From the NCBI GenBank assembly GCA_031409955.1, contig JANNYF010000012.1, positions 25,927 through 89,926 on the forward strand: a stretch of DNA of 64,000 nucleotides, given 5' to 3'. The translations under genes were made by a program, and so were the position numbers. This DNA is from Blastocatellia bacterium (GTDB taxonomy: Bacteria > Acidobacteriota > Blastocatellia > RBC074). Positions 1-64,000 of this stretch are shown here, one piece after another (within the stretch, counting starts at the first letter, position 1; each line of letters opens with the position of its first letter). A model generated the notes under the pieces. It had not been told where the DNA came from. It did not search any database and was given only the letters and a program-made list of their open reading frames with translations.

Positions 1-69
1 ACAGTCTGGCGAGTCCAGGGAGTCTGGAGAGCCTAGCGAGTCGGAAGCTTAGTTGACTCTCTGGACTTA
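1..69. repeat. Family A intergenic repeat (GAGTCTGGAGA units with inverted GACTCTC copies), upstream of skp
   Basis: Direct and inverted copies of gagtctggaga / gactctctggac seen in the sequence. The same motifs recur at 2638-2725. Confidence 0.45.
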
Positions 70-219
70 GTGAATGCGTTGATATTTTTGCGCCGTCACG
101 TACTTTTCTGCGCGGATTTGCTTCACAAATGCCGGACAAAAGCTGATGATGTTGATGACCCAGACCCCGCAGGCTCCGAAGCGGTCTACGGCATATTCTT
201 GATTGGAGAACCTTTTGTT

Positions 220-867
220 ATGAAGTTTTACTCTCGTTTGTTGTTAGCCCCGACGTTGTTGCTGCTGGCAGTGACAGCGTTCTCGCAAACCCCCACCCCT
301 AAACCGGGACAAGCCGCTCCCGCTGCTTCTGCCGCAGGCGCTGATTTACCGAAACCGAAGATTGCTTTCGTCAACACCGCCGCGTTCGCGGAAGGGATTG
401 GCGAGTTGAAAGTCCTCTACGACAAAATGGGCGCCGAGTTTGCTCCCCGCATGTCCGAACTAGGTTCCATGAAATCGGCAATTGAAGCCAAGCAGGAACA
501 ACTAAACAAAAACGGAGCGAAGCTGACTCCGCAACAGGCCCGCAAGTTGCAGGAAGACATTGAACAATTGACCAAAGAAGGAAAACGCAAACAGGAAGAT
601 TACCAGGCGGACATTCAAAAGCGCGAAGAAGAAGTGACTGGCGCGACTTACGGCAAGGTCAATGAATTTCTGAACAAGTATGTGGCCGAAAAAGGCATTA
701 CTATCGTGTTCAGCACCATGGCAGTCGCCGAAGCCAATCTAATTCTTTACATTGATCCAAAGGCCGAAGTTACGCAGGATTTTATCACCAGTTACAATAA
801 AGCCCATCCGGCTCCGGCAGCACCGCAAACGGCGACTGCCCCTGCTACCGCAAAACCAAAACCATAA
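220..867 (+). CDS. skp: OmpH/Skp family periplasmic chaperone
   Basis: Signal peptide MKFYSRLLLAPTLLLLAV, then a coiled-coil Skp-like body with a KIAFVN start and a C-terminal Pro/Ala tail. ATG at 220; the ORF-track N-terminal extension is rejected. Sits upstream of lpxD as in the canonical skp-lpxD-fabZ-lpxA cluster. Confidence 0.75.
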   Translation: MKFYSRLLLAPTLLLLAVTAFSQTPTPKPGQAAPAASAAGADLPKPKIAFVNTAAFAEGIGELKVLYDKMGAEFAPRMSELGSMKSAIEAKQEQLNKNGAKLTPQQARKLQEDIEQLTKEGKRKQEDYQADIQKREEEVTGATYGKVNEFLNKYVAEKGITIVFSTMAVAEANLILYIDPKAEVTQDFITSYNKAHPAPAAPQTATAPATAKPKP

Positions 868-898
868 CGCTCTTATACAAACTAGAAGGAGAAGAAGT

Positions 899-1522
899 AT
901 GAAAAAGATTTTCTTAACAATTGCAGTGTTGAGTTTGTTGGCCCTCGCGGTCGCTGCCCAAACACCTCGCCCGGCAGGCGGCGCGCCTGCTTCGGGAGCT
1001 GCGGCGCCACCAACTGGCGGCACCGGCGCAGAAGGCAAAATTGCCATCATCAATTCCTCCGCCTTCGACGCTGAAATTGGGGAACTCCGCGTCAAGCTCG
1101 AAGCTCTGGTAGGGGAATTAGAACCCAAGAAAAAAGAAATCGAAGGCCAACAAAACGAATTCACCCGGATCAAGAACGACATCCAAACCAAAGGTGGCAC
1201 CGTCACCGCGCAAGTCCGCGATCAATGGGTCGAACAGGCCACCGATCTGGAGAAAAGAATCAAACGGATGGCGGAAGATTACGAAGCCATGGCGCAAAAA
1301 CGCGTGGGCGAAGCGACCCAACCGACGTATGCCAAGATTAGCGATGCGCTCAACAAATACGCTTCGACAAAAGGCATTGCCGTCGTAATTGACGGCGTGG
1401 TCGCGCAACAGCAACGCTTCCTGTTGTGGGCGCTCCCGACCACCGACATCACGACGGATTTCATTAAAGAGTACAACGCGAAAAATCCGGTTCCGGCCCC
1501 CGCCGCGCCCGCTAAGAAATAA
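899..1522 (+). CDS. skp: OmpH/Skp family periplasmic chaperone (second paralog)
   Basis: RBS aggagaag precedes ATG at 899. Signal peptide MKKIFLTIAVLSLLALAVAA. Same architecture as the upstream Skp (KIAIIN motif, coiled-coil, FIKEYN end). Confidence 0.75.
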   Translation: MKKIFLTIAVLSLLALAVAAQTPRPAGGAPASGAAAPPTGGTGAEGKIAIINSSAFDAEIGELRVKLEALVGELEPKKKEIEGQQNEFTRIKNDIQTKGGTVTAQVRDQWVEQATDLEKRIKRMAEDYEAMAQKRVGEATQPTYAKISDALNKYASTKGIAVVIDGVVAQQQRFLLWALPTTDITTDFIKEYNAKNPVPAPAAPAKK

Positions 1523-1542
1523 CGCGTGCTCACTTTTCAATT

Positions 1543-1594
1543 GTAGGCAGTAGGCAGTAGGGAAGTCGCCCAATTGTCTACTGCTTACTTTTTA
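1543..1594 (+). terminator. Putative stem-loop terminator after skp2
   Basis: gtaggcagtag / ctactgcttac imperfect inverted repeat followed by ttttta. Confidence 0.3.
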
Positions 1595-1611
1595 TAGCGC
1601 ACCAACCAACA

Positions 1612-2640
1612 ATGACCCTCGCCGAACTAGCCAACTTAATCGGCACTGAATGGCGCGGCGCTGGCACGACCGAAGTCACAGGCGTTGCCGCGCTTGGTGC
1701 GACGACCGCCAGCGAAGTGACGTTCATTGCCGACGCGGCAAAGCTGAGCCATTGGCTTGAGCATGTGGATGAATTCGTTGCCGCTGCGTTAATCCTGCCC
1801 GAACGGTTTGCTGATCACGAAGCTCTGACGCAAACGCCGCTCTTGCTGGCCAAAGACGCCAAGCTCGCGTTTGCTCGTGCGATCCACGCGTTTCACGGCA
1901 AGCCCTACGAACCGCGCGGCGTCAGCGCAGATTTGCAACTTGGTGCTGGTTCGACGGTCGGCGCGGATTGTTCGATTCATCCGCGCGTGACGATTGGTCG
2001 TGCTTCGGTGATTGGCGACCGCGTGACCTTGTATCCCGGCGTCGTCGTTGGGGATCGTTGCAAGATTGGCGATGATTCCGTGATTTTTCCGAACGTGTCC
2101 ATTTACGACGATTGTGAGCTTGGCGCGCGCTGTCGCCTGCACAGCGGTGTCGTGATTGGTGCCGACGGTTTCAGCTTTACGCCCGACGAACAAGGTCATC
2201 AATACAAGTTGTTGCAGGTTGGGCGCGTTATTCTTGAAGACGAGGTCGAGATCGGCGCGAATTGTTGCGTAGACCGCGCTGGCTTTGGCGAAACGCGCAT
2301 CCGACGCGGCGCGAAGTTCGACAACTTAATTCAAATCGGCCACAACTGCGACATCGGCGAAGACACCGTCGTTGCTGCTTTGACAGGCTTTTCCGGCGGC
2401 GCAACCGTTGGGCGTAACGTCATCATCGCCGGACAGGTCGGCACGAACCAGCACATCACGATTGGCGACCGCGCCATTGTCACTGCTCGCACAGGCGTCA
2501 CCAAAAGTGTCGAAGCAGGCAAGATCGTCGGCGGTCTGCCCGTGCAAGACCACATGAAATGGCGCAGGCTCCAAGCCCTGATCGCCAAACTGCCAGAGTT
2601 GTTTGCGAGAGTGAAGAACCTGGAAAAAGACAGGTCTTGA
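1612..2640 (+). CDS. lpxD: UDP-3-O-(3-hydroxyacyl)glucosamine N-acyltransferase
   Basis: Left-handed beta-helix hexapeptide repeats (IGDRVTLYPGVVVGDRCKIGDDSVIFPNVSIYDDCELG...) with a LpxD N-terminal region. Conserved position before fabZ-lpxA. Confidence 0.9.
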   Translation: MTLAELANLIGTEWRGAGTTEVTGVAALGATTASEVTFIADAAKLSHWLEHVDEFVAAALILPERFADHEALTQTPLLLAKDAKLAFARAIHAFHGKPYEPRGVSADLQLGAGSTVGADCSIHPRVTIGRASVIGDRVTLYPGVVVGDRCKIGDDSVIFPNVSIYDDCELGARCRLHSGVVIGADGFSFTPDEQGHQYKLLQVGRVILEDEVEIGANCCVDRAGFGETRIRRGAKFDNLIQIGHNCDIGEDTVVAALTGFSGGATVGRNVIIAGQVGTNQHITIGDRAIVTARTGVTKSVEAGKIVGGLPVQDHMKWRRLQALIAKLPELFARVKNLEKDRS

Positions 2641-2725
2641 GAGTCTGGAGAGTCTGGAGAGTCTGGAGAGTCCTATTGCTGCATGACTCTCCAGACTCTC
2701 TGGACTTTATAGACTCTCTAGACTC
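2638..2725. repeat. Family A repeat filling the lpxD-fabZ intergenic: 3 tandem gagtctggaga units plus a perfect 16-bp inverted repeat
   Basis: gagtctggagagtctggagagtctggagagtc ... gactctccagactctc. The revcomp of the second arm equals the first, which predicts an intercistronic hairpin. Confidence 0.5.
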
Positions 2726-2733
2726 AACCCCTT

Positions 2734-3171
2734 ATGGACATTTTAGAAATTCAATCCCTGATCCCGCATCGTTACCCGTTCTTACTGATTGACCGCATTG
2801 TGGAACTCGAACCGCTCAAGCGCATCGTGGCCATCAAAAACGTAACGATGAACGAGCCGTTTTTTCAAGGCCACTTCCCCGGCGTACCCGTGATGCCCGG
2901 CGTGTTGATTATCGAAGCGATGGCGCAGGCGGGGGCGGTTTTATTGTTCCGCGAAGTCCCCGACCGCGCAAACAAACTCATGTATTTTGCCGCCATCGAA
3001 TCAGCCCGCTTTCGCAAACCCGTCACACCTGGCGATCAATTGCGGCTCGAAATTGAGGTGATTAAGTATCGCAGCGGCTACGGCAAATTGAGCGGGAAAG
3101 CCTACGTGGACGGCGCGGTCGTTTGCGAAGCCATTGTCACGTCCGTCACGACCGATAAGCCGAAGGCATAA
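2734..3171 (+). CDS. fabZ: 3-hydroxyacyl-ACP dehydratase
   Basis: Hot-dog fold motifs [13 protein letters not shown] and [23 protein letters not shown]. Confidence 0.9.
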
Positions 3172-3234
3172 ATATGCGGTTTGATAGGTGTGATTGGTTT
3201 GCCTTCCAATCCGCACTCCGCATTCTGCACTCCT

Positions 3235-4005
3235 ATGCTCCATCCCACCGCCATCATCAGCCCCAGCGCCACCATTGGCAACAATGTCTCCATCGGCCCC
3301 TATTCATTGATCGGCGATCACGTCACCTTGCACGATGAAGTCAACATCGCCGGGCACGTCGTCATCGAAGGCCCGTGCGAAATCGGCAGTGGCACCCAGA
3401 TTTTCCCCTTCGCTTCCATCGGACAACCACCACAGGATTTGAAGTTCGCAGGCGAAGAAACCCGCCTCATCATCGGCGAGCGCAACGTGATCCGCGAATA
3501 TGTGACGATGAATCGCGGCACAGCGGGCGGCGGCGGCCTGACTTCGATAGGCAACGACAATTTGTTTATGGCGCAAGCCCACATCGCCCACGATTGTCAC
3601 GTCGGCTCGCACACCGTCTTTGCCAATGCAGGCACGTTAGCCGGTCACGTCGAAGTCGCCGACCACGCCACCATCGGAGCCTACAGCGCCGTGCATCAAT
3701 TCTGTCGTGTTGGGAGGCACGCATTTGTCGGCGGTTTTTCGGTCGTCGTGAAAGACGCGTTGCCCTACGCGCGCACGGTCGGCAATCACGCCAGTTGTTA
3801 CGGCGCGAACGCGATTGGCCTGCGCCGCAAAGGCTTCTCGAACGAAGAAATCCGCCACATCCAACACGCCTTCCACATTTTGCTCACCTCCAAGCTCAAC
3901 ACTACGCAAGCCCTTGAACGATTGAAGGCTGAAATGACGGGGCTGCCAGAGATTGATTACTTGATTGAGTTCATCGAAACTTCGTCGCGCGGCGTGGTCA
4001 AATGA
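3235..4005 (+). CDS. lpxA: Acyl-ACP--UDP-GlcNAc O-acyltransferase
   Basis: MLHPTAIISPSATIGNNVSIGPYSLIGDHV hexapeptide repeats with a LpxA C-terminal helical domain. ATG at 3235 is chosen over the upstream TTG. Confidence 0.9.
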   Translation: MLHPTAIISPSATIGNNVSIGPYSLIGDHVTLHDEVNIAGHVVIEGPCEIGSGTQIFPFASIGQPPQDLKFAGEETRLIIGERNVIREYVTMNRGTAGGGGLTSIGNDNLFMAQAHIAHDCHVGSHTVFANAGTLAGHVEVADHATIGAYSAVHQFCRVGRHAFVGGFSVVVKDALPYARTVGNHASCYGANAIGLRRKGFSNEEIRHIQHAFHILLTSKLNTTQALERLKAEMTGLPEIDYLIEFIETSSRGVVK

Positions 4006-4023
4006 CGCTGCAACCGAAAAGCC

Positions 4024-5052
4024 ATGAAAGCCCCGAAAAATAAAGCTACAACCGAAGCCCCCTCCGATCAGGACAATGCATGGAAAGAGTTGCTTGACCT
4101 GCATTTCCGCGAGTTCATGGAGTTCTTCTTTCCGGCCATTGCTGCTGAAATCAACTGGGCGCGCCAGCCCGTGTTTCTCGACAAAGAATTGCCGAAGCTC
4201 GAACCTGCCAACACGTCGGGCGCGCGCATTGCGGACAAGCTGGCGCAAGTGTGGCGGCTCGATGGTGGCGAAATTTATGTGATGTTGCACAGCGAAATTC
4301 AAGGACGCGCAAGAGCGGAATTCAATCGTCGCATGTACGTGTATAACTACCGCATCAGCGACCGCGACAAAGCGGAAGTCGTGAGCCTCGGCGTCGTCAC
4401 TGGCAGCGTTAAGAATGTTGCGTTGGGACGCTACGAAACCGAACGCTGGGGCTGTCGGTTGGTGTTTGAGTTTCCGGTGGTGAAAATCACAGACTGGCGT
4501 GGGCGCGAAGCAGAACTGGAAAACAGCCGCAATCCGTTTGCGCTGGTGGTGCTGGCACAATTGAAATTGCTGGCAATCAAAGGCAAGCCTGAGCGAAAAT
4601 ACGCGGCGAAACGCGACTTGATGTTGCTGCTCTTGCAAGCAGGTTATAACAAGGACTACATTCGATCCCTGCTGCGCTTCCTGGATTGGATTATCCGCTT
4701 GCCCAAAGAAGTAGAAGCGCAATTGCAATTTGAGATCGAAAAAAAGACGAAAGGAAAAGCTATGCCATACGTGACAAGTTGGGAACGAAGAGGGATGGAA
4801 CGCGGTCAGGAAATTGGTCAGAAAATTGGTCAGAAAATCGGTCAGAAAATCGGAGAAGAGATTGGCAAGGAAAAAGGCCAGAAGGAAATGTTGCTCCAGT
4901 TGCTGAGGTGGAAGTTCGGCGAACTCGAAACGGAAGTCGCCGCCAAAATTGAGCAACTGCCAGTCTCGCGCCTCAACCGATTGGCCAAAGCCTTGCTGAA
5001 TTTTACGAAGCCGACTGACCTGACGCGCTGGCTCGACCGGAATGCAGGTTGA
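4024..5052 (+). CDS. Rpn/YhgA-like PD-(D/E)xK recombination-promoting nuclease (putative transposase family) with C-terminal DUF4351
   Basis: D...EIQ catalytic core (DGGEIYVMLHSEIQ). Internal GQKIGQKIGQKIG tandem peptide repeat encoded by ggtcagaaaatygg x3. C-terminal LLRWKFGELETEV...LTRWL matches DUF4351. The gene is not part of the conserved lpx cluster. Confidence 0.6.
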   Translation: MKAPKNKATTEAPSDQDNAWKELLDLHFREFMEFFFPAIAAEINWARQPVFLDKELPKLEPANTSGARIADKLAQVWRLDGGEIYVMLHSEIQGRARAEFNRRMYVYNYRISDRDKAEVVSLGVVTGSVKNVALGRYETERWGCRLVFEFPVVKITDWRGREAELENSRNPFALVVLAQLKLLAIKGKPERKYAAKRDLMLLLLQAGYNKDYIRSLLRFLDWIIRLPKEVEAQLQFEIEKKTKGKAMPYVTSWERRGMERGQEIGQKIGQKIGQKIGEEIGKEKGQKEMLLQLLRWKFGELETEVAAKIEQLPVSRLNRLAKALLNFTKPTDLTRWLDRNAG

Positions 5053-5107
5053 GATCACGACCACTCAATCCACAGCATACAAATGTTCGCTTTCAGGAGG
5101 AAAATCT

Positions 5108-7363
5108 ATGCAACCCCGTCTGCTTTGTTTGTTTGTTTCACTCTTCACCGTTTCTCTCTTATTCGCTTATCACGGCACGGCCAAAATGGAGATTCTGCAA
5201 GTCGAACTCCAACCACTCGCCGCACAAGCCAAACGCTTGATCGAAACGCTCAATTATCTCGGCGCGCCGCTCAGCAATGCCGATAAACAGGCGCTCGAAC
5301 GCGCGAGTGCGCAAACCGATGCGGCCAACGCGACGCGGCAAATCCAAGACATCCTTGACAAACATTGCCTCTACGAAATTCACATCAACCCGGAAAGTCG
5401 CGTCAAAGTCACACAAGCAAAAGCCAAGCCCGAACTCGTCGAAAACGGTTGGCGCACGTTCCTCATCAAAGTCCACAACGAGGCCGGCGTGACCGCAGAA
5501 CTCAAAGCCGAAAGCACGAATGCGCTGAAAGTTTATGTGGGCAGCAAAGGAAGCCCGAATCCGGCGCAAACCATCAAGCCGAGCGATGTGCGCGACCGCT
5601 GGCTGGATTTGAGTTTGTACACCAAACCGCCGATGAAACCGCAATTATCGGGCTTAAATCTCGAATACAAAATCATTCAACTCTACAGCCGCGATGTCGG
5701 CAAACGCGAAGCCAAAGTCAGTTTCAATGTCGGGCAAGGTTCGCAAGACATCGGCTTTCGCAACGACGCCGATATTTTGTTTACGTGTTTGCCTTCGACT
5801 GAAATTACGTTGAATGTGCTAGACGAAAAAGGTAAGCCAACGACCGCTTCGTTTATCATTCGCGACAAGCTGGGCAACGTGTATCCATCGCAGGCGAAAC
5901 GGCTCGCGCCCGACTTCGCGTTTCATCCGCAGATTTATCGCAGTCACGGCGAGAAGGTGAAATTGCCTGTGGGCGAATACTTGATTGAATTCACGCGCGG
6001 CCCGGAATATTTGGTCAAAACACAAACTGTCAACGTCGTCGCAGGCAGGCCGCAGACGTTGAATTTCAAACTCGAACGCTGGATTGACCTCGCCAAATTA
6101 GGCTGGATTTCGGGCGATCATCACATTCACGCGGCGGGTTGTATGCACTACGAAACGCCGTCGCAGGGCGTGCAGCCCGAGGATATGATGCGCCACATTC
6201 TCGGCGAAGATTTGAAGATCGGCAGCGTGTTGACGTGGGGGCCGTGCTATTACTATCAAAAGCAATTTTTTGAAGCCAAAGATCATAAGCTGTCGCAACC
6301 CGATTACCTGATGCGGTATGACCTGGAAGTCTCCGGCTTTCCGTCGAGCCACGCCGGGCATCTCGTGATGCTGCGGCTGAAAGAGCAGGATTATCCGAAC
6401 ACCAAAGTCATCGAAGATTGGCCGACGTGGGATTTGCCGGTGTTGCAATGGGGCAAAGCCCAAGGCGCAGTCGTCGGCTTTGCGCATTCAGGCTTTGGCT
6501 TAGCAATCAACGCGGACAAATTGCCGAGTTATGAAGTACCCAAGTTTGACGGCATCGGCGCGAATGAATACATCGTAGACGTGACGCACGACGCGGTGGA
6601 TTTCATCTCGACCGTAGACACGCCTGCGCTGTGGGAACTGAACATCTGGTATCACACGTTGAATGTCGGTTTTCGCACGCGCATCAGCGGCGAGACTGAC
6701 TTCCCGTGCATTTACGGCGAGCGGGTTGGCTTGGGTCGCAGCTATGTCAAGCTTGATGGCAAGTTGAATTACGAAGCCTGGGTGGAAGGCATCAAAGCCG
6801 GGCGCAATTACGTGTCCGATGGCAAGAGTCATTTGCTCGACTTTGCCGTCAACGGCGTGCTGATGGGCCTGAACAACAGCGAAGTGAAATTGACAAAGTC
6901 CGAAACCGTGCGCGTGACGGCGAAAGTTGCTGCGCGTTTGGACGCACAACCGAATGACGCGATTCGCAACTTGCGCAAGCCGTTTTGGGATTTGGAACGG
7001 TCGCGCATCGGACAATCACGCGAAGTGCCAGTGGAGTTGATCGTTAACGGGGAAGCGGTGGCGCAGAAAATGATTGTGGCCGATGGTCGCATTCAGGATT
7101 TGCAATTTGAGATTCCGATTGCGAAAAGCAGTTGGGTCGCGCTGCGTGTATTGCCTTCGTCGCACACGAACCCAATCTTCGTCCTCGTCAACAATCAACC
7201 GATTCGCGCATCGCAGCAAAGCGCCGAATGGTGCTTGAAAGCGGTGGATCAATGCTGGACGCAAAAAGCGCCGAAGATTTCGGCCAAGGAGCGCGGTGAT
7301 GCCGAAAAAGCTTACGAGCACGCGCGGCAGGTCTATCAGAAAATTCTCGCCGAAAGTAGGTAG
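5108..7363 (+). CDS. Secreted hypothetical protein, possible PHP/CehA-McbA-like metal-dependent hydrolase
   Basis: RBS aggagg precedes ATG at 5108. Signal peptide MQPRLLCLFVSLFTVSLLFA. GDHHIHAAGCMHY plus later His/Asp motifs (SHAGH, FAHSG, THDAVD) resemble a PHP-domain metal site. The family assignment is tentative. Confidence 0.5.
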   Translation: MQPRLLCLFVSLFTVSLLFAYHGTAKMEILQVELQPLAAQAKRLIETLNYLGAPLSNADKQALERASAQTDAANATRQIQDILDKHCLYEIHINPESRVKVTQAKAKPELVENGWRTFLIKVHNEAGVTAELKAESTNALKVYVGSKGSPNPAQTIKPSDVRDRWLDLSLYTKPPMKPQLSGLNLEYKIIQLYSRDVGKREAKVSFNVGQGSQDIGFRNDADILFTCLPSTEITLNVLDEKGKPTTASFIIRDKLGNVYPSQAKRLAPDFAFHPQIYRSHGEKVKLPVGEYLIEFTRGPEYLVKTQTVNVVAGRPQTLNFKLERWIDLAKLGWISGDHHIHAAGCMHYETPSQGVQPEDMMRHILGEDLKIGSVLTWGPCYYYQKQFFEAKDHKLSQPDYLMRYDLEVSGFPSSHAGHLVMLRLKEQDYPNTKVIEDWPTWDLPVLQWGKAQGAVVGFAHSGFGLAINADKLPSYEVPKFDGIGANEYIVDVTHDAVDFISTVDTPALWELNIWYHTLNVGFRTRISGETDFPCIYGERVGLGRSYVKLDGKLNYEAWVEGIKAGRNYVSDGKSHLLDFAVNGVLMGLNNSEVKLTKSETVRVTAKVAARLDAQPNDAIRNLRKPFWDLERSRIGQSREVPVELIVNGEAVAQKMIVADGRIQDLQFEIPIAKSSWVALRVLPSSHTNPIFVLVNNQPIRASQQSAEWCLKAVDQCWTQKAPKISAKERGDAEKAYEHARQVYQKILAESR

Positions 7364-7442
7364 CTTCTTTGCTCTTCCGAAAAGTCGGAGTACTATCCAG
7401 CCAAGCGGCTAAAATTCAACAAACTGAATACTGGAGGAACCC

Positions 7443-10400
7443 ATGCGTTTATTAACCCTGCTCGCGCTCCTTTGCTGTTGCCACTTGGCCTTTGCCCAAA
7501 CCAATGCAGCCCTTTCTGGCACAGTCACCGATAAAACCGAAGCAATGATTCCTGGGGCGACCATCATCGCCGAACACGTTAAGACAGGCGTCAAAAACAC
7601 GACGACTTCGAACGATTCAGGCGTGTACTCGTTTCCGACGTTGCAACCGGGCGTGTACCAAATCTCAGCAGAAAAACCAGGCTTCAAGAAATTGGTCATG
7701 ACGAATTTCGGCTTGGAAATCTCGGCGCGCGCGAGCCTCAATCTGGCGCTCGAAGTTGGCGAGATTACGGAAAGCTCTGTCAACATCAGTGCCGCTGTTG
7801 ATACCGCGCTGGCGCTCGGCACAAATTCTGTGGGCGGCGTCATCAATGGACAGAAGGTGCAAGAACTGCCCTTGCCCGGACGCGATGCGTTGGGCTTGGT
7901 GTTGACCCAGGCGGGGCTGGTGGGCAGCAACTTTGCGGGCGCGCGCATCGGCACGCTGAACGTCTCGCGCAACGGCATCAATGTGATGGATCAGCGCATC
8001 AATTCCGGCGTGAACTCTACGTTTTTTAATAGCGTGGATACAGTGGATGAAGTCAAAGTTATTACGTCCCCCGCTGACGCCGAATACGGGCGCGGCTCCG
8101 GGCAGGTTCTGATTACGACCAAATCCGGCGGCAATCAATTTCACGGCAGCGTCTTCAACTTTCATCGCAATACCGCGCTGAATGCTAACACGTGGTTCAA
8201 TAACCTGCAGGGCATTCCGCGCAATACGTTGATTCGCAATAATTATGGCGGACGATTGGGCGGTCCGATCTGGTTTCCCAAGAAAGCCTTTGGCCCCATG
8301 AACTATGACGGACGCAATCGCAGCTTCTTCTTCGTTGCCTTTGAAGGCACGCGCGAACGAGCGAAAGCACCAACGACGGTCACTGTCTTCACACCAACGG
8401 CCAAACAGGGAATTTACCGCTTTTATCCTGGCGTCCGAAACGGCAATGCCAATGCGGCGGTGCCGACCGTTGATTTGTCCGGGAATCCGATCAAGCCCGC
8501 AACAGCGACAGGCGACTTGCAAGCCATCAACCTCTTTGGACGTGATCCGCTGCGTTCGCGTCCTGATCCCACGGGGCTGGTGCAAAAACAACTGGCCGCG
8601 ATGGCACTTCCGAATAACTATCGCTTTGGTGATGGGCTGAACACCGCTGGGTATACGTGGGTGCGACCCTTCACGTTTGATTCCAATCAATTGACGATGC
8701 GCTTCGATCATCAATTCACCTCGAGTCATCGCGTCTCGGTGGAATACCTGCGCGAAACAAATGGCGGATTGAATCAATTCCTGGCGCAACCGTTGCCGGA
8801 TTCGCCGGGCGGGTCGTATCAAGACAACACGAATTTTTATTCGATCTCGTACATTGCTACGCTTTCGCCCCGGTTAGTCAACGAAGTACGCGGCGGTGCT
8901 TCCCGCACATTGATTCGCTTTGAAGCGCCGTGGGAGTCGTCAAGCGGGCGTGCTTTTTTACCCTCGTCAAATAATCAAATCTATGTGCCGGTCTACCTTT
9001 CGGTCACGACGCCCATCAATCAAAGCAACGATCCGCAAGGCCGGATTTCGCCTCTCTATCAATACAGCGACACAATCACCTGGTTGCGCGGCAAGCACAA
9101 TTTCAAAGGTGGCGCAGAGGTTCGCTTTGCCAGCACGAACGGCTTTAATTCCTTTACGGTGTTGCCGCGTGCGGCGATTGGAGTGGGCGGCCCTGCCATT
9201 ACCAATATTTCCACTATCCCAAACATTGGATTGAATTTGGGAGGGGCGCAAAACATGCTGAATGATTTGACCGGCTCGCTCTCGACGATTCAACAAGCCT
9301 TCAATTCGCCCGGCGGACAATCCCCGACCTTCCTCGCTGGCGAAGGCAAACAACGCACGTGGCGGCAGCGTGAATTCAGTTTGTTTTTCAAAGACGATTA
9401 CAAAGTGAGACCAAATCTGACGCTGAATCTGGGCGTGCGTTACGAATATTACGGCGTTCCGTGGGAGGCCAACGGCAAGACGGCGGGACTCGTCAATGGC
9501 TCCGCTGGCATCTTCGGAATTTCCGGGACAGGCTTTGCCGATTTGTATCAACCGGGCCGCAACAACGGGCAATTGACGCAAATCAAATTGGTCGGCAAAA
9601 AATCGCCGAATGGGGGCGAACAACTCTACCGTGACGATTGGAATAATTTTGCGCCAGCGGTCGGATTGAGTTGGTCACTGCCGTGGTTGGGACGAGATAA
9701 GACGGTACTGCGCGTGGGCTACGGTATTGGATATGAACGCAATTCGCTGCGGTTATTGGATGTCGTCGCGGGCGATCAACCGGGCTTGCGCACGGTGACG
9801 ACTTTTCGGCAAACCGCCTATCTGGATTTGTCCAAAGTGGTCTTGCCGCTCACGCCCGACGTGGCCCCGTTGACGACTGTGCCGTTGACGGATCGCACAC
9901 AAACTGTCCGCGCATTTGATTCCAACCTGCGCACCCCGTATGTCCAGAATTGGAATCTCTCGATCCAGCGCCAATTGTCATCCAACTTCGCGTTGGATGT
10001 ACGGTATGTCGGCAACAAAGGGACCAAGCTGATTCGCGGCGCGAATATCAACGAAGCCAATATCTTTGAGACGGGGATTCTGGAAGCCTTCAATGCCGTG
10101 CGCGCAGGCGGGACGCATCCATTTTTGGAAAACATGTTTCGCGGTTTGAATCTCGGTTCTGGTGCTATCAACGGTACAACGGTTACAGCAGGGCAATCGC
10201 TCCGCGCTAGCACGCAAACGCAAGGGTTTTTTGCGAACGGCAATGTAGGCGGTTTTGCCAACTTCGTGAACAGCACCAATCTGTTCACGGGCGTGGCGGG
10301 AGGGTTGTTGCGCCGCGCAGATTTGCCGGAAAACTTTATCGTTGGCAATCCGCAATTCGCAGCGGCGAATCTGACGGGGAACTACGCGAACTCCACCTAT

Positions 10401-11219
10401 CATTCATTGCAGGTGGAATTGACCAAGCGTCTTGCCAACGGCTGGACGTTGCAAAGCAATTACACGTTCAGCAAAGCCATCGGTGAAGAAGAAGGCGCGG
10501 GGCAAGAGCAATTGGATAGCTACCGCAACGGCCGCAATCGGCGGTTGGACAAACGGCTGATGAGTTTTCATATCCCGCACGTGTTGCGCAACAGCGGCAC
10601 ACTTGAGCTGCCTTTTGGGCCGGGTCGTAAATTCTTGAGCAGCGGAAATCGCGTCGTCGCGCGCCTGGTGGAGCGCTGGCAATTCGGGTTGATTTACAAC
10701 CTGTTCTCCGGCTCGCCGCTGGGCATTAGTTCCGGCGTCTCCTCGTTCAATCAATTCACCGACAACACACCCATGTTGGTGGGCAACTTTGCGCCCAACC
10801 TGGGCAAGATCAAGCGCGTAGACAATGGCGTGATTTTCTTTGATGGGTTGAAGCAAATTGCTGATCCTGCCATTGCCAACGTGACGACTTCGCAAAATCT
10901 GCGCGCTTTGAGTACGTTGCAAGCCATCACGGATGCCAATGGACAAGTCTTGCTCGTCAATCCGACGCCCGGTCAGTTGGGCAATATTCAGCAGTCCTAT
11001 TTGGTTGGCCCCGGATCATTTCGCTTTGACATGAATTTGATCAAGCAAATCCGATTCCGGGAAAAGGCGAATTTCGAGATGCGGCTGGATGCCATCAATG
11101 TTCTGAATACGCCGCAATTCGGTACGATTAACACGGACATCAATTCGACGAACTTTGGACGTGTTACGAATGCGGGCGGTACTCGCCTGTTCGCCGCTTC
11201 GTTGCGGATTAACTTCTGA
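7443..11219 (+). CDS. TonB-dependent receptor-like outer membrane protein with N-terminal CarboxypepD_reg domain
   Basis: Signal peptide, then GTVTDKTEAMIPGATIIAEHVKTG...GVYSFPTLQPGVYQISAEKPGFK (carboxypeptidase regulatory-like fold). About 1250 aa with a C-terminal beta-barrel ending in the aromatic residue F. A hallmark Acidobacteria family. Confidence 0.85.
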   Translation: MRLLTLLALLCCCHLAFAQTNAALSGTVTDKTEAMIPGATIIAEHVKTGVKNTTTSNDSGVYSFPTLQPGVYQISAEKPGFKKLVMTNFGLEISARASLNLALEVGEITESSVNISAAVDTALALGTNSVGGVINGQKVQELPLPGRDALGLVLTQAGLVGSNFAGARIGTLNVSRNGINVMDQRINSGVNSTFFNSVDTVDEVKVITSPADAEYGRGSGQVLITTKSGGNQFHGSVFNFHRNTALNANTWFNNLQGIPRNTLIRNNYGGRLGGPIWFPKKAFGPMNYDGRNRSFFFVAFEGTRERAKAPTTVTVFTPTAKQGIYRFYPGVRNGNANAAVPTVDLSGNPIKPATATGDLQAINLFGRDPLRSRPDPTGLVQKQLAAMALPNNYRFGDGLNTAGYTWVRPFTFDSNQLTMRFDHQFTSSHRVSVEYLRETNGGLNQFLAQPLPDSPGGSYQDNTNFYSISYIATLSPRLVNEVRGGASRTLIRFEAPWESSSGRAFLPSSNNQIYVPVYLSVTTPINQSNDPQGRISPLYQYSDTITWLRGKHNFKGGAEVRFASTNGFNSFTVLPRAAIGVGGPAITNISTIPNIGLNLGGAQNMLNDLTGSLSTIQQAFNSPGGQSPTFLAGEGKQRTWRQREFSLFFKDDYKVRPNLTLNLGVRYEYYGVPWEANGKTAGLVNGSAGIFGISGTGFADLYQPGRNNGQLTQIKLVGKKSPNGGEQLYRDDWNNFAPAVGLSWSLPWLGRDKTVLRVGYGIGYERNSLRLLDVVAGDQPGLRTVTTFRQTAYLDLSKVVLPLTPDVAPLTTVPLTDRTQTVRAFDSNLRTPYVQNWNLSIQRQLSSNFALDVRYVGNKGTKLIRGANINEANIFETGILEAFNAVRAGGTHPFLENMFRGLNLGSGAINGTTVTAGQSLRASTQTQGFFANGNVGGFANFVNSTNLFTGVAGGLLRRADLPENFIVGNPQFAAANLTGNYANSTYHSLQVELTKRLANGWTLQSNYTFSKAIGEEEGAGQEQLDSYRNGRNRRLDKRLMSFHIPHVLRNSGTLELPFGPGRKFLSSGNRVVARLVERWQFGLIYNLFSGSPLGISSGVSSFNQFTDNTPMLVGNFAPNLGKIKRVDNGVIFFDGLKQIADPAIANVTTSQNLRALSTLQAITDANGQVLLVNPTPGQLGNIQQSYLVGPGSFRFDMNLIKQIRFREKANFEMRLDAINVLNTPQFGTINTDINSTNFGRVTNAGGTRLFAASLRINF

Positions 11220-11239
11220 TTAGGAATCACGAAGTGGTT

Positions 11240-11303
11240 CGATAAACTACAGTTTGTCGGGCGTTATAACCTCTCACGCCGGACGACAAACTGTAGTTTA
11301 TCG
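11240..11303. repeat. Family B palindromic element: perfect 20-bp inverted repeat (cgataaactacagtttgtcg / cgacaaactgtagtttatcg), 24-nt spacer
   Basis: Seen directly. Related to the copy at 27517-27598, with shared core GACAAACTNNAGTTTNTCGGACAG. Confidence 0.6.
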
Positions 11304-11743
11304 GACAGTTGTCGCCAGTTATGCGCAAGCCCTACTGATTTTATACCTGCGGGCGTATTTGGAAATTCGATCTTTGCCGTTAGCTCCAGAGGAGCGAGCT
11401 ATTTATAGTAGGAGCGCGCCATTTTACCCAAGCTCCAGAGGAGCGAAATGTGTCCGATGCCGCTCCGATGGAGCTAGACAGTATCTGGCGATACGGTGGC
11501 TATAAAGATTCCGCGCCGCTGGCGCTAATTCCCAAACACGCTCTGAGAGGCATAGTGGTGAGTCAGCTCTGTGCCTCTTGTTTTTCCTCATCCTCACCAG
11601 ATTAACTCTCAGCAAAACTGACGCGCCGCTTTTTTTTCGCTGCGTCGCGGTGTCCCCGTGTCGCCCTTCTATGCTATTCTTGCGCCGCTGGAAACAGTGG
11701 TTGGTCACGCGGTATTCAGAATTCAAAATTAGTGTTCACGGTC

Positions 11744-12682
11744 ATGCCTGAATTTGTCTTCCAATTCGGCTCTTATTTCCCCACTATCGGGTGGAAAGAC
11801 CTGCTCGACATTTGCATCGTCGCGTTTTTGGTGTACGAAGTCTTGCGATTGATTCGCGGAACACGCGCCGTGCAGATGGCTGCCGGGCTGATCGCCCTTG
11901 CGTTTTTGTATCAAGTCTCGCGGTGGTTCGGCCTTGATACCGTGGAATGGGTGTTGCGCAATGCGGTGGTGTATTTGGGCGTGGGGATTATTGTGCTTTT
12001 TCAGCGCGAACTGCGGGCGGCCTTGCTGCATTTCGGCAAAAACTTTCGGCAACCCTTTGTGCGCCGACGTGCCAATGCTCACGCACACAGTTGGTATGAC
12101 GACGTCGTGCAGGCGGCGCTGGATTTAGCGAAAGATAAGATTGGCGCGCTGATCGTCCTTGAGCGCGATGTTGGGTTGAAGACCTACGTCGAAAGCGGCA
12201 TTCGATTGGATGCCCGGTTGACCTACGATTTGCTGGTGACGATTTTCAATACGAATACGCCTTTGCACGATGGCGCGGCAATCATCAGCAAACATCGGCT
12301 GGCAGCAGCGTCCTGCTTCCTGCCCTTGACCCAAGCCCCTTATACGGCACGAAAGCTAGGGGCGCGGCATCGCGCGGCGATTGGCATTACCGAAGACACG
12401 GATGCGTGCGCGGTGGTCGTTTCCGAAGAAACTGGCAAGATATCCTATGCCGTTGGTGGTCGGCTGACGCCCGATCTGGATGCGCCGCGCTTACGCCGTC
12501 TGATTCAACAAGCGCTGGAACCCTGGCATACAGACGAAGAGGCGGAGGCCATCGAAGTCGAAGAACGCGAGCATGAACTAGCCATGCAGAACATTCTGGA
12601 TGAGCGACGGGCCAGCGTCAGAGGCCATCATGAAATTCCCGAACCGTTCAGCGAAAATTTGCCAGAGGAGGTCAAGCCGTGA
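11744..12682 (+). CDS. cdaA: Diadenylate cyclase (c-di-AMP synthase), membrane-anchored CdaA/DacA
   Basis: N-terminal TM helices followed by a DAC domain (HDGAAIISKHRLAAASCFLPLT, LGARHRAAIGITEDTDACAVVVSEETGKISYA). GTG at 11732 is an alternative start. Confidence 0.85.
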   Translation: MPEFVFQFGSYFPTIGWKDLLDICIVAFLVYEVLRLIRGTRAVQMAAGLIALAFLYQVSRWFGLDTVEWVLRNAVVYLGVGIIVLFQRELRAALLHFGKNFRQPFVRRRANAHAHSWYDDVVQAALDLAKDKIGALIVLERDVGLKTYVESGIRLDARLTYDLLVTIFNTNTPLHDGAAIISKHRLAAASCFLPLTQAPYTARKLGARHRAAIGITEDTDACAVVVSEETGKISYAVGGRLTPDLDAPRLRRLIQQALEPWHTDEEAEAIEVEEREHELAMQNILDERRASVRGHHEIPEPFSENLPEEVKP

Positions 12683-13401
12683 ATTGGAAATCTGCCGCCG
12701 CCGCCGCCAAAGATTTGCACCCGCTTTCACTCTCCTGGGCCTGGTTCCGTAATAATGTGAAGGAAAATGGGCGGCTGACCTTGATGTCATTGGGCGTCGC
12801 GTATTTGTTTTTCGTGGTTTCGCGGCAGCCCGACCGGGACATTATGGTGGCGGGAGTCCCCTTGGAATTTACGAGCATTCCCGCCGGGTTAGAAATCAGC
12901 AGCGAGGTTCCCTCGACGGTCAATGTTCGCTTGCACGGCCCGCGCGATCTGGTGCAGGGGATCACCGCCAACGAATTAGAAGTCAAAGCCACTTTGGGCA
13001 ACAAAACTGCGGGCGAGCGCGTCATTCAACTCAAAGCCTCTGACGTGATCCTGCCGGACAAAGTTGAAGTCCGACGGATTGAACCGCCCGCCATCGAACT
13101 TAAACTCGAACCGACGCGGCGCAAAATTGTGCCTATCGAAACGCAATTCGTCGGGGTTGTCGCGGAAGGCTTTGAGCGAAGCCGGACGCAGTTGGAACCC
13201 GCCACGGTTCAGATCGAAGGCCCCGACTCGCGCGTGTCACAAGTGACCAAAATTTTGACCGAGAGCATTCCATTGGGAGACAAACGCGCCAGCTTTCAAT
13301 TGCAAGTTGATCTCGAACCTGGCAAGTCCGGCGTGCGCATCGTGCATGTGGCACCGATCAAGGTGGTGGTGGAAATCGCTGCCAAAAAGAATATCGAGTA
13401 G
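12679..13401 (+). CDS. cdaR: CdaA regulatory protein CdaR (YbbR-like domains)
   Basis: GTG start overlaps the cdaA stop in a GTGA arrangement. TM anchor plus YbbR-like repeats. Canonical cdaA-cdaR gene order. Confidence 0.7.
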   Translation: MNWKSAAAAAKDLHPLSLSWAWFRNNVKENGRLTLMSLGVAYLFFVVSRQPDRDIMVAGVPLEFTSIPAGLEISSEVPSTVNVRLHGPRDLVQGITANELEVKATLGNKTAGERVIQLKASDVILPDKVEVRRIEPPAIELKLEPTRRKIVPIETQFVGVVAEGFERSRTQLEPATVQIEGPDSRVSQVTKILTESIPLGDKRASFQLQVDLEPGKSGVRIVHVAPIKVVVEIAAKKNIE

Positions 13402-13473
13402 GTTGACAATCCCAAAGGCACTCCGTAAGATGGCGGCTCGCTGTAATCCCGAATAGTACAGCACTTCGGAATG

Positions 13474-13552
<79 letters not shown>

Positions 13553-13565
13553 TTATTTCAAGCAG

Positions 13566-13600
13566 TGAAGGCTTCCAATTGGAAGCCTTTTGCTTTTGCA
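13566..13600 (+). terminator. Rho-independent terminator after tRNA-Pro
   Basis: Perfect palindrome gaaggcttccaattggaagcctt followed by ttgcttttgc. Confidence 0.6.
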
Positions 13601-13691
13601 TAAACGCTATCCACAGATTCTCGCCCCCAGAAATTTCATACCTTCGCCGCATACGTTTTTCATACATATTCCGTCAGGATGAGGTAGACGC

Positions 13692-14570
13692 TTAATTGAG
13701 TTCGACCAACTCAATCGCCACCATATCTGGCCCTTCAATCAGGGCTGCCCGCATTTGGCTTTTGCCGAAGCGATGCGGTTCTTCCAGGATTTTCACGCCT
13801 TCTTTCCGCAATCGTTCCAGCGTGGCGTTGAGGTTGGGGACGCTGAGGGCAATGTGATCTACCACGTGTCCACGTGAGCTGACAAGCGCTTCAGGACGTT
13901 GGCGGGGGTAGATAATCAGACTGACTTCGCCAAATCGAATGGTGGTGGCTGGCGAGCGAATTACGCCGAGCGGTTCGCTTGGCGCGGCGAAAGGGACTTC
14001 GCACGCGCCTGTGCGTTGTGCGCGGCTCGTTGCGCCGAGATGTTTGATATACCAATCAGCAGCGCAGAGCGGCGCGGCGCTGACTAAATGGACGTGCAGA
14101 AACGCGCGCGTGTTGGCTGTATTGATTTCAACCAGAGCGTTGTCCGGCGCTTTCAGATAGGCGAAGAGCAAGTTGGCATTCAAGCGCGTCAGTGGCGTGG
14201 CAAAGGTGATGCCGTTGGCGAGATGCTTTTGATAATCGCTCTCCATCGCCGTACTGCCCCAGCCAAAATGCCAGATCGCGCTGTCCAATGAAGCGATGGG
14301 GGGCTTGCTCACTTGATTGAAGAGCAAGTGCATTTTTTCGCTTTGCACGCTCTCCCAGCCTGCTAGTGACGCTTTCTTCGTTACATCAAAAGTTTTTGTA
14401 TAGAAATCAATCGCGGCGGGCGGATTGGTGGAATTCAAGTGAACGTGATGGAAGCCAATGGGCGCAGGCGTTTCCTGCGCCTTTGCGATAAAGACGATAA
14501 GAATTGCCACAATGAGGCAAGGAAGAAATGGGAAGCCGTACGATAGACAATCCTTCCACTGCTTTTTCAT
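13692..14570 (-). CDS. Secreted two-domain VOC (glyoxalase/bleomycin-resistance/extradiol dioxygenase superfamily) protein
   Basis: Signal peptide, then two VOC-like halves (FHHVHLNSTNP..., HVVDHIALSVPNLNATLERLRKEGVKILEEP). Start taken at MKKQWKD. Confidence 0.6.
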   Translation of the reverse strand: MKKQWKDCLSYGFPFLPCLIVAILIVFIAKAQETPAPIGFHHVHLNSTNPPAAIDFYTKTFDVTKKASLAGWESVQSEKMHLLFNQVSKPPIASLDSAIWHFGWGSTAMESDYQKHLANGITFATPLTRLNANLLFAYLKAPDNALVEINTANTRAFLHVHLVSAAPLCAADWYIKHLGATSRAQRTGACEVPFAAPSEPLGVIRSPATTIRFGEVSLIIYPRQRPEALVSSRGHVVDHIALSVPNLNATLERLRKEGVKILEEPHRFGKSQMRAALIEGPDMVAIELVELN

Positions 14571-14590
14571 GGAGGTTCTCTTTCTCCGGT

Positions 14591-15139
14591 TCATTCGGCC
14601 TTGCGAAACCACGGATTGCCGAAATTGGTATACGGGCCATTGTCCACGGAAATCTGTACGAGCAAGCGGTAATGAGCGGGAGAGAGCATCAATGTTTTGC
14701 CTTTCAACTTGATCGTTTTGCCGTTTTTCTTGAGCGGCTCTGTTTCCCAGAAAATTGTGTAATACCCGCCGAGGTCGCCGCCAATTGGGCCGACTTTTTT
14801 CAGCACTAAATTACCGAACAGCCCGGTTTCAGACCGTGTGACCTGTTTCTGTTTCTCGTTGTAATCGGTAGTCGCGCGGCCTTTGAGGATGCCGCTCGGC
14901 CCTTCGCCTTCGATGATGCTTTCGTATTTTCCGTCGGCAATTTTCTTGTAGGTTTCTTTGCCCTTGAGCTTGCCTGCCGGGCCAAGTGGAGATTCAGGTA
15001 CGTTCCATTCAAACGTCCACGCGCCCACAAAGTAATCCATGTTTGGCGGTGGCGTTTGGTCAGTCGGCTCGGTTGGACGCGACGGTTGTTGCGGTGCTTG
15101 TTGGAATAATAACAAGGCTAAAATCAGGGCTTTAATCAT
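14591..15139 (-). CDS. Secreted hypothetical protein (DUF1579-like)
   Basis: Signal peptide [12 protein letters not shown], a Pro/Thr-rich linker and a roughly 140-aa beta-rich domain. Family assignment tentative. Confidence 0.5.
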
Positions 15140-15147
15140 AGGTTTTA

Positions 15148-15246
15148 GTGGTCGGTGGTCGGTGGCCGGTGGCTGGTGATCCGTTGTTGGTTATTAGTTG
15201 CAAAGGGAACCCATTGCTGACCACCGACCACCGTCCACCGACCACC
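15148..15246. repeat. Family C hairpin repeat built of GGTCGGTGG units (imperfect long inverted repeat)
   Basis: gtggtcggtggtcggtggccggtggctggtga ... tgaccaccgaccaccgtccaccgaccacc. A second member lies at 56880-56960. Confidence 0.5.
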
Positions 15247-15248
15247 AA

Positions 15249-16679
15249 TTATTTGCTCGCGCTCTGCGATGGTTTCGTTAAGACCTTGCTGTCAACGGTG
15301 TACTCAAACCACGGGATAAACATCTCATCCCAACTCTGCTCGCTCCAATAGACTTCCTTGTTGGGCGCGGGATTGTAGCGGTTCTTGATTGAGTTGTCGT
15401 AATGCGCAACCGCCTGAATCCGGCTTCCGGCGGGAATCTTGAGTGGTTCTTTTAGCTCATAATGCAACTGCCAATTGAAATCGAACTTCGGCACATAGAG
15501 CAAAACCTGCTTGCGACCATCCGGCCAAATCAACGTGTATTTGATGTCTTTGCCGCGCAAGTGCATGTGCGGCGCAAAGGCATACAACGTGATCGCTTCT
15601 TTGATCGGTGTTTCGGCGCTGATTTCCCAGTTGTCTACACGGGGCGGAATGTTCGGAATCCTGCCGCGCACTTTGACTTCTTTGCCGTTGACTGTGCGGG
15701 TCTCTGCTAACTCTTTGCCTTCGATGAAAACATTGTCCGTGACGCCTTTGGTCAGTACTTCGTACTTGGGCGGTTGCTTGGCAAACCAAAGCCCTAAACG
15801 CGAGCGATCTTTCTCCGCACGACCACTCGGTTGATAGTGCATATTGAACTGAACGTACATGCCCGGCAGGATGCGTTTCGCCGTACCTGCGGGATGTTTC
15901 TCAAAGCCCTTGCCCGGCGCTTGTCCGACTAACTTGAATGCGCCGGAACGCGTGAACGAATCCTGACTCTGCGCCACTTCGCGTGTTACGCCTTCACTCA
16001 GTCCACCGGTCTCACGGGCGGATTGGCTGTTGAGTGCCGAAGTGGCTCCATCCGCACGAACGGCTCTGCCATTGACGATCTTTGCGCCTTCCGGCAGCCG
16101 CACGACGTTGGCGATGGAGTGATGCACGACGGCTGGATTGCCGGGGCGAAGTTCGACTTTCTCGACCCATCGTTCTTCATTGAAGGGAAGCGGCACATAG
16201 AAGTTTTGCATCGGCAATTCGCCCTCCGCAGGAACTTCAAAATCAATCGGCATTTCGATGACTACATCTGGTTCGCCGAACGTCCAACCGGGCGTGTAAT
16301 TCGGCATCTTGGGCAAGTCTTTGTCATCGCCTTTTGGCGCGCCTGCGTCTACCCAAGTCGTGATGAGCTTGATCTCTTGTTCGGATAAGCGACGGTCGTT
16401 GCTGAAGTGGGCGGTCGAGATGTTTGGATCAGCAAACCACGGCGGCATCGTCCGTTCGACGACTTCTTCGCGGATGGCTTTGCTCCACGGACGCACTTCG
16501 GCATAAGACGTCAGCGGCATCGGCGCGACTTCGCCGGGGCGATGACAGTTGGCGCATTTGTTGAAGATGATGGGCGCAACGTCTTTGGTGAAGGTCACGC
16601 CAGCGGCTTCATTTTTGTTCACGAACCAAATAGTCGCGGCGCTTAGAACTGCGAACAGAATGATGGACAATCGTTTCAT
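15249..16679 (-). CDS. Fusion protein: N-terminal mono-heme cytochrome c domain plus DBH/PHM-like (copper type II monooxygenase-like) domain
   Basis: RBS ggagg precedes ATG at 16679. Signal peptide. CANCH heme-binding motif. Downstream HH...(about 70 aa)...H...(about 66 aa)...HMH...(about 75 aa)...DEMF spacing mirrors the PHM/DBH CuH (H,H,H) and CuM (H-x-H, Met) sites, with a conserved YDFNWQ. Confidence 0.65.
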
Positions 16680-16690
16680 GGCGTACCTCC

Positions 16691-18007
16691 TTAGCGGCTT
16701 GAACTGCTGGCAACTTGCGGCTGCGCTTTGCGCAAATCCTGTTTGTCGAGCGTGTAATCTACATACCCGATCATCATTTCTTCCCACGTCTGATCGCCCC
16801 AACGAACCGTTGCCGTTGGATCAGGATTGAATTTATTTTTCGGCGAATTGTCGTAATGGGCGACACAAATGAGCTTGCTGCCTTTCGGCACGGCGAGTTC
16901 TTCTTTTAGCACATACGTTAACTGCCAGCCAAAATCATAGCGCGGCACCGACAGAATGACTTTCGACGTGCCATCAGGATAGACGAGCGTGTATTTGAAA
17001 TCTTTGCCGCGCACGTGCATGTGTGGATGCAAACTGTCAACGTGGCTGTCTTCTTTGAAGACCATTTCAGAAATGACTTCGTGATTGTCTGCACCGGGCG
17101 GAATGGCAAAACTGCTTTGCACCGCGCCCGCCGTAATGACACGTTTCTGCACGGGTTCTTTGGCGAAGATTAAGCCAATGCTGGTGCGGTCTTTGCCCAC
17201 TTCGCCGTTCGTGGTGTAGTGAATCTGGAAGATCAGCACCGAACCTTTCTTGACGAGTTTGGCTTGACCGTTGCGCAGTTCCAGCGGCGCTTCACCCGGT
17301 GCCCATCCGACCAGACGGCCATCTGAATCGGCGGGACGTTCACTTGAACTTCGACGAACTGAAGCGAGGTCGGCGGGATTGATTTCACCGGGCTTCGGCA
17401 AATCGCCTTGATCCGGGTAACGCACGCTTACGATGACGTGATGCAAATGCGCGCGATCACCCTGTCGAATCTCAGCGAATTGCACATACTTGTCTTCGGT
17501 GAAGTTCGTCGGCACCGCGAAATATTTGTACGGAATGACGCCTGTGACGGGAATGTTGAATTCGGTCGGCATCGTCAGCACGACGTCTGGTTGCCCGATT
17601 TGCCAGCCCGTTGTGTACGTTGGATTGGGCGGCATATCTTTCGGCTCACCTTCTTTCGCGCCGCCCTCAACCCAGGCCACAATCGTATCAATCTCTTTTT
17701 GTGACAGGCGCGCATTGTTGGAAAATTCACCGTGATTGGGATCGGCGAACCACGGCGGCATGACGCGGGAAACGACCTGTTCACGGATGGATCGTGCCCA
17801 CGGGCGCACCTCTTTGTAGTTCATGAAAGACATTGGCGCGACTTCGCCGGGACGATGGCACATCTGGCAATTTTTTTGAATGATCGGTGCCACATCTTTG
17901 GTGAACGTCACAGTTGCGGCAGACGTTTGCCGCAACAAGACAGATGATAATCCGATGCCGAGCATTGCAATCGCGCCCAACACACACAGGAACAAAGTAC
18001 GTTTCAT
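16691..18007 (-). CDS. Fusion protein: cytochrome c domain plus DBH/PHM-like copper monooxygenase-like domain (tandem paralog)
   Basis: CQMCH heme motif. [17 protein letters not shown] and TWEEMM motifs at the same spacing as the downstream paralog. 11-nt gap to the next gene. Confidence 0.65.
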
Positions 18008-18141
18008 ATTGAACCTCTTAAATAATCTGCGAGCAGAGAAACTGAAATCGGAGCCAACAGCATCCGAACTCTAATACCGTCTTCCAGTCAGTGGAAGAAA
18101 AATTTCAATTCAAGACAGCTACGTGCGCCAGATGTGCCAGG

Positions 18142-18576
18142 TTACTTGCTGTCTTTTGACTTTGATCCAAGGCTGCGCAGGAATAGCACAACCTGCCAAA
18201 TTTGCTTGTCGTTCAACTTTTCTTTGTAGGCCAGCATATCCGCCGAAACGCCTTCTTTGACAGCCACAAAGATTTCACCATCGGTTGAACCGTAATCCCA
18301 CGCGTCATCCGTTAAGTCAGAAGGCGTGCCGCCCGACAACGCCATCCCGCCATCGCCTTTGCCATTCGGCCCGTGACACGAAGCGCAATAACGCGCATAA
18401 ACCTTCTTGCCTGCATCAATCGTTTCTGCGTTGCTCGGTTCTGGGTTCTTCAGCTTCTGCGCCTCCGCATTGCGGCGTGGTTCTTGCGATGCGTTCGCCG
18501 CTACTGCAACAAAGATCGCCCCCACCGCCAGCAGCCGACCGACCACCGACCAATTACTATTCCTGTGGTACATCAA
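18142..18576 (-). CDS. Class I c-type cytochrome (soluble/anchored mono-heme)
   Basis: Signal/anchor helix, then [17 protein letters not shown] (CxxCH) and a distal Met-containing segment. Confidence 0.8.
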
Positions 18577-19036
18577 AATTCTCCACTAAATACTCTGGGT
18601 GCATTTCGCGCAGGTACAAGAACAATTCGTGCACCAGATTCACCAGCCGATTCACCCCATACGCGTACTCATCGTTTTTGACCTTGAGCGAGATGGACAC
18701 CGCACCGCGCTGATTTGTACAAGACAACACGGCGCGCGCACGATCAATGCGCCGATGCTCCGGCAATTCGCCAGCGTGTCGCTCCGCCAAAAAGGTTTTC
18801 AATTCGCCGTACAATTCTGAACCCGTCGGAATGCCCGGCAGCAGTTGCTTGAAGCGCAACACCTGCTTTTCTGTATCTGCGATCAATTCCATCTCGCGGC
18901 GTAAGAGCCAAACGAAGGTGAACTGCCCGTTCTTGTCTTCACTGAAGCCGCGAAAGACGCCACGATCTGCGTAGGCTTGTAAACTTTCTCTGACTTCATC
19001 CAGAGGCTTATGGGTTCGTTTGGGAGCCGTTTTCAT
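18557..19036 (-). CDS. Hypothetical protein translationally coupled to doc
   Basis: ATG at 19036 overlaps the doc TGA stop in an ATGA arrangement. No recognisable motif. Confidence 0.45.
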
Positions 19037-19470
19037 ACACCTAACAGATTTTGAAACCAATCAGCTATTTCTGGAATTGTGCGCGGTGACATGTTTTCAC
19101 CGCGTGACTGGCGCAGATTTTCTTCTGCCAGCGAAACGCAGAAATCAATCACATCATTGATCGGTAACTTCTCCGGGATCACGTACCCGCAGTTGTCGAG
19201 AAAAAAGATCGCTGCTGCGAAGGCCGTTCGTTTCGTCCCGTCCATAAATGGATGGCTTTTGACCAGCGAATGAAACAGCGCAGCAGCCTTTTCAAAATCG
19301 GTTTCGTAAAGCTCCTGCCCGCCGAATGCCGCAAAAGGTCGTGCCACCGCCGAATGCCGCATCGTTGCTTCGCGCAATCCTACAATGCCGCCTGTTTCCG
19401 CGATGATGACCTCGTGTATTTCATAGACACGGACGAGTAAATTAGCGACCTCATCGGCATAATCAGTCAT
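19033..19470 (-). CDS. doc: Doc (death-on-curing) / Fic family toxin
   Basis: Fic/Doc signature [15 protein letters not shown]. About 145 aa. Immediately downstream of a small RHH-like gene. Confidence 0.8.
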
Positions 19471-19475
19471 CGGGG

Positions 19476-19697
19476 TTACCGTTGCGCCAGGGTCTCAAAT
19501 AGTTCACGGTTTTGCGTAATTAACTGCCGCACGAACGGGATGGCGCTTTCACTAAAGCGGCTACCGTTTGCTGTCGGTTGCTGCGCCAGCCAGATTTCTA
19601 CGGCAGCGATTGCAACGGCTTCCACATCTTTTTCAGGAATCGCGCGCGTGCGCAATTGTTCGGTCAAGGTTTCAGGTAATTCGATTGTTAGTGTCAT
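19476..19697 (-). CDS. Ribbon-helix-helix/Phd-like antitoxin
   Basis: 73 aa. N-terminal TLTIELPETLTEQLRTRA is RHH-like. 5-nt gap to doc. Confidence 0.55.
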   Translation of the reverse strand: MTLTIELPETLTEQLRTRAIPEKDVEAVAIAAVEIWLAQQPTANGSRFSESAIPFVRQLITQNRELFETLAQR

Positions 19698-19709
19698 GTC
19701 TTTACCCCG

Positions 19710-21653
19710 TCAGTGATTATACGACATGCAACCTGGTTCGACCGTGCCTAAAAAGCCCGGCTCATATTGCTGCCTGACCCAGAATTCTTTCTTCGCCTGA
19801 CAGTTGATGAGCGATGGCCGACTCTCTTTCACCGCGATTTGATAACAGCGTTCCAGCGCCGCGCGGAAATCACCCGGCTGGGTGACGTACTCGCCGTGCG
19901 CGCCGAGTCCTTCCGCGACTTTGTCATAACGCACGTTCTCTTGGAAGAGCTGTAAGCTCAGCGTCACGGGGCTGCGCGCGTTGCCCGTCCACGTGCCCCA
20001 GGCGTTGTTGTTGTAGACGATGACGATGATTGGCAGGCGATACTTCGAAGCGGTTTCGAGTTCCATGATCGTGTAGCCAATGCCCGCATCGCCCGTGACC
20101 GCAATCACTGGCGCGCCTTTGTACGCAGCTTGCGGGCCGATGCCGTGTCGCACCGCTACCGCCGCGCCGATTGCATAGCCGACATCCGGCCCGATATTGC
20201 CGTACTGATAAGCGCCGTTGAGAATCTGGCCCGGACGATAGCCACGCATCCGGCGGCGCACATAACGCGCGATGCCATAGCCGCCTGCGACAAAGGTCGT
20301 CTGTTCTTTGGGCAGCTTGCCATTGTACATAAAGTCAGTCAGCTCTTTGGCAATCACCGCCGGATGCACGGCGTCGGTGTAGCTCAAACCCTTCGCGTAA
20401 TGAGCATCATTCTCGTCCTCGAACTTTTTGCGCGCGGCAGCAATCTCCGCCACCCACGCATCGTGCTGCATTTTGGGCATTGCGTCAGCGAGTGCTTCCA
20501 AGGCGGCCTTTTCGCAACTGACCAGGCCAACATCAATCGGCAGATTACGGCCAATGTCTTCCACGCTGGGATCAATGCGGATGTATTTCGCATCCGGCCC
20601 AAAAGCGAAATCAATCACCGTCGGCATGCAGTACTGACCAACCAACATCACAACATCGGCGCTCGCCAATGCACCCGGCGACGCATTGGCCGAGAGTGGG
20701 CTTGCATCGGAGAATTGCCCTTTCATCGCGCCCGATTCAACCACCGGAATCTGCGCCTTTTCGGCCAGCGCCTTCAGTGCATCCCACGCGCGGCTGTAAA
20801 AGACGCCGTTGCTGGAAACGATGATCGGGCGCTGCGCCTGTTTGAGTAACTCGACCGCCGCCGCGACATCCTTCGGTCCCGGATGCGGCTTCGCAGTGGT
20901 ACGGTAGTGGGTCTTGTCATAGTAGTAATTCAAATCGCTCGCCGTTTTGAAGCTGGCACGCGCAACTTCAGCCGGAAAGTCCAGATGCACTGGGCGCGGA
21001 ATGCCGGAGCGCAACTGCCGAAACGCATACGCGCCATATTCATGCACACGGGCGGGCGTGATCAGACGTTTGCCGTATTTCTTCAAACCTTCGGTGGTTG
21101 GTTGCTGATATGCGAACTGGTTACCCGCCTCAGCGTCCTCTTCCAAGATTGTCTTGTTACTGGCCAGGACCAGCACCGGCGAGCGCGCTGCGTTGGCGGT
21201 GGCAATAGCGTTGATCATATCGGTAAAGCCAGGCCCTTCCGTACCCGAAGCCGCCGCGACCTCGCCCGTCACACGACAGAAGCCATCGGCAGCGGAGCAC
21301 ATCGCGCCTTCGTGCCGACCCGAGTAGGCCGGGACGCCTTCGAGTGCGATGGCGTTTATGATGGGATAATTGCCTGGACAACAGAACAGCGCGGCCAAGC
21401 CTTCTTCCTTGCAGATGCGGGCAAAGACCTGTGCGCCTGACATCGGAAAGGTTGCTTTCACGGGCGGCACGGCAACCGCTTTCGCAAACTCGTCAGGAAC
21501 TTTGATGGCGTTGGTTTCCGCCGCATGGGCTGGCTGATTCACCAGCGTCGCGGCAGCCGTCGCGCCCACGCCCGTCATCGCCTTGCGCATAAATTTTCTG
21601 CGTGAAACATCGGGTGCGGAGTCTTTTCCTGTTGGGTTGGTGATGTCATCCAT
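19710..21653 (-). CDS. Thiamine diphosphate-dependent enzyme (acetolactate synthase/benzoylformate decarboxylase superfamily) with twin-arginine (Tat) signal peptide
   Basis: RBS aggaaa precedes ATG at 21653. [30 protein letters not shown] Tat-type signal. Three-domain ThDP fold with the [15 protein letters not shown]...NN ThDP-binding motif. Confidence 0.8.
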
Positions 21654-21914
21654 AACTATTTTCCTGTTCAAGTACGGAACGAAGTAGGTTCGGCGATTAT
21701 GAATTCGCGTAAGTTGTTCGCAAAACTTCAGAATGTCAGTAACGGTTGTTTTCGGTAGCGCTTGATTGAATGCTTGCCCAGATGAAAATCCGCCCAGAAT
21801 ATACGCCCAACTAAACTACTTTTGCAATGAGTTGCTGACCGTCCGGTAAGCATAGTAGGATTCTCGCTCGTTCACCTTCTGGCGCAAATATTCAATTACT
21901 TACAGGAGACAGTG

Positions 21915-23846
21915 ATGAAGCTACCCCGCAGGTTATTTTTGACAGTCCCGCGAAGCACGTTCACGACCATTGTCATGCTTGTGATTCTTGCGGGCTTCTG
22001 TTGGTATGAGGCCATTGCTCCGGCAGCCGCAAACCTCAACATCAACCCATCTTCATTGAGTAATCTGCCCGCTTTGCAACAAGCCGCTGTCGCCACTTCG
22101 CCCGAAGGCGAGGCCATTTACAAACAACGATGCGCAGTTTGTCACGATAATCCCGGAGATCGGATTCCGCCGCTGTTTCTCATTCGGCGTCGTTATGCTG
22201 AAGACGTCATACAAACTCTCACCAGCGGTTCGATGAAGCAACAGGCGGCGGGGCTGAGCGCGGAGCAGATTAAGGCATTGGCGCTGCACTTGACTGGAAA
22301 GCAGCCGGGGCTACCTTTGCAGTTAAATAACAAAGTCAATCTTTGTGGTGGAACGCCTGTGCAGCTTAACCTCAAAGCGCCAAACTGGAATGGATGGGGG
22401 CGTGATTATGACAACTCGCGCTTTCAGCCGAAGCCGGGCCTCAAAGCCGAAGACGTGCCGCGCCTAAAAGTGAAATGGGCGTGGGCGCATCCGGGGCCAA
22501 TGGCGACAGGGCAGCCGACAATCATCGGAGATCGTTTGTATGTCACGACCGAGATGGGACAGCTTTATTGTCTCAACGCGCAAACAGGTTGCACCTATTG
22601 GACGATGAATGCGGGCGCAACAGTGGTGGCGGCGATGAGTGTTGGTGCCTTGCCCGCCGGATCACCGGCTAAATATGCCGTTTATTTTGGCGATGCGAAA
22701 TCCCAACTCCAAGCGGTGGATGCAATGACCGGCAAACTGTTGTGGAAGACCAAGGTGGAAGATCATTTTCTGGCCCGCATCACAGGCGCACCTGTACTCT
22801 ATCGCAATCGCATTTATGTGCCGGTTTCGTCGTATGAAGAAACGGCTGGACGCGATCCCAAATACGAATGCTGCAAGTTTCGCGGCAGCGTGGTGGCGCT
22901 TAATGCAAACACCGGCAAGATCATCTGGAAAACGTTTACGGTGCAAGAGGAGCCGAAGCCTTTCAAGAAGAATTCAACCGGCACACAAATGTATGGCCCG
23001 GCAGGAGGCGCGATTTGGTCTGCGCCGACACTTGATGTGAAGCGCAATGTTTTGTACGTCGGCACAGGCAATTCGTACACGGATGTTGAGACGGGCCAGA
23101 CCGATGCGATCATGGCGTTTGATCTGACCACCGGCAAAGTGAAATGGACGAATCAACTCACCCCGAAAGACAACTACCTCGTCGGTTGTCGGCAACCCGG
23201 CGTGGGCAATTGTCCGAAAGAAGCTGGCCCCGATTACGATTTCGGCAGTTCGCCCATTTTGCGCACCCTGCCCAACGGCAAGCAGATTCTGATCACAGGG
23301 CAGAAGTCTGGCGCTGTCTACGGCCTTGACCCGGACAACAATGGGAAGAAAATTTGGGAGGCCAAAGTTGGCGGCGGCGGTGCGCTCGGCGGGATCGAAT
23401 GGGGCTTTGCGGCGGACGCGGAAAATGTGTATGTGCCGATGGCCGATGTAGGTGGGCCAAACCGCAAACCCGGGATTACGGCCTTGCAGATTGCGACAGG
23501 TGCAAAACGCTGGTATGTGCCTGCTCCCCCGGCAAAATGCAATTGGGGGACGACCCGTTGCAATAACGCCCAATCCGCCGCCGCGACGCTTATCCCCGGC
23601 GTCGTCTTTTCCGGCACGATGGATGGTCACTTACGCGGATACGCCACCAAAGACGGCACAATCCTTTGGGATTACGACACTGCCGCGCCCATCCAGACAG
23701 TCAACGCCGGTCTGACGAAAGGCGGCACGCTGGATGGTGGCGGGCCAACGGTGGCGAATGGGGTACTGTATACCAATTCCGGCTACGGTCGAATCGTCGG
23801 GCAACCGGGGAATTTGTTGTTGGCCTTTACCGTAGACGGCAAGTAA
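21915..23846 (+). CDS. PQQ-dependent dehydrogenase with N-terminal cytochrome c domain (polyvinyl-alcohol dehydrogenase-like quinohemoprotein)
   Basis: RBS caggagac. N-terminal anchor/signal, CAVCH heme motif, then an 8-bladed PQQ beta-propeller with W/G motifs. N-terminal heme placement matches PVA-DH-type quinohemoproteins. Confidence 0.75.
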
Positions 23847-23868
23847 GCCGTGCGGGCAAAACGAAGCG

Positions 23869-26046
23869 CTACAAATTCTCCAAAATAAATCGCGTCATCA
23901 ACGTGCGCATGTGTTTGACCTGATACGGATCAACGACGCCGTGCCGCGCTTTCGGATAGACCATCAGTTCAAACTGCTTGCCCGCCTTTTGCAATTCGTA
24001 CACAAGCTGAATCGTGTTTTGCATGTGGACATTGTCGTCCATCGTGCCGTGAATCAGCAGCAGTTTGCCGCTCAGGTTTTTCGCGGCTTTGATGACCGAT
24101 GTTTTCGCGTAGCCGTCAGGATTGTTCTGTGGCGTCAGCATATAACGCTCAGTGTAAATCGTGGCGTACAAATTCCAATCCGTCACCGACCCGCCCGCGA
24201 TACCGATTTTGAAAACGTTCGAGTGCGTCATCGCATACGACGTCATAAACCCGCCATAGCTCCAACCGTTCAAGCCAATGCGCGAACCATCTACGAACGG
24301 CAATGATTTCAAGTACGCGACGCCATCTTCCAAATCGCGCAATTCGCCAACGCCTAAGTTTTTATAAGCCGTCCACGTAGATTCCGCACCTTTGCCAGAC
24401 GCGCTGCGATTGTCGCAGACCCAGATGACGTAGCCTTTCTGCGCCAGCATCTGATGCCACATGAAATTTTCACCGTTCCACCGATTCCCGACGCGCTGCG
24501 CATGCGGGCCGCTGTAAGTGAAGCTCCAGACGGGATATTTTTTGTTGGGGTCAAAATCCGGCGGCTTAATCATCATCGCTTCCATCAGAAAGCCGTCACG
24601 GTTTTTGACTTGCAGGAATTCGGGCTGGCTGAGCTTGTATTGTTTCAGCGCCTCCACTTTGTTTTCATCAATCGCGCGTACTAACGAGCCATCGTATTTG
24701 TACAAACGCGCCTGAATCGGCGTTGTGACATCGCTCGATGTATCAATGAAGTGGTTGAAGGTTGGGTCAAAGCTGGCGTTATGTGTGCCTGCGGTTTGGG
24801 TCAATCGTTGCAAACCGGAGCCATCCATCTTGATGCGGTAAGCATCGCTGCCGATGTAGCTGTGTTCCGTGCCGGAAAAATACACCCAGCCATTTTTCTC
24901 ATCCACGCCGTGCAGCGTGCGCGCTTCCCACTTACCCGACGTGATCTGTGACGACAGCTTGCCATCGTTCGAGTAGCGATAAATATGCTTCCATCCATTG
25001 CGCTCGCTTAAAAACAAAAACGTGCCGTCATTCAACCAGCGCGGCAATTCGGTGTCATCGGCTTCGATCCACGCAGGCGTTTGTTCACGAAACAGATTCG
25101 TCGTTTGCCCATTCGCTGGGTCAGCCAAATTCACATCCAGCCATGTCTGTTCGCGGTTTGTGATGTGATAGACAACGCGCGAACTGTCGGGCTTCCAACC
25201 GACGCGTGCGATGATGGCTTGGTCGTTGCTGTATTTCGCAATGTCTACCCATTTGGTATCGCCGCTGCTGATGCTCACAATGCCGAGCTTGACGTTCGGA
25301 TTGGGCTGGCCTGCTTTGGGGTAGTTATACAATTCGACATCTTGTTGATTTGGGATGTGGTCAACGACCGTGAATTCTTTGACAGGCGCTTCATCAAGCT
25401 GTAAATACGCGAGCTTCGATGAATCGGGCGACCACCAATAACTTTTGAAATCGCCACGTCCGTAGACTTCTTCCTGATAAACCCAATCGAGTTTGCCGTT
25501 GAAAAGTTTCGCATTGCCGTCCGTAGTCAGCGCGGTTTCCTGTTGCGTCGCAATGTCCACGACAAACAGATTGAAGTTGCGCACGAACGCCACTTTCTTG
25601 CCGTCGGGACTGAGGTCTTCGTTCTCTTCGGCGTCGCTGGTTTTGGTCAGGCGAAGCACGGTGTCGCTGCCAAATTGGTAGTAATACAAATCGTGCTTGA
25701 CGTTGACGAGTGCCGCATTAAATTTGGCTCTGACTTGCGTCGGGTTGGTGGCGAGACGTTTCGCCTCAGCCGCGGTAATGCCTTCGAGCTTGGTGAGCGC
25801 CGCTTCCATTTTCGCGGCATCATAAAACGGTTCGGCCTTGCCCGTCGCGGCTTCGACCTTCATCAACTGCGTGCCGCGCCGTTCCAGATAATAGTTGCCG
25901 TCAAGCCACGTCATTTGAAAGGTCAGCCGACCGCTGAAATTGACGCGCTTGTCGGGATCGTAAATGTCGTCGAGGGTGAGCAGTTTGTCCTGCGCAAAAA
26001 CGGTGAAGGAAAAAAGCAAGAAGGCAAAGGCCGCGATTCGTCGCAT
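23869..26046 (-). CDS. Dipeptidyl-peptidase IV family serine peptidase (S9B)
   Basis: Signal peptide. DPP-IV N-terminal propeller region plus prolyl oligopeptidase catalytic domain with GWSYGG nucleophile elbow and distal Asp/His. Confidence 0.85.
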   Translation of the reverse strand: MRRIAAFAFLLFSFTVFAQDKLLTLDDIYDPDKRVNFSGRLTFQMTWLDGNYYLERRGTQLMKVEAATGKAEPFYDAAKMEAALTKLEGITAAEAKRLATNPTQVRAKFNAALVNVKHDLYYYQFGSDTVLRLTKTSDAEENEDLSPDGKKVAFVRNFNLFVVDIATQQETALTTDGNAKLFNGKLDWVYQEEVYGRGDFKSYWWSPDSSKLAYLQLDEAPVKEFTVVDHIPNQQDVELYNYPKAGQPNPNVKLGIVSISSGDTKWVDIAKYSNDQAIIARVGWKPDSSRVVYHITNREQTWLDVNLADPANGQTTNLFREQTPAWIEADDTELPRWLNDGTFLFLSERNGWKHIYRYSNDGKLSSQITSGKWEARTLHGVDEKNGWVYFSGTEHSYIGSDAYRIKMDGSGLQRLTQTAGTHNASFDPTFNHFIDTSSDVTTPIQARLYKYDGSLVRAIDENKVEALKQYKLSQPEFLQVKNRDGFLMEAMMIKPPDFDPNKKYPVWSFTYSGPHAQRVGNRWNGENFMWHQMLAQKGYVIWVCDNRSASGKGAESTWTAYKNLGVGELRDLEDGVAYLKSLPFVDGSRIGLNGWSYGGFMTSYAMTHSNVFKIGIAGGSVTDWNLYATIYTERYMLTPQNNPDGYAKTSVIKAAKNLSGKLLLIHGTMDDNVHMQNTIQLVYELQKAGKQFELMVYPKARHGVVDPYQVKHMRTLMTRFILENL

Positions 26047-26176
26047 AGTGTGAGTCTCCTGTCAAAAATTGATTACATCACGAAGCTTAGCGAACGTTGC
26101 GAAAAAAACAAACCGCCAATAGGCTTCGCGCCAGGATTTTGCTATCCTGCGCCGCGACAAACATTCACCAATTGCA

Positions 26177-27169
26177 ATGCAACGTATGACGAACAAACTC
26201 CCAACCTCCATCACCGAACACACCGTTTTACCGCTCATCGCCGCCCCCATGTTTTTGGTCTCTGGTGTCGAGCTTGTCACCGCCGCTTGTAAATCCGGCG
26301 TCATCGGCACCTTTCCTGTCCTGAACGCACGAACCAGCGAAGCGCTTGATGATTGGATGCAACGCATCACGAGCGATCTTGCGGCGGTGAAAGTAGCAGA
26401 CCCAAAAGCACGCATCGCCCCGTGGGGCATCAACCTCGTCACGCATCGCACGAACCCGCGCTTGCAACCGGATTTGGATTTGACGGTGAAATACCAAACG
26501 CCCATCGTCATCACTTCGCTCGGCAGCCCCGCGCCTGCCGTCGAAGCCGTGCATTCGTATGGCGGTTTGGTCTTCAGCGATGTCATCAACATCAGCTTTG
26601 CGAAAAAGGCTGCGCAAGCCGGGGTTGATGGCCTCGTGCTGGTTTGCGCAGGCGCAGGCGGACACGCGGGAACGCTGTCACCGTTTGCGTTTCTGAAAGC
26701 CGTGCGCGAATTCTTTGACGGCATCATCGTGTTGGCTGGCGCAATGTCCAGCGGGCGTGACATTCGCGCGGCGCAAGTTTTGGGCGCAGATTTGATTTAC
26801 TTCGGCACATCGTTCATCGCTACGACCGAAAGTCTGGCGACGCAGGACTATCAGCAAATGCTGGTGGATGCGACGATGGACGATTTGATTTACACGAACG
26901 CGTTCAGCGGCGCATACGCGAATATGCTCAAGCCGAGCATCGTCGCGGCGGGCATTGATCCTGCCACGCTCAAGCCGAAAGAATCCGTAGATTTCAGCCA
27001 TCTGGTCAGCGGCGAAACCAAAGCATGGAAGCACATCTGGTCAGCCGGGCAAGGTGTGAGCTTCGTGCGCGAGATTCAACCTACCGCCGAACTGGTTGCG
27101 CAATTGCGCCGTGAATATGCGGAAGTGGTGGCGGAAGAGCGGCGCGGCGATGCGTGGATGAATTTGTAA
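26177..27169 (+). CDS. Nitronate monooxygenase (NMO; 2-nitropropane dioxygenase-like FMN enzyme)
   Basis: LPLIAAPMFLVSGVELVTAACKSGVIGTF motif and TIM-barrel FMN-binding signature. Confidence 0.85.
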   Translation: MQRMTNKLPTSITEHTVLPLIAAPMFLVSGVELVTAACKSGVIGTFPVLNARTSEALDDWMQRITSDLAAVKVADPKARIAPWGINLVTHRTNPRLQPDLDLTVKYQTPIVITSLGSPAPAVEAVHSYGGLVFSDVINISFAKKAAQAGVDGLVLVCAGAGGHAGTLSPFAFLKAVREFFDGIIVLAGAMSSGRDIRAAQVLGADLIYFGTSFIATTESLATQDYQQMLVDATMDDLIYTNAFSGAYANMLKPSIVAAGIDPATLKPKESVDFSHLVSGETKAWKHIWSAGQGVSFVREIQPTAELVAQLRREYAEVVAEERRGDAWMNL

Positions 27170-27218
27170 CGGAGCGGAACTGTGCCCGCGCTGCACCATC
27201 AATAACAGGAGCCATCGA

Positions 27219-27485
27219 ATGCGACTTTTGACTTTGTTCGTTCTGTTCGCCGTTTCTTTCACGATATTGAATCAATCCACCAGCGCGCAAAATCGCACAC
27301 GCATCAAACGCCTTGACGGCAGCACGATCACGACTGTCGAAATCGAAAGCCGAAATGCTGAAACCGCAAATTCAAATTTATTCCAAAGCCCAATTCCCAA
27401 CGCTCAGAACCGAAACGACGGACGAAAATCGCAAGATCAAATTGGCGTACGGGTTAGGCTAGGGCTTGTTTCAATCACCCGATAG
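27219..27485 (+). CDS. Small secreted hypothetical protein (uncertain)
   Basis: Signal-peptide-like N-terminus MRLLTLFVLFAVSFTIL, only 88 aa. Lies in a decayed segment next to a palindromic element. Confidence 0.3.
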   Translation: MRLLTLFVLFAVSFTILNQSTSAQNRTRIKRLDGSTITTVEIESRNAETANSNLFQSPIPNAQNRNDGRKSQDQIGVRVRLGLVSITR

Positions 27486-27516
27486 CGGTTTGCAGATGGG
27501 TGCGCCCTGCGCGAAA

Positions 27517-27598
27517 TGTCCGACAAACTTCAGTTTTTCTTGTGCTGGCGGTGAGTGCCACTTGCCGAAGCTGATGACAAACTGAAGTTTGTCGGACA
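27517..27598. repeat. Family B palindromic element: perfect 20-bp inverted repeat (tgtccgacaaacttcagttt / aaactgaagtttgtcggaca), 42-nt spacer
   Basis: Seen directly. Paralog of the 11240-11303 element. Confidence 0.6.
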
Positions 27599-27614
27599 GG
27601 GCGCACGCAAATGA

Positions 27615-27824
27615 AATCCGCCCTATGGCAAAGCCTATTTCAAGGAGGGCCACGACGATGGCTGGGAAAATCCTTGCGTTGTGTTTGCCGACAAAAAGAT
27701 CGGCCTCGCGCTCATGGCCAACAGCGGCAATGGCGACAGCATTTTCAAAGAATTGTTGGGCGTATTGCTGAAAGATACGTTCACGCCCTGGCAATGGGAA
27801 GGCTACGTTCCTTACAACTCGTAA
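27615..27824 (+). pseudogene. Gene remnant: C-terminal about 69 codons of an unidentified protein (possibly serine-hydrolase-like), no start codon
   Basis: An open frame beginning right after an in-frame TGA, with protein-like sequence ...GWENPCVVFADKKIGLALMANSGNGDSIFKELLGVLLKDTFTPWQWEGYVPYNS. Directly abuts the family B element. Confidence 0.3.
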
Positions 27825-27914
27825 ACGATGACTGCTCCTCGTACCTTATCGGACTTATTTTCTCCCGACGGAAGAGTACGGCGAGCAGTAGCGAGTTGGT
27901 GCAGCCGGACATTG

Positions 27915-29678
27915 CTATGGAGTCCTCGCGGACAGCACAACTCGCAACCCGATATTGTTGAGGCTGGTGACGCCGGGCTGAATAACGGAGCGGCTGGCGG
28001 AGTGGCAATAAATAGCGCTGCGGCCCCACGCCCCGCCCCGCACTACCCGCTTACTATTATCGTCTCCCGTCACCCAGGCGCTTCCGTCACTCGGCGCACC
28101 GGCATAATTTTCGTGCCACATATCTTCGCACCACTCCGCCACGTTTCCATGCATGTCATATAACCCAAATCCATTCGCCACCCCCAGACTTCCCACTGAC
28201 TTGGTGCGAAAACTATCCTTTGCGGCTTGCTGGTTGAGATAGATCCCATTGTAATTCTCAATCTGAGTGCTGAGCGTATCGCCAAAGGCAAACGCAGTTG
28301 TCGTCCCCGCGCGTGCGGCGTATTCCCATTCGGCTTCGGTGGGCAGCCGATAATTGTGTCCGGTTCGCGCGCTCAGTTTGCGGCAGAACTCCTGTGCCTC
28401 TTCCCAACTCACTTGTTCTACGGGCAGATCCATATCGCCTTTGAAATGGGCGGGATTGTTGCCCATGATTGCTTGCCACTGCGCCTGTGTCACCTCATAG
28501 CTGCCCATCGCAAACCCGCTGACGCGCACTTGATGCTGTGGCTGGTTATTAGTGAACCACCCGAGTTGCGCGTATTTGTCGTAGCGTTTGGCTTCTGCAA
28601 AAGCCTTTTGTGCTGCGCTGTTGGTCGAACCCATCTGAAATGTCCCGCCCGGAATTTCCACCATCGGTAATTTCACGCCGTTGCCCAAATCTTCGACGAA
28701 GCCCCAGCCTTGGTCTTGCCGTTGGTTCACGACGTTTCCATTCACCTCTACGCTGGCGGTCACAAAGCTCATGGCTGCGAGTGGCACGCCTGCCACACTC
28801 ATCCGCACCGTTGGCTTCGTGACGGGCGGCGCAGTCGCAGTTACGGGCGTGGGTATGATTACTGGCGGTGGTGGCATAGCACTATTGGGCGGAAGGAAGT
28901 AAAAATCTTCGCCTTCAACCGAGGTGTATTCATACGGCACTTGCTGACCGCCCGATTTGCTGCGCACGCTGGTGCGGGTGCGGCGGAAGACGGATTCCAA
29001 CGTCAGTCCCGGTGTCTTCAGGTTCGTCAACAGTTCTTGCGTGAAGAGTCCGTTGCGGCCTGCGCCATCGCTGGCGACATTATTCTCGGCGGTAGCATAC
29101 GCGACCAGGGTTCCGGTGGGTGCGCCGCGCGTTATGGCTAACCCGCGTGACTCCGTGCGGAAGCTGCGCGCAAACGGATTGTTGCGGCAGGCATCGAGAA
29201 TCACGATGTTGAGCTTGTTGCGTGCATCCTCCATTTGTGCCAGTACGAAATTCACGCTGACGGATTCATCTTCGACTTCGGTGTCTTTGGTGATCTCTGC
29301 GCCCACGGGAATCATGAAATTTGTGTTGTTCACCTGCACACCGTGCCCGGCGAAGTAGAACAATCCGACGCCACCGTTGCGAATCTTCTCGCCAAACTGA
29401 CGGATCAACTCGCGCATTTGTTTCCGATTTTGGTCCGCCCCGTGCAGCACTTCAAACCCGGCGGTACGCAATGTGGCCGCGATGTCGTGCGCATCGTTGA
29501 CGGGATTCGTCAGTGAGCCTTGCGCATACGCGCCGTTACCGATGACGAGCGCGATGCGTCGTTCGTTCGGGGTTTGTCGTATCACGTTGAGACTCCGATC
29601 CTGCTGGGCGTGAGAAATCATCTGTGGCATCAGCGCGATGACACAAAATAGGGTGAGAACCAATCTGCCAAGATACAT
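27915..29678 (-). CDS. Secreted caspase-like (peptidase C14) domain protein fused to a formylglycine-generating-enzyme (FGE/SUMF1) type domain
   Basis: RBS ggaga precedes ATG at 29678. Signal peptide. IALVIGNGAYA...HG...FYFAGHG...DACRN caspase His/Cys dyad context. C-terminal RLPTEAEWEYAARAG...GLYDMHGNVAEWCEDMW...VVRGGAW FGE-sulfatase motifs. Confidence 0.8.
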   Translation of the reverse strand: MYLGRLVLTLFCVIALMPQMISHAQQDRSLNVIRQTPNERRIALVIGNGAYAQGSLTNPVNDAHDIAATLRTAGFEVLHGADQNRKQMRELIRQFGEKIRNGGVGLFYFAGHGVQVNNTNFMIPVGAEITKDTEVEDESVSVNFVLAQMEDARNKLNIVILDACRNNPFARSFRTESRGLAITRGAPTGTLVAYATAENNVASDGAGRNGLFTQELLTNLKTPGLTLESVFRRTRTSVRSKSGGQQVPYEYTSVEGEDFYFLPPNSAMPPPPVIIPTPVTATAPPVTKPTVRMSVAGVPLAAMSFVTASVEVNGNVVNQRQDQGWGFVEDLGNGVKLPMVEIPGGTFQMGSTNSAAQKAFAEAKRYDKYAQLGWFTNNQPQHQVRVSGFAMGSYEVTQAQWQAIMGNNPAHFKGDMDLPVEQVSWEEAQEFCRKLSARTGHNYRLPTEAEWEYAARAGTTTAFAFGDTLSTQIENYNGIYLNQQAAKDSFRTKSVGSLGVANGFGLYDMHGNVAEWCEDMWHENYAGAPSDGSAWVTGDDNSKRVVRGGAWGRSAIYCHSASRSVIQPGVTSLNNIGLRVVLSARTP

Positions 29679-29910
29679 TGTTGCAATCTCCTGATGGAAC
29701 CAAGTATTGCTGAGCGATGCGCATTTTACACATCTCTCAAAATCAATGCACAGGAAAATTGGAACTCGGTACGGTACGAGGAGCGGTGGCAACTGGATAC
29801 TCTAGGTCTCTCAACTCGCTACCGCTCGCCGTACTCTACCGATTCTTCCGAAGTTTGCTACAATGCGCCCTCTTGCAATCCAAATATAGCAACGATTGAG
29901 GAACTCATCC

Positions 29911-31338
29911 ATGAAAACACTTGTGGCATTTTTACTACTTACTCTGACACTCAATGCTCTGTGCATCGGCGTCTTCGCGCAGGATGCCACCACGCTCAAA
30001 GGCGATTGGAGCGGCGTGCTGGACGCAGGCGCGGCAAAGCTGAAATTGATTCTGCACTTCACGCCAGAAGCCGATGGCACGTGGCGCGGCACGATGGACA
30101 GCCCCGATCAAGCGGCGAACGGATTGAAGATTGATACCATCACGGTGGAAGGCCAGACCTTGAAATTCACCATGCGAGCCATCGCTGCTTCGTATGAAGG
30201 TACGCTGAACGGCGGCGAAATTGCGGGCAAGTTTACGCAAAGTGGAATGACGTTCCCGCTCAATTTCAAACGCCCGACGGCGGCGGACTCTGCGCCACCG
30301 AAACGACCGCAGACGCCACAACTCCCATATCCCTACAATGAAGAAGAGGTCACGTTTGAGAACCCCGCCGCGAACGTCAAATTGGCGGGAACGCTGACCA
30401 CGCCGCGCACGAAAGCGCCGTTTCCAGTGGTCGTGTTGATTACCGGCTCCGGCCCACAAAATCGCAATGAAGAATTGCTGGGGCATCAGCCGTTCCTGGT
30501 GCTGAGCGATCATTTGACGCGGGCGGGCATTGCGGTGCTGCGCTTTGATGATCGCGGAGTGGGGAAGTCTACGGGCAAATTCGGCACGGCGACGAGCGCG
30601 GATTTTGCAACCGATGTGTTGGCAGCCGTTGCGTATTTGAAAACGCGCCCAGAAATCAATCCGAAGAAGATCGGCTTGGTCGGTCACAGCGAGGGTGGCT
30701 TGATTGCGCCGATGTGTGCGGTGCAATCAAAGGACGTCGCGTTCATCGTGATGATGGCGGGGCCGGGCGTACCGGGCGATGAAATTCTGTACGAACAAGG
30801 CGCGTTGATTATGCGCGCCGAAGGAACGCCGGAGGCTACGATTGCCGAGAACCGGAAGACGCAGGAAAAAATGTTTGCGATTATCAAAGCAGAGAATGAC
30901 GCGGCAGGCGCGGAAAAGAAATTGATGGAACTTGTTGCGACGGTCGTTGCCACTGCTCCCGACGCACAAAAGAAAACCGTCGAAGCATCGCTGAACGCGC
31001 AAGTCAAAACTGTCAACGCGCCCTGGTTTCGCTACTTCCTGACGTTCGATCCGCGCCCGACGTTGCGCCAGGTGAAAGTGCCTGTTCTCGCCATCAACGG
31101 CGAACTGGATTTGCAAGTCTCGCCCCAACAAAACCTGCCGGAAATTGCCAAAGCCTTGAAAGCGGCGGGCAATAAAAAATTCCAAACCGTTGCGTTACCC
31201 AAGCTCAATCACCTGTTTCAGACCACCCAAACCGGAGCCTTTTCTGAATACGCCAAGCTCGAAGAAACGATGTCGCCGACCGCCTTAACCTTGATGTCGG
31301 ATTGGATTGCGAAGCAAACGGGCGTGAAGAAAAAGTAG
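29911..31338 (+). CDS. Secreted alpha/beta hydrolase
   Basis: RBS gaggaa. Signal peptide. GHSEGG (GxSxG) nucleophile elbow with distal Asp/His. Confidence 0.8.
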   Translation: MKTLVAFLLLTLTLNALCIGVFAQDATTLKGDWSGVLDAGAAKLKLILHFTPEADGTWRGTMDSPDQAANGLKIDTITVEGQTLKFTMRAIAASYEGTLNGGEIAGKFTQSGMTFPLNFKRPTAADSAPPKRPQTPQLPYPYNEEEVTFENPAANVKLAGTLTTPRTKAPFPVVVLITGSGPQNRNEELLGHQPFLVLSDHLTRAGIAVLRFDDRGVGKSTGKFGTATSADFATDVLAAVAYLKTRPEINPKKIGLVGHSEGGLIAPMCAVQSKDVAFIVMMAGPGVPGDEILYEQGALIMRAEGTPEATIAENRKTQEKMFAIIKAENDAAGAEKKLMELVATVVATAPDAQKKTVEASLNAQVKTVNAPWFRYFLTFDPRPTLRQVKVPVLAINGELDLQVSPQQNLPEIAKALKAAGNKKFQTVALPKLNHLFQTTQTGAFSEYAKLEETMSPTALTLMSDWIAKQTGVKKK

Positions 31339-31374
31339 CCTGCGTAGATGGAATGGCTTCAAAATAATAAGGCC

Positions 31375-31513
31375 AAAACCACGGACACACGCGTGTGGGA
31401 GATCAGCACACGGAGAAACGTAGACAGGATTGACAAGATGAACAGGATCAATCAAAAGCCATCTTGTGCATCTTGTCAATCCTGTCTAAATTCCCCCGTG
31501 CTCCCTGTGGTTT
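31375..31513. repeat. Family D element downstream of the TonB receptor stop, containing a perfect 20-bp inverted repeat (tagacaggattgacaagatg / catcttgtcaatcctgtcta, 31421-31488)
   Basis: Outer arms are aaaccacgg... / ...ccctgtggttt. Shares the 20-nt segment cccccgtgctccctgtggtt with the 35238-35330 copy. Confidence 0.5.
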
Positions 31514-31530
31514 ATTGCTTTGCCAGACTT

Positions 31531-34500
31531 CTAAAACTCGAATCTGCCCACCAACTGCACGATGCGCGGCGAGAAGGTGCCGCTGAATCGTCCAAACGTC
31601 GCGCTGTTGATGTCGAACATCGCGCCTGTCCCAGCTTGCGATGCGCCGCTCAAACTGAAGTTCGCGCGGTTCAGCACATTGAAGGCTTCGACGCGCAATT
31701 GCAGCCGCGTCGTTTCGGTCATCTGAATGTTCTTGATGATCGAAGCGTCCCAATTCAAATAGAGCGGGCCATTGATGAATGCGCGTTCCAACGTTCCGGT
31801 TTGACCGGGGCCGTTATTGAAGAACGCTTGTCCGGCGAACGCCGTCGAGCCTAAACCTTCTGCCGCCCGGCCTGTGCCAGCACAAGTCGTTTGATTCAGG
31901 TTGATGACCGACGGGTTGATGTAATACACGCCGCACGCCGTTTTGTGGATGCCGATCAAATCCTTGATCTGACTCTTCGACAGGTTAGTTTGCGGGGTTT
32001 GCCGACCCGAACGCGAGACGCGGTTGAGCGTGCCGCGCACGTCTACGAACGTGAGCGGCGCACCCGTGGCGATGTTCATGATCGAAGTCAGTTGGAACCC
32101 GCCAAAGACACGATTGATGGTTCCGCTGTGATTCAACCATTTCTTGCCATTGCCGAACGGTAATTCGTAAATCGCGTTGACGTTGAAGACGTGCGTTTGA
32201 TCGTAATCGGCGCGCGAATATTCCAACTCAGGCCGCGCGTTATCCAGGTTCGTATTGAACTTGAACTGATCCGTACCCGTCGCATTCGTCAGCACTTTTT
32301 GGAACGTGTAGTTGGTTTGGAAATACAAGCCATTCGAGAACCGTTTGCGCAACTCAATCTGCAATGAGTTGTAGTTGTACTTCCCGCCGTTTTCCAGAAT
32401 CGAGATCGTACCCGCGTTTTCATTGGCTCGCAGCGGCACTGTGCCCTGTAAACCATTTTGCACATAAGTCAGCAACAAGGTTTGTGGATCGCCTGCGCGA
32501 ATCGTATTCGCAATCGTTGCGTTCGTGAGCAAACCGCCCGCCGCAAACTTCGGAAAGACAGTCAAGGTCTGGCACCCTGCTGTCGTGCAGCCTGCATTGC
32601 CGGTCAACAGAAGATTGGCACGGGCGCGATTGAAATCGGCCAGAAAGCCGTTGGTATTCATGTCAAAGTTGTTGATGTCCAACCCGCGCGGCAGATTGTT
32701 GCTTTGCCCGCCGACATAGCGCACTTCGAGCGCGGTTTGGAATCCCAACTCGCGTTGAATGCCAAAGCTGTATTCGTTCGACCGCGCAATTTGATAGTTC
32801 GGATCAATCGCAAAGACTGCGCCAAAGTTGGCGGCAATCTGGTTGTTCTGCAAAAACGTGCGCGGCAATGCAAACGCAGGCGCGTTGATGGTCGGCACAC
32901 TGCCCAGCCGTGCGTTGAGGTTGGCAAGCGTGACGCCTGTGCTGAGTCCGGCGTTGGTTTGTTGCGAGGAATCCTGTGACCGCAAAATTTCATCGTTCAC
33001 ATAACTCATGCGGAAGCCACCGCGCACGACGGTTTTGCCGCCACTACCGAAAACACTGCTCAGGAATTTGTTTTGGAAATTCGGCGAGTATGCAAAGCCC
33101 AACACCGGAGCAAAATTGTTTTTGTCTGTCTTGTGCAGTTTGTTGTTGCCGTACCCGTTGATGAAATCCACTTTGCCGTTGGGATCAAGCACGGCTTGCA
33201 GCACGGTTTGCCCAGGCGCGATGTACGGCTCCAACGCCAGTCCCTGCTTTTCGCGCAGCGGCGTGTAGAGTTCGTAGCGCAAGCCCATCGTCAACGTCAG
33301 ACGCGGCGTCGCTCGCCATTGATCGGACAAATAGAGCGAATGCACATCGAACGCATAATCGAACGCGGCTGCCGCGCCGGACGAATAGCCAGACGTGCGC
33401 GTCGCTGCATTGAAGGTTTGCGTGCCTGTGCCGACGATGCCGCCGAGCAAGGCTAACAAACCATTCGCGGTTCCCAATTGTGCCGTGCTGATGCCGCCTG
33501 TGAAATTGCCTGCGATAAAGCTCGGCGTGTTCGTGTTCGTGCCTAACGTGAAGCGCGGGACGGTATCGAACTTCGCTGATGTGAAGTCTGTGACGAATTG
33601 CGATTGCCCGCCAAAGCGCAGCGCGTGATTGCCCCATTGACGTTCGGCGTTGTCCTGGAGGTTGTAATTGGCGGTGTCGCGGCCTTGCTCTTGCTGATTG
33701 ACTTCGGGATTGTTGATGAGCGGGAGCGTCAAATAAAATGCGGGTTCCGCTTTGACGCGAGCGAAGAACGGATCGCTCAAAAACGCGCCGCTGCGCAATT
33801 CGTTGGTGAACGTTGCGCTCGGCGTCCAGCGCCACGCAACCGAGGTGAATTTGCGCGTCGAAGGCTGCACAATCGTCGGCGTGGATAAGTATCCCGAAGG
33901 GCTGTCCACGTCCGGGCGATCATTCACCTTTTCGTTCGTGTAACTCAGCACGCCGCTGACCGTGTGTTTGTCGCTGACTTCGTAATCGAAGCGACCCGTG
34001 TATTTGTCGGTGTCGGTATTGCTGCGTTGATTGAAGCGATAGCCCGTCGTGTTGCGTTGATCGCCACGATCTACGGCATTGCCAACCGCAGGGACGTTCG
34101 CCAGAATGCGGCTGCTGACAATGGGGTCAATGCCGGGCAGCCCCGCGTTGCCGAGCAATGTAAACAGATTCACAGTGCGCAAAACGGGGCCACCATTGGC
34201 TGCCGTCGTGTTGTCGAGGTAGGTGAAATTTCCGAGCCGTGCGCTCGGCGTCAGAATCGTGCGGACTTGCGTGGATTGCGTGCGTGTTCGCAAGCCTTCG
34301 TAAAAGCCAAAGAAAAACAATTTGTTCTTGATGATTGGGCCGCTGATTTTGCCGCCGAATTGATTGCGATTGAGAAAGGCTTTCGCTGTCCCGCTCGCGT
34401 TATTGAAATAGCGATTCGCCGCGAACTCCGAATTGCGATTGTAGAGTTGTGCGCTGCCGTGAAAAGCGTTCTGTCCGCGCGGCGTCACGAATTGGACTTG

Positions 34501-35178
34501 CGATGCGCCGTAGCCTAATTCTGCTCCCGCATTCTGCGTCGTCAACGTGAATTCGCTGACGTCATCTACGTTCGGGCGTTCGACCGAAAAGCTCGAAGCG
34601 TTGGCGCGAATGTGGTTGTCCTGAATGTTGATGCCGTCGCGTGTGATGTTCGTGAAGGTCGGGCGCTGACCATTGATTGATGTGCCTTGCGCGCCGTTGG
34701 ACGCGGTTCCGGCTTGCAGCAAAATCAAGCTTGTCGGGTCGCGCCCGTTGAGCGGCAGTTCGACGATTTGGCGCGGGCTGACGGTGTTGCTGATTTGCGG
34801 GTTCGTGGCGTTGAGCAAATCCGCGCCCGCCGTGATGGTCACGCTTTCCGCCGCCAGACCAATTTCCAGCCCCACGTTCAGCGAGTATTCCTGCCCAATA
34901 TCAATCTTGACGTTTTTCGCGTTGAAGGTTTTGAAGCCGTTCACGGTGACGGTGACGTTGTACGCGCCGGGATCAAGTTGCGGCAGGAGGAACGCGCCTT
35001 CGCCGTTCGACGTAATGGTGCGTTCTTTGCCCGTTTGATTGTCCGTGACCTTCACGGTTGCGCCGGGCAACACGCCGTCCGGCCCTGACACCGTGCCGAT
35101 CAAGCGACCTGTGTTAGACTGCGCAATGGCTGCTGCAGTGAGCAACAGCAGCATTGCAAAGGAGATGATTTTCTTCAT
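31531..35178 (-). CDS. TonB-dependent receptor-like OM protein with CarboxypepD_reg N-terminal domain
   Basis: Signal peptide, GTVSGPDGVLPGATVKVTDNQTGKERTITSNGEGAFLLPQLDPGAYNVTVTVNGFK, about 1215 aa, C-terminal F. Confidence 0.85.
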   Translation of the reverse strand: MKKIISFAMLLLLTAAAIAQSNTGRLIGTVSGPDGVLPGATVKVTDNQTGKERTITSNGEGAFLLPQLDPGAYNVTVTVNGFKTFNAKNVKIDIGQEYSLNVGLEIGLAAESVTITAGADLLNATNPQISNTVSPRQIVELPLNGRDPTSLILLQAGTASNGAQGTSINGQRPTFTNITRDGINIQDNHIRANASSFSVERPNVDDVSEFTLTTQNAGAELGYGASQVQFVTPRGQNAFHGSAQLYNRNSEFAANRYFNNASGTAKAFLNRNQFGGKISGPIIKNKLFFFGFYEGLRTRTQSTQVRTILTPSARLGNFTYLDNTTAANGGPVLRTVNLFTLLGNAGLPGIDPIVSSRILANVPAVGNAVDRGDQRNTTGYRFNQRSNTDTDKYTGRFDYEVSDKHTVSGVLSYTNEKVNDRPDVDSPSGYLSTPTIVQPSTRKFTSVAWRWTPSATFTNELRSGAFLSDPFFARVKAEPAFYLTLPLINNPEVNQQEQGRDTANYNLQDNAERQWGNHALRFGGQSQFVTDFTSAKFDTVPRFTLGTNTNTPSFIAGNFTGGISTAQLGTANGLLALLGGIVGTGTQTFNAATRTSGYSSGAAAAFDYAFDVHSLYLSDQWRATPRLTLTMGLRYELYTPLREKQGLALEPYIAPGQTVLQAVLDPNGKVDFINGYGNNKLHKTDKNNFAPVLGFAYSPNFQNKFLSSVFGSGGKTVVRGGFRMSYVNDEILRSQDSSQQTNAGLSTGVTLANLNARLGSVPTINAPAFALPRTFLQNNQIAANFGAVFAIDPNYQIARSNEYSFGIQRELGFQTALEVRYVGGQSNNLPRGLDINNFDMNTNGFLADFNRARANLLLTGNAGCTTAGCQTLTVFPKFAAGGLLTNATIANTIRAGDPQTLLLTYVQNGLQGTVPLRANENAGTISILENGGKYNYNSLQIELRKRFSNGLYFQTNYTFQKVLTNATGTDQFKFNTNLDNARPELEYSRADYDQTHVFNVNAIYELPFGNGKKWLNHSGTINRVFGGFQLTSIMNIATGAPLTFVDVRGTLNRVSRSGRQTPQTNLSKSQIKDLIGIHKTACGVYYINPSVINLNQTTCAGTGRAAEGLGSTAFAGQAFFNNGPGQTGTLERAFINGPLYLNWDASIIKNIQMTETTRLQLRVEAFNVLNRANFSLSGASQAGTGAMFDINSATFGRFSGTFSPRIVQLVGRFEF

Positions 35179-35237
35179 AGTTTAGTCCTCTTGAGGTGGA
35201 GTTATTAAGGGTGCGTAAAGAAAAGTTCCTGATGAAA

Positions 35238-35330
35238 TCAAACCACGGGGAACACGGGGAGCACTGGGAAAATCCAAGCCGCGCGCGCTATTTTTGCCCC
35301 GTGTCCCCCGTGCTCCCTGTGGTTCAAATC
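35238..35330. repeat. Family D hairpin element between the two TonB receptor genes
   Basis: aaccacggggaacacggggagcac ... gccccgtgtcccccgtgctccctgtggtt imperfect inverted repeat. Shares a 20-nt identity with the 31495-31514 copy. Confidence 0.5.
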
Positions 35331-35350
35331 TGGAAGTTAACTGTATACGC

Positions 35351-38300
35351 TTAGAACTTCAGCCGCAGCGCGAATTGAATCAGACGCGGATTGCTGCTGA
35401 AGACCAGATCGGGTTGATTGAATTGCGCCCGCCCGACGGTGTTGACGTTGCCCACCGCCTGCGTGGCAATCGGGACGACGCTGTTCGGCGTGCCGGACAC
35501 GTATTGCGGATGATTCAAGCCATTGATGAAATCTGCGCGGAATTGCAGCTTCTTCGTTTCCGTCACGGCAAAGTCTTTCGAGAGCGAAAAATCAATGTTG
35601 TTGATGGCAGGCAATGCCAGCGTGTTGCGCCCCGCCGTCGCACGCGCACCCAAGCCTGCTTGAATGTATTGCGCGTTCGGATTGGTGGCTAAGTAGCCCA
35701 CTGTTTTGCCTGCCGTATTCGTCAGCGCCGTCACCAAACTGGAAGTGTTTTTCACGCCATTGGTGTTGATGATCGAACGATCTCCGGCGGCGTCGCCATT
35801 CAGGTTGGCGTCAACGCCGCTCAGCACCGTGACGTGTTCGCCGGATTCATAACTGAACGTTCCCGCGAAGCTGAATCCACCGAACAACGACCGCGCCAGG
35901 CGATGACTGCTCTTGGCAAAAAACGGAAGGTCGTAGATGCCAGAGACGGCGAGACGATGACGATGATCGAGAATTGAATTGGCCTTCTCCGCCCGCATGT
36001 TTTGGAAGTCTTGCGCCCGGCGCGGGGCCAAGACTGTGCTGAAAACCTCGGCGGTCGAATCGTCAATGTTGTGGCTCCAGGTGTAGGCCGCATTCGCCAA
36101 AAATCCGCCTGTGAATCGTCGCGTCAAGGACGAAGAAAATGCGTGATAGGTCGAGCTGCCATTCGAGACAAACGCCACCACGTTCGCGCCATTGAAACCC
36201 GCATTGGCATAAGCCGGCACAAAGCGCGAGCGCGGGTTGATCGTGTCTTGCAACGTGACTGTCAACCTGTCTAAATCTGCTTGCGCAGGTCTCGACAAGT
36301 ACGTGGGAAGGAAGATCGTGTCGGTAGTTTTGGGCTGCACGTTCAGGCGATTCTGCGTGGGCAAGTGAACGCCGCGTGTGCCGAGATAGCGCGTTTCCAG
36401 CGACCAGTTGGTTAAGAACTGGCGCTGAATGCTCAGGCTGTATGACATCGCGTAGGGAACTTGTTGATTGTCTACCCACGCGCTGGTCGCGGCGCGTGCG
36501 GCTGCCGCTGAAGTTGCGGTGGCTGGCACGACGTTGTGAATCCCGCCATTCGCCAGGAAGTTGTTGATGTCAGGCGTCGCCGGGATGTTGACTGTGACCT
36601 GCGCTTGCGGCGGACTCGACAAAATATAGAGGTTGTCTACGATCACATCGTAGGCCATCGAGAAGCCCGCGCGAATCGAACTCTTGCCGCCGGAACCAAA
36701 CAAGAAACCCAGTGGGCCGGAGTCATAATTCGGCGCATATACCAAGCCGATACGCGGCCCGAAATTCTTCTTCTGCGCGGTGGGTGCGCCAAATTCAATC
36801 AGTCCCGGCACGTTGGAAATGGCGTTCAGTTTTTGCAAGCTCGCGCCGAACGGCACTTGCTGATAGACGTAGTTCACGCCCGCATTCAGCGTCAGGTTCG
36901 GACGCATCCGCCATTCGTCTTGCCCAAAACCGAAGAACAGAATTTGGTCGCCGTAATACTTCGACGCGCCCACGTTGCGCTCGGCTAAAAAGTCAGGATT
37001 CAAATCGCGCAGGAAGCGATCTGTCGTGTTGTATTGATAATCGCCGCGCTCGCGTTGCACGAAGGTTTGCGGCGAAATGCTCTTGCGCACATCCGCGCCA
37101 AACTTCAACGAGTGATTGCCCGCGAGATAGGAAATGTTGTTGATGAGTTGATAGTTGTTTTCGGTGTTGTACTGCGGCCCGTTTGGATCGGGGCCAATAT
37201 CAATGCCCAAATCTTTCAGCCCGACATTCGGAAATGAGTCAAACCCAGCGATGGGGAATTTGGTATCGGGGATCGAAACGTCATTTACAAAGCGACGATA
37301 GGACAGGCGCATTTCATACGTCAGCTTCGGCGTGAAGGTGTGCAGGAAGGTGTAGGAAAACAAACGACCATCGGTCGGGTTCAGGAAGAAGAACGCAGGC
37401 AGCGTGGCATTGTTGTCAATCGCGCGCAGACGGTTGTACGTGAAGCGACCGCGATGCTGTGTTTTCTCGCTTTGCGTGTAATCCAGATTCAGCACGAAGT
37501 TGCGCTGATTCGTCCAATTCGGCGCGTCGAACGAAATATTGCCGACCGGAATGTTGACGCCATTCACGGCAATCGTTCCGGCATCATTGGTCGGCGCGGT
37601 TGGCACATATTGTTTGAAGAGCGCGAGGTTGGGGGCAGAGAGTCCCGCGATGCGATCCAGCGCCGCGAAGCCTGCGGCAGTGGGCGAAGTCAGACCCGCC
37701 GGAGCGGCTGCGTTGCCGATGCCCAAACCTTCGTAGCTGACAAAAAAGAACAGGCGATCTTTGCCGTTGATGATCGGGCTGCCGCCTGTGCCGAAGCGCG
37801 GCAGATGCAGCGGGCCGCCGATGTTGCCGCCGTAGCGAGCGAAATCGTAACGCGGCATGAACGTCGTGCCGGGCGCATTCTGTTCGCGCACGACGCCCGC
37901 GTTTTTCTGCGTGGTATCAAGCGCGTTTAGGTAACGATTGCGGAAGAAGCTGTACAACGTGCCGTGATATTCATTGCCACCGCTTTTGGATGCGACGATG
38001 AATTGGCCGCCCGTCGAACGCGCAAACTCGGCAGCGAATTGATTGGTCAAAATTGAAAACTCGGAAACTGTTTCCGGCGACACATAAACGGCGGGGCCGG
38101 AGATGTCTTTGCGGTTGTTATCAATGCCATCCACGACAAAGTTATTGTTGCGCGGACGTTGCCCACCGACCGAACCGCCCGTGCCTAAACCGAGGCCGCC
38201 GCTGCCCGTGACGTTCGGCGCTAACAAGGCCAGGTTGTAAATACCGGAACTTGCGGAGTTCGCCGTGGTAATAGACGTTTGAGGAAGTTCGACGACTTGC

Positions 38301-38734
38301 CGGGAATTGAACCCTTTCGACAAATTCGTGGTGGTGGTTTGGATTAGCTCTGCACCTTCCGCCGAGATTTCGACGGTTTCTGTTTGAATGCCGACTTGTA
38401 ACGCGACGGGCACGTCGGTCGTTTGATTCAAGCCCACGCGGACATCGCTCAAGGTCAGCTTTTTGAAATTGGCTGCCTCGATGGTGATCTGGTAATCGCC
38501 CGCCAACAAGTTATTGAAGCGGAACTCGCCATCGCCGCTAGATTCGGCGGTCACGGTATGGCTGGTCTTGCGATCCGTGATGCTGATTTTGGCGCCGGGG
38601 ACAATCGCGCCGCTGGGGTCTTTCACGATGCCGCGCACATTGCCGGTGGTTTGCTGTGCCAGCACCGGGCAGAGAAGAGAGATGAGTAAGAGAAGTAAGG
38701 TTGTGACTTGCGTCATTGGCGATAGTTTTTTCAC
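35351..38734 (-). CDS. TonB-dependent receptor-like OM protein with CarboxypepD_reg N-terminal domain
   Basis: RBS aaggag. Signal peptide. GIVKDPSGAIVPGAKISITDRKTSHTVTAESSGDGEFRFNNLLAGDYQITIEAANFK. About 1127 aa. Confidence 0.85.
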   Translation of the reverse strand: MKKLSPMTQVTTLLLLLISLLCPVLAQQTTGNVRGIVKDPSGAIVPGAKISITDRKTSHTVTAESSGDGEFRFNNLLAGDYQITIEAANFKKLTLSDVRVGLNQTTDVPVALQVGIQTETVEISAEGAELIQTTTTNLSKGFNSRQVVELPQTSITTANSASSGIYNLALLAPNVTGSGGLGLGTGGSVGGQRPRNNNFVVDGIDNNRKDISGPAVYVSPETVSEFSILTNQFAAEFARSTGGQFIVASKSGGNEYHGTLYSFFRNRYLNALDTTQKNAGVVREQNAPGTTFMPRYDFARYGGNIGGPLHLPRFGTGGSPIINGKDRLFFFVSYEGLGIGNAAAPAGLTSPTAAGFAALDRIAGLSAPNLALFKQYVPTAPTNDAGTIAVNGVNIPVGNISFDAPNWTNQRNFVLNLDYTQSEKTQHRGRFTYNRLRAIDNNATLPAFFFLNPTDGRLFSYTFLHTFTPKLTYEMRLSYRRFVNDVSIPDTKFPIAGFDSFPNVGLKDLGIDIGPDPNGPQYNTENNYQLINNISYLAGNHSLKFGADVRKSISPQTFVQRERGDYQYNTTDRFLRDLNPDFLAERNVGASKYYGDQILFFGFGQDEWRMRPNLTLNAGVNYVYQQVPFGASLQKLNAISNVPGLIEFGAPTAQKKNFGPRIGLVYAPNYDSGPLGFLFGSGGKSSIRAGFSMAYDVIVDNLYILSSPPQAQVTVNIPATPDINNFLANGGIHNVVPATATSAAAARAATSAWVDNQQVPYAMSYSLSIQRQFLTNWSLETRYLGTRGVHLPTQNRLNVQPKTTDTIFLPTYLSRPAQADLDRLTVTLQDTINPRSRFVPAYANAGFNGANVVAFVSNGSSTYHAFSSSLTRRFTGGFLANAAYTWSHNIDDSTAEVFSTVLAPRRAQDFQNMRAEKANSILDHRHRLAVSGIYDLPFFAKSSHRLARSLFGGFSFAGTFSYESGEHVTVLSGVDANLNGDAAGDRSIINTNGVKNTSSLVTALTNTAGKTVGYLATNPNAQYIQAGLGARATAGRNTLALPAINNIDFSLSKDFAVTETKKLQFRADFINGLNHPQYVSGTPNSVVPIATQAVGNVNTVGRAQFNQPDLVFSSNPRLIQFALRLKF

Positions 38735-38798
38735 GATAACACTCCTTTGAAGGGGAAACTGATGTTGTCAATTGGCTTCATCCAAACGACAGACAAGG

Positions 38799-38812
38799 GC
38801 AAGTGATGTGCC
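38799..38812 (-). promoter_or_regulatory. Candidate sigma-54 (-24/-12) promoter for the TonB receptor gene at 38734
   Basis: Minus strand reads aGGCAC-atcac-TTGCc, i.e. a GG-N10-GC spacing exactly matching TGGCAC-N5-TTGC. About 65 nt upstream of the ATG. Confidence 0.4.
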
Positions 38813-38941
38813 TCAGTGCCTTGGATTCCCGTCAACTGATTGCAATGGAAATGGCTTAGCGGAGAAATCGGAAATTGGCGGGGTATAGATTTCGCAGCAG
38901 AATAAACAGGACTTTATAAAAAATAATTTGTACTGAAGGAG

Positions 38942-38962
38942 AAATCATATTCGATATGATTT
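38942..38962. promoter_or_regulatory. Palindromic putative operator AAATCATAT-tcg-ATATGATTT in a divergent promoter region
   Basis: 9-bp perfect inverted repeat with a 3-nt centre, located between the divergent TonB receptor and the winged-helix regulator gene. Confidence 0.3.
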
Positions 38963-39027
38963 TCTGAGTGGTTATTGAAACCTCTGTAGTGCTTCGATCA
39001 CTCACCGTATACAGATTGATGGAATCG

Positions 39028-39056
39028 AGAAAACCGAAGAAAAACCGAAGAAAAAC
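39028..39056. promoter_or_regulatory. 11-bp tandem direct repeats (aGAAAACCGAA GAAAAACCGAA GAAAAAC), candidate winged-helix (OmpR-type) binding site
   Basis: Seen in the sequence about 145 bp upstream of the regulator ATG. OmpR/PhoB-type domains typically bind direct repeats with about 11-bp periodicity. Confidence 0.3.
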
Positions 39057-39198
39057 ATCTGAACTTTTTTGTTAATAGATACGTTCTCGAAAACGTCCAT
39101 ACAACTGAACTCACACCGCTGTGAACTAATTCATAAGATCGAATAACCCCTCACGTCTACGGCGCAGAGACGTGACCAATGTTCTAAATCCAAATCTC

Positions 39199-41478
39199 AT
39201 GCAGAATCCAAACCGACATATTTATTCTTTTGGTCAGTACTCCGTGGATGTTGCCGAGCGCCAATTATTGCGGGCTGGAGAGAGCGTTGCGCTGCCGCCG
39301 AAAGTCTTCGATACGCTGTTGGTGTTGGTGGAAAACTGCGGTCGCATTCTGGAAAAAGATGTGCTGATGAACAAAATCTGGCCCGACAGCTTTGTCGAAG
39401 AAAGCAGCCTGGCACAGTACATTTTTCAATTGCGAAAAGCCCTCGGCGATGACGCGTCAGAGCATCGCTTCATCGAAACAATCCCGAAACGCGGCTATCG
39501 TTTCATCGCGCCCGTGCAAGCAGAACTTGGCACGCCCACCCCACTTTTACACGCGCACGGCAGCGCGGTTGTGACGGCGGAATATTTACCGCAGACGACA
39601 CCGCTTGTTGCTATCGCTATGCCAACGGTTCCCGTGCGGACGAATTTCAGGTCGCCGCTCAAATCTTTCACCGCTGCCCACAGCCCCAGTTCGTCACTGG
39701 TTCCGTTCCAGTCCAAATGGCGGCTCATCAATACTGGTTGGGCGGCGATGATGAGTGTGACAGTGTTGGCTGCGCTGATCGTGGGCGGAATTTGGCTGAC
39801 CAGAAATTACGCCGATGCCCGAATTACACCAACTCCCGTGCAAATTACCAAGCTGACTTCGACCGGGCGCGCCATTGCTCCCGCGATTTCGCCGGATGGC
39901 AAATATGTGATCTACATTGCCGATGATCTGGGCAAACAGAGCCTGTGGATTCGGCAAACCGAAACGCTCAGCAATGTCCAAATCCTGGCCCCCGCCGATG
40001 TGTCGTTTCAGGGGCTGACGTTTTCGCCCGATGGCAATTATTTGTATTACGTCATTTACAAAATGCCCAAGCATATTGGCGTTTTGTATCGCGTGCCGAT
40101 TTTGGGTGGCACGTCACAAAAAGTCCTGGAAGACGTTGATACCGCCATCACCTTCGCGCCCGATGGCCAACGGTTCGCTTTCGTCCGGCAATATCCGGCG
40201 ACGTTGGAAACAGCGGTCGTCATCGCCCAAACCGATGGCAGTAACGAACAAAAATTGGCGACGCGCAAATCGCCCAAAATGTTTGCGATTGATGGGTTGT
40301 CGTGGGCGCCGAATGGAGAGCTGATTGCCGTGGCCAGCAGCAACACCGGAGCCACCGGCCCCAGCATGCAATTGGTCGGCATTCGCGTCAAAGATGGCGG
40401 CGAAGAATGTCTCAGTGCCAAAGCCTGGGGCAATCTGAAACAGGTCGTGTGGCGCAACGATGGGCGCGGCTTGATGGTGATTGGTTGGCAACAGTCCGCC
40501 GCCGTGATGGCCAATCAAATTTGGTACATCCCGTATCCCGACGGCGAACCCCGCCGCGTCACGAATGACCTCATCAATTACAGTGGCTTGAGCCTGGCGG
40601 CAGACACCGGCAAAGTCGTGACTACGCAATCCACCAAGGTTTCGCGGATGTGGCTGGTGCCGGAAAATGATGTCGCACAGGCGACGCAAGCGGCTTCGGT
40701 GGGCATTGATAATTTCAGCGAGAAGTTGGGGCTGAATTGGTTGTCGAATGGGAAGCTGATTTATGGTTCGCGCGCCAGCGGCAATGCCGATCTCTGGTTG
40801 ATGGATGCCGATGGGAACAACCAAAAACAATTGACGGTAGACACCACTTTGGAAGGCCAGCCCACTGTGACTGCCGACGGACGCTACATTGCGTTCTTAT
40901 CGAATCGCGCCGGGACGTACAACATCTGGCGGATGAATGCCGATGGCTCGCACCTACAACGATTGACGAACGGTCCGTGGGAAAATACGCCGAGCTTTTC
41001 GCCCGATGGAAAATGGATCGTCTACAACGGCGTGTTTCAGGAAAAGCCCGTGCTATGGAAGATTCCGGCAGAGGGCGGAACCCCGGTGCGCTTGACGGGC
41101 GATGTTTCGATCCGTCCGGCAGTGTCGCCCGACGGCAAAATGGTGGCGCATTTGCACCTGGATGCGCAATCCCAGCGGATGAAATTGGCGGTGGTTCCGA
41201 TGGAAGGTGCATCGCAAGTCAAAATGTTCGCTACCAGCATTCCCGAACCCCATATCGTGAATTGGAGTCCTGACGGTCGGATGGTCACGTATGTGGACAC
41301 GCACGACGGCGTTTCCAACATTTGGGGACAGCCGTTGGATGGCTCGCCCTCCAAACCGCTGACACATTTCAAGAGCGATAATATTTTCCGCTTTGCCTGG
41401 TCACCGGATGGCAAAAAGCTGGCGTGCGAACGTGGCTTTTATATCAACGATGTCGTGCTGATTAGCAACTTCTCCTGA
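39199..41478 (+). CDS. Winged-helix (OmpR/PhoB-type trans_reg_C) DNA-binding domain fused via a TM segment to a TolB-like (PD40/WD40-like) beta-propeller
   Basis: YSFGQYSVDVAERQLLRAGESVALPPKVFDTLLVLVEN...IWPDSFVEESSLAQYIFQLRKALGD...ETIPKRGYRFIAP, then repeated SPDGK/FSPDG propeller blades. ATG at 39199 is preferred over GTG at 39172. Confidence 0.8.
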   Translation: MQNPNRHIYSFGQYSVDVAERQLLRAGESVALPPKVFDTLLVLVENCGRILEKDVLMNKIWPDSFVEESSLAQYIFQLRKALGDDASEHRFIETIPKRGYRFIAPVQAELGTPTPLLHAHGSAVVTAEYLPQTTPLVAIAMPTVPVRTNFRSPLKSFTAAHSPSSSLVPFQSKWRLINTGWAAMMSVTVLAALIVGGIWLTRNYADARITPTPVQITKLTSTGRAIAPAISPDGKYVIYIADDLGKQSLWIRQTETLSNVQILAPADVSFQGLTFSPDGNYLYYVIYKMPKHIGVLYRVPILGGTSQKVLEDVDTAITFAPDGQRFAFVRQYPATLETAVVIAQTDGSNEQKLATRKSPKMFAIDGLSWAPNGELIAVASSNTGATGPSMQLVGIRVKDGGEECLSAKAWGNLKQVVWRNDGRGLMVIGWQQSAAVMANQIWYIPYPDGEPRRVTNDLINYSGLSLAADTGKVVTTQSTKVSRMWLVPENDVAQATQAASVGIDNFSEKLGLNWLSNGKLIYGSRASGNADLWLMDADGNNQKQLTVDTTLEGQPTVTADGRYIAFLSNRAGTYNIWRMNADGSHLQRLTNGPWENTPSFSPDGKWIVYNGVFQEKPVLWKIPAEGGTPVRLTGDVSIRPAVSPDGKMVAHLHLDAQSQRMKLAVVPMEGASQVKMFATSIPEPHIVNWSPDGRMVTYVDTHDGVSNIWGQPLDGSPSKPLTHFKSDNIFRFAWSPDGKKLACERGFYINDVVLISNFS

Positions 41479-41490
41479 TTGTTTTGAATA

Positions 41491-41579
41491 GGGATGGGGG
41501 ATGGGAGACATGTTTTTCTCCCATCCCCCATCTCTCATCCCCAATCCCCAATCCCCAATCCCCAATCCCCAATCTCCAA
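41491..41579. repeat. Family E: hairpin (gggatgggggatgggaga / tctcccatcccccatctc) plus (CCCCAAT)x5 tandem repeat
   Basis: Seen directly, immediately after the regulator stop codon. Confidence 0.5.
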
Positions 41580-41748
41580 TGCAGACTTAATGCAGTACGC
41601 TTGCTCCTAACCCCTCTTCAGAACTTCATAATCATTCCTTAACGCAAACTACAGGACATTAACGCCGCGCTTTTTATACCTTGCCGCCAGTCAAGTTGGA
41701 GGACCCGAACAATTGCCCCATCCTGGGCACTTTTCCTGGAGGTACGTT

Positions 41749-42606
41749 ATGAAAAGAGCTGCTGAAATTTTGTTGGTAGTTGGTCTGTTGCTGAGTCCGC
41801 TGCTGGTTTTACGGGCGGAAGTGAATGCTCAAAGCGATCCACTCACGTATCGCGGGGGAATGCGCCATAGCACGGGGAAACACCGGTTGAAGGAAAAACA
41901 ACTGAAACAAGTCTTGGAAGGATTGGCGGAGAAAACAGGATTTCAAGAAATCGGATTTGATGGAGATGGCTTTTTGACTTTGGGGGATCGAAGGAACTTC
42001 GTCGCCGGATCAGCCACCGCCAGAGATTTGTTAATGGATGCGGTGGATTCCCCTTCCCAATTGCATTTAGAAAATCATTCGTATTCCGCGCAAGTCGTGT
42101 TTGCCAATTTGGGCAAGAGTACGCTCTTTTACAATATGCGGACGAAAGCGCAAATCGAACATCAGCCGATGCGCCTTGATTTCTCGGATTTCGGCAAGCT
42201 GATCGGGCCGAAAGAAGTGCTGGCTTCGTTCGATCTGGGGATGACGATTTTGCATGAATTGGTGCATGGCGTGCGCCAGCTCCACGATTCAGTGAACGAA
42301 TGGGAAGAGGTCGGCGACTGCGAGCGATATGTGAACAGGATGCGCAAAGAACTAAGCTTGCCCGAACGCCAACAATATATTGCCCGCAGCCACACCGTTC
42401 TTTCGCCGCTGGGCTGGACAGTGAAGATGGCGGAACTGCAATTTGCCCGCACCGATTTTCGCAACGGCAAACTGAAAACCGACGAATACAAATTAAGCTG
42501 GGACGTCAATCGGGTGGGCGTGGGCGATCAAGAGAGCGTCAATGTCACGCTGAAAGCCATCACGTCGAAGAAACCCGAACAGAAATCTACAGCGGCTGTT
42601 CATTGA
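41749..42606 (+). CDS. Secreted hypothetical protein with HExxH zinc-metallopeptidase-like motif
   Basis: RBS ggaggt. Signal peptide MKRAAEILLVVGLLLSPLLVLRA. ILHELVHGV motif. No further family recognised. Confidence 0.55.
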   Translation: MKRAAEILLVVGLLLSPLLVLRAEVNAQSDPLTYRGGMRHSTGKHRLKEKQLKQVLEGLAEKTGFQEIGFDGDGFLTLGDRRNFVAGSATARDLLMDAVDSPSQLHLENHSYSAQVVFANLGKSTLFYNMRTKAQIEHQPMRLDFSDFGKLIGPKEVLASFDLGMTILHELVHGVRQLHDSVNEWEEVGDCERYVNRMRKELSLPERQQYIARSHTVLSPLGWTVKMAELQFARTDFRNGKLKTDEYKLSWDVNRVGVGDQESVNVTLKAITSKKPEQKSTAAVH

Positions 42607-42694
42607 CTGGTGATGGAGATCGTGCAGCGTGTTATTACCAAAGTTGAAAACTGCGGCTTGGAAAACTGCGGCTACAATTCGAGTTCCTAACCTG

Positions 42695-44794
42695 TTACTG
42701 CTCGCGTCTGAACGTATAGCGCAGCAAGACAATATGATTTAGTGAAGAATGGCCGGAGGATTTGGAGGCGATATATTCAACCAGCAGGTTGGGGCGCAAC
42801 CGCCAGCCAATCCCGACATCGGTGAAATTGTCGATAAACCGTTCTTGCGTGCGACCATTCGGAACGAATTTGCCATAGCTATTGAGCAGCCGGCCAAACC
42901 GATCTGGAAACAGGTTCTCATCCGTCGTGCGTCGTTGCCAACTCGTCAGCGATGAGACGCTGATGAACATCTGCCGCCAGACATCCGTTTGCGCCGCCAT
43001 GTGCAAAGACGTGAAGCGCAGCCGCTGTTGTTTGTCTTCGATCTGATTGCCTGTTGCATCTTCAAACAACCGATCATGAATGTGGATTGATCCGATTGCG
43101 ACATCCACCCCAAACACCGTGCGCGGGCGTAGCGCGTAGCCGAGACCGCCGCTGATGGCAGTGCGGTGAATGTGTTCACGTTCGTTGGCATTCACGATGG
43201 AAAAGCGGCGGAGTTGTTCGGTCAAGCCGACGTGCAACCACGAAGCATCTACGCCATAAAACAATTTGCGCGTGACCAGTCCGCGCAATCGCAGTCCCAC
43301 TTCTTTTGTCTGCGCGCTAAACCGCACGGCATCCGGTGGCAGCGCCGAACCATTGAACCGGCGGGCTTGGTCTCGATCTTCGGCGCGTGTCACGCCGTGG
43401 CGGTAGAAAACGCCAAGCTTCTGGCTTGTGCCAAATTCGCGCGTGAGGCCGAAACGAAGGCGAGAGCGTTCGACCCAGGCGCGCGCTGTTAACTCTTCAA
43501 TAGATTTTGCTCCCAGCACATTCGTCAACGTCGTCAGACTTTGCAGGTTACTCACGCCGCTGGTGTGATCTACGCTAATGCCGACGCTGGTGCGACCGCT
43601 TTTGCCAAACTGCCGCGCAGCTAAGAGCGACGCCGAAAAGTTCGTTACGTCGGTACTCGCCGCGCCCGTGCTGACGCCCGGAATGCCGGTGGGATAGGCG
43701 GGCGTGACTGCGCCGGTAATCGGCGCGCTCAAAAATGTGCCGAGCGTGCTGTGCGCAGCGCCAACGCTCCCGCCCAATACCGTGCGCTTTTCTGCATTCG
43801 TGCGAAGCGGGGTGAAGAAGGTGGTTTGAAACAGCAACCCGCTGTCATTCGGAGCCGTGAGGTCAGAGCCAAAGACCAGCGAATTCTCGGCCTTCATATT
43901 GGCTTTGCTCCACGAGGGCAGGAGCGAAAAGCGCCCTTCCCTCTGACGAAACTCGGTGGCATACGCGGGGTTTTCGAGGCTGTCAAAATGCGAATCGGGA
44001 AACGCCAGGAAGCGCAAGAAGGGCGGGCTTTCGCCCGGTTCAACGACGCTGTCAATGTAGCGTTCGTAATCGCCCGCCAGATTGCGCCGCACATCGTTGG
44101 GCGTGTTCGCACTGCTCACGCCGTTCGCTCCGGCAGCATTGCTGTTGCGATGGCTCTCATCGCGGCTGCCACTGGGGCTGCGATCTCCGATTTCGCTGCC
44201 CGGCCCCGTCACGAAAAAGCGAATATCACCAGTGAGGGGAACGATCAAACCGCGTCCCGGTTGCACCATTGCTCGTTGCGCATTCGCCACGCTCACGACT
44301 TCGACTAAACCTTCATACACGATCACCTCCGTCTCACTCGTTGCCTCGACCGCAACGCTGAATTCTGTTCCCCGCACAAGAATAGAAGCCGAAGGACTAT
44401 TGACGCGATACGGATTCGGTTTGTTGCCGTAATGGTTGATTTTGACGCGGACGCGTCCCACCAGAACTTGCAATAATTCCCGCAGCGTGGGGGCATTCAG
44501 ATAATCCCGAATCACGATGCGGGAGTTCGGCTGCACCGTCACCACGCTGCCGTCGCTCAACTGAATCACGAGGCGCCCGTTGCCGGTCGTGATTTCGTCA
44601 CCCGGTTGCAGCACATCGCCTTTCGCTAAAGAAAAACTGCGTTGCTGGCTGAAGCGCAGCGCGCCGCCGCTCGTGCTGGCAATGCGCGCTTCGACCGCTT
44701 GTGCCTGCACGGAGAGGCAACCGAAGGGCGGAGCGGCGCAGCAAAGCACCGCCATCAGCATTCGTCTCAGCCAGCGCAGATCAGCACTCGTCAT
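42695..44794 (-). CDS. FecR-domain protein with C-terminal outer-membrane beta-barrel-like region
   Basis: Signal peptide. FecR-like fold ([37 protein letters not shown]...VRGTEFSV). Long beta-strand-rich C-terminus ending in an aromatic residue. ATGA overlap with the upstream response-regulator gene. Confidence 0.65.
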
Positions 44795-46229
44795 TCCTCG
44801 TCCTCCCCATTCTCAACGAAGTCAAAGCCCTCGCCTTCCGGTTCCACCATTTGATTGAGATTATGCCGCGCGATCAGGCGCTGCACAGTGCGCCGATTCA
44901 AGCCCAGCAACGTCGCCGCGTGCTGGCGATTGCCTGCGGTGTGCGTCAACGCGGCTACCAAATACCGTCGTTGTAATTCTTCCATCGTGGGCCAATCCGC
45001 AGCCAGTTGCCGCAATGCCTCCGCCGGGGCTGCTGTCTGAACCGGACTGATATGAGACGGCAAGCACAGCGGCGTAATCATCCCATCTGTAGTCAGCGCC
45101 GCCGCTCGTGTCAGCGCGTTTTCCAATTCCCGCACGTTGCCGGGGAATGACCATTGACACAGCAAATCCAGTGCATCGCGGGAAATATGCAAAGGTTTGG
45201 TTTCGCGGCTCAGGCGGTGCAGAAAAAATTGCACCAGCAGTTCGACATCGCCCGTGCGTTCGCGTAGCGGTGGCAGGTGGATCGTCAAAACGCTTAGGCG
45301 GTAATACAGATCAGCACGGAACGATTTCTGTTCCGCCAACTCGCGCATATCCTGATTGCTTGCGCCGATCACGCGCACATTTACGCGGCGTGTCTGCGTC
45401 GCGCCGACGCGTCGCACTTCGCCCGATTGCAGCACGCGTAACAAACTCGCCTGAAAAGACGAACTGGTCGAGGCGAGTTCATCCAGAAACAATGTCCCAC
45501 CGTCTGCCGCTTCAAATAGGCCGATGCGATCCGTGTTCGCGCCTGTGAACGCGCCGCGCATGTGGCCGAATAATTCTGCTTCCAACAGCGTGTCGGTTAA
45601 GCCTGAACAATTGACGGCGATGAAAGGCTTTTGTTTACGTGGGCTGAAATCGTGGATGGCGCGGGCGGTGACTTCTTTGCCCGTGCCGGATTCGCCGGTA
45701 ATTAAACGGTCGCATCCGTGCGCGCGGCCTGTGCTACTAATTTGTAGACCTGCACCATTGCCGCGCTACGCCCCACAAAACCACTGCGCGCGGAATCGGG
45801 CTGTGCATCTGGCGACGGTTGTGCATCCACTTCTTGCTGCGCATTTATGTAGCGGTGCAATAATGTGGTCAAGGCTTCGACTTCAAAGGGTTTGGCAATG
45901 AAATCGGTGGCACCTTCGCCCACCGATTGGACGGCCAAATCTACGGAGCCTTGCGCGGTCATCAAAATAACGGGGATGTCGCTGGAGAGTTGGCGCAGTT
46001 CTTGCAACAACGTTAGCCCATCGCCATCCGGCATATAGACATCCGTGATGATGCCATCGAACTTGATCGTTTGTGCGATTGCTAAGGCTTCGCGTCCGCT
46101 CCGTGCGCAAGTGATCTGAAACCCGCTCAGGGTGAGGCTGGTTTCCAGCATCAGCCGAATGAGCCGATCATCGTCTACGACCAGAATGTGCAGTTGTTTC
46201 TTGGACATGGTTATGAGTATCTGATTCAT
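44791..46229 (-). pseudogene. Sigma-54-dependent response regulator (NtrC family: REC + AAA+ sigma54-activator + Fis-HTH) interrupted by a single-nucleotide frameshift
   Basis: REC domain (ILVVDDD...DGIITDVYMPDGDG...) runs into ...AARTDATV then a TAA at 45702-45704. The -1 frame continues [35 protein letters not shown]...[15 protein letters not shown]...HTH in frame with ORF 44791-45585. One missing T in a T-run (GTTTAATT vs GTTTTAATT) would restore the frame. Confidence 0.7.
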
Positions 46230-46344
46230 TATAGCGGGCGAAGATGAACGCTGAATTAACCCGATTCACCGCAACTTTTGAGATCAAGAGCGGAGCGGCA
46301 TTCTCGGTCAATCGAGAGCTTCCATCTCACACAACCCCTCACGT

Positions 46345-48789
46345 TCACCCAGCATTTTGTTGCTCGTTGTTGAGTGGGAGCCGGAGCGTAAACGTTGATC
46401 CGACCCCGGTCACACTTTCGATAATGACGCGCCCGCCGTGTAATTCGGCGACTTCGCGCACCAATGCCAAACCCCGTCCTGTCCCCGGCGTATCAGCATC
46501 TTCAATGCGTGGGACGCGGAAGAATTTTTCAAAGACCCGCGTGCGATAATTCGGCGGAATGCCGTAGCCCTGATCTCTGACCGAAAGCAAAATCGTCTCG
46601 CCTTCGATTTTCGCCGTGACGGAAATTTCAGTTTTTTCCGGGCTATACTTGATGGCATTCGAGGCCAGATTCGTCACGGCGCGTGCGAGCAAATCTGCGT
46701 CTGCCAGCAGCGGCGGAAGATTCGGTGCAAAGTCGCGTGTCATCGTGATGCGTTTGTGCTGTGCGATAGGGTCAAGCAACAAAAGCGTTTTTTCGATCAG
46801 GGTTTCCAATCGCACGTAGTCCATTTTGAGCGCGCGTGCACCCGATTCCAGCCGCATCAAATCCAGATACTCATCAATCATGCGGCGCAATCGTTGCGTG
46901 GCTTCCTGAATCGCTTCGTGCATTTCGCGGCGTTTTTCTGGCGCGGGATCGAACTTCATTAGCACTTCGCTCATGCCTTGAATCGCGGTCAGCGGCGTTT
47001 TCATTTCGTGCGTCACCAACAGCATTACATCGGTTTGCATTTGCTGTAACTCACGCTGTTTCGTGATGTCTGACAGCGAGACAACAATGCCTGTTGGGGC
47101 TTCGTCCGGCTGGCGAATCGCGGCCATTCGTAAGAGGAAATGACGCGGTTGCGGCGTTGCAATCGTGAATTCACGCTCAATGCTCGCCCGCTCTTCAAAC
47201 AAGCGCCAAAGCGTCCCTTTTTGAAGCTGCATCACTTGTAATTCATCCGGTTGTAGTTGCCCTGTTTCCGCGACCGTCAAGCGCGCGAATAAATTGCTCC
47301 CTGCTAAATAGTGCTCCGACGTATTGAAAATGTTAGCGGCGCGCGGATTCGCGTAGACGATGATTCCGTTCGCATCCGTCATCAGCAAGCCGTCTTCTAC
47401 CGATTGGAGCGCCTGATCTACAAATTGTGTGCGCGCCATCAATCGCGTTTGCAACTCAGCCAAGGCGCGGGATTTGTCTTCGAGACGGCGCGGCAATTGT
47501 AACCGCGTCGAGGAATCAGTTTTGAGTTTGAAAGGGGAAAGTCGTGCGCTTTGTTGAATCAGCTCGCCGATGCGTTGATCCAACTGCGTGCTGGCGGACA
47601 ATGTGCGGTGGAGTAACGTCAAAGGCGTCGCAATGACCAATGAAATCAGGGCTGGAACCAGTGGCAGCACAATCAACCAGCGCGTGAAAACAAAATAGGA
47701 TGCCAATAAAATCAGCGCGGCGAGGAAGATCACCACGCCAAGTTGTTTGAGGATTTCCCAACGCCCCTGCGCCAGTCGTAACCCGCCGACCACCGCCGCC
47801 GCAATTAGCGCCGCAAACAGCGCGGCAAACCCATCGGAGGAAGGCTGATAAAATCGTTGTTGCAAAATCGTCGTGACTGCATTCGCTAACACTTCAACGC
47901 CGGGCATCAGCGTTCCATGCTGATTGCCGTCATCTGTCGCAAAGCGCACAAAAGGTGAAGCAACGCGATCTCCCATTGCCGCCGCTGTTGCGCCAATCAA
48001 TACATACTTGCCCTGCAATTTTTCCGGCGTAACGTTTCCGTCAATGACATCTGCGATGCTGTAGGTATGTGCGGCGAAAGTACCAGCCGGGCCGCGATAA
48101 TCAATCGTCATGCGGGCGGCGCGGATGCGTTCGGTCATTTGTTCAGATGAAGCAATAGCAAGGGTCGGCGCTTCAAACGTGACCGGAATTGTGCGGGAGC
48201 CAATGTTGACAGACTCCGGCAGTTCGCGGACTTCATTGCGCGGCGTGCCTTGACCAACGCGCACCATCTCAACCGCCAGCGCCCAAAACGATTGCCCTTC
48301 GTCATCCGTTGCGCGCAAGCCCAACCCGCGCGCGACGCCATCGTAATCGGTCAAGACATTGCCGTGTCCCACTCCGGCGGCAGCTTGCTCGATAGCAAGT
48401 AAGGGACGCGCCCATTCCGCACCTTGCCCTGCTGTCTCGACCAACTGCGCCGTCACCACCACCTTGCCTGCGCGTTTGATGGCAGCAGCTAACGCGGCAT
48501 CATCGGCTTCGTTGGTGGGATCACTGTAGAGGACACTTAGTGTGACGGCTTTTGGTTGCGTGGCGGCAATGCGATCCAATGCCTGCGCCATGATCTGACG
48601 CGACCAGGGGAAGCGTCCGAAGCGTTTGATGCTGGGTTCATCAATCGCCACCAGCACAACTTCATCCGGGGCTGACAATTGGCCCCGCGCCCGCACCAGA
48701 CTATCCTGTGCCAATAAATTCAGGCCGGGCAACCGCCACGACCCAGCATTGCCAGGATCGTGGCCAGCACGATGATGACAAGTCCCCAA
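46345..48789 (-). CDS. CHASE2-domain sensor histidine kinase (CHASE2, TM segments, PAS, HisKA, HATPase_c); N-terminal TM helix encoded in a different frame (48720-48827)
   Basis: CHASE2 region (LNLLAQDSLVRARGQ...VVLVAIDE), TM cluster, PAS-like region, HEMKTPLTAI H-box, and GTGRGLALVREVAELHGGRVIIESVTGVGSTFTL G-boxes. An upstream ATG at 48827 encodes MSNSPLHLRQPRFWGLVIIVLATILAMLG (the expected leader TM helix) but stops after 35 codons, out of frame with the main ORF. Confidence 0.75.
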   Translation of the reverse strand: MGTCHHRAGHDPGNAGSWRLPGLNLLAQDSLVRARGQLSAPDEVVLVAIDEPSIKRFGRFPWSRQIMAQALDRIAATQPKAVTLSVLYSDPTNEADDAALAAAIKRAGKVVVTAQLVETAGQGAEWARPLLAIEQAAAGVGHGNVLTDYDGVARGLGLRATDDEGQSFWALAVEMVRVGQGTPRNEVRELPESVNIGSRTIPVTFEAPTLAIASSEQMTERIRAARMTIDYRGPAGTFAAHTYSIADVIDGNVTPEKLQGKYVLIGATAAAMGDRVASPFVRFATDDGNQHGTLMPGVEVLANAVTTILQQRFYQPSSDGFAALFAALIAAAVVGGLRLAQGRWEILKQLGVVIFLAALILLASYFVFTRWLIVLPLVPALISLVIATPLTLLHRTLSASTQLDQRIGELIQQSARLSPFKLKTDSSTRLQLPRRLEDKSRALAELQTRLMARTQFVDQALQSVEDGLLMTDANGIIVYANPRAANIFNTSEHYLAGSNLFARLTVAETGQLQPDELQVMQLQKGTLWRLFEERASIEREFTIATPQPRHFLLRMAAIRQPDEAPTGIVVSLSDITKQRELQQMQTDVMLLVTHEMKTPLTAIQGMSEVLMKFDPAPEKRREMHEAIQEATQRLRRMIDEYLDLMRLESGARALKMDYVRLETLIEKTLLLLDPIAQHKRITMTRDFAPNLPPLLADADLLARAVTNLASNAIKYSPEKTEISVTAKIEGETILLSVRDQGYGIPPNYRTRVFEKFFRVPRIEDADTPGTGRGLALVREVAELHGGRVIIESVTGVGSTFTLRLPLNNEQQNAG

Positions 48790-48973
48790 AATCTGGGCTG
48801 GCGAAGATGTAACGGAGAATTACTCATTTACAAATCAATTTTGTCAGGGCAAAACGGCAATTGTATCCAAGTGTCATCGAATAACAATCACGGGTGAGGC
48901 ACTTCCCCTGATGGTGCCTCGCCCTTTTCGTAGAAGCCGATTGCGGGGGAGCCACAATCGCTTCTACAAACTG

Positions 48974-51028
48974 TTACTGCAACGAGATCGTGATCGTGTT
49001 CCCTTGTTTGATAGTTCCTTCACCGTCACGCAATTTGACTTTGACTTCGGCAGCAGGATTTGCCAGCGCCGCATCCGGGATGAGGACATTGATTTGATCG
49101 AGTCCGGCAAACCCCGGAGCCACGCCGGCATAATGCACTTCGGCTTTGACGCCGCCAATCGTGATTTCCACGCGCTCGGCGACACCATTGGCAGCATTGC
49201 CGTCTTCGTCTTTCGCGCCGCGCAAGCCCGTGCCGAACAACACCAGAAATAGTTTGTCGCCATTGCGCCGTTCAATCGTTGCGGGTACGAGTTTGTTTTG
49301 CGTGGTATCCAGGCGTGCGACCGATTCACTGCTTTGCTCACCGTTGGCTTTGACGCGGGTCACATAGCCTGCCGGAGCGCCTTGCCCATCAGAATTGGCG
49401 GCAAAGAAGGCCAGCTTGGATTCCGTCACCAGAATCGTGCCTTGCGAGACGACTACGCCCCCGCGCATGATCGCCACATTCGCCAAGCCGAGCGGTGTGC
49501 TGGCAGGGATTTGATAGTTGATCTGATGGGGCGAGACGAAGAACAAACGTGCCTGTTTGCCATCCACCAGCACTGTCACATCGCTGAGCGTTTGCGGCAA
49601 AGGTAATGTACTTGCTGCCGCGACGCCTGCCGCTAGGTTAGAGCCAAACGCCGACACGATGGATTCCGGCGCACTTTCTTCTGCATAGTCTGCTGCCTCG
49701 ACCGTCGCGACCGGGTTATAGCTCATAAACGCACCGCCACCTGCGCCCTGTTTGACTTCAATTTCTCTGGCATTCAGCGAGCCATCTGCTTGTGCCAGTC
49801 CTTCGGCTTCGACATACGCGCCGACTGCGACTGTGCCATATTTGCGTTTGATGCGCGTGTAGAGTGTGACATTGACCTTGCGTCCGGCTACCGTCCATTG
49901 CCCAATAAAATTGGGGTCATTGGGCAAGCTGTCAATTTTTCCGTAGACCTTGTTGTTGCTGCCGGGGTTGCCGGAACTCGTGCCACTCTTGATTTCGATT
50001 TTGGTGGCATTGATGGAATTGTCGGCTTGCACCGGCCCTTTGACTTCCACCAAAGAACCTACGATCAGACCACGCTCAGGATGCTCGATGTAAGTTCCAG
50101 TTGTGACATTGACTTTGCGTCCGCTCACCGTCCATTGCCCAATGTTGCCAGCCGTTCCGGGTAAGCTTTCAACTGTGCCATAAAATTCGTTGTAGCTCCC
50201 TCTGCTGTCCGAAGAACTGCCACCGCCTGATGAGCCTGCGGCGTTTTTGGTTTCGATTTTGGTCGCATCAATTGAGCCATCGGCGCGCAACGTCCCGTAA
50301 ATTTCGACGTAGACGCCCACGGCCACCGCAGCATATTGCTGCACAATTACGGTAGCGGCTGACACATTCACCTGACGACCACCAATGCTCCACACCCCAA
50401 TGCGTCCGGCAGTGCTGGGTAAAGTCTCGATATAGCCTTTGAAGAGATCATTGCTGCTGCTGCCGCCACTGCTGCCTCCTTGTTTGGTTTCGACCTTGAA
50501 GGCGTCAATGGAACCGTCCGTACGGACATTGCCTTCCACCTCGACGTAAGCCCCCACTGCGAGTGATCCGTGTTCTAACTTGATGTAAGTCGTCGGCGAG
50601 ACATGCACGATGCGCCGGTTGACCGTCCAATCGCCGATGCGATTCGCCGTGTTGGGCAGCGTCTCGACATTGCCGTAGAGTTTGAAATACGTGCCGCCGC
50701 CGGTGCCGGATTTGGTTTCGATTTCTTTGGCATTGACAGAACCATCTGCTTGTAGCCAGCCTTCAATTTCTACGGTTGCACCGAGCGCGATCAGCCCTTT
50801 TTCCTGTTTGACTTTGGTGCTGGCGAGCACATGCACCGTGCGTCCATTCACGACCCAATCGCCGCTCCAGCCGGATGCGCCCGGTAGGCTCTGAATCGTG
50901 CCGTACAGTTTGTAATCACCATCATCATCGGCGCGTGCTGCCTGAAAGGGGATGAGGCAAACCATCATCGCCAGCCCCAGTAAGATCATTTTCGTCCATT
51001 GTTTCCGGCCATTTGTTACAGGTTGCAT
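48974..51028 (-). CDS. Secreted protein with five tandem DUF5666-like repeats and a TIGR03437-type (Solibacter-type) C-terminal domain
   Basis: RBS gaggag. Five units of roughly 85 aa with pattern YG.I.SLP......G.W.V.GR.V.V...T.I......GA.VE.EG....DGS..A..IE.K separated by Gly/Ser linkers. C-terminus ...EVHYAGVAPGFAGLDQINVLIPDA... matches the TIGR03437 signature. Confidence 0.75.
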   Translation of the reverse strand: MQPVTNGRKQWTKMILLGLAMMVCLIPFQAARADDDGDYKLYGTIQSLPGASGWSGDWVVNGRTVHVLASTKVKQEKGLIALGATVEIEGWLQADGSVNAKEIETKSGTGGGTYFKLYGNVETLPNTANRIGDWTVNRRIVHVSPTTYIKLEHGSLAVGAYVEVEGNVRTDGSIDAFKVETKQGGSSGGSSSNDLFKGYIETLPSTAGRIGVWSIGGRQVNVSAATVIVQQYAAVAVGVYVEIYGTLRADGSIDATKIETKNAAGSSGGGSSSDSRGSYNEFYGTVESLPGTAGNIGQWTVSGRKVNVTTGTYIEHPERGLIVGSLVEVKGPVQADNSINATKIEIKSGTSSGNPGSNNKVYGKIDSLPNDPNFIGQWTVAGRKVNVTLYTRIKRKYGTVAVGAYVEAEGLAQADGSLNAREIEVKQGAGGGAFMSYNPVATVEAADYAEESAPESIVSAFGSNLAAGVAAASTLPLPQTLSDVTVLVDGKQARLFFVSPHQINYQIPASTPLGLANVAIMRGGVVVSQGTILVTESKLAFFAANSDGQGAPAGYVTRVKANGEQSSESVARLDTTQNKLVPATIERRNGDKLFLVLFGTGLRGAKDEDGNAANGVAERVEITIGGVKAEVHYAGVAPGFAGLDQINVLIPDAALANPAAEVKVKLRDGEGTIKQGNTITISLQ

Positions 51029-51411
51029 ATCATTAACTCCTCGTTTATGAAAAATAATTTCAGGGGATTGAGAGGAAGCCTGTCGGTCTCGGCAGTCTCC
51101 TCTCGCAGTGCCGCTGCATCTGTGAACGGCACTACTCTCTTGGGCAAACCTGATGCCAGAGGTGATGATTCGCTAAGCTCTTGATTTATAAGGTGGTGCC
51201 GTGACCAAAGGAGTGACAGGCCAGTGAGAACTGCGACTCTGTGCCGCGTCTTGGCGGAGAGTGGTGCGGCAATTTGCCGCCGTTCCTTCTACTGGCGATT
51301 CAAGGCAAATTTTACGAAAAATTGAGATGGGGTTCCTGTCAATCTAACCTGCCGAATGGTATAGTCTGCCTCTCTCAAACGACTAACAACCAACCAGCAG
51401 GAGCAACCCAA

Positions 51412-54018
51412 ATGCGGCACGTCAATCAACTCATCGCAGTTCTTCTCGTCTTCTCGTTAACCCTTCCAATTACCGCCCAAAAGCCCGCGCGCGCCATCGA
51501 AACGCCCGGCCAAAAAGCGTCTGGGATGCTGTTGCCCAACGGCTGGACGCTGACGCCGGAAGGCAAACAAATCCCGATCAGCGATTTGCCGATGAATATG
51601 GAATTGAGCGCGGATGGGCGCTATTTGCTGGTCACGACGAATGGTAACGGTGTGCAGGAAGTGGACGTCATTGATGTGCAGACGCAGCAACTGTTGCAGC
51701 AAATCGAAGTCAAAAAATCCTGGCTCGGTCTGGCGTTCGCACCCGATGGCAAACGCTTTTTTGTGTCGGGTGGAGATGACAACGAAGTGCTGATCTTCAA
51801 CTTTGCGGCAGGCAAGGCAACGGCGGCGGGCAAGATCAATCTGGGCAGCAACGAATTTCACGCGATGGACAATCGCCAACGTGCCGCTGCTCGCAATGCA
51901 GGCAAGGGCGAATTCGCGTTTCCCGCTGGCATCGCCGCGACACCGGATGGCAAACGGTTGTTTGTCGCGGAAAACCTCTCGCACAAAGTTGCCGTCGTTG
52001 ATCTGGCAACCAATCAAGTCCTTACGAAAATTGCGGTCGGCGAATACCCTTACGATGTCACGATTGCGCGCGATGGCAAGCGTGTCTATGTCAGCAATTG
52101 GGGCGCACGCAGTGTGGCGGTGATTGATCCGAACACCAATCAAGTCCTCGGCAACATTGCCACGGGCGATCATCCGAATGATTTGGAATTGACGCGCAAT
52201 GGCAAACTGCTCTACGTCGCCAACGCGAACAGCAATTCAGTTTCTGTGTTGGACACCGCACAGATGAAAGAGCTGGAAGCGATCAATACCGCGCTGCATC
52301 CGAAATCGCCCATCGGCAGCACGCCCAACGCCGTCGCGCTTTCGCCCGATGAAAAGACGCTCTACATCGCCAACGCCGACAACAACAACGTCACCATCGT
52401 AGATGTCAGTAAGCGCAGCGCGAGCAAGGTCAAAGGCTTCATTCCGACGGGTTGGTATCCGACTTCTGTGCGCGTCAGTAAAACGACCAAACAGATTTTT
52501 GTCGCCAATGGCAAAGGCACAGCATCGGCGGCGAATCCGAAAGGGCCGCAACCGTTACCCGGTCAGTCGCGCGCCGAAAACAAAGAGGTGCAATACATCG
52601 GTAGCTTGCTCAAAGGCACTGTTTCGCTGATTGATCTGCCAGGCAATACGAAGCTCGCGCAACTGACCAAACAAACGTACGCAAATTCGCCGTACACCGA
52701 CGAATTGCTCAAGCAAGCGCGTGCGCCCAAAGCCGGGACAGCGATTCCGACCAATGTTGGCGGGGCTTCGCCGCTCAAACACGTCATTTATATCATCAAG
52801 GAAAATCGCACCTACGATCAAGTTCTCGGCGATATGCCCGAAGGCAATGGTGATCCGAATCTGTGTTTGTTCCCCGAAGAAATCACGCCCAATCAACACG
52901 CGTTGGCGCGCGAATTCGTGTTGCTCGATAACTTTTATGTGGATGCCGAAGTCTCTGCGGACGGACACAATTGGTCAACCGCAGCTTATGCGACGGACTA
53001 CGTTGAGAAAACCTGGCCGACGAATTATTCGGCGCGCGGTCGCACTTACGATTACGAAGGCAGCAAGAAGGTCTCGCGTCCGACCAAAGGTTACATCTGG
53101 GATTATTGCAAAGCGGCAGGCGTGAGTTATCGCAGCTACGGCGAATTCATCGGCGTGCGCGATGTCAAAATCGGTGGCGGCAGCGGCAATGAAGCGCCCA
53201 CGGCGGCGGCGGTGCGCGCGCAGCGTGAAAATTATACCAGTGAAGAAGCCCTGCTCGGTCATTTCAGCCCGAACTATCCGTCGTACAATTTGGGGATTAC
53301 CGACAACACCCGCGTAGATCGCTGGCTGGAAGAGTTTCGGGCCTACGAACAGAACAACCAACTGCCGCAATTTCAAATCGTGCGCCTGGGCAACAACCAC
53401 ACCGAAGGCACTACGCCCGGCAAGAAAACCCCGCGCGCCCACGTCGCCGACAACGACCTCGCCGTCGGGCGTTTGGTTGAGGCCGTGAGTGCCAGTAAAT
53501 ACTGGGCGACGACCGCCATCTTCATCATCGAAGACGATGCCCAGAACGGCCCCGATCACGTAGACGCGCACCGCTCGCCCGCCTTTGTCATCAGCCCATA
53601 CACGAAACGCAAATTCGTAGATTCGACGATGTATACCGGTTCCAGCATGTTGCGCACAATGGAGTTGGTTTTAGGTTTGCCGCCGATGAGTCAATACGAT
53701 GCCGCCGCGATTCCCATGTTCAATTCGTTCACGAACACGGCTGATTTGACGGCCTACAAAAAGCGCGACGCGCGTGTTGACCTCAATGAAATCAATGCTC
53801 CGAACGCGCCCGGCGCACAGAAATCTGCGAGCTGGGATTTCAGCAAAGAAGACACGCTCCCCGACATTGAATTCAACGAAGTGATTTGGAAATCAGTGAA
53901 AGGCGCAAACTCTGCGATGCCCGCGCCCGTGCGCAGCGCGTTTGTGCGCGTGATTGATGATGATGACGAAGAAGAGGAAGAAGCACGACGCGAGAAAAAA
54001 GCGCGCCGCCGCAAGTAA
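51412..54018 (+). CDS. Secreted fusion: YVTN/lactonase-like 7-bladed beta-propeller plus phosphoesterase family domain (phospholipase C / acid phosphatase AcpA family)
   Basis: RBS caggagc. Signal peptide. Repeated ...DGKRLFV..N....V.VID... propeller blades. C-terminal HVIYIIKENRTYDQVLGD phosphoesterase signature. Acidic/basic tail (EEEEEARREKKARRRK). Confidence 0.8.
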   Translation: MRHVNQLIAVLLVFSLTLPITAQKPARAIETPGQKASGMLLPNGWTLTPEGKQIPISDLPMNMELSADGRYLLVTTNGNGVQEVDVIDVQTQQLLQQIEVKKSWLGLAFAPDGKRFFVSGGDDNEVLIFNFAAGKATAAGKINLGSNEFHAMDNRQRAAARNAGKGEFAFPAGIAATPDGKRLFVAENLSHKVAVVDLATNQVLTKIAVGEYPYDVTIARDGKRVYVSNWGARSVAVIDPNTNQVLGNIATGDHPNDLELTRNGKLLYVANANSNSVSVLDTAQMKELEAINTALHPKSPIGSTPNAVALSPDEKTLYIANADNNNVTIVDVSKRSASKVKGFIPTGWYPTSVRVSKTTKQIFVANGKGTASAANPKGPQPLPGQSRAENKEVQYIGSLLKGTVSLIDLPGNTKLAQLTKQTYANSPYTDELLKQARAPKAGTAIPTNVGGASPLKHVIYIIKENRTYDQVLGDMPEGNGDPNLCLFPEEITPNQHALAREFVLLDNFYVDAEVSADGHNWSTAAYATDYVEKTWPTNYSARGRTYDYEGSKKVSRPTKGYIWDYCKAAGVSYRSYGEFIGVRDVKIGGGSGNEAPTAAAVRAQRENYTSEEALLGHFSPNYPSYNLGITDNTRVDRWLEEFRAYEQNNQLPQFQIVRLGNNHTEGTTPGKKTPRAHVADNDLAVGRLVEAVSASKYWATTAIFIIEDDAQNGPDHVDAHRSPAFVISPYTKRKFVDSTMYTGSSMLRTMELVLGLPPMSQYDAAAIPMFNSFTNTADLTAYKKRDARVDLNEINAPNAPGAQKSASWDFSKEDTLPDIEFNEVIWKSVKGANSAMPAPVRSAFVRVIDDDDEEEEEARREKKARRRK

Positions 54019-54475
54019 GGAACATGTAAAAAATAACTTGTCACAACGGACAGGCGACTGGAGCAGGCGACTGGAGCGCAAGCGTCCCGCATGCCGAGCG
54101 CGCCCGAGCGTCGCTCGCCTACGTGCTGAGGGAATCTCTTCAACTTCGGCAGATTCCCTCACCAAATGATCTGCTTCGCTATCGCTTGCAAATGGCAAGC
54201 GGGGACGCCCCGCGCTCCAGTCTGACAAGCCATTTTCTTACCTCCCGATCCCACCGACAGCGACTGAACCTCGAATCCGTTTTTGGGACGACTGCTTCCC
54301 GAAAGCGGACACTGTTGATGGCTCACACCTGAGCGATCAACCCGCGCCAATTTGCCACGAGGCTCTATTGACACACCGTTGCGCGAAGCTCGCCAACCCC
54401 TACCCCATCCATTCATGACTGGCACGCTGTTTGATTTACCTCACTAGAAACATCACAAGGAGTGTCATCAATTTT

Positions 54476-56878
54476 ATGTGGAAAGACTTCAAATATGCCG
54501 TGCGAATGTTGCGCACGAAACCGACCTTCACCCTAACCGCTGTGTTGTCGCTGGCGCTCGGCATCGGCGCTTGCACCGCGATTTTCAGCATCGTGGATGC
54601 TGTGTTGCTGCGTGCGCTGCCGTACCCGGAGGCGGAGCGCATCATGCAAATCCGCGAAGTTAACGAGAAAGGCATTCGCATTCCCGTCGCTGAGCCGAAC
54701 TATCAGGACGTGCGCACGCGCCAGCAGAGCCTCGCCGCCATCGCGCAATTTGCTGGCGGCGGAGTCGTCGTCACGGGGGGCAAGGAACCCGTGCGTTCCC
54801 GCGCGTTTTGGGTCAGTGGCGATTTCTTTTCAGTGTTTGGAACCAAGCCAGTCATGGGGCGCGGCTTTCTGCCGGAAGAATCGAAGTCGGGCGCGGGCGC
54901 TTATGTCGCCGTCGTCAGCCACGGATTCTGGCAACGCGTGCTGGGCGGCAAGCCTGATTTCAGCGGCATGAAAATTAATGTGGACGGCCCGGCGTTTACG
55001 GTGATTGGCGTGATGCCGCCCGGTTTCAGTTATCCGAAAGACGCCGACATCTGGGTGCCGCGTGAAGTCGAACCGCCGCAAGCTTCACGCACCGCACACA
55101 ATTGGTCAGTCGTGGCGCGAGTGCGACCGGATGTGACGCTGGAACAAGCGCGCGCCGACCTCAACAATATTGGCGCACAACTGCGCCAGGAACACGGCAA
55201 GGGCGTTGATTTGACGGGGCTGGCAATGATCCCGCTGCAAGAATATCTGACCGACAATGTGCGCAGCGGCTTGCAATTGCTGCTCGCGGCGGTCGCCTTA
55301 TTGCTACTGGTCGCGTGCGCGAACGTCGCCAATATGATTCTGGCAGATGCAACGACCCGCACTTCGGAATTCGCTGTGCGTGCGGCAATGGGCGCGACGC
55401 CGTGGCGGATGATGCGACAATTCATCACCGAAAACTTGTTGCTGACGCTGCTCGCCGGAGCGATGGGAATACTGCTTTCCTTTTGGGGCTTGGATGTTTT
55501 GTTGAGTCTCAATGCCGACAATTTGCCGCGTGTGGACGAGATCGCCATCAATGGACGTGCGCTGAGCTTCACGCTGGGTCTGGCGTTTGCTGTTGCCATC
55601 GTTCTGGGCATCGTTCCGGTGGCGCGGCTTGTCTATGCTGATTTGCACACCAGCCTGAAAGAAGCGGGGCGCAGCGTGGCTTCGGGTGGGTTCAGCCAAC
55701 GCATGCGTCATGCCTTGGTTGTGGCGCAAATCGCGTTGACGCTTGTGCTGTTAATTGGCGCAGGGTTGATCGGGCGCACCTTCCTGAAGCTGATGCAAAC
55801 TGATCCGGGCTTCAAGCCGGAAAGTGCGGTCGTGATGACACTCACGTCGCCGACTACGTTGACGAAAGAGCAGGAACAGCGTTTACAGCAACAGAACGAA
55901 GCTTTGCTGGAAACCCTCACGCAACTGCCCGGCGCGCTTGCTGTCGGTAGTATGAGCGCCTTGCCGCTGACGGGGCGCGGGGGCAATGGCACATTCCTGA
56001 AAGACAACAACCAAGCCACAACAGGGCAGGCGGAATATCGTTTGGCGAGCGGCGGCTATTTTTCAGCGATGGGCATTCCGTTATTGCGCGGTCGTTTCTT
56101 TGCGTCGAGCGATACCGGCGCTGTGCCTGATGCAGCGGTCATCAGTCAATCGCTGGCGCAAAAATACTGGCCGAACGAAGACCCCATCGGACACACCATT
56201 CAATTCGGCAATATGGATGGCGACAAAGATTTGTTGCACATCGTCGGCATTGTGGGAGATGTCCGCGACGATGGTTTGGATCAGCCCGCGCAACCGACCG
56301 TGTACGCGCACGCGCTGCAACGTCCGCAATGGTGGCAGGTCTCGAACCAATCGTATGTTGTGCGTGCGCAAACCGATCCACAAGCCTTGATCGCCACGCT
56401 GCGCAGTACAACGCAAGCACTCAACCCGGATGCACTGCTGCGCTTTCAAACGCTGGACGCCGTCGTGTCCGAATCGCTCAACACGCGCCGCTTCAGTCTG
56501 GTGCTCTTCGGCGTTTTTGCTGCCGTAGCATTGCTGCTGGCGGCTACAGGCGTCTACGGTGTGATGAGCTACAGCGTGACACAGCGCACGCACGAAATTG
56601 GCGTGCGGCTGGCACTGGGGGCGCAGGGGCGTGATGTTTTGCGACTGGTCATTTGGCAGGGAATGAAATGGGCGCTGATCGGCGTCGTGCTGGGGATCGG
56701 CGGAGCCTTCGCTGCCACGCGTTTGATGGCGACGATGGTCCATGGCGTGACGACAACTGACCCGTGGACATTCACCGGAGCGGCGATTTTATTGGCTGCG
56801 GTGGCACTGCTGGCTTGTTACCTTCCGGCGCGGCGGGCAACGAAAGTTGATCCCATGATGGCGCTACGTTGTGAGTAG
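54476..56878 (+). CDS. ADOP-family (acidobacterial duplicated orphan permease) FtsX/MacB-like ABC permease
   Basis: RBS aaggag. [33 protein letters not shown]-terminus. Two FtsX-type 4-TM modules, each preceded by a periplasmic MacB_PCD-like domain. C-terminal [15 protein letters not shown]. Confidence 0.85.
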
Positions 56879-56879
56879 A

Positions 56880-56960
56880 CGGTGGTCGGTGGTTGGTGAT
56901 TGGTGGCTGGTCAGTCTTTTACCGACCGCTAACCACCGACCACCGACCACCATTTCAGGA
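56880..56960. repeat. Family C hairpin repeat (GGTCGGTGG units) between ADOP permease genes
   Basis: ggtggtcggtggttggtgattggtggctggtcag ... ctaaccaccgaccaccgaccacc. Same family as 15148-15246. Confidence 0.5.
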
Positions 56961-56966
56961 GAATCT

Positions 56967-59405
56967 ATGCAAACCCTCTTACAAGACCTGCGCTACGGCG
57001 TGCGAATGTTATGGAAGAACCCTGGTTTCACCTTGATTGTCGTCATGATCCTCGCGCTCGGTATCGGCGCGAATACGACGATTTTTAGCAATGTGGATGC
57101 GACGCTGCTCAGGCCTTTTTCATTTTCGAATCAGGAACGGCTGGTCGTGCTCTTTGAGCAAAAGCCGTCCATCGGCATCACGCAGGCAAAAATTTCGCCG
57201 GGCAATGTCATCGAGTGGCGCGCCCAGTCGCAAACCCTGCAAGAGGTCGTCGTGATGCGTAATCGCGAATACACGCTGATGAGCGATGGACCGGCGGAAC
57301 GCTACATGAGTTACGGTGTGTCAGCCGCATTCTTCGATGCGCTCGGCGTCAAGCCTTTACTGGGCCGTACCTTTCAGCCCGGCGAAGATGAAGCCGGGCG
57401 CGCGCAGGTTGCGGTGCTGCGGCACGCCTTCTGGCAAACACGCTTTGGCGGCGATCCGAATATTGTCGGTAAGCAACTCCTGCTTGATGATAAACCGTTC
57501 ATCGTAATCGGCGTGATGGCGAAGAATTTTGATTTTCCGTTTGGCGGGGGCGAGATGTGGACGCCGTTCGTCTTTGACCCGCAGATGAAGCAGGATCACA
57601 GTGGCCATTATCTGAGCGTGCTGGCGCTGCTCAAACCGGGCGTGACCGTGGCACAGGCCAATGCCGAACTCGATCAAATCTCGCAACGCATTGAGCAAAA
57701 GTATCCGAATGATGAAGCCGGACACAGCGCTTATGCGGTCGCTGTCAATGACGAGTACACGCGCGGAGCCAAAATGTATTTGCCGATCTCAATTGGCTCA
57801 GTGATCTTCGTGCTGCTGATTGCCTGCTCGAATGTCGCCAATCTGCTGCTGGTGCGCGCGTCGGCGCGGCAGAAAGAAATGGCCGTGCGGCTGGCGCTGG
57901 GCGCGACGCGCTGGCGGCTAATGCGCCAGTTGCTGACCGAGAGCGTGCTGCTCGCGCTTGCGGGGGGAACGCTGGGAATCTTGCTGGCGAACTGGGGCAT
58001 TGAAGCCGTGATCAGAGGCGTTCCCACCGCCCTGTCGAAATACATTCCCGGCTGGAACCATCTGGGACTCAGCTACCGCGTGCTGGGGTTCACCATCTTG
58101 ATCTCAGTTCTGACTGGCGTGATTTTTGGTTTAGTTCCTGCGCTGCAAGCGACCAGAACCAATCTGAATGAAACGCTCAAAGAGGGCGGCGGCAAAGGAG
58201 CATCGGACAAGGGGAGCAGAGGCGGGCCGTTCTCAATGCGCAATGTGTTGGTTGTGGCTGAGATTGCCTTGTCACTGGTTTTGTTGATTGGCGCAGGGTT
58301 GTTTGTGCGCAGCTTTATTCAGATGCTCCGCACGGATCTGGGCGTCAAAGCCGACAATGTCATGACAATGAATGTGGCGTTGCCGCGCGACAAATATCCT
58401 GACCCGCAACAGTACCGCAATTTCTTTGGGCAGTTGATCGAACGCAGCGCCGCCCTGCCCGGCGTTACAAATGTCGGGGCTGTCCACTCCTTACCGATGA
58501 GCGGTGGTAGCGATGTCAATAGATTTCAGATCGTTGGCCAACCTGCTTTTGAGAATGGCAAAGAGCCGCACACGGATTTTCGTATCGCCACACCGGATTA
58601 CTTCGCGGCCATTGGCACTGAGTTGCGCCAAGGCCGGTTATTCGCTGCGCAGGACGATGCGCAGGCACCCCGCGTGGTGTTGGCGAATGAAGCTTTTGTG
58701 GCGCGCTTTTTGAAAAGTGGGGATGCCATTGGCAAACGCATCACCATGGGCAGCGACAAAGAGAAGGCGATGGAAATCATCGGCGTCGTCACCAATGTGA
58801 TGAACGAGGATTTGGATAATCTGACAGAGCCGTGCGTCTATTTGCCCTTCGCGCAAAATCCGGTTGCCCGCCTGAGTCTGGTGATTCGAGCGCCAGGTAC
58901 ACATACCCAGCTTGTGCCCGCCGTGCGCCGTGAATTGACTGTGCTTGATCCGCGCTTGCCGTTGTCGGAAGTGAAAACGATGGAGCAGGTGATTGACGAA
59001 CGCCGCTCGCCGCTGAAGATGATGATGTGGATGTTGGTGATCTTTGGGCTGATGGCACTGGCAATGGCGGCGGTCGGAACGTATGCAGTGATGGCTTACG
59101 CTGTGGCGCAGCGCACCCACGAAATCGGCGTACGTGTCGCGCTCGGAGCGCAAACCAGTGACATTCTCAAACTGGTATTGCGGCGCGGTCTGTCGCTGGC
59201 CCTCGTCGGCATCGGCCTGGGATTGGCGGGAGCGTTCGCGTTGACACGGGCGTTAGCGCAACTGTTGTACGGCGTGACGGCAACCGACGCACTGACGTTT
59301 ACGAGCGTCACTCTGCTGCTCGCCGCCGTCGCGGTGCTGGCTTGTTGGATACCAGCACGACGAGCCACAAAAGTAGACCCGATGATTGCGCTTCGGTGTG
59401 AATGA
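56967..59405 (+). CDS. ADOP-family FtsX/MacB-like ABC permease (second tandem paralog)
   Basis: RBS caggagaa. [35 protein letters not shown]. Same duplicated architecture. C-terminal [15 protein letters not shown]. Confidence 0.85.
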
Positions 59406-59501
59406 TGAACTCGGAACGAGGAAGGATGAAGGAAGGAACAAGGATCGCTTAGTGATTCATCGCTCATCAATCAGCCTTCCTCATTTTCTTTGGGAGAATC
59501 T

Positions 59502-61910
59502 ATGCAAACCTTATTACAAGACCTGCGCTATGGGGCGCGAACGTTACGCAGAAAGCCTGGCTTCACGTTGATCGCGGTGCTGACACTGGCGCTCGGCATT
59601 GGCGCGAACACGGCGATTTTCAGCGTCGTGAATGCGCTCGTATTTCGGTCACTGCCATTCCAGGACGCGGGGCGGCTCGTGTGGATTGCGAATGTCCATG
59701 AAGGCGGGCTGTCGGGGCAGACGACGCGCGTCAGCAATTACCAGGACTGGCGCACGCGCAATCAATCGTTTGCAGACATCGCGGCCTATTACGCGTTCTC
59801 GGATTACGAAAGCTTCAATCTGACGGGCGGCGGCGAGCCGGAGCGGTTGATGGGCTATTTCGTGACGCAGAATTTTCTGGGGCTGCTGGGCGTGCAGCCC
59901 ATGCTTGGACGCGGTTTCGATGCGGATGAAAGTCGCATCAATGGGCGGAAAGCCGTGATGCTCAGCTATGGATTTTGGCAGCGGCGCTATGGCGGTGACG
60001 CGAAGATCGTTGGGCAAACGATCACGCTGAAAGATCAAGCTACGCTGGTGGTGGGCGTCTTGCCGCCGAGCTTTGATTTTGCTTCGATGTTCACGCCGGG
60101 CGCGCGGGTAGACCTGATCGCACCGTTCCCGGTCAGCAAAGAAACTGATCGGATGGGCAATACGCTGGCCGTCATCGGCAGGCTGAAACCGAGCGTCAAC
60201 ATTTCACAGGCACAGGCAGAATTCGATGCACTCAATCAGCAATTGAAACAAGCGTACCCGGAACGCGGGGCGGATTTTGGCGCACGTCTGACAGGCCTAC
60301 AGCAACAGATCAATGGACGCTTTCAGCGCGGCTTGTGGGTGCTGTTTGCGGCGGTCGGCTGTGTGCTGTTGATTGCCTGCGCCAATCTGTCGAATCTGAT
60401 GCTGGTGCGCGCATCTTCGCGACGGAAGGAGATTGCGTTGCGGCTCGCACTTGGTGCCACGCGTTGGCGATTGGTGCGCCAGATGCTGACCGAAAGCGTT
60501 TTGCTGGCGGCGGGTGGCGCGATAATTGGCTTGCCGTTGGCACTGTTCGCTACAGAAGCCATTGCGTCAACCACTTCGTTTAGCCTTCCGCTGCTGCAAA
60601 CGATCAAGGTGGATATGACGGCGCTGCTGTTCACACTGGCTGTCACGGTCGGCACGGGGCTGCTCTTTGGCGTGATGCCCGCGTCGCAAGCGACGGGAAC
60701 GAATGTGCAGAAAGACTTGCAGGACGCGACGCGTGGCTCAAGCGAAGGCAAGCAGAGTGGACGGTTGCGCGATGTGCTGGTCGTTGCCGAAATCGCGCTG
60801 GCGTGTGTGCTGTTGATTGGCGCAGGTTTGCTAATTCGCAGTTTCTGGCAAGTGCTGCAAACCGATCCCGGTTTTCGTGCCGAACAGACGGCAGTCTGGC
60901 GCATTGAGCCGGGGCGAAAGTATTCAACCGCTGCGCAAGTCATGGCGCTGTACACCACGCTTACCGAACGCGTCGCCGCGCTCCCTGGAGTCGTATCCGT
61001 CGGCCTGACCGATACGCTGCCGCTCGGACGCAATCGTAGCTGGGACGTGCGCGTCAAAGGCCAGGCTCCGCGCGAAGGCGTAGACGTATTTCCGCGCATG
61101 ATTGATCCCGGCTATTTCAAAACAATGAATATCGCCTTGCGCACTGGGCGCGACTTCACGAAATTCGATACCGACAAAACGGAACAGGTGATGATTCTCA
61201 GCGAAGCCCTCGCCCAACGTTTGTTTCCCGGTCAGGACGCCATCGGACGCCAAACTGTGACGGGCAACCGCGAATATCGCGTGCTCGGCGTCGTGAGCAA
61301 CGTGCGGCACAGTTCGCTTGAAGCAGCAGCCGAACCAGAAATGTATTTCCCGTTGGCACAAGCTACGCAAGGTTCCGTCGAAATGGTCGTGCGCACCACG
61401 CAGCCACCGGAAGCGATGGCTTCAGAGATTCAACGCGCCCTACAATCCGTGGACGCGAATTTGCCTGTGCGTGACTTTCGCACGCTGGAAGGTATCGTCG
61501 CGCAATCGGTTTCGCCTCGGCGTTTTGTGATGCTGTTGCTGGGCGGATTTGCGGGGCTGGCGTTGTTGCTGGCGGCGCTGGGGATTTACGGTGTGATTTC
61601 TTTTTCCGTCGCGCAACGCACACAGGAAATCGGCATTCGCCTCGCGTTGGGCGCACAGGCCGCTGACGTGCTGAAGCTGGTGATGGGGCAGGGCGCAAAG
61701 TTGATCTTCAGCGGAGTGGCATTGGGTCTACTGATGGCGTTCTTGTTGGCACAGGTGATGCGCAGCATGTTGTTTGGCGTGAGCGCGACCGACCCCCTGA
61801 CCTTCGGTATGATTGCGCTGTTGTTGACGATAGTTGCGCTGCTGGCTTGTTATCTACCAGCCCGCCGCGCGACGAAGGTTGATCCAATGATTGCGTTGCG
61901 GTGCGAATAA
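59502..61910 (+). CDS. ADOP-family FtsX/MacB-like ABC permease (third tandem paralog)
   Basis: RBS gggagaa. [35 protein letters not shown]. The 5' end is nearly identical to the previous paralog at nucleotide level. Confidence 0.85.
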
Positions 61911-61954
61911 TTGAAGTCTGTCACCTACTCGTGGCAGGATTCCAGGCGGATTGG

Positions 61955-62104
61955 CTATACCTGGTTTGCAGCTACGATCCGCCGGATGGCGGGTTCAAGC
62001 GCGGGCAAGTCCTCGGTGGCCGTTTTCCATTCGACCACCAGATTCACGCCAAAGTAGTTATGGGTGAGCTTGTCACGCATCCCGCCATTGCCCGCCCTGG
62101 CGCT
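61955..62104 (-). pseudogene. Truncated HEPN (DUF86) toxin gene: C-terminal fragment only
   Basis: Minus-strand frame encodes ...GMRDKLTHNYFGVNLVVEWKTATEDLPALEPAIRRIVAANQV*, with an R-x(4)-H HEPN motif in DUF86 context. The frame is closed by a TGA only about 8 codons upstream of the Met, so the N-terminal half is missing. Sits immediately downstream of an MNT gene, as in HEPN/MNT modules. Confidence 0.5.
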
Positions 62105-62148
62105 TCAGAATAAGCGTCTCGCACGGAAGCCGGAATCTGCTTCGTAAC

Positions 62149-62421
62149 TCATACTTGCACGACCTCGGCAAGAATCCGCTGGCCCAGCACCGGTTTCAGC
62201 GCCTCTTGCATGACCAGATCAACTTTGATTTCCAACAGGTCTGTCAGGTAATTCTCCAACGCGACGAATTGCAACAGGCCCGGCGGTTCATCGAAGGTTA
62301 TTAACAGGTCTAGATCGCTATCCGGGCGCTCTTCGTGGCGGACATACGAGCCAAAGACACCCAATGATTTCACCCGAAATCTTTCCGCCAGTGACGGCAA
62401 GCACTGCTGAAGCTTCGCCAT
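62149..62421 (-). CDS. Minimal nucleotidyltransferase (MNT) antitoxin-type protein
   Basis: GVFGSYVRHEERPDSDLDLLI (G-S...D.D) nucleotidyltransferase signature, about 90 aa from MAKLQQ. Confidence 0.7.
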   Translation of the reverse strand: MAKLQQCLPSLAERFRVKSLGVFGSYVRHEERPDSDLDLLITFDEPPGLLQFVALENYLTDLLEIKVDLVMQEALKPVLGQRILAEVVQV

Positions 62422-62536
62422 GATGCTGATGAGATCAGTTTGTTTAGACAGCAATGGCTCGGTTTCGATTGGAATCGTTGGTATAACACGCGGCTCCTTG
62501 TGATTGACACGGCAATGATAAACCACGTGTCAGACT

Positions 62537-62814
62537 TTGGCGAATTTCAATTGCCGTGCCGCTCGTGACGTGATGAATGAAGGCTGGATGAGCCGCTTGG
62601 GCTACGACCTGACGCAGCGCGTGAAAGACGCCATCGAAGTCTTCAAGCTGAACACGAAAGACTACCCGCAATCAGCGAACGTGGGGGACAGTCTGGGCGA
62701 GGCGTATCTGGACGATGGGAAGAAGGAATTGGCATCAAGAATTTTCAGCGTGTGGTCGAACTTGATCCGCAGAATGCAGGCGCGGTTGAGGCGCTGAAGA
62801 AACTTAGAGAGTAA
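62537..62814 (+). pseudogene. TPR-repeat protein C-terminal fragment with frameshift
   Basis: ...DAIEVFKLNTKDYPQSANVGDSLGEAYLDDGKKELA in one frame continues as IKNFQRVVELDPQNAGAVEALKKLRE* in another. No credible N-terminal domain. Confidence 0.35.
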
Positions 62815-62834
62815 GAGTGAGAGCAATTAGCTGG

Positions 62835-64000
62835 TCAGGCAAGCATAGATTCCTGAATCACCAGAATTGGTTCAATGAATCTCTTCAGTTCTTCCTTCTG
62901 CTCTACTAAGAATGGTGCATCTTTGACCTTGGAGTGGAGATTGAGTAGGCGCTTTTCAGCACGGTTGAGAATTGTGTCGTAAAGCATGGGAATTATTTTT
63001 ACTTCCTCGCCTTCCTTTCTAGGTTCCTCTTCACCAGCTTCAATCTCATCACCAAGAACGAATCCATCAACTCGGGTGGTCTTGCGGATATGTCCCTTCG
63101 ACTTCAGTTCCTTCACATACTTCCAAACTTGCTCTTTTTCCTTGGAACCCAATGGCAAGCCGGTTGTTTTGAGGTCGACAATAACAACATGCTCAACACC
63201 GTCTTCGTTGTAATTATCATCGTACGAAGAACGGGCATAGAAGCCAGCACTGCCATCTGGCAAAACAACAAAGTCTGGGCGGTTCCGAGATCCCTTACCT
63301 TTCTTGTCTCCAAAAAGCTCACGAATGACAGTAGTCATACCTCTATTAGAAGTAAACTCAATTGATTCAAACTGAGGGCCAAACATCCACAAGCCTTTTT
63401 CGAATAAGGGCTGTAGCTCGTGGACTTCATCAATGCCTACGATTTTAAGCTTTTCTTTCAACTCACTGATTAGCTTGAGTCTGTTCTGGATTTCGTCCAA
63501 CACAATTTTGGCCATCCCAATAGTCCATTGGGTCAGAACTTCATGGAGTGCATCCAGATCATGCGGGTCTTGGTTGTGAAGCAACTCCAGAAGTCCATAC
63601 CTAGACTTGGCTTTCTCAAGCTTGGTTAGAATTGAAGTTAGTTGCACGATTTCCTGCTCTCCAAAGTTTGGGCATTTATCTACAACCTCGTTCACAAACC
63701 CTTCAACCCTGTCCTTGCTCAGCGGGGGTAAGCTGTTGACTTCTCCCCCAACCTTTTCAATGACAGACTGTCGTTTTGTCTCTCTCTCGGCTTTATTACT
63801 TTGAAAAATAATGTCCCGAATCTTGTCTTGAACGATTGGCCTGACAGTGTTCCAAATCGCATTGTCTTCTTTGAACCATGACCAGTCTTCAAGAACCGCG
63901 TTGGCTTCATTAAGAAAATCCGCCTGGACAATGAAAGTGTAGCGCTTTGCCTCAGAAGTTCTGCCGTCCAGAATTCGCTCGAAGTCACTGCCCCGCCATT
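62835..64000 (-). CDS. Partial (5'-truncated by window edge) PD-(D/E)xK nuclease-family protein, possibly defence-related; lies in AT-richer DNA
   Basis: The frame stays open from 64000 to the stop at 62835, so the GTG at 63695 in the ORF track is not the real start. C-terminal region carries RPDFVVLPDG ... VVIVDLKTTG ... QVWKY (PD...(D/E)xK...QxxxY) preceded by ELQPLFEKGLWMFGPQFE. Base composition is visibly lower in GC than the rest of the window. Confidence 0.55.
   Translation of the reverse strand, partial: WRGSDFERILDGRTSEAKRYTFIVQADFLNEANAVLEDWSWFKEDNAIWNTVRPIVQDKIRDIIFQSNKAERETKRQSVIEKVGGEVNSLPPLSKDRVEGFVNEVVDKCPNFGEQEIVQLTSILTKLEKAKSRYGLLELLHNQDPHDLDALHEVLTQWTIGMAKIVLDEIQNRLKLISELKEKLKIVGIDEVHELQPLFEKGLWMFGPQFESIEFTSNRGMTTVIRELFGDKKGKGSRNRPDFVVLPDGSAGFYARSSYDDNYNEDGVEHVVIVDLKTTGLPLGSKEKEQVWKYVKELKSKGHIRKTTRVDGFVLGDEIEAGEEEPRKEGEEVKIIPMLYDTILNRAEKRLLNLHSKVKDAPFLVEQKEELKRFIEPILVIQESMLA

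Follow-up and report, generated by a model that had tools for sequence, protein, structure and literature searches.

A conserved gene cluster around a Tat-signal ThDP-dependent enzyme in Blastocatellia as a candidate extracytoplasmic oxidation system

Do nine closely spaced minus-strand genes and a divergent quinohaemoprotein gene of a soil acidobacterium (Blastocatellia) encode one system, and what would such a system do? The window analysed here is a 64,000-nucleotide stretch of contig JANNYF010000012.1. A sequence-only reading of it had described nine minus-strand genes between positions 13692 and 21653 with tiny gaps or overlaps, flanked by a divergent quinohemoprotein gene, and had proposed that their products work together outside the cytoplasm on a polymer or xenobiotic. 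Our analysis indicates that the region is probably a conserved, functionally linked extracytoplasmic oxidation system, with a different kind of substrate in view.

Layout of the gene string and its conservation

The described arrangement was confirmed with refined gene starts, and the domain assignments held as well, apart from the RHH label taken up below. From the ThDP gene downstream, the junctions within the nine-gene string measure +12, +5, -4, -17, +134, +11, +109, and +20 nt. Most are tiny, the -4 junction being an ATGA overlap between the Doc gene and the gene of a 159-aa protein; two gaps (+134 and +109) exceed 100 nt, which allows for separate transcription within the string. The ThDP enzyme starts at the ATG at 21653 and copper protein 2 at the ATG at 16679, the latter preceded by an AAGGAGG Shine-Dalgarno sequence. 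The refined-start products of these two genes, of the 159-aa gene, and of the cytochrome c gene are identical to the NCBI-recorded proteins.

For the comparison with relatives, 80 related loci were used, including 24 well-flanked loci of the Blastocatellia type, as well as 14 distant loci (57-62% identity). A core trio consisting of the Tat-signal ThDP enzyme, the 159-aa protein, and a monohaem cytochrome c was present in 24/24 well-flanked loci, in each of which both the 159-aa gene and the cytochrome gene adjoin the ThDP gene. The cluster is common to at least six other named bacterial lineages, and the distant loci carry the labels Hydrogenedentota, Nitrospirales, Thermoanaerobaculia, Terriglobia, Limisphaerales, Opitutales, Rhodothermaeota, Devosia, Caulobacteraceae, and Pseudomonadales. 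Among these 14 loci, the chaperone-like gene is adjacent in 10 and a cytochrome gene in 12; this cytochrome is often a dihaem tandem (36-49% identity), and in Devosia the gene after the chaperone-like one encodes a cytochrome with a CTECH motif.

The copper protein pair with the DUF1579-like gene, the PQQ enzyme gene, and the VOC gene are each found at most 10 kb from the core in 50-67% of the loci, and they occur in several orders. In Hydrogenedentota and Nitrospirales loci, genes for a pair of copper paralogues, a secreted protein of 220 aa, and a PQQ dehydrogenase from another subfamily come after the core. The single co-directional string of nine genes is a feature of this lineage: relatives usually have the PQQ gene inside the cluster and in the same direction, and in most of them the VOC gene is on the opposite strand. 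Because dozens of genomes combine these gene families, a chance assembly is excluded, and as their order is shuffled while their proximity is kept, selection appears to act on proximity rather than synteny being simply inherited. This co-conservation despite rearrangement, together with the analogous sets in other phyla, upholds the proposal that the genes work together; judged by genome comparison, their functional linkage is well supported. Since each of the copper, PQQ, and VOC modules is lacking within 10 kb of the core in a third to a half of the genomes, they may be optional or separate.

Two genes of the string do not belong to the conserved system. The Doc (death-on-curing) family toxin (19033-19470, minus strand) was correctly named, as it matches Pfam Fic (2.2e-15) and TIGR01550 DOC_P1 (52.9 bits against a cutoff of 38.65) and carries the motif HPFMDGTKR. 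The 73-aa open reading frame 5 nt upstream of it (19476-19697, minus strand) had been labelled an RHH antitoxin; it has no Pfam or NCBIfam match at E<=0.01, so that this label is unverified, and we call it a putative antitoxin by its position upstream of Doc. The pair had been counted as part of the unit. It is found at the junction of the ThDP and 159-aa genes in only 2/24 well-flanked loci (8%). Homologues of the 73-aa product encoded at this junction occur only in L043 and L046, and elsewhere the junction holds different toxin-antitoxin modules or a luciferase-like gene. The antitoxin/Doc pair is a lineage-specific insertion.

The ThDP enzyme and its two constant neighbours

The ThDP-dependent enzyme (647 aa, 19710-21653, minus strand) contains all three TPP_enzyme domains (N, M, and C) above the Pfam cutoffs with E values of 1e-22 to 1e-25, giving the architecture of the POX/decarboxylase superfamily (N-terminal PYR, central, and C-terminal PP domains). 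ThDP/Mg binding is defined by a cofactor-activating glutamate and the motif GDG-x(24-27)-NN. Here, neither the activating glutamate (within GRHEG) nor the GDAG...NNN motif (TGDAG...VYNNN) varies among 77 homologues. A sequence search of the PDB gave oxalyl-CoA decarboxylase and 2-hydroxyacyl-CoA lyase (OXC/HACL) as the best matches (7e-45), and the central domain is closest to the same enzymes (3e-18), followed by the FAD-binding glyoxylate carboligase (4e-7) and pyruvate oxidase (2e-4). None of the named NCBIfam families was reached, oxalyl-CoA decarboxylase, HACL, acetolactate synthase, glyoxylate carboligase, Xsc, and pyruvate oxidase being tested: the best score was 211 bits against a cutoff of 587, and all 25 matches listed fell far below their cutoffs. 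By these comparisons the enzyme is nearest to the OXC/HACL/benzaldehyde lyase branch and lies outside every named family.

The N-terminus of the enzyme carries the sequence SRRKFMRK, then a hydrophobic stretch and AHA (AHAAE), which agrees with the Tat consensus (S/T-R-R-x-F-L-K, hydrophobic region, AxA-type cleavage site). The motif SRRxF[ILM] is kept in 80/84 homologues across phyla, including all distant ones, which bears out the Tat signal claimed earlier; a Tat substrate of this kind would be exported as a folded, cofactor-loaded protein. To our knowledge, ThDP enzymes are regarded as cytoplasmic or organellar, and a full-text literature search found no report of one exported by Tat. Signal-like hydrophobic N-termini, conserved in orthologues, were also found in the cytochrome c, both copper proteins, the DUF1579-like protein, the VOC protein, and the PQQ protein (Sec-type in orthologues of the last). 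Judged by motif, hydropathy, and conservation, the ThDP, copper, VOC, and PQQ proteins are thus predicted to be extracytoplasmic, as had been proposed. The 159-aa protein, the antitoxin-like product, and Doc have no N-terminal hydrophobic signal-like segment.

The 159-aa protein (18557-19036, minus strand) had been described as a coupled hypothetical. Its coupling to the neighbouring genes stands, and it is more than that: a key conserved cytoplasmic component with a fold like that of secretion chaperones. No Pfam family includes it and none of its orthologues has a signal peptide; its predicted structure has the alpha-beta fold of class I type III secretion chaperones (CesT/SycH-like), as indicated by two independent methods. 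Because of this modelled fold, we consider the protein a probable chaperone dedicated to the export or assembly of the ThDP enzyme.

The third member of the core (18142-18573, minus strand) is a secreted monohaem class I cytochrome c with a CASCH motif and matches to Pfam Cytochrome_CBB3 and Cytochrom_C. We propose that it serves as the redox partner of the cluster enzymes.

Copper proteins, VOC protein, and quinohaemoprotein

Copper monooxygenase-like proteins 1 (16691-18007) and 2 (15249-16679), both on the minus strand, are paralogues with 42% identity over their full length. In each, a haem c domain at the N-terminus is joined to a two-domain core like that of peptidylglycine alpha-hydroxylating monooxygenase (PHM) and dopamine beta-hydroxylase (DBH), with Cu2_monoox_C scoring 23.7 bits in protein 2, and in related loci the gene of protein 2 always follows that of protein 1. 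A structural model of moderate confidence (pLDDT 67.6) has the two-domain beta-sandwich catalytic core of PHM/DBH; no sequence match to PDB chains was detectable. Residues H189, H190, H263, H329, H331, and M411 are invariant in 25 copper-protein sequences, and their spacing is similar to that of H107/H108/H172/H242/H244/M314 of PHM; by this likeness of spacing they are candidates for the CuH (His, His, His) and CuM (His, His, Met) ligands. In the same 25 sequences, C47, C50, H51, and M83 of the CxxCH domain are invariant, and this fused domain suggests that electrons are supplied by a cytochrome instead of ascorbate. The secreted 182-aa protein encoded next (14591-15139, minus strand) is weakly DUF1579-like, its score of 17.9 bits (E 0.003) lying below the Pfam gathering cutoff of 25.2. 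Its orthologues (60-78% identity) are encoded directly after the second copper gene and keep the N-terminal hydrophobic segment.

The secreted two-domain VOC protein (13692-14570, minus strand) matches Pfam Glyoxalase in two stretches (4.3e-17). Its place in the VOC (glyoxalase/dioxygenase) superfamily, which has paired beta-alpha-beta-beta-beta modules, is confirmed. It shows no specific likeness to extradiol dioxygenases: no extradiol dioxygenase family was matched, only glyoxalase or epimerase-type families weakly, and the sole PDB sequence match was a weak one to the glyoxalase 6bu2. Orthologues (62-77% identity) occur in 12/24 well-flanked loci, either divergent from the ThDP gene or convergent after the DUF1579-like gene.

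The divergent gene (21912-23846, plus strand) encodes a quinohaemoprotein dehydrogenase with an N-terminal haem c (Cytochrome_CBB3, residues 65-127) and a PQQ beta-propeller (PQQ/PQQ_2; PQQ at residues 159-483). TIGR03075, the family of methanol/ethanol-type PQQ dehydrogenases, was matched over the first half of the propeller only and with 124.6 bits against a cutoff of 480. The best PLSDB match was a protein with haem c and PQQ domains from Sphingopyxis sp. 113P3, a PVA degrader (43.5% identity, 89% query coverage, E 2e-149), which also shares the motif CCKFRG. The PVA-dehydrogenase-type architecture noted in the sequence-only reading is thereby confirmed.

Proposed mechanism, alternatives, and known systems

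From the gene content, motifs, folds, and co-conservation we infer the following export route, chaperone role, electron path, and order of reactions. The ThDP enzyme would fold and bind ThDP/Mg in the cytoplasm, where the 159-aa chaperone-fold protein most likely holds or proofreads its long N-terminal region before export via the Tat pathway. In the periplasm the soluble cytochrome c would be its redox partner. The copper monooxygenase pair, accompanied by the DUF1579-like secreted protein, would receive electrons from its fused haem c domains in place of ascorbate, and the PQQ quinohaemoprotein would oxidise an alcohol and deliver electrons to the same cytochrome c pool. The most likely sequence is C-H hydroxylation by the copper enzymes, oxidation of the alcohol by the PQQ enzyme, and finally cleavage or decarboxylation of the 2-oxo or alpha-hydroxy-carbonyl product by the ThDP enzyme; these reactions would all take place outside the cytoplasm, with c-type cytochromes cycling the electrons.

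The polymer target proposed earlier is not supported. The degradation of PVA, another synthetic polymer, or a xenobiotic, in which the PQQ enzyme would oxidise the polymer while the ThDP and VOC proteins replaced the hydrolase and cut the oxidised chain, draws on the architecture of the PQQ protein and on the surroundings of its Sphingopyxis match, which adjoins genes for a secreted GxSxG hydrolase-like protein, an MFS transporter, and a cytochrome c. However, a search of the 64-kb window for a homologue of this hydrolase-like gene found none, and a PVA or xenobiotic role is left unsupported by this lack of an oxidised-PVA hydrolase. The match is moreover plasmid-borne while the characterised pva operon of Sphingopyxis sp. 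113P3 is chromosomal (PMC4611681), so that it is not established as the characterised enzyme. In only 54% of the loci does the PQQ gene lie within 10 kb of the core. Across nearly all Blastocatellia-type loci, which come from varied environmental metagenome assemblies, the ThDP enzyme keeps an identity of 73-88% (66% in one locus), and this conservation fits an old and common natural substrate better. We therefore consider degradation of a synthetic polymer very improbable.

A rather unlikely alternative to a linked oxidation system is that the modules are functionally independent, with only the ThDP, chaperone-like, and cytochrome c genes forming a unit and the copper, PQQ, and VOC genes lying nearby through shared gene-order ancestry. 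Each accessory module is indeed absent nearby in 33-50% of the well-flanked loci, the VOC gene changes strand, and the copper-protein family is so large (7982/8000 scored candidates at E<=1e-5) that some adjacency could arise by chance. Against such independence stand the proximity that persists through shuffling, the involvement of orthologous pairs of at least 60% identity rather than random paralogues, and the distant phyla in which the core has independently been joined by a pair of copper paralogues and by a PQQ dehydrogenase from a different subfamily. The role of the ThDP enzyme itself is a closer matter. It may be a non-redox periplasmic lyase or carboligase, comparable to benzaldehyde lyase or cyclohexane-1,2-dione hydrolase, the cytochrome serving only the PQQ and copper enzymes; among solved structures its closest relatives are lyases and decarboxylases that lack flavin, and inspection of the sequence showed no motif for a redox cofactor. 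A flavin-free central domain of the OXC/HACL type leaves no obvious cofactor for passing electrons to cytochrome c, so that the cytochrome could serve otherwise. This reading, which we regard as possible though the less probable one, is opposed by the distant loci L069, L072, L075, and L078, where cytochrome genes directly flank the ThDP gene and no copper or PQQ genes occur within the sequence examined. At the other extreme, it is conceivable, though doubtful, that the enzyme is a flavin-free 2-oxo-acid/aldehyde:cytochrome c oxidoreductase (for example, for glyoxylate or an oxalyl-/oxamate-type product) whose two electrons pass via cytochrome c to the haem c of the copper enzymes; with the PQQ enzyme, this would close a periplasmic loop that needs no ascorbate, NAD(P)H, or CoA to hydroxylate and dismantle its substrate, and export would require a type III chaperone-fold protein recruited to Tat.

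Blastocatellia are mostly known from environmental metagenomes, and a cluster so conserved among them probably handles a common environmental compound; identifying this substrate could therefore expose an unrecognised step of organic-matter turnover.

The characterised pva operon resembles the cluster in that a soluble cytochrome c is encoded nearby (PMC4611681); it differs in its oxidised-PVA hydrolase, which the cluster does not have, and here the PQQ enzyme is an optional module beside the ThDP and copper enzymes. In the periplasmic dehydrogenase-cytochrome c systems, namely methanol dehydrogenase/cytochrome cL, PedE/PedF, and the flavoprotein-cytochrome c dehydrogenases of acetic acid bacteria, a dehydrogenase is likewise encoded beside a dedicated small cytochrome c, and the cluster cytochrome shows weak NCBIfam similarity to the MoxG and PedF cytochromes. 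Here, however, the cytochrome is constantly linked to a ThDP enzyme and not to a PQQ, flavin, or molybdenum enzyme.

With the OXC/HACL/benzaldehyde lyase branch (best PDB matches 7e-45 to 1e-33), the ThDP enzyme shares the PYR/TH3/PP architecture, the activating glutamate, the GDx...NN ThDP-Mg motif, and the flavin-free type of central domain. It differs in an N-terminal extension of about 75 residues with the conserved Tat signal, in a conserved C-terminal tail (KKEFW...PG.LG..EPG.M.Y.H), and in its constant pairing with the chaperone-like and cytochrome c genes; if exported, it would act in the periplasm, where CoA thioesters are not expected. A widespread, highly conserved family of exported ThDP enzymes with a partner cytochrome c and an escort of secretion-chaperone fold would widen the known chemistry of the bacterial periplasm and add a cofactor class to Tat cargo. 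The copper proteins differ from PHM and dopamine beta-hydroxylase in being bacterial, predicted to be secreted, and encoded as a tandem paralogue pair, with an N-terminal c-type cytochrome domain in place of supply by ascorbate or DOMON/cytochrome b561. Haem c-fused PHM-like proteins form a very large uncharacterised bacterial family and would show how copper chemistry can be powered without ascorbate.

Like the class I type III chaperones (CesT/SycH/Spa15/ExsC), the 159-aa protein is small, acidic, cytoplasmic, and encoded beside an exported protein. Its steady neighbour is a Tat-signal ThDP enzyme and not an effector, and the gene lists examined for the related loci contain no type III secretion genes. 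By analogy, its role may parallel that of the Tat proofreading chaperones (TorD/DmsD and NapD), which bind the signal peptides of cofactor-containing substrates. The known folds of these chaperones, all-helical in TorD and ferredoxin-like in NapD, differ from that of the 159-aa protein, which, if the proposed role is correct, points to a new type of Tat chaperone.

Gene content and borders of the cluster

All of the genes named in the sequence-only reading were recovered from the ORF list and the Pfam and NCBIfam scans. The minus strand carries the Tat-signal ThDP enzyme (19710-21653, 647 aa; Pfam TPP_enzyme_N, M and C domains at E values of 1e-22 to 1e-25), a 73-aa ORF (19476-19697) without a family match in Pfam or NCBIfam, a Doc protein (19033-19470; TIGR01550 at 52.9 bits, cutoff 38.65) and, from the ORF list, a hypothetical protein of 159 aa (18557-19036). 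These are followed on the same strand by a cytochrome c (18142-18573) and two paralogous copper proteins, both with haem c and Cu2_monoox_C domains (16691-18007 and 15249-16679; 42% identity), all three identified in the Pfam/NCBIfam scans, by a DUF1579-like protein (14591-15139) and by a two-domain VOC protein (13692-14570) found in the Pfam scan. On the plus strand, the same scans identified a protein with a cytochrome c domain and then a PQQ propeller (21912-23846). The DUF1579 match was weak and below the Pfam threshold, and no solved relative of that protein was found. With refined starts, the ThDP enzyme, the hypothetical protein, the cytochrome c and the second copper protein corresponded exactly to NCBI record proteins.

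The start-codon analysis of the minus-strand junctions, from the ThDP gene to the VOC gene, gave distances of +12, +5, -4, -17, +134, +11, +109 and +20 nt; 258 nt separate the ThDP gene from the divergent PQQ gene. One flank of the cluster is formed by CdaA, YbbR and tRNA-Pro and the other by a DPP-IV-type peptidase and a nitronate monooxygenase-like gene. As these flanking genes are unrelated, we set the extent of the cluster at 13692-23846. Neither a TPP riboswitch nor another RNA element was found 5' of the ThDP gene with Rfam (E<=0.1), the matches being tRNA-Pro and a weak hairpin. The promoter and terminator scans gave counts equal to the shuffled expectation and were therefore uninformative on operon structure. 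The top terminator-like match (13564-13599), a strong hairpin with a T-run after it, lies just past tRNA-Pro (13475-13551), of which it is probably the terminator; its Rfam match to ctRNA_p42d was weak and sub-threshold (26.9 bits vs the 50-bit cutoff). Elsewhere in the window lie a 625-aa protein with caspase (Peptidase_C14) and FGE-sulfatase domains (27915-29792) and three TonB-dependent-receptor-like outer-membrane proteins of 1127-1258 aa with CarboxypepD_reg and OMP_b-brl_4 domains (7443-11219, 31531-35178 and 35351-38734).

Conservation of the core and its modules

More than 120 close relatives of the ThDP enzyme (77-88% identity) were found, mostly in Blastocatellia metagenome-assembled genomes. 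Synteny was examined using three context lookups and 80 genome loci, onto which all window proteins were mapped by tblastn. In the 24 Blastocatellia-type loci having at least 9 kb on either side of the ThDP gene, both the hypothetical protein and the cytochrome c were near this gene in 100%, copper protein 1 in 67%, copper protein 2 in 58%, the PQQ protein in 54%, the DUF1579-like and VOC proteins in 50% each, and the antitoxin/Doc pair in 8%. The PQQ gene lies past the cytochrome, ahead of the ThDP gene or past the DUF1579-like gene; the copper trio is either 5' or 3' of the core, depending on the genome; and the VOC gene is encoded on the other strand in almost every case, where it either diverges from the ThDP gene or converges on the far end of the cluster. 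The string of nine co-directional genes with a divergent PQQ gene, highlighted in the sequence-only reading, is thus one of many arrangements.

The core was also found outside Blastocatellia. In 12 of 14 distant loci, the direct neighbour of the ThDP gene is the cytochrome, which is frequently a dihaem tandem and has 36-49% identity to that of the window, and in 10 of the 14 the hypothetical protein follows; these loci are labelled Hydrogenedentota, Nitrospirales, Thermoanaerobaculia, Terriglobia, Limisphaerales, Opitutales, Rhodothermaeota, Devosia, Caulobacteraceae and Pseudomonadales. In three loci (L071, L079 and L083), the core is joined by two copper-protein paralogues and by a PQQ dehydrogenase that belongs to a different subfamily; L079 and L083 also have a 220-aa ORF between these. 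That the combination recurs independently speaks most strongly for the modules acting together. The cultured Devosia naphthalenivorans, a tractable organism for experiments, has the order ThDP enzyme, hypothetical protein and 119-aa secreted CTECH cytochrome. Inspection by eye of its locus (L078, 7037-15883) placed the trio between a group with a class V aminotransferase, a D-amino-acid-oxidase-like flavoprotein, a GntR regulator and a peptide ABC transporter, and a DctB/DctD-like two-component system. These neighbours may hint at an amino-acid-derived 2-oxo acid as the substrate.

About 20 loci have inserts between the ThDP gene and the hypothetical gene: a conserved 278-aa luciferase-like gene, HicA/HicB, a gene of 248 aa, a nucleotidyltransferase-type pair or, in L043 and L046, the antitoxin/Doc pair of the window. 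Given this variety, the antitoxin/Doc pair of the window is an insertion; it fits in neatly and overlaps the hypothetical gene by ATGA. In one locus, ParE/Phd separates the cytochrome gene from the PQQ gene. A hot spot for insertions within a conserved cluster is thus suggested for the junctions around the ThDP and hypothetical genes. Toxin-antitoxin sites were located at 19033-19697 in the window, 12840-13522 in L043 and L046, 9801-10234 in L048, 11990-12187 and 13968-14577 in L031, and 12872-13512 in L001. The luciferase-like (Bac_luciferase) gene, with a cytoplasmic product, adjoins the ThDP gene in 17 Blastocatellia-type loci (e.g., L005, 11978-12814; L004, 6822-7679), in many of them right between this gene and the hypothetical gene, and is absent from the whole 64-kb window; the system may include its product as an optional cytoplasmic component.

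Predicted export and pairing of the ThDP enzyme

In the N-terminal region of the ThDP enzyme, SRRKFMRK precedes a hydrophobic stretch and AHA. The motif S/T-R-R-x-F-[ILM] was present in 80 of 84 homologous loci, the other four being truncated or frameshifted matches, and was kept in all full-length homologues, including those of other phyla at only 57-62% identity. The enzyme is therefore predicted from its signal to be exported folded via Tat. The Rhizobium leguminosarum plasmid NZ_CP071629.1 encodes a homologue of 52% identity that lacks a Tat signal (L086, 7905-9746), with SDR genes on one side and a non-ribosomal peptide synthetase/TauD cluster on the other. It represents a cytoplasmic and probably biosynthetic sister branch, so that the export signal defines the present subfamily. 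N-terminal hydrophobic segments were also seen in the cytochrome c, both copper proteins and the DUF1579-like, VOC and PQQ proteins, and for the last three they were conserved in the orthologues inspected. As the PQQ orthologues have ordinary Sec-type signals, the RR of the window copy is incidental. No signal segment was found in the hypothetical protein, the 73-aa ORF or Doc.

The closest solved relatives of the ThDP enzyme are oxalyl-CoA decarboxylases (OXC), 2-hydroxyacyl-CoA lyases (HACL) and benzaldehyde lyase/formolase (7e-45 to 1e-33); no NCBIfam cutoff was reached. The activating glutamate, the ThDP-Mg motif and an unusual C-terminal tail are invariant in 77 homologues. Flavin dependence with a pyruvate-oxidase-like mechanism was considered. 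The central domain alone does match flavin-binding glyoxylate carboligase (4e-7) and pyruvate oxidase (2e-4), but it is much nearer to the flavin-free HACL/OXC (3e-18), so a flavin is not indicated and this mechanism was set aside. The cytochrome c is presumably a shared electron carrier. Its pairing with the ThDP enzyme is constant even without copper or PQQ genes nearby, which suggests that the enzyme itself exchanges electrons with the cytochrome; the flavin-free central domain would make such a transfer an unusual one. An apparent cytochrome-ThDP fusion in another locus (L081) was discarded as an open upstream frame of low-complexity sequence.

The hypothetical protein, which has a type III secretion chaperone-like fold, matched nothing in Pfam or NCBIfam, and a profile search of 1.84 billion representatives returned only 350 relatives, almost all of which are stand-alone and 150-190 residues long. 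An apparent fusion in a 575-aa protein of the representative library (P0404), in which the first 134 residues of this family are joined to unrelated sequence with a CxxCH motif, was rejected as a likely chimeric or frameshifted gene call. Type III secretion chaperones bind extended N-terminal regions of exported proteins. Since the hypothetical protein is cytoplasmic and its constant neighbour, the ThDP enzyme, has an N-terminal extension of ~75 residues, it is a putative dedicated export or assembly chaperone. Its role would be analogous to that of Tat proofreading chaperones, from which it differs in fold.

Oxidative modules and comparison with known systems

In 25 copper-protein sequences, including both window paralogues, C47xxC50H51, M83, H189, H190, H263, H329, H331 and M411 are invariant. 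The local motifs HLHH, FQIHY, HMHVRGK and EEMM resemble in order and spacing the copper-ligand motifs VHHM, LQVHY, HTHHLGK and DEMC of peptidylglycine alpha-hydroxylating monooxygenase (PHM), to which they may correspond. The haem c domains would feed the copper sites. The family is very large (7982 of 8000 scored candidates at E<=1e-5), and its members are named 'cytochrome c' or 'thiol-disulfide isomerase' in the sources.

The PQQ protein is only a distant relative of quinohaemoprotein alcohol dehydrogenases with solved structures (3e-19, over the first half of the propeller), and membership of the 'empty quinoprotein' family TIGR04528 was rejected (90 bits vs the 650 cutoff). The PVA-dehydrogenase-like reading of this protein drew on its architecture. 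Its best PLSDB match is a 671-aa protein (43.5% identity, 89% coverage, E 2e-149) from the plasmid of Sphingopyxis sp. 113P3, the reference PVA degrader, and the two share an N-terminal CxxCH domain and a CCKFRG motif. The genes flanking the match encode a secreted hydrolase-like protein with GxSxG, an MFS transporter and a c-type cytochrome. However, the genome paper of this strain places the characterised pva operon on the chromosome (PMC4611681), and the plasmid gene could not be established as the characterised PVA dehydrogenase; it may be a paralogue. In the 64-kb window, the hydrolase-like gene has no homologue. A role in PVA or xenobiotic breakdown is unlikely because the cluster is highly conserved in uncultured environmental lineages and the PVA hydrolase is missing. 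The VOC protein is, by sequence, a genuine two-module member of its superfamily; it showed only weak glyoxalase- or epimerase-type matches and no similarity to extradiol dioxygenases.

For a cluster with the gene content, motifs, folds and co-conservation demonstrated here, the reaction sequence would be hydroxylation, alcohol oxidation and then ThDP-dependent cleavage or decarboxylation. Literature searches on Tat-exported or periplasmic ThDP enzymes and on bacterial haem-fused PHM-like proteins returned nothing relevant. No paper on, and no curated family match for, the exported ThDP subfamily, its chaperone-fold partner or the haem c-fused PHM-like pair was found, nor any paper on the cytochrome pairing of the ThDP enzyme. 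Each protein of the cluster falls in a known superfamily. The system is probably a variant of the cytochrome c-linked oxidation systems of the periplasm, with a modest chance that its mechanism is new in kind.

What the first reader, a model, noticed from the sequence alone, without database searches (positions are those of the whole stretch)
15249..18576. Tandem heme-c / DBH-PHM-like copper monooxygenase fusion paralogs plus a dedicated cytochrome c
Two adjacent secreted proteins (about 476 and 438 aa) each start with a mono-heme cytochrome c module (CANCH / CQMCH). They continue with a domain whose conserved residues match the two copper sites of peptidylglycine alpha-hydroxylating monooxygenase / dopamine beta-hydroxylase: HH-x(about 70)-H and H-M-H-x(about 75)-(D/E)EM(F/M), plus a shared YDF(N/G)WQ motif. 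PHM/DBH needs an external one-electron donor (ascorbate) for each Cu. A fused heme c domain, with a separate small cytochrome c gene (18142-18576) immediately upstream in the same operon, would provide a protein-based electron relay instead. This would be a periplasmic cytochrome-fed copper monooxygenase system that, to my knowledge, is not a characterised enzyme class. Duplication suggests substrate diversification.
Basis: partly seen in the sequence, partly recalled or inferred. Interest (0 to 1): 0.72.

Follow-up and report, generated by a model that had tools for sequence, protein, structure and literature searches.

The report
Haem-c-fused PHM/DBH-like copper enzyme pair
Two neighbouring exported proteins of a soil acidobacterium join a c-type haem domain to a copper domain built like the animal hormone-processing enzymes PHM and dopamine beta-hydroxylase; they belong to a very large bacterial family that seems never to have been studied and probably takes electrons from cytochromes rather than vitamin C.

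Summary
Gene A (15249-16679, 476 aa) and gene B (16691-18007, 438 aa) lie on the minus strand and are 42% identical. Each has a signal peptide, one CxxCH haem-c module and a two-domain core carrying HH…H and HxH…M.

The small cytochrome c (18142-18576) is not dedicated to these enzymes. In related genomes it always travels with a Tat-exported TPP enzyme and a ~155-aa protein. The constant partners of the B→A pair are instead a nitrobindin-like barrel protein (14591-15139) and, usually, a PQQ dehydrogenase with its own cytochrome c domain.

Best reading: periplasmic, ascorbate-independent, cytochrome-fed PHM/DBH-type copper monooxygenases with unknown substrate. This is a new variant of a known kind. 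No biochemistry supports it yet.

The parts
16691..18007 (-). Gene B, 438 aa: signal peptide, mono-haem c domain, then PHM/DBH-like two-domain copper core
17855..17869 (-). B haem-attachment motif C47-Q-M-C-H51. The probable axial Met is M83 of the invariant MPPW (17750-17761).
   Evidence: The spacing CxxCH to MPP is 36 residues in 120 of 128 relatives.
17438..17443 (-). B H189-H190, the first two ligands of the predicted CuH site. The third is H263 at 17219-17221.
   Evidence: Aligned to the DBH sequences LVHHM and EVHYH. Invariant or nearly so in all aligned relatives.
17015..17023 (-). B H329-M-H331, predicted CuM histidines. The Met ligand is M411 at 16775-16777, in the motif EEM.
   Evidence: Aligned to the DBH sequence HTHLTG. 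H329, H331 and M411 are invariant or nearly so. M411 lies inside the Pfam Cu2_monoox_C match 319-419.
15249..16679 (-). Gene A, 476 aa: paralogue of B (42% identity) with two insertions, about 18 aa in the N-domain loop and 24 aa before the IPP motif of the C-domain. Translationally close-coupled to B.
16542..16556 (-). A haem-attachment motif C42-A-N-C-H46. Predicted copper ligands: H186H187 (16119-16124), H281 (15837-15839), H371-M-H373 (15561-15569), M453 (15321-15323).
   Evidence: after correcting a one-residue numbering offset. Aligned with B.
14591..15139 (-). Secreted 182-aa DUF1579-like protein, a nitrobindin/FABP-type beta-barrel. Constant downstream partner of the B→A pair.
13692..14612 (-). 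Secreted two-domain VOC (glyoxalase/dioxygenase superfamily) protein, a frequent cluster member
   Evidence: Pfam Glyoxalase 4.3e-17. Present in 10 related loci, including a second subgroup of PHM-like loci.
18142..18576 (-). Small periplasmic class-I cytochrome c, 144 aa, with CASCH at 18373-18387. Third gene of the unit TPP enzyme, u167, cytochrome c.
   Evidence: Its linkage to the TPP enzyme is shown.
18557..19060 (-). 167-aa protein with no family match (u167). In all 7 related loci that have the unit it sits between the TPP enzyme and the cytochrome c.
19710..21671 (-). TPP-dependent enzyme, 653 aa, with a twin-arginine signal ([10 protein letters not shown]), so predicted periplasmic
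   Evidence: Pfam TPP_enzyme_N, _M and _C. No NCBIfam equivalog reached its cutoff. The signal motif is read from the sequence.
21912..23846 (+). PQQ-dependent dehydrogenase, 644 aa, with an N-terminal cytochrome c domain. Candidate electron source.
   Evidence: Pfam PQQ 1.7e-29 and Cytochrome_CBB3 2.1e-7. Present in 11 of 14 orthologous loci. Lies directly upstream of single PHM-like genes in four more distant loci: gaps of 4 and 22 nt in L034 and L054, called ORFs overlapping in L027 and L048.

Best explanation
A and B are periplasmic metalloenzymes. An N-terminal c-type haem domain, probably His/Met-ligated and shaped like PccH or Haem_bd, is fused at a fixed distance to a PHM/DBH-type core. 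That core would hold two separate copper ions: CuH bound by three His, and CuM bound by two His and one Met.

Proposed cycle (inferred). The haem accepts single electrons from periplasmic cytochromes and passes them to CuH. CuM binds and activates O2 and hydroxylates a C-H bond of a substrate held in the cleft between the domains. The haem thus replaces ascorbate, the reductant of the animal enzymes.

The likeliest upstream electron sources are the co-encoded periplasmic dehydrogenases. One is a PQQ dehydrogenase with its own cytochrome c domain. The other is a Tat-exported TPP enzyme with its small cytochrome c. The arrangement would work like cellobiose dehydrogenase or PQQ pyranose dehydrogenase feeding LPMOs.

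The nitrobindin-like barrel encoded just downstream probably binds or presents a small, possibly hydrophobic, ligand. B and A act as a fixed pair, either on two successive steps or as a heteromer. The substrate is unknown.

Shown here: the fold, ligand conservation, the obligate haem fusion, export signals and gene linkage. Inferred: copper binding, direction of electron flow, monooxygenase chemistry, and the roles of the partners.

For: Sequence homology: the family profile hits DBH at E=1.8e-8 with HH, H and HxH on the DBH ligands. Pfam Cu2_monoox_C is over threshold in A and B and matches 54 of 75 relatives at E<0.01.

Ligands: all six copper ligands, plus Q362, D386-N387 and E410, are invariant or nearly so in about 150 diverse representatives.

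Location: signal peptides on A and B, and c-type haem attachment, imply the periplasm.

Context: the order B→A→barrel is kept in 12 of 12 loci that extend far enough. The PQQ dehydrogenase is in 11 of 14 orthologous loci and directly upstream of PHM-like genes in four more distant loci.
Against: There is no biochemical evidence at all. Copper and haem binding, O2 use and hydroxylation are inferred.

The Pfam match is marginal (23.3-23.9 against a cutoff of 23). The N-terminal Cu2_monooxygen model does not match A or B.

The Met ligand could not be aligned residue by residue to DBH or PHM: the HMM alignments stop before it.

I could not read model coordinates. So the convergence of the ligand side chains and the haem-to-CuH distance were not measured.

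Most of the more distant family loci have no conserved partner gene. The dehydrogenase link therefore holds for some clades only.

About 40% of representatives carry an N-terminal AhpC/TSA-like domain. That hints at thiol or peroxide chemistry which this model does not explain.
Confidence: 0.6

Rival explanations
1. The haem-c/dicopper proteins are not substrate hydroxylases. They would be periplasmic redox enzymes acting on small inorganic or reactive species. Examples: reducing O2, H2O2 or superoxide, acting as a cytochrome c oxidase or peroxidase, or performing nitrogen-oxide chemistry. In this view the PHM-like scaffold is reused as an electron sink.
For: 60 of 150 representatives fuse an AhpC/TSA-redoxin-like domain in front of the haem domain. 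Most of the more distant loci show no conserved substrate-pathway genes. PHM itself binds nitrite, azide and CO at CuM, going by the titles of PDB entries listed.
Against: The redoxin-like domain mostly has a CPxS motif. It lacks both the peroxiredoxin PxxxTxxC motif and the WCxxC motif. A and B have no such domain at all. Tandem arrays of 4-6 divergent paralogues, and fusions to esterases, a GDSL lipase and CBM48, fit diverse organic substrates better than one small molecule. The constant ligand-binding barrel partner also points to an organic ligand.
Confidence: 0.2
2. The small cytochrome c at 18142-18576 is the dedicated electron donor of A and B, and the three genes form a self-contained system.
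For: It is on the same strand, 134 nt upstream of B. The TPP enzyme, u167, cytochrome c unit lies directly upstream of B in 5 related loci.
Against: The cytochrome c is never found without the TPP enzyme and u167 (7 of 7 loci), and its gene overlaps u167. In L001 and L009 the unit is separated from B by other genes. Seven B→A loci show no such unit in the DNA held, though several of those contigs are short. Its best family similarities are to CcoP-type domains and to the cytochromes cL and c550 that accept electrons from dehydrogenases.
Confidence: 0.12
3. The database names are correct. The proteins would be plain electron-transfer cytochromes c or thiol-disulfide isomerases, and the beta-sandwich would be a non-catalytic binding module related to PNGase F.
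Confidence: 0.04

Closest known systems
Peptidylglycine alpha-hydroxylating monooxygenase (PHM, the catalytic core of PAM; PDB 1PHM, 1SDW)
   Different: Only 16-18% identity. The animal enzyme is fed by ascorbate and has no haem domain. Here a c-type haem domain is fused N-terminally. From memory, the PHM residues that bind the peptide carboxylate are R240, Y318 and N316; they are not recognisably kept. This family has its own invariant motifs: R333-G334, W361-Q362 and D386-N387-S388.
Dopamine beta-hydroxylase, tyramine beta-monooxygenase and MOXD1/2 (PDB 4ZEL)
   Same: The best sequence-profile hit (E=1.8e-8). VHH, HY, HxHLxG and the YxxxxQ motif align. Foldseek E=4.4e-15. Like DBH, the catalytic core carries an extra N-terminal domain.
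   Different: The N-terminal domain of DBH is a DOMON domain without haem c, and DBH has a C-terminal dimerisation domain. DBH is a eukaryotic, ascorbate-dependent enzyme of secretory vesicles. Here the setting is the bacterial periplasm, with a haem c domain and no DOMON.
LPMO with cellobiose dehydrogenase, or with PQQ pyranose dehydrogenase carrying a cytochrome domain (a comparison of how it works, not of membership)
   Same: A secreted copper oxygenase that receives single electrons from the cytochrome domain of a secreted dehydrogenase. Here a PQQ dehydrogenase with a cytochrome c domain is genetically linked to the copper enzyme.
   Different: A different copper site: a mononuclear histidine brace in LPMOs, two separate copper ions here. 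A different fold. Haem b in the fungal systems, haem c here. In this family the copper enzyme itself also carries a haem domain. The link rests on gene neighbourhood only.
Mono-haem cytochrome PccH of Geobacter (PDB 4RLR), Pfam Haem_bd (PF14376), and the haem domain of hydrazine synthase alpha
   Different: Those are free-standing cytochromes or parts of unrelated enzymes. None is fused to a PHM-like core. The Pfam scores for A and B are below the gathering score.

Membership tests
Copper type II ascorbate-dependent monooxygenases (PHM/DBH/TBM; non-coupled binuclear copper monooxygenases) | Two-domain PHM-type beta-sandwich fold | tested here: met
Copper type II ascorbate-dependent monooxygenases (PHM/DBH/TBM; non-coupled binuclear copper monooxygenases) | CuH site: the HH pair plus a distal His in the N-domain | tested here: met
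   B H189/H190/H263 and A H186/H187/H281 align to the DBH sequences LVHHM and EVHYH in the profile alignment. They are invariant or nearly so in all aligned relatives. The geometry in the model was not measured.
Copper type II ascorbate-dependent monooxygenases (PHM/DBH/TBM; non-coupled binuclear copper monooxygenases) | CuM site: HxH plus a distal Met in the C-domain | tested here: inconclusive
   HxH aligns to the DBH sequence HTHLTG. M411 (M453 in A) is invariant. It lies 80 residues after HxH, inside the Pfam Cu2_monoox_C match. However, no residue-level alignment to the DBH or PHM Met was obtained.
Copper type II ascorbate-dependent monooxygenases (PHM/DBH/TBM; non-coupled binuclear copper monooxygenases) | Matches to the curated family models Pfam PF03712 (C-domain) and PF01082 (N-domain) above their gathering scores | tested here: inconclusive
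   PF03712 scores 23.9 (A) and 23.3 (B) against a cutoff of 23, so it only just passes. PF01082 gives no match in A or B, and weak matches in only 3 of 75 relatives.
Copper type II ascorbate-dependent monooxygenases (PHM/DBH/TBM; non-coupled binuclear copper monooxygenases) | Ascorbate as the physiological reductant | not testable with these tools
   Predicted not to hold. The obligate fused haem c domain (128 of 136 cores) and the periplasmic location point to cytochrome donors.
Copper type II ascorbate-dependent monooxygenases (PHM/DBH/TBM; non-coupled binuclear copper monooxygenases) | O2-dependent C-H hydroxylation of a defined substrate | not testable with these tools
   No biochemical data exist and the substrate is unknown.
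c-type cytochromes (mono-haem, PccH/Haem_bd-like) | A CxxCH haem-attachment motif in an exported protein | tested here: met
   A has C42ANCH46 and B has C47QMCH51, each after a signal peptide. The motif is invariant in relatives.
c-type cytochromes (mono-haem, PccH/Haem_bd-like) | Cytochrome fold and a distal axial ligand | tested here: met
Thiol-disulfide isomerase / redoxin (the name given by NCBI to close relatives) | A thioredoxin-fold domain with a CxxC (or CxxS) active site | tested here: not met
   A and B show no AhpC-TSA, Redoxin or Thioredoxin match even at E<0.1. There are no cysteines beyond CxxCH apart from two unconserved ones in B: C8 in the signal peptide and C381. The domain exists only in other family members.

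The most novel reading that the evidence does not exclude
These genes would represent a very large, unrecognised class of bacterial oxygenases. They would be ascorbate-independent PHM/DBH-type dicopper monooxygenases, hard-wired to the periplasmic cytochrome c network through a fused haem. In Acidobacteriota they would be coupled to PQQ- and TPP-dependent periplasmic dehydrogenases, as an extracytoplasmic oxidative system comparable to LPMO with CDH. That system would act on small, possibly hydrophobic, organic compounds in soil, presented by a nitrobindin-like carrier.
Probability: 0.35. Interest if true: 0.85.

Novelty: new variant of a known kind. Interest (0 to 1): 0.7.

Why it matters
As far as I know, PHM, DBH and tyramine beta-monooxygenase are the textbook non-coupled dicopper monooxygenases, and they have been studied almost only in animals, where ascorbate supplies the electrons.

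A bacterial family of at least 17,857 clusters at 50% identity keeps both copper sites and adds an obligate c-type haem. If it is active, that would have four consequences:
- It would show how this chemistry runs without ascorbate.
- It would give a natural system in which electron delivery to CuH can be triggered and followed optically through the haem. Long-range electron transfer between CuH and CuM is, to my knowledge, an open problem in this enzyme class.
- It would add a large set of unexplored periplasmic C-H oxidising enzymes in soil Acidobacteriota and Planctomycetota, with tandem arrays of up to six copies.
- It would correct widespread misannotation as 'cytochrome c' or 'thiol-disulfide isomerase'.

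Tried and rejected
- A single-sequence search of B against PDB sequences found only chance hits. A family profile was needed.
- A profile of the C-domain alone hit DBH only weakly (E=0.25) and again stopped before the Met ligand. The Met equivalence therefore rests on invariance, spacing and the coverage of the Pfam match.
A 10-sequence alignment worked.
- The afdb50 fold library was not available.
- Model coordinates are not exposed, so I could not measure ligand convergence or the haem-to-CuH distance.
- The promoter and terminator scan of 13400-24000 was at chance level and says nothing about operon limits.
- Clustering all neighbour ORFs across 83 loci found no universal partner beyond paralogues and antisense shadow ORFs.
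- The listing of cluster members gave only one organism name (Pirellulales), so the taxonomic breadth outside Acidobacteriota is poorly sampled.
- Ten literature searches found nothing on bacterial members (one search was a malformed query). The library omits many subscription papers, so a publication cannot be excluded.
Full report
**1. What is in the sequence**

The minus strand between 13692 and 21671 carries a run of genes for exported proteins. In window order they are:
- a two-domain VOC/glyoxalase-superfamily protein (13692-14612);
- a 182-aa DUF1579-like protein (14591-15139);
- gene A (15249-16679, 476 aa);
- gene B (16691-18007, 438 aa);
- a 144-aa cytochrome c (18142-18576);
- a 167-aa protein with no family match, u167 (18557-19060);
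- a doc toxin with a 73-aa upstream ORF (19033-19697);
- a TPP-dependent enzyme with a twin-arginine signal (19710-21671).

A PQQ dehydrogenase with an N-terminal cytochrome c domain is transcribed divergently (21912-23846). The flanking genes are unrelated: cdaA and ybbR on one side, a DPP-IV peptidase on the other.

A begins 11 nt after the stop of B, behind an AAGGAGG site. A and B are 42% identical end to end. The window holds no further paralogue.

**2. Checking the observation**

- B: C47QMCH51, H189H190, H263, H329-M-H331, E410-M411, YDFGWQ.
- A, after correcting a one-residue offset in my first numbering: C42ANCH46, H186H187, H281, H371-M-H373, E452-M453, FDFNWQ.

The HH-to-H distance is 73 residues in B and 94 in A, because A has an insertion. 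The HxH-to-M distance is 80 in both.

The motifs are not chance. An exhaustive search found 17,857 clusters at 50% identity with E≤1e-3, and 3,313 with E≤1e-30. In the 150 best representatives (39-63% identity to B), CxxCH, MPPW, HH, H263, HxH and EM are invariant or nearly so (one exception at most) wherever the alignment covers them. So are W361-Q362, D386-N387 and E410.

**3. What the proteins are**

Pfam places both proteins just above the gathering score of Cu2_monoox_C (23.9 and 23.3 against 23). It gives only sub-threshold matches to cytochrome c models. 54 of 75 relatives match Cu2_monoox_C at E<0.01.

A single-sequence search of PDB sequences finds nothing. A profile of 75 family members hits human dopamine beta-hydroxylase at E=1.8e-8 over both catalytic domains. 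In that alignment the family motif VVHH lies on the DBH sequence LVHHM, QvHY on EVHYH, HmHlRG on HTHLTG, and YdfnwQ on YSPHFQ.

The haem domain is an obligate part of the family. Of 136 complete cores among the representatives, 128 have CxxCH and MPP upstream. The spacings are nearly fixed: 36 residues from CxxCH to MPP in 120 of 128 cases, and 104-111 residues from MPP to HH. The 8 exceptions look mostly like N-terminal truncations.

Two things remain open. The Met ligand could not be aligned residue by residue, because the alignments stop earlier. And I could not measure the site geometry, because model coordinates are not exposed.

**4. Gene context**

Both paralogues have their own orthologue series at 70-90% identity in Blastocatellia, and many pairs share a contig. 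A scan of one genome per species returned at least 599 related stretches. The best 80 all come from records labelled or binned mostly as Acidobacteriota.

I called ORFs in 83 loci and scored them against the window's proteins. The results:
- The order B→A occurs in 14 loci.
- The DUF1579-like gene follows A in all 12 loci that extend far enough.
- The PQQ dehydrogenase is present in 11 of the 14.
- The VOC protein is present in several.

The TPP enzyme, u167 and the small cytochrome c always form one contiguous unit, in that order, with the u167 and cytochrome c genes overlapping. This unit occurs in 7 loci. It sits directly upstream of B in five. It is separated from B by other genes in L001 and L009. 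Seven B→A loci show no such unit in the DNA held, although several of those contigs are short.

So the small cytochrome c belongs with the TPP enzyme and is not a dedicated partner of A and B. In this window a doc toxin and a small upstream ORF have been inserted into that unit.

The PQQ dehydrogenase with a cytochrome domain also lies directly upstream of single PHM-like genes in four more distant loci. The gaps are 4 and 22 nt in L034 and L054, and the called ORFs overlap in L027 and L048; two of these records are labelled Vicinamibacteria-type. This is the best evidence here for a functional link.

A third subgroup pairs a PHM-like gene with a ~505-aa protein carrying a Tat-type signal, a VOC protein and a long DUF1579-like protein. 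Elsewhere the family forms tandem arrays of 4-6 paralogues, in L021, L022, L024, L025, L031, L042 and L078. Most of the more distant loci have no conserved neighbour.

**5. The barrel partner**

It has no conserved histidine, so haem binding in the nitrobindin manner is unlikely. A small-ligand carrier or presenter is the simplest reading.

**6. Wider family architecture**

60 of 150 representatives carry an extra N-terminal domain of about 200 aa that matches AhpC-TSA and Redoxin. Its active-site position mostly reads CPxS or CPxA. A second conserved Cys lies about 125-130 residues downstream. It has neither the peroxiredoxin motif nor WCxxC.

This domain explains the 'thiol-disulfide isomerase' and 'redoxin domain-containing protein' names, one of them from a Pirellulales MAG. 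Those names have spread to A-like and B-like proteins that lack the domain. Other sporadic fusions are ankyrin repeats, alpha/beta-hydrolases, a GDSL lipase, CBM48, a BlaR1-type M56 anchor and EF-hands.

**7. Mechanism proposed**

Shown: the proteins are exported, carry haem c, have a PHM/DBH fold with both ligand sets conserved, and are linked to periplasmic dehydrogenases that carry or accompany cytochromes c.

Inferred: the haem takes single electrons from periplasmic cytochromes and reduces CuH. CuM activates O2 and hydroxylates a bound substrate. The haem replaces ascorbate. The PQQ dehydrogenase, and the TPP enzyme with its cytochrome, are the upstream electron sources, as CDH or PQQ pyranose dehydrogenase are for LPMOs. 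The barrel delivers the ligand. B and A act together.

I put 0.6 on this overall. I am much more confident (about 0.9) that these are haem-c plus dicopper-site proteins of PHM/DBH ancestry. I have no confidence about the substrate.

The main rival (0.2) is a redox or detoxification role on small species, suggested by the redoxin fusions. The database names get about 0.04.

**8. Comparison with known systems, and novelty**

The proteins pass the fold and CuH tests for the PHM/DBH family. The CuM test and the curated-model test are passed only in part. Ascorbate dependence, which names the family, is predicted not to hold. I therefore call this a new variant of a known kind.

The family has no NCBIfam model and no solved structure closer than DBH or PHM. 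Ten full-text searches found no paper on bacterial members. The library is incomplete, so prior work cannot be ruled out. Some JGI records already carry the Pfam-derived label 'Copper type II ascorbate-dependent monooxygenase, C-terminal domain', so the similarity has been picked up automatically, though apparently not studied.

**9. Verdict**

Interest is 0.7. This is a very large, uncharacterised bacterial branch of a classic copper-enzyme family with a built-in electron entry point. For now it rests entirely on sequence, predicted structure and gene neighbourhood.

Noticed in passing
window 15140-15248 and 56881-56951: The spacer between gene A and the DUF1579-like gene is a long hairpin whose 28-bp arms are built from heptad repeats GGTGGTC/GACCACC (MFE -62.5 kcal/mol, z=-7.8). 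The same 12-mer occurs as an inverted pair near 56.9 kb. It has 11 matches in the window against 0.28 expected. It looks like a REP-type palindromic element or a strong terminator.
   Followed up: partly
window 19033-19697 (minus strand): A doc (Fic/DOC) toxin gene (TIGR01550, 3.8e-14) and a 73-aa upstream ORF that is a likely antitoxin (19476-19697) sit between the TPP enzyme and u167. Related loci (L001, L002, L007 and others) have nothing there. This appears to be a toxin-antitoxin insertion into a conserved gene unit.
   Followed up: partly
window 18142-21671 (minus strand); also L001, L002, L004, L007-L009, L014: A conserved unit made of a TPP-dependent enzyme with a twin-arginine signal, a ~155-aa protein with no family match, and a small cytochrome c. 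The u167 and cytochrome c genes overlap. It would be a periplasmic thiamine-dependent enzyme coupled to a cytochrome, which is unusual. No NCBIfam equivalog reached its cutoff.
   Followed up: partly
window 21912-23846 (plus strand): A PQQ-dependent dehydrogenase whose cytochrome c domain is N-terminal. It is below the cutoffs of all NCBIfam PQQ subfamilies. It recurs next to PHM-like genes in more than one acidobacterial lineage.
   Followed up: partly
relatives P0252-P0390 (not in the window): The redoxin/AhpC-TSA-like domain fused to about 40% of family members mostly has CPxS or CPxA instead of CxxC. It also has a second conserved Cys about 125-130 residues downstream, in a G-C motif just before the haem domain. 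Its role is unexplained: thiol relay, copper handling or peroxide chemistry are all possible.
   Followed up: partly
L015, L016, L017, L019, L025: A second subgroup of PHM-like genes is followed by a ~505-aa protein with a Tat-type signal, then a VOC protein and a ~308-aa long form of the DUF1579-like protein. The VOC protein and the barrel thus recur with PHM-like genes outside the A/B orthologue group.
   Followed up: no
L021, L022, L024, L025, L031, L042, L078: Tandem arrays of 4-6 haem-c/PHM-like paralogues on one strand in Blastocatellia and other Acidobacteriota.
   Followed up: no

Follow-up and report, generated by a model that had tools for sequence, protein, structure and literature searches.

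The window analysed here, a 64-kb stretch of DNA from Blastocatellia bacterium, carries on its minus strand the gene for a thiamine-diphosphate (ThDP)-dependent enzyme precursor, together with genes for a small protein (p159), a c-type cytochrome and several further secreted proteins. The features referred to in the text are as follows.

21912..23846, plus strand: PQQ beta-propeller dehydrogenase with an N-terminal cytochrome c domain (Pfam PQQ, Cytochrome_CBB3)
19710..21653, minus strand: ThDP-dependent enzyme precursor gene, 647 aa (ORF list, sequence, Pfam TPP_enzyme_N/M/C)
21522..21653, minus strand: twin-arginine (Tat) signal peptide, residues 1-44 (TIGR01409 match and conservation; cleavage site placed by the AxA rule)
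21582..21605, minus strand: codons of the Tat consensus motif S17-R18-R19-K20-F21-M22-R23-K24 (clade conservation)
21444..21521, minus strand: clade-specific N-terminal extension of the mature enzyme, about residues 45-70, without counterpart in cytoplasmic relatives
19476-19697, minus strand: Phd-like antitoxin, placed after the ThDP gene and ahead of the gene that usually follows it
19033-19470, minus strand: Fic/Doc toxin (Pfam Fic, E 2e-15)
18557..19036, minus strand: p159, 159 aa, conserved, no signal peptide, predicted fold like secretion chaperones; candidate cytoplasmic escort
18142..18576, minus strand: monoheme c-type cytochrome, one CASCH motif, Sec-type signal (Pfam Cytochrome_CBB3, Cytochrom_C); third gene of the module
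16691..18007, minus strand: secreted protein A, haem-c motif CQMCH and copper type II monooxygenase C-terminal-like domain (Pfam)
15249..16682, minus strand: paralogue B, haem-c/copper-monooxygenase-like, 42% identical to protein A, in 25/80 loci
14591..15139, minus strand: secreted 182-aa protein, weak DUF1579 likeness (E 0.003, below cut-off), in 25/80 loci
13692..14612, minus strand: secreted glyoxalase/VOC superfamily protein (Pfam Glyoxalase, E 4e-17), in 30/80 loci

The ThDP gene ends with a TGA stop codon at 19712-19710 on the minus strand, a strand that had been left unstated in the original prediction. Its ATG at 21653 is preceded, 8 nt upstream, by a Shine-Dalgarno-like AGGA. An alternative in-frame TTG at 21671, six codons upstream of the ATG, overlaps this Shine-Dalgarno-like site, and the orthologues likewise begin MDD.../MSD..., indicating that the ATG at 21653 is the likely start. 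Translation from this codon begins exactly with the N-terminus that had been quoted earlier. No TPP riboswitch or other RNA element was found upstream of the gene with Rfam, the sole match in the window being a tRNA, and promoter and terminator scans gave no excess over the shuffled expectation.

The identity of the product as a ThDP enzyme was borne out by Pfam, in which TPP_enzyme_N, _M and _C were matched in this order at 83.6, 79.5 and 87.4 bits (E 1e-22 to 1e-25), all over their cut-offs. Membership of the ThDP decarboxylase-type superfamily (PYR-R-PP) is defined by an activating Glu and a GDG-X24-27-NN motif. In the present enzyme, E115 (in GRHEG), the Glu that activates the cofactor, and the diphosphate/Mg2+ motif G521-D522-A523-G524-X24-N548-N549-N550 are invariant in 61 clade sequences, and both align with the same motifs in HACL. 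The predicted mature enzyme comprises 603 aa (65 kDa, pI 7.3), and I50, P53 and F56 of its N-terminal extension are at least 90% conserved. An AF2 model built with 61 close homologues reached a pLDDT of only 59.8, insufficient for searching by fold or analysing the pocket.

The signal peptide consists of a variable polar n-region, the motif SRRKFMRK, a weakly hydrophobic h-region of about 14 residues rich in Gly, Ala and Thr, and the c-region NQPAHA, with cleavage predicted after A42-H43-A44 (AHA|A). Tat signals are recognised by S/T-R-R-x-F-L-K at the n/h boundary, an h-region of about 12-20 residues and small residues at -3 and -1. On reading of the sequence, the motif, the weakly hydrophobic h-region, the AxA-type c-region and conservation in orthologues are all present here. 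When residues 1-56 were scanned alone, the TIGR01409 model (TAT_signal_seq) scored 21.2 bits against a curated cut-off of 16.7. The textbook Tat signal of the original prediction (S-R-R-x-F, hydrophobic stretch and AxA) was thus recovered in all three regions and by the curated model. Among the ORFs of at least 150 aa in the window, the ThDP enzyme is the only one with [STGAD]RRxF within the first 80 residues, and conservation of the motif extends throughout the clade, indicating that it did not arise by chance. No other Tat component or Tat substrate was found in the window, tatA and tatC included.

Conservation of the motif was followed at three distances. Close homologues (77-88% identity) carry S/T-R-R-x-F in 118 of 120 cases, the two exceptions being truncated gene calls. 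Of the 386 species genomes carrying a relative, the best 80, themselves nearly all labelled Acidobacteriota, were then taken as species representatives; 78 contain the motif by a strict pattern and L037 by eye, giving about 79 of 80. The clade consensus reads S-R-R-(K/R/N)-F-(I/M/L)-(T/A/R)-K-A. All three distant clade representatives (P0241, P0242 and P0245) possess the motif as well. P0245 could be taken for a clade member without RR, a reading that was rejected: a frameshift at a T7 run conceals MEKKNGISRRDFF, which the DNA shows upstream in the displaced frame. R18 and R19 are invariant in 78/78 strict-pattern loci, with all six Arg codons occurring at both positions, while the n-region ahead of them varies freely in length and sequence, which indicates selection on the protein and therefore a start codon upstream of RR. 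The doubts raised in the original prediction, namely that RR might be absent from orthologues or lie ahead of the true start codon, are thereby answered in favour of a conserved and translated motif.

Representatives of the clade at full length attain 878-591 bits, with identities of 61-49%. Hits beyond them reach at most 235 bits and at most 33% identity, begin at the PYR domain and have no signal; with such distant homologues the alignment begins only at query residue 70-73, paired with residues 1-10 of the homologue. Judged by this gap, the clade is sharply bounded and Tat-specific. It is distributed mainly in Acidobacteriota, a group that abounds in soils and is poorly represented in culture, and occurs once in a proteobacterial-type context; locus L068 is labelled Chloracidobacterium.

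The ThDP enzyme is the first gene of a conserved module, in which it is followed by p159 and then by the monoheme cytochrome c. p159 is present in 68 of the 74 loci with room for it, and the cytochrome c gene directly follows p159 in 60 of 66 with room. The former is missing from the subclade L071-L073 and from two probable second copies, and the latter is not adjacent in five Vicinamibacterales loci, indicating that neither partner is strictly obligatory in cis. The association extends to remote members of the clade. For instance, a cytochrome c homologue (33% identity, E 5e-16) adjoins a distant clade member at L085, where the module is followed, 1.4 kb further downstream, by a tatA gene. 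In a ubiB/hisIE/tatA context, a ThDP enzyme of 50% identity is accompanied by both cytochrome c and a p159 homologue, and the ThDP enzyme-p159 pair is found again with a 49%-identity member. At the present locus, the Phd-like/Fic pair (19033..19697) separates the ThDP gene from p159; it is absent from the same position in L001-L004 and most of the 80 other loci, and on this comparison is an insertion outside the conserved module.

No Pfam or NCBIfam family matched p159 even at E up to 5, the TorD- and NapD-type families included, and membership in the TorD/DmsD/NarJ, NapD or HyaE families was rejected on sequence with both libraries. By two methods, the fold predicted for it appears similar to that of class I type III secretion chaperones and of YbjN-like proteins, a group marked by a small alpha-beta-beta-beta-alpha-beta-beta-alpha fold of about 130-160 residues. 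In TorA/TorD, DmsA/DmsD, NapA/NapD and the hydrogenase small subunits with HyaE, a cofactor enzyme with an SRRxFLK signal is encoded next to a small partner without signal. The ThDP enzyme and p159 share the layout of these Tat substrate/chaperone pairs, whereas p159 has no sequence match to the TorD- and NapD-type families and its predicted fold points to the secretion chaperones instead. On the strength of this model, p159 is most likely a cytoplasmic escort or proofreader of the ThDP enzyme precursor before export.

Beyond the module, the PQQ dehydrogenase gene is divergent from the ThDP gene here and belongs to the same operon in other genomes. It occurs within 10 kb in 27 of the 80 loci, and its product is 75-76% identical to the L001 and L003 copies. 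Protein A is found in 37/80 loci; it matches Cu2_monoox_C at 23.3 bits (cut-off 23) and Cytochrome_CBB3 weakly, and neither it nor the other copper-monooxygenase-like neighbour has a sequence relative in the PDB at E up to 1. The PQQ dehydrogenase, protein A and the DUF1579-like and glyoxalase-like proteins are looser members of the neighbourhood. The neighbours carry Sec-type signals and haem-c motifs, and haem-c motifs need periplasmic maturation. Composed of a Sec-type cytochrome c, a PQQ dehydrogenase, haem-c/copper-monooxygenase-like and other secreted proteins, the genomic context fits a periplasmic ThDP enzyme.

The best solved relatives of the ThDP enzyme are the structures of the 2-hydroxyacyl-CoA lyase/synthase and oxalyl-CoA decarboxylase subfamily, HACL/S-OXC (PDB 6xn8, 8vzk, 8vza/c/f, 8vzj, 7pt1, 2q27 and 2c31), matched at profile E values of 6e-59 to 2e-47 and at a phmmer E of 7e-45. 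The PYR-R-PP order, the catalytic Glu and the GD(A/S)...NN motif are common to both groups, whereas identity is only about 25-33%. Curated HACL/OXC models score 154-192 bits against cut-offs of 557-739 (NF006721, 192 vs 557; TIGR03254, 183 vs 739; NF058623, 154.5 vs 600). In ApbHACL/S, ADP is bound by Arg156 and Arg276 and acyl-CoA by Arg260 and Arg400 (PMC11271303). In the profile alignment with 8vzc, whose numbering is the native numbering plus 3, R156 aligns to V/I and R276 to C342 of the ThDP enzyme, R260 lies in an insertion without counterpart, and only R400 is kept, as R466. The alignment to characterised families proposed in the original prediction retains the catalytic Glu and the ThDP motif and lacks three of the four ADP/CoA arginines. 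Furthermore, the invariant C-terminal 40 residues of the ThDP clade, with the tail ...EPGCMSYNH, do not align with the HACL lid, and HACL/OXC have neither the Tat signal nor the 25-residue N-terminal extension found in the clade. We know of no periplasmic pool of CoA thioesters.

Automatic annotation as 'acetolactate synthase large subunit-like' was likewise rejected on curated cut-offs: TIGR00118 gave 166 against 538 and NF004516 gave 211 against 587, with other ALS models far below, and every NCBIfam cut-off was missed by a wide margin. A segment of the G-x-R-F-D-D-R type, which we take to be that of ALS/POX-type enzymes, is replaced by GQYCMP at the aligned position in the clade. On these cut-offs and, for OXC/HACL, on the ligand-binding residues, the ThDP enzyme is judged not to be an OXC, a 2-hydroxyacyl-CoA lyase or an acetolactate synthase. 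Benzaldehyde lyase/formolase (PDB 2ag0, 3iae and 4qq8) and glyoxylate carboligase are CoA-independent ThDP lyases/carboligases of the same superfamily. These enzymes align over the full length (E about 1e-48) and serve as a mechanistic model of how acyloins are cleaved when no CoA substrate is involved. HACL/OXC are closer relatives than these enzymes, which are cytoplasmic and without signal peptide. Pyruvate oxidase (PoxB/POX), also of this superfamily, is a distant match only (E about 2e-31), covering the N-terminal and middle domains. There the ThDP-bound enamine is oxidised and its electrons pass to the respiratory chain, which illustrates in concept how a ThDP enzyme might be coupled to a cytochrome. 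POX requires FAD, and PoxB works on the cytoplasmic side.

It is probable that the ThDP enzyme is a genuine Tat substrate, which is exported folded to the periplasm as part of the three-gene module and there performs CoA-independent C-C chemistry. ThDP sites lie at dimer interfaces and, to our knowledge, the cytoplasm is the only place where ThDP is synthesised. Folding, binding of ThDP-Mg2+ and dimerisation would therefore be proposed to occur there; escorted or proofread by p159 as a precursor, the enzyme would pass folded through the Tat translocase, after which it would be cleaved at AHA|A and released to the periplasm. A precedent for a ThDP-loaded enzyme crossing a membrane is mammalian HACL, which enters peroxisomes while carrying TPP (PMC7463629). 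The monoheme cytochrome c is likely the periplasmic redox partner of the enzyme itself or of its pathway. Most likely, the reaction would be a CoA-independent, ThDP-mediated decarboxylation or C-C cleavage beside a carbonyl group, and the substrate would be a 2-oxo acid, acyloin or 1,2-diketone produced in the periplasm by the neighbouring PQQ dehydrogenase and copper-monooxygenase-like proteins.

Several alternatives share part of this evidence. Tat export might leave the signal uncleaved, so that the N-terminal helix anchors the enzyme on the periplasmic face near membrane-associated electron carriers. Rieske Fe-S proteins are generally known to keep their Tat signals as anchors, a membrane-proximal site would suit the conserved link to cytochrome c, and the c-region varies, with a few orthologues lacking a clean AxA (AGVSAD in P0104, AASE in P0117). 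Nevertheless, the -3/-1 residues are mostly small among orthologues (AHA, ASA, VQA, AAA), and the h-region, of a kind usual in Tat signals that are cleaved, is too polar to anchor stably, which makes a retained anchor improbable. Still less credit is given to a cytoplasmic enzyme whose N-terminal peptide is a docking site for p159 during cofactor insertion, by analogy with NarG, whose remnant Tat-like leader is generally known to bind NarJ without export. Such a role would agree with the conserved gene for a cytoplasmic partner downstream and with the out-of-clade relatives recovered by the search, all of which lack a signal and are therefore presumably cytoplasmic. Remnant leaders, however, are degenerate and lack an h-region and a cleavage site, whereas here the signal is complete in its three regions, scores above the cut-off of the curated Tat model and has an invariant RR pair. 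Moreover, the module and the wider cluster are made of exported proteins, and the CoA/ADP-binding residues suited to cytoplasmic ligands have been lost.

We regard it as very improbable that translation begins after RR, at M22 or M26, leaving RR in an untranslated leader and the protein with a Sec-type signal or none. In-frame Met codons do follow the motif (FMRKAM), and the stretch behind them could pass as a weak Sec signal. Yet the invariance of Arg-Arg over six codons, along with retention of the Ser and Phe of the motif, is a pattern that needs translation; the frame is open upstream of RR in every locus, the ATG at 21653 has its AGGA, and position 22 is I or L rather than M in most orthologues. 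A Sec route would also bring an unfolded apo-protein to a compartment without ThDP. Hardly any probability, too, is left to the exported protein being a catalytically dead ThDP-fold scaffold, such as a subunit with a binding or structural role in some periplasmic complex. The failure to reach any curated family cut-off and the remodelled nucleotide site of the middle domain would accord with such a loss, whereas the clade keeps the activating Glu, GDAG...NNN and extended segments about its two ThDP-binding domains without variation, a pattern to be expected of an active enzyme.

A folded, active and exported ThDP enzyme, the preferred interpretation, would depart from what has been described for either system. 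ThDP enzymes, including decarboxylases and carboligases, are regarded as enzymes of the cytoplasm or of the organelle matrix. Known cofactors of Tat cargo are molybdopterin, Fe-S, Ni-Fe, Cu, flavin, NADP and corrinoid, and we know of no description of ThDP among them. A full-text literature search combining Tat/periplasm with ThDP/TPP/ALS-like terms, Acidobacteria/PQQ and HACL/OXC found no report of a Tat-exported ThDP enzyme. The conserved signal, p159 and the usual presence of cytochrome c point to an undescribed periplasmic enzyme system. A Tat-targeted ThDP clade would add a new cofactor class to Tat cargo and, if true, bring carbanion (umpolung) C-C chemistry to the periplasm of bacteria; an uncharacterised extracytoplasmic catabolic route in Acidobacteriota would be indicated as well. 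p159 is a candidate, open to testing, for an export chaperone of a new type, and with the conserved cytochrome c it becomes possible that a ThDP enzyme is connected straight to the respiratory chain.

This last possibility can be carried further, to a module that constitutes a ThDP-dependent periplasmic respiratory oxidoreductase, in which enamine electrons pass to its own cytochrome c and p159 represents a new class of Tat escort having the fold of type III secretion chaperones. Periplasmic carbonyl compounds would then be oxidatively decarboxylated or cleaved by an enzyme that p159 matures and hands over to Tat. As a whole, this reading is tentative and rather doubtful; if true, ThDP would become one of the cofactors that Tat transports across the membrane. 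Counting against the periplasmic interpretation in general, the mature enzyme contains 10 cysteines, an unusual number for a periplasmic protein, although one that pre-folded Tat cargo tolerates. One-carbon biocatalysis may further take an interest in a relative of HACL/OXC and formolase that is CoA-independent and secretion-competent.

The gene of the thiamine-diphosphate (ThDP) enzyme is laid out as follows:

ATG at 21653 to TGA at 19712-19710, minus strand: open reading frame of 647 residues

A Shine-Dalgarno-like AGGA lies 8 nt 5' of this ATG. Since an in-frame TTG six codons 5' overlaps the AGGA site and the orthologues begin with MDD or MSD, the ATG at 21653 is the likely start. The original prediction was that the enzyme carries a Tat signal, and the protein does begin exactly as quoted there. 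Residues 1-44 display full twin-arginine signal anatomy, with a polar n-region, the motif S17-R18-R19-K20-F21-M22-R23-K24, a Gly/Ala/Thr-rich h-region of 14 residues and then NQPAHA/A. The curated Tat-signal model TIGR01409 was passed when residues 1-56 were scanned alone (21.2 bits against a cut-off of 16.7), and no other window ORF of at least 150 aa has an RRxF preceded by S, T, G, A or D near its N-terminus.

Conservation of the RR motif in orthologues, named beforehand as a test, was borne out in two samples. A search of 5.8 billion proteins was conducted and its top 120 matches were examined (77-88% identity, all about 640-660 aa, mostly from metagenome-assembled genomes of Acidobacteria/Blastocatellia); S/T-R-R-x-F stands at position 4-36 in 118, the other two being N-terminally truncated gene calls. 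When GTDB was scanned with one genome per species, 386 genomes had a relative, and among the best 80 a strict pattern matched in 78 loci, with one more positive by eye (L037) and one truncated (L057). Nearly all of these 80 are labelled Acidobacteriota (Blastocatellia, Vicinamibacterales, Terriglobia, Chloracidobacterium); about a dozen are labelled otherwise (Heliomicrobium, Clostridia, Planctomycetia), which we take to be mislabelling. The consensus over loci, S-R-R-(K/R/N)-F-(I/M/L)-(T/A/R)-K-A, is the same as the textbook Tat motif SRRxFLK. Both arginines are invariant although all six Arg codons are seen at each of the two positions, and the stretch preceding the motif varies freely in length and sequence, indicating selection on the protein and hence initiation upstream of RR.

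A HMMER search run exhaustively over 1.84 billion cluster representatives set a sharp boundary to this clade. Besides many fragments, it returned the full-length members P0241 (878 bits, 61% identity), P0242 (675 bits, 50%) and P0245 (591 bits, 49%). The next full-length matches (545-620 aa) reach at most 235 bits and 33% identity, and their alignments begin at residues 1-10 of the match and 70-73 of the query, so these relatives start at the PYR domain, without a signal. The RR motif is present in every clade member with an intact N-terminus. The called protein of P0245 reads PEEIF where SRRDF is expected, the start called for it masking the Tat motif. At 163-215 of its locus L087 the DNA reads ATG GAA AAG AAG AAT GGC ATT TCC CGA AGA GAT TTT TT, encoding MEKKNGISRRDFF, after which the frame changes in a run of seven T. 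P0245 was thus ruled out as an RR-less member, as its upstream DNA encodes the motif in the displaced frame; the change is a sequencing error, an assembly error, a gene-calling artefact or a real frameshift. With this exception explained, the predicted Tat signal is a defining character of the clade. In P0245, D replaces the catalytic E and NAQYGGCIT replaces GTEGPGFT. Members also share two further clade-specific features, a conserved extension of the mature protein of about 25 residues (PIKVPDEFA...PVKA.FPM) and a C-terminal tail (...EPGCMSYNH) invariant to the last residue. The acidobacterial subclade L071, L072 and L073 (enzyme at about 10160-12630) has a long Ser/Thr/Pro/Arg-rich linker between signal peptide and enzyme.

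The Pfam domains follow the canonical order (TPP_enzyme_N 71-173, _M 263-388, _C 466-618). [quoted passage not shown] The cofactor-activating glutamate E115, within GRHEG, does not vary in the clade, nor does the diphosphate/Mg2+ motif, in which 24 residues separate GDAG from NNN; the protein therefore looks catalytically competent. The enzyme reached none of the curated family cut-offs, the best score being 211 bits for an 'acetolactate synthase' model (cut-off 587), followed by OXC (192 against 557; 183 against 739), biosynthetic acetolactate synthase (ALS; 166 against 538) and 2-hydroxyacyl-CoA lyase (154.5 against 600). With the clade profile, the nearest solved structures were HACL/S and OXC (E 6e-59 to 2e-47), then BbmA, benzaldehyde lyase/formolase, glyoxylate carboligase, ALS and pyruvate oxidase. 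Four arginines of ApbHACL/S take part in ligand binding, R156 and R276 for ADP, R260 and R400 for acyl-CoA (PMC11271303). In a profile alignment to 8vzc (numbered as native plus 3), R156 (GRPG) is replaced by V/I (GVPRP) in the clade and R276 (GARFNW) by the invariant C342 (GQYCMP), whereas R260 lies in an insertion with no counterpart; only R400 of the four is retained, as R466, and the last 40 residues of the clade do not align to the HACL lid. Identity as OXC, HACL or ALS was excluded on the missed cut-offs together with the lost ligand contacts. The loss of CoA and ADP contacts would fit a compartment holding neither ligand. An AF2 model of the enzyme from close homologues (pLDDT 59.8) was too poor for pocket analysis.

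The neighbouring genes of the window are:

21912-23846, plus strand: PQQ beta-propeller dehydrogenase, divergent from the ThDP gene, its cytochrome c domain N-terminal rather than C-terminal
19033-19697, minus strand: Phd-like antitoxin and Fic/Doc toxin pair, an insertion right at the junction of the ThDP gene and p159
18557-19036, minus strand: p159, a 159-aa protein
18142-18576, minus strand: monoheme cytochrome c
16691-18007 and 15249-16682, minus strand: secreted haem-c/copper-monooxygenase-like paralogues, 42% identical

On two orthologous contigs, the gene after the ThDP enzyme encodes about 150 aa and carries no annotation. Next come a cytochrome c (about 140 aa), a PQQ dehydrogenase bearing its cytochrome c domain at the N-terminus, two paralogues (about 440 and 480 aa) that combine a haem-c motif with a C-terminal domain resembling copper type II monooxygenases, and a secreted protein (about 190 aa). 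The cluster sometimes includes an MFS transporter and a secreted glyoxalase/VOC protein as well. All these genes have window homologues at 60-84% identity. In NCBIfam the window PQQ dehydrogenase stays far under all cut-offs (for the methanol/ethanol family, 124.6 against 480), and its domain order may resemble that of polyvinyl-alcohol dehydrogenase. Both paralogues have a CxxCH haem-c motif at the N-terminus as well as HH and HxH...M motifs. Each matches the copper type II (PHM/DBH-like) C-terminal domain at borderline level, with no PDB sequence relatives at E up to 1; they may be cytochrome-fused copper monooxygenases. The haem-c proteins of the cluster bear Sec-type signals, and haem c attachment takes place in the periplasm. 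In terms of cofactors the cluster makes coherent sense: the only protein needing cytoplasmic cofactor insertion bears the Tat signal.

At least 700 bp is available downstream of the enzyme in 74 of the 80 loci, 68 of which have p159 on the same strand, and cytochrome c directly follows p159 in 60 of the 66 loci with room. Genes for the PQQ enzyme, the copper-monooxygenase-like proteins, p182 (a secreted 182-aa protein) and VOC are each no more than 10 kb away in 25-37 of the 80. The ThDP-p159 gap is at most 150 bp in 45 of the 68 (twice a 4-bp overlap); in 18 it exceeds 700 bp, for which reason the junction appears to be an insertion hot spot. In the window, the Phd/Doc pair begins 12 nt after the ThDP stop, and the Doc stop overlaps the p159 start as ATGA. 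In L002, a luciferase-like gene lies within the junction. There is no p159 in L071-L073, where it is missing from the 22-kb locus and cytochrome c lies 260-340 bp downstream, or beside two probable second copies; five Vicinamibacterales loci keep p159 and lack the adjacent cytochrome c.

The locus of the 50%-identity member P0242 (L085) contains:

7375-11493 of L085: trio of cytochrome c, Tat-ThDP enzyme and p161, with tatA about 1.4 kb downstream

The order on this contig is hslVU, ubiE, ubiB, cytochrome c, ThDP enzyme (SRRKF), p161, hisI, hisE and tatA, which we read as a proteobacterial-type context. Its p161 is homologous to p159 (27% identity, E 4e-15), as is the cytochrome c to that of the window (33%, E 5e-16); directly downstream of the 49%-identity member there is likewise a p159 homologue (36%, E 6e-26). 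The core trio travels across phyla.

p159 lacks a signal peptide and matches nothing in Pfam or NCBIfam. Its 505 homologues are nearly all unnamed or 'hypothetical', and several share contigs with ThDP orthologues; an LPEHRRID segment is strongly conserved, even in the 27%-identity homologue. The AF2 model is confident (pLDDT 87.6, pTM 0.81), with type III secretion chaperones and YbjN-like proteins as best structural neighbours. With this chaperone-like modelled fold, the cytoplasmic nature and genes so closely linked, p159 would most economically be read as a dedicated escort/proofreading factor for the Tat precursor, similar in role to TorD, DmsD and NapD but different in fold. Alternatively, p159 may be a small subunit co-exported by hitchhiking.

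It is proposed that the precursor would fold, bind ThDP-Mg2+ and dimerise in the cytoplasm, possibly held by p159, and would then be exported by Tat and cleaved after AHA. Such export is predicted from the sequence with good confidence. Retention of the uncleaved signal as a membrane anchor is improbable. A remnant leader as in NarG, serving just to dock the chaperone while the enzyme stays cytoplasmic, is still less probable, because the h- and c-regions are intact and the neighbours are exported. A start codon downstream of the RR motif, which the original prediction had itself raised as a danger, is contradicted by the Arg codon evidence and seems extremely improbable, and a dead ThDP-fold scaffold deserves equally little credence, as the catalytic motifs are invariant.

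Once exported, the enzyme might carry out CoA-independent decarboxylation or C-C cleavage beside a carbonyl, on a substrate that the PQQ dehydrogenase, together with the copper-monooxygenase-like proteins, probably generates; given export, the chances of such a non-oxidative lyase or decarboxylase activity are about even. A cytochrome-coupled oxidoreductase, in which the ThDP-bound enamine is oxidised and electrons pass to cytochrome c, is a more doubtful candidate given export, suggested by a cytochrome c that is near-obligatory and kept in L085 without a nearby PQQ enzyme.

The ThDP enzyme superfamily and the Tat pathway are known already; the ThDP-Tat combination, the clade itself and its chaperone-like and cytochrome partners are new. 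The cofactors that reviews give for Tat cargo are molybdopterin, Fe-S, Ni-Fe, copper, flavin, NADP and corrinoid; ThDP is not known to be among them. Full-text searching of the literature brought up no report of a ThDP enzyme that bears a Tat signal or resides in the periplasm. As a concept, the closest precedent comes from eukaryotes: mammalian 2-hydroxyacyl-CoA lyase is taken into peroxisomes as a holoenzyme already loaded with TPP (PMC7463629).

The window also encodes three giant outer-membrane beta-barrel proteins, all of which combine a CarboxypepD_reg domain with features like those of TonB-dependent receptors:

7443-11219, plus strand: giant beta-barrel protein
31531-35178, minus strand: giant beta-barrel protein
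35351-38734, minus strand: giant beta-barrel protein

Such proteins are typical of Acidobacteriota, and they could import the substrate of the periplasmic cluster. The only Rfam match in the window is a tRNA gene (13475-13548, plus strand) between the YbbR-like and VOC genes at the distal cluster end. In addition, 27915-29792 (minus strand) encodes a 625-aa fusion of caspase (Peptidase_C14) and FGE-sulfatase (formylglycine-generating enzyme-like) domains.

Follow-up and report, generated by a model that had tools for sequence, protein, structure and literature searches.

Gene Organization and Predicted Export

The 64-kb stretch of DNA analyzed here (hereafter, the window) encodes, on its minus strand at positions 27915-29678, a 587 amino acid protein that joins a caspase-like Peptidase_C14 domain to a formylglycine-generating enzyme (FGE)-sulfatase domain (Table 1). 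The ORF listing and translation agree with the coordinates given in a preliminary description of this DNA. A longer ORF (27915..29792) opens at an upstream TTG (29792), but the ATG at 29678 is favored over this codon because a Shine-Dalgarno-like AGGAG lies 9 nt upstream of it. A protein 100% identical to the product of this C14-FGE gene is present in NCBI (P0001). The protein consists of four parts: a signal-peptide-like N-terminus, the C14 domain, a Pro-rich linker predicted to be disordered, and an FGE-sulfatase fold that is complete.

Table 1. Features of the C14-FGE gene and its product (window positions; aa, residues of the protein).
Feature	Residues	Position	Strand	Details and basis
Complete C14-FGE gene		27915..29678	-	TAG stop 27915-27917; ORF listing, translation, Pfam
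Shine-Dalgarno-like AGGAG		29688..29692	-	9 nt 5' of ATG 29678; direct reading
Signal-peptide-like leader	aa 1-24	29607..29678	-	Hydrophobicity scan
Peptidase_C14 domain	aa 40-252	28923..29561	-	Pfam
Catalytic His	His112	29343-29345	-	MALT1 alignment
Catalytic Cys	Cys164	29187-29189	-	MALT1 alignment
Pro-rich interdomain linker	aa ~262-292	28803..28895	-	Sequence; model
All-beta N-terminal extension of the FGE module	aa ~300-338	28665..28781	-	Model
FGE-sulfatase / C-type-lectin-fold domain, non-catalytic type	aa 339-581	27936..28664	-	Pfam, PDB matches, Foldseek
DGR-variable-region-like stretch (RGGAW...C-H-S-A...R...IGLR frame)	aa 547-577	27948..28040	-	Orthologue identity, codons, template comparison

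The leader, judged by hand, comprises MYLGR, a 12-residue hydrophobic core (Kyte-Doolittle 3.03) and SHA|QQ, with no lipobox, and in the structural model it forms a helix (aa 3-15) followed by a low-confidence stretch (aa 17-33). Orthologues keep this leader in the alignment, and a hydrophobicity scan detected a similar one in 97 of the 101 homologues with an assessable N-terminus, in line with the signal peptide proposed in the preliminary description. From these features we infer that the protein is exported via Sec. A candidate internal transmembrane segment (aa 294-312; Kyte-Doolittle 1.48) was rejected, as this region forms part of a beta extension in the model.

A Caspase-Like Domain With an Intact Catalytic Dyad

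The N-terminal domain scores 133.5 bits with PF00656 (cut-off 21.4; E = 1.3e-38), and Foldseek aligns it with the caspase domain of MALT1 (3v4o_A; E = 9e-16, target TM = 0.79), within a predicted structure of the whole protein (pLDDT = 88.7). His112 (FAGHG) and Cys164 (LDACR) align with the YAGHG and LDMCR motifs of MALT1, and among homologues the catalytic His is conserved in 110 of 110 and the Cys in 113 of 117. The dyad of this domain, previously described as a C14 caspase fold, is thus intact. In addition, Asp62 and Asp162, each conserved in at least 90% of homologues, align with two Asp residues of MALT1 (PLVDV and LDMC), which we take to be the S1 residues D365 and D462, while a third acidic residue is unaligned. 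Because the dyad is intact and the S1 pocket appears to be acidic, the domain probably cleaves after Arg or Lys at P1. The caspase-hemoglobinase fold and the AGHG and DxCR motifs are shared with MALT1 and with bacterial orthocaspases (clan CD, C14), and the two aligned Asp residues are putative S1 residues. Unlike MALT1, to which it is ~24% identical in the Foldseek alignment, the window protein has no death or Ig domains and looks exported.

The Pro-rich linker named in the preliminary description is real: residues 274-289 are predicted to be disordered (pLDDT < 50), and both the length and the sequence of the linker differ between orthologues.

An FGE-Fold Domain of the TvpA Type

The C-terminal domain matches PF03781 (FGE-sulfatase) with 168 bits against a cut-off of 23.3 (E = 4e-49), and since this match spans model positions 5-254 of 255, the domain is complete, as had been proposed. 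All three motifs quoted beforehand are present, namely RLPTEAEWEYAARAG (aa 444-458), GNVAEWCEDMW (aa 511-521), and VVRGGAW (aa 545-551). The best PDB sequence match is TvpA of Treponema denticola (PDB 2y3c; 4e-32), followed by PvdO (2e-28) and human FGE (4.5e-15). Foldseek likewise matches the modeled domain to PvdO, TvpA (E = 2e-17, TM = 0.67), and FGE, with target TM values of 0.59-0.66 for human and bacterial FGE structures. The domain is preceded by a beta extension (strands aa 301-310, 316-330, and 336-342 in the model) that is kept in orthologues; Kaur et al. (2020, PMC7159879) describe such an extension as peculiar to FGS domains that resemble TvpA.

The preliminary description pointed to the Cu-binding cysteines of FGE, and of these only one is found. 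In the HMMER alignment to 2aft/1y1e, Cys558 matches human Cys341, and Arg553 occupies the position of Cys336. This position is filled by S/N/D/T/Y/F across 117 homologues and is never Cys-dominated in the family, which argues that the protein is not a formylglycine-generating enzyme. The Cys341 equivalent is kept in 73 of 117 homologues, so that some thiol chemistry might conceivably take place.

That the protein is bifunctional, with its C-terminal domain active as a formylglycine-generating or related oxidase, is, in our judgment, extremely improbable. The complete FGE fold, the retained Cys341 equivalent, and the name given to homologues in NCBI ('SUMF1/EgtB/PvdO family nonheme iron enzyme') would fit such an enzyme. 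However, an Arg at a Cys336-equivalent position that is hypervariable in the family precludes a Cu(I) site of two cysteines, and every enzyme-specific NCBIfam model for the FGE fold scores far under its cut-off (PvdO 134.9/500, GldK 91/350, SenA 48.7/420, and EgtB 43/360). Moreover, none of the 33 window ORFs that were scanned with Pfam matches a sulfatase family, and the nearest structural relative is TvpA, a non-enzymatic FGE-type C-type-lectin fold with a variable C-terminal surface. TvpA itself is a lipoprotein, has no protease domain, and is diversified by a diversity-generating retroelement (DGR) in cis. The FGE fold of the window protein is the TvpA-type C-type-lectin variant found in DGR variable proteins, and it is best read, as the preliminary description had supposed, as a binding module and not as an oxidase. 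Such a reading is consistent with the description of FGS domains as lectin-fold sensors (PMC7159879, PMC8195603) and with Tsi3, an FGE-fold protein that works solely by binding protein (bioRxiv 10.1101/2021.05.21.445229). It should be noted that Tsi3 is a single-domain protein encoded in vgrG-tse3-tsi3 modules and is not fused to a protease, whereas the window has no T6SS context.

A Hypervariable C-Terminal Patch and the Search for a Retroelement

Within the FGE domain, residues 552-576 are hypervariable among orthologues, and close orthologues are only 33% identical over aa 547-577, compared with 82% in the caspase domain. The variable positions are occupied by S/N/D/Y/F/T/G/I in the homologue alignment, an antibody-like spectrum in its Ser/Asn/Asp/Tyr content. 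In the window gene, 23 of the 24 codons at these positions are of the NNY type (P = 2.3e-6), a bias that holds at every 4- and 6-fold-degenerate codon. The same positions coincide with the Asn codons of verified DGR template repeats, and the templates of four homologous loci (L021, L040, L065, and L069) carry AAC codons at homologous positions. We propose that the NNY stretch is a codon footprint of DGR origin.

No template repeat was detected in the window, either by blastn (word size 7) or with an adenine-aware degenerate pattern, the only match being the gene itself; the same detector finds the true templates of L021, L029, L040, L065, and L069. A scan of 33 window ORFs revealed neither an RT (RVT_1) nor a bAvd gene, and a DGR in cis is ruled out within the window by these searches. 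In seven close relatives, the 10 kb flanking the gene likewise contain no template, RT or Avd, save for one weak, lone bAvd-like gene with no RT beside it (L006). A pattern for the template with fixed scaffold codons had no match in collections of genome, metagenome, and viral contigs, in which the window gene itself is likewise absent.

An alternative is that the gene is an active target of a remote DGR, whose RT, Avd, and template lie elsewhere in the genome and now hypermutate aa 552-576. DGRs that act in trans, and targets remote from them, have been documented (PMC10907252, PMC7159879), the scaffold is TvpA-like, the very clean NNY bias (23/24) suggests little decay since templating, and one homologous locus (L065) has a template but no RT among the flanking ORFs scanned. 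In addition, the four differences between the window gene and that of a close relative (L005a) in the 90-nt stretch from RGG on are all non-synonymous and fall at codon positions 1-2, although this excess is not significant (Fisher p = 0.38). Against ongoing templating, no template, RT or Avd occurs within 28-34 kb on either side of the gene in the window or within the 10 kb covered in the close relatives, and hypermutation in progress is mostly absent from near-identical genes: within 90%-identity clusters the stretch is mostly invariant, with 2 variable columns of 90 in one cluster (c1) and 1 of 72 in another (c5). The one clear change of the variable region, between L088 and L089, breaks the adenine-only rule; since it includes synonymous changes and affects all three codon positions, we regard this difference as a recombination patch. 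Taken together, this evidence makes an active remote DGR unlikely.

Exchange of Whole FGE Modules Among Close Relatives

Among close relatives, diversity arises as recombination exchanges entire FGE modules. Between L001 and L088, identity is 94-100% for the flanking proteins and 97% for the caspase halves, but only 42% for the FGE halves. The opposite pattern is seen between the window gene and L005a, for which DNA identity is ~50-60% in the caspase part and 90-98% in the FGE part; a shared template, which we had considered as the cause of their near-identical variable regions, was discarded, as the two genes share an FGE module of ~700-900 nt. The divergence of modules could partly reflect relaxed constraint and not selection for new specificities. 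The near-isogenic pair L001/L088, with its swapped modules, offers a natural experiment for mapping specificity.

Genomic Neighborhood and Alternative Roles

No gene is conserved beside the C14-FGE gene, and neighbors vary between relatives; the comparison of neighborhoods suggested in the preliminary description therefore yields no conserved partner. The gene adjoins a divergently transcribed alpha/beta-hydrolase gene (29896-31338) in the window and in the syntenic sister locus L004. The hydrolase is a 480 amino acid protein of the S9/S15/S33 type, with a hydrophobic N-terminal leader inferred from its sequence. No candidate partner effector was retained: conserved ORFs downstream of the gene in relatives are IS200-like transposase genes, the hydrolase is not conserved, the small adjacent ORFs have no match in Pfam or PADLOC, and PADLOC returns only a generic caspase match, with no defense-system partners.

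These observations bear on two alternative roles. One is a protease-activated death module of the caspase plus alpha/beta-hydrolase, EACC1, or Pepco type, in which the hydrolase would be the zymogen substrate of the caspase. Caspase and alpha/beta-hydrolase pairs are a known defense module whose proteases can carry FGE sensors (PMC12642450, PMC7159879), the hydrolase gene is adjacent in two genomes, and the protein shows a weak match with the model for EACC1-associated caspases. Nonetheless, this match (NF047832) reaches 70.5 bits against a cut-off of 140, a hydrolase homologue accompanies the caspase gene in only 1 of the 18 loci with a caspase-domain match, which is the syntenic sister genome, PADLOC finds nothing for the hydrolase, and no family match was obtained for the small adjacent ORFs. 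Furthermore, the characterized partner is a ~33 kDa cytoplasmic zymogen, whereas the hydrolase of the window has 480 residues, a leader of its own and a divergent orientation. A death module of this kind is consequently very unlikely, and the effector in regulated proteolysis or programmed death suggested in the preliminary description finds no support in a conserved effector or partner gene or in the score of the EACC1 caspase model.

The other is a nutritional role, in which the lectin-fold module, in the manner of a carbohydrate- or substrate-binding module, would anchor an exported protease on polymeric food, with no part in biological conflict. Exported peptidases and uptake systems abound in the surroundings (a DPP-IV, an S9/S33 alpha/beta-hydrolase, and three CarboxypepD_reg TonB-type barrels are encoded in the window), and the lack of defense partners, with a generic caspase match as the only PADLOC result, agrees with such a role. 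We nevertheless consider it doubtful. The module turns over between near-identical genomes whose protease halves are 97% identical, and the variable patch is antibody-like in its residue spectrum; because of this turnover and this patch, a fast-changing biotic ligand fits better than a bulk substrate. In addition, C14 enzymes of the caspase-like kind process proteins at specific sites and do not degrade them in bulk.

Relation to Known Protein Families

The C14-FGE fusion is an old and widespread architecture that has been catalogued since 2012 (PMC3501461). The window protein has both Pfam domains, the domain order, and the His/Cys dyad of the metacaspase-FGE-sulfatase fusions of that survey (Asplund-Samuelsson et al., 2012, PMC3501461), which had also noted N-terminal hydrophobic helices as possible signal peptides. 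The survey took the FGE domain as an enzyme beside the protease (PMC3501461), whereas the domain described here lacks a catalytic cysteine and is of the TvpA type. The search yielded 7943 homologues at E <= 1e-10, with both domains present in nearly all of the best 120; the metacaspase-FGE-sulfatase class is not known to have an experimentally characterized member. The age and spread of this fusion (PMC3501461), along with the TvpA-type DGR scaffold, the hypervariable C-terminal patch, and the NNY footprint, had been missed in the preliminary description, whose assignment of a caspase-fold domain and an FGE-like domain is otherwise supported.

Orthocaspase domains have also been described at the N-termini of DGR variable proteins with CLec domains (Vallota-Eastman et al., 2020, PMC7517822). 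The orthocaspase DGR proteins of L021 and L065 share with the window protein the domain order, the RGGSW...CRSA.R...GFR scaffold, the TvpA-like beta extension, and variable positions homologous to template Asn codons. In contrast to the window gene, both are accompanied by a template repeat whose mismatches are adenine-specific, and at L021 bAvd and RT (RVT_1) genes are present alongside the verified template. These two proteins have no signal peptide and are cytoplasmic, while the window protein looks exported, and they are distant from it (41-48% identity in the FGE domain and 23-28% in the caspase domain). Since they are cytoplasmic and only distantly related, any transfer of function from them is indirect.

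Proposed Role of the C14-FGE Protein

Considering the intact dyad, the missing catalytic cysteine of FGE, the hypervariable patch, and the exchange of modules, we think it probable that the protein is a stand-alone exported C14 protease, tethered to a non-enzymatic TvpA-type binding module that docks on a strain-variable ligand and whose specificity is renewed by module exchange. The flexible Pro-rich tether would join the protease to the C-type-lectin/FGE-fold module, the last ~30 residues of which (aa 547-577) would form a hypervariable ligand-binding surface, as in DGR variable proteins. Through this module the protease may dock onto a ligand that is periplasmic, surface-located, or extracellular, and once docked it would either be brought to its substrate or be clustered and activated. 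Binding specificity in this Blastocatellia-like lineage would be renewed by recombination of whole FGE modules between caspase genes, with the variable stretch keeping a codon footprint of its putative DGR origin though the window has no DGR.

A bolder extension, which we offer as speculation and consider unlikely, is that the protein is an extracytoplasmic counterpart of the cytoplasmic DGR-diversified sensor-proteases. It would then act as a surveillance protease of the surface or periplasm, whose hypervariable receptor captures foreign proteins, such as phage parts or toxins of rivals, and either cleaves them or triggers envelope proteolysis. Strains and paralogues would renew their repertoire of receptors by exchanging whole module cassettes, and possibly through a trans-acting DGR, but not through a retroelement in cis.

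What is known of the C14-FGE class as a whole is unchanged by these findings. If the exported protease with a TvpA-type binding module is the correct reading, the name 'SUMF1/EgtB/PvdO family nonheme iron enzyme' would mislead for thousands of proteins whose C-terminal domain would be a variable receptor. Genes of the Blastocatellia type would, in that case, provide a simple single-gene system for the targeting of caspase-like proteases beyond the cytoplasm, and would show how a DGR-type scaffold may continue to diversify by module exchange after loss of the retroelement.

Architecture of the C14-FGE protein

On the minus strand, which carries the gene, a mechanical ORF (27915..29792) opens with TTG. 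An ATG at 29678 is preceded nine bases upstream by AGGAG and yields a 587 amino acid product, so the start chosen in the preliminary description is well supported; its coordinates were right, the gene is real, and the three motifs it quoted are all found in the protein. Pfam recovers both proposed domains, the FGE-sulfatase match covering nearly the full model (see the table). A confident AlphaFold2 model (117 homologues as input, mean pLDDT 88.7) has two folded domains joined by a disordered linker, which corresponds to the Pro-rich linker described previously. The N-terminal leader resembles a Sec signal peptide, as had been proposed, and hydrophobic leaders occur in 97 of the 101 homologues with an assessable N-terminus, suggesting that the protein is exported. 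A 2012 catalogue (PMC3501461) already listed the fusion of C14 and FGE-sulfatase domains for 33 of 671 prokaryotic metacaspases. Our search returned 7943 homologues at E <= 1e-10, with both domains present in nearly all of the best 120.

Coordinates of the C14-FGE gene, its domains and related features (window and locus coordinates; aa, residues of the window protein)
Feature	Location	Strand	Remarks
C14-FGE gene	window 27915-29678	minus	587 aa
N-terminal leader			MYLGR, 12-residue hydrophobic core, SHA|QQ; no lipobox
Peptidase_C14	aa 40-252		Pfam, E 1.3e-38, far over curated cut-off
Pro-rich linker, disordered	aa 274-289		pLDDT <50, AlphaFold2 model
All-beta extension running into FGE fold	strands 301-342		AlphaFold2 model
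FGE-sulfatase	aa 339-581		Pfam, E 4e-49, model positions 5-254 of 255, far over curated cut-off
Exchanged FGE module	window 27936-28781		compared with L005 3159-4925
Tandem C14-FGE paralogues	L005 3159-4925; 5078-6763		one metagenomic contig
Compared C14-FGE genes	L001 10001-11785; L088 10001-11716
Variable region; template repeat	L065 11599-11724; 11980-12105
IS200-like Y1_Tnp genes/fragments	L004 12069-12608; L006 12218-12754; L007 2281-2919
IS200-like Y1_Tnp genes/fragments	L088 11744-12004; L089 3774-4034	minus
23S_rRNA_IVP / weak bAvd-like gene	L006 57-437	minus	four-helix bundle
Split NtrC-type sigma-54 activator	window 44791-45585; 45702-46229	minus
CHASE2-PAS histidine kinase	window 46345-48789
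FecR-domain protein	window 42695-44794
CarboxypepD_reg + OMP_b-brl_4 TonB-type barrels	window 7443-11219 (plus); 31531-35178, 35351-38734 (minus)		very large
Three tandem ORFs	window 54431-61910		806-844 aa
ORFs lacking a Pfam family at E <= 1e-5	window 5042-7363 (plus); 15249-16802 (minus)		773 aa; 517 aa

The protease and FGE halves

The closest solved relative of the caspase half is the MALT1 paracaspase, both by sequence (E 1.6e-13) and by fold (TM 0.79 to 3v4o_A). The MALT1 catalytic motifs align with His112 (FAGHG) and Cys164 (LDACR), conserved in 110/110 and 113/117 homologues, respectively. With this dyad intact in the alignment, a pseudo-caspase is ruled out and the protease is predicted to be active. 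Asp62 and Asp162, each at least 90% conserved, align with two MALT1 aspartates that we take to line the S1 pocket; this match points to Arg or Lys as the residue after which the enzyme would cleave, the specificity of ortho-, meta- and paracaspases.

Of the two Cu-binding cysteines of human FGE, only Cys341 has a counterpart in the HMMER alignment (Cys558, a Cys in 73/117 homologues), while the Cys336 position is occupied by Arg553 and by S/N/D/T/Y/F across 117 homologues, so a two-cysteine Cu(I) site cannot form. Scores against all enzyme-specific NCBIfam models fell far short of their cut-offs (PvdO, 135 vs 500; GldK, 91 vs 350; SenA, 49 vs 420; EgtB, 43 vs 360), and the top solved-structure match is TvpA, which is the variable protein of a diversity-generating retroelement (DGR) in Treponema denticola (sequence E 4e-32; Foldseek E 2e-17). 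These results bear out the earlier reading that this half is not an oxidase and, at the sequence level, argue that it is not a formylglycine-generating enzyme; it is a lectin-fold module of the TvpA type, non-catalytic and hypervariable on its C-terminal surface.

A DGR-type footprint

Because of the TvpA match, the C-terminus was examined more closely. Mean identity among the 12 closest homologues is 82% in the caspase domain and only 33% in residues 552-576, which are flanked by the conserved frames RGG(S/A)W and GFRVV. Across 117 homologues, positions 552-554, 556-557, 562, 564-566 and ~569-576 vary over an S/N/D/Y/F/T/G/I spectrum. NNY codons make up 23/24 of this stretch in the window gene, against a Y3 of 51% elsewhere in the gene (binomial P = 2.3e-6); since every 4- and 6-fold-degenerate codon of the stretch is NNY, the bias is at the codon rather than the amino acid level. 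It is weaker but present in most orthologues.

For calibration, 80 related loci were fetched from reference genomes, and a template-repeat detector was run on 89 sequences (the window and 88 loci). Genuine template/variable-region pairs were recovered in L021, L040, L065, L069 and L029, with adenine-specific mismatches of 19/20, 15/15, 15/15 and 24/25 in the first four. The templates encode RGGSW-NNN-P-RN-CRSA-N-R-N.N...NNN-GFRL, and their Asn (AAC) codons coincide with the hypervariable positions of the window protein's family. L021 is a canonical DGR, with bAvd, RVT_1 and the template coming after a C14-FGE target. L065 has a C14-FGE target and, 250 nt downstream, the template repeat; a Pfam scan of three flanking ORFs identified transketolase, Uma2 and NAD-binding/DUF2867 proteins, none a reverse transcriptase (RT), and the locus looks like a case of a template with its RT encoded elsewhere. 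Given these two template-bearing targets, the C14-FGE architecture is a true DGR target in other genomes, as already reported in cyanobacteria (PMC7517822). Both targets lack leaders, whereas the window protein has one and is probably exported, and the window gene, unlike the verified examples, has no cis DGR.

Indeed, blastn (word size 7) showed that nothing in the gene is repeated elsewhere in the window, the gene itself was the window's only match to an adenine-aware pattern, and no RT or Avd was present among the scanned window ORFs. In seven close relatives, too, a cis template is absent and no RT lies within 10 kb. A template-compatible pattern had zero matches in genome, metagenome and viral collections, which leave even the window gene unmatched; since the source genome is absent from them, diversification by a trans-acting DGR keeps a small probability. 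On balance, the evidence speaks against hypermutation still going on in this clade: 90%-identity clusters are mostly invariant in the stretch (2/90 variable columns in one, 1/72 in another), and the sole clear replacement, between the related loci L088 and L089, alters all three codon positions, synonymous sites included (TGC to TGT), which two copies of a single template could not do. In another relative, L006, a lone bAvd-like gene, ~10 kb away from the C14-FGE gene and lacking an adjacent RT, is probably unrelated to a DGR.

Exchange of whole modules

Diversity in this clade arises by recombination of whole modules. L001 and L088 are near-isogenic: of their 12 syntenic flanking proteins, 11 share 94-100% identity and Uma2 81%, and the caspase halves of their C14-FGE genes are 96.9% identical, but the FGE halves only 41.6%. 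The window gene and the first L005 paralogue show the inverse pattern, with caspase DNA ~50-60% identical and the FGE module 90-98% identical over 700-900 nt. Compared with syntenic L004, identity is 82-91% in the flanks, 80% in the caspase half and 55% in the FGE half. Tandem paralogues such as those of L005 would be a ready substrate for exchange.

In several relatives the C14-FGE gene is directly followed on its 3' side by a transposase gene, or a fragment of one, of the IS200-like (Y1_Tnp) kind; none is found in the window. Those of L004, L006 and L007 are 90-94% identical between genomes, while the adjoining C14-FGE genes are far more diverged, and the transposase gene may be linked to a recombination hot spot. 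The conserved downstream ORFs of these three loci, considered as effectors, are these same transposase genes.

Genomic context

The window gene appears monocistronic. Around it lie genes for a nitronate monooxygenase, DPP-IV, a PQQ dehydrogenase and TonB-type barrels, and an alpha/beta-hydrolase gene that is transcribed divergently; two small adjoining ORFs match nothing in Pfam or PADLOC. Since defence systems that pair a caspase with an alpha/beta-hydrolase have been described (PMC7159879; PMC12642450), the hydrolase was tested as a partner. Of 18 loci with a caspase-domain match, only L004 has a homologue of it beside the gene. PADLOC does not recognise the hydrolase, and at 480 aa, of the S9/S15/S33 type and with a hydrophobic leader at its N-terminus, it is unlike the ~33 kDa cytoplasmic zymogen characterised as such a partner. 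In the neighbourhoods compared, no partner gene is conserved.

Elsewhere in the window, an NtrC-type activator is seemingly split: one ORF carries the receiver domain and the next begins at Sigma54_activat model position 66, lacking the Walker A part, so that the gene may be frameshifted, a pseudogene or misassembled. A CHASE2-PAS histidine kinase and a FecR-domain protein lie beside it. Of the three tandem ORFs, the two scanned are MacB/FtsX-type permeases. Together with the three TonB-type barrels, these genes support an Acidobacteria/Blastocatellia origin, which agrees with the names given to homologues.

Proposed role

It is already published that FGE domains of this kind have a lectin fold, are linked to DGRs and can be fused to orthocaspases; mildly new are only the pattern of module swapping and a clean NNY footprint where no retroelement is present. 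The analysis establishes that the C14 protease is intact, the tether flexible and the leader hydrophobic, that a partner gene is lacking and that modules are exchanged. In the proposed mechanism, the protein would be exported and its FGE module would bind a ligand that varies between strains, docking the protease in the periplasm, at the surface or outside the cell, which would deliver it to a substrate or cluster and activate it. The programmed-death effector of the preliminary description fares less well, since a cytoplasmic death role does not fit a partnerless protein that is predicted to be exported.

We tentatively favour a role in conflict with phage or competitors over one in nutrition. 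This preference rests on the turnover pattern of the binding module and on precedents set by FGS domains acting as invader sensors (PMC7159879, PMC8195603), by some DGR targets predicted to be secreted (PMC10907252) and by Tsi3, an FGE-fold protein that works purely as a protein binder. Relaxed constraint may lie partly behind the module divergence, and the pairing of a steady protease half with a quickly replaced binding half is consistent with diversifying selection on a receptor.
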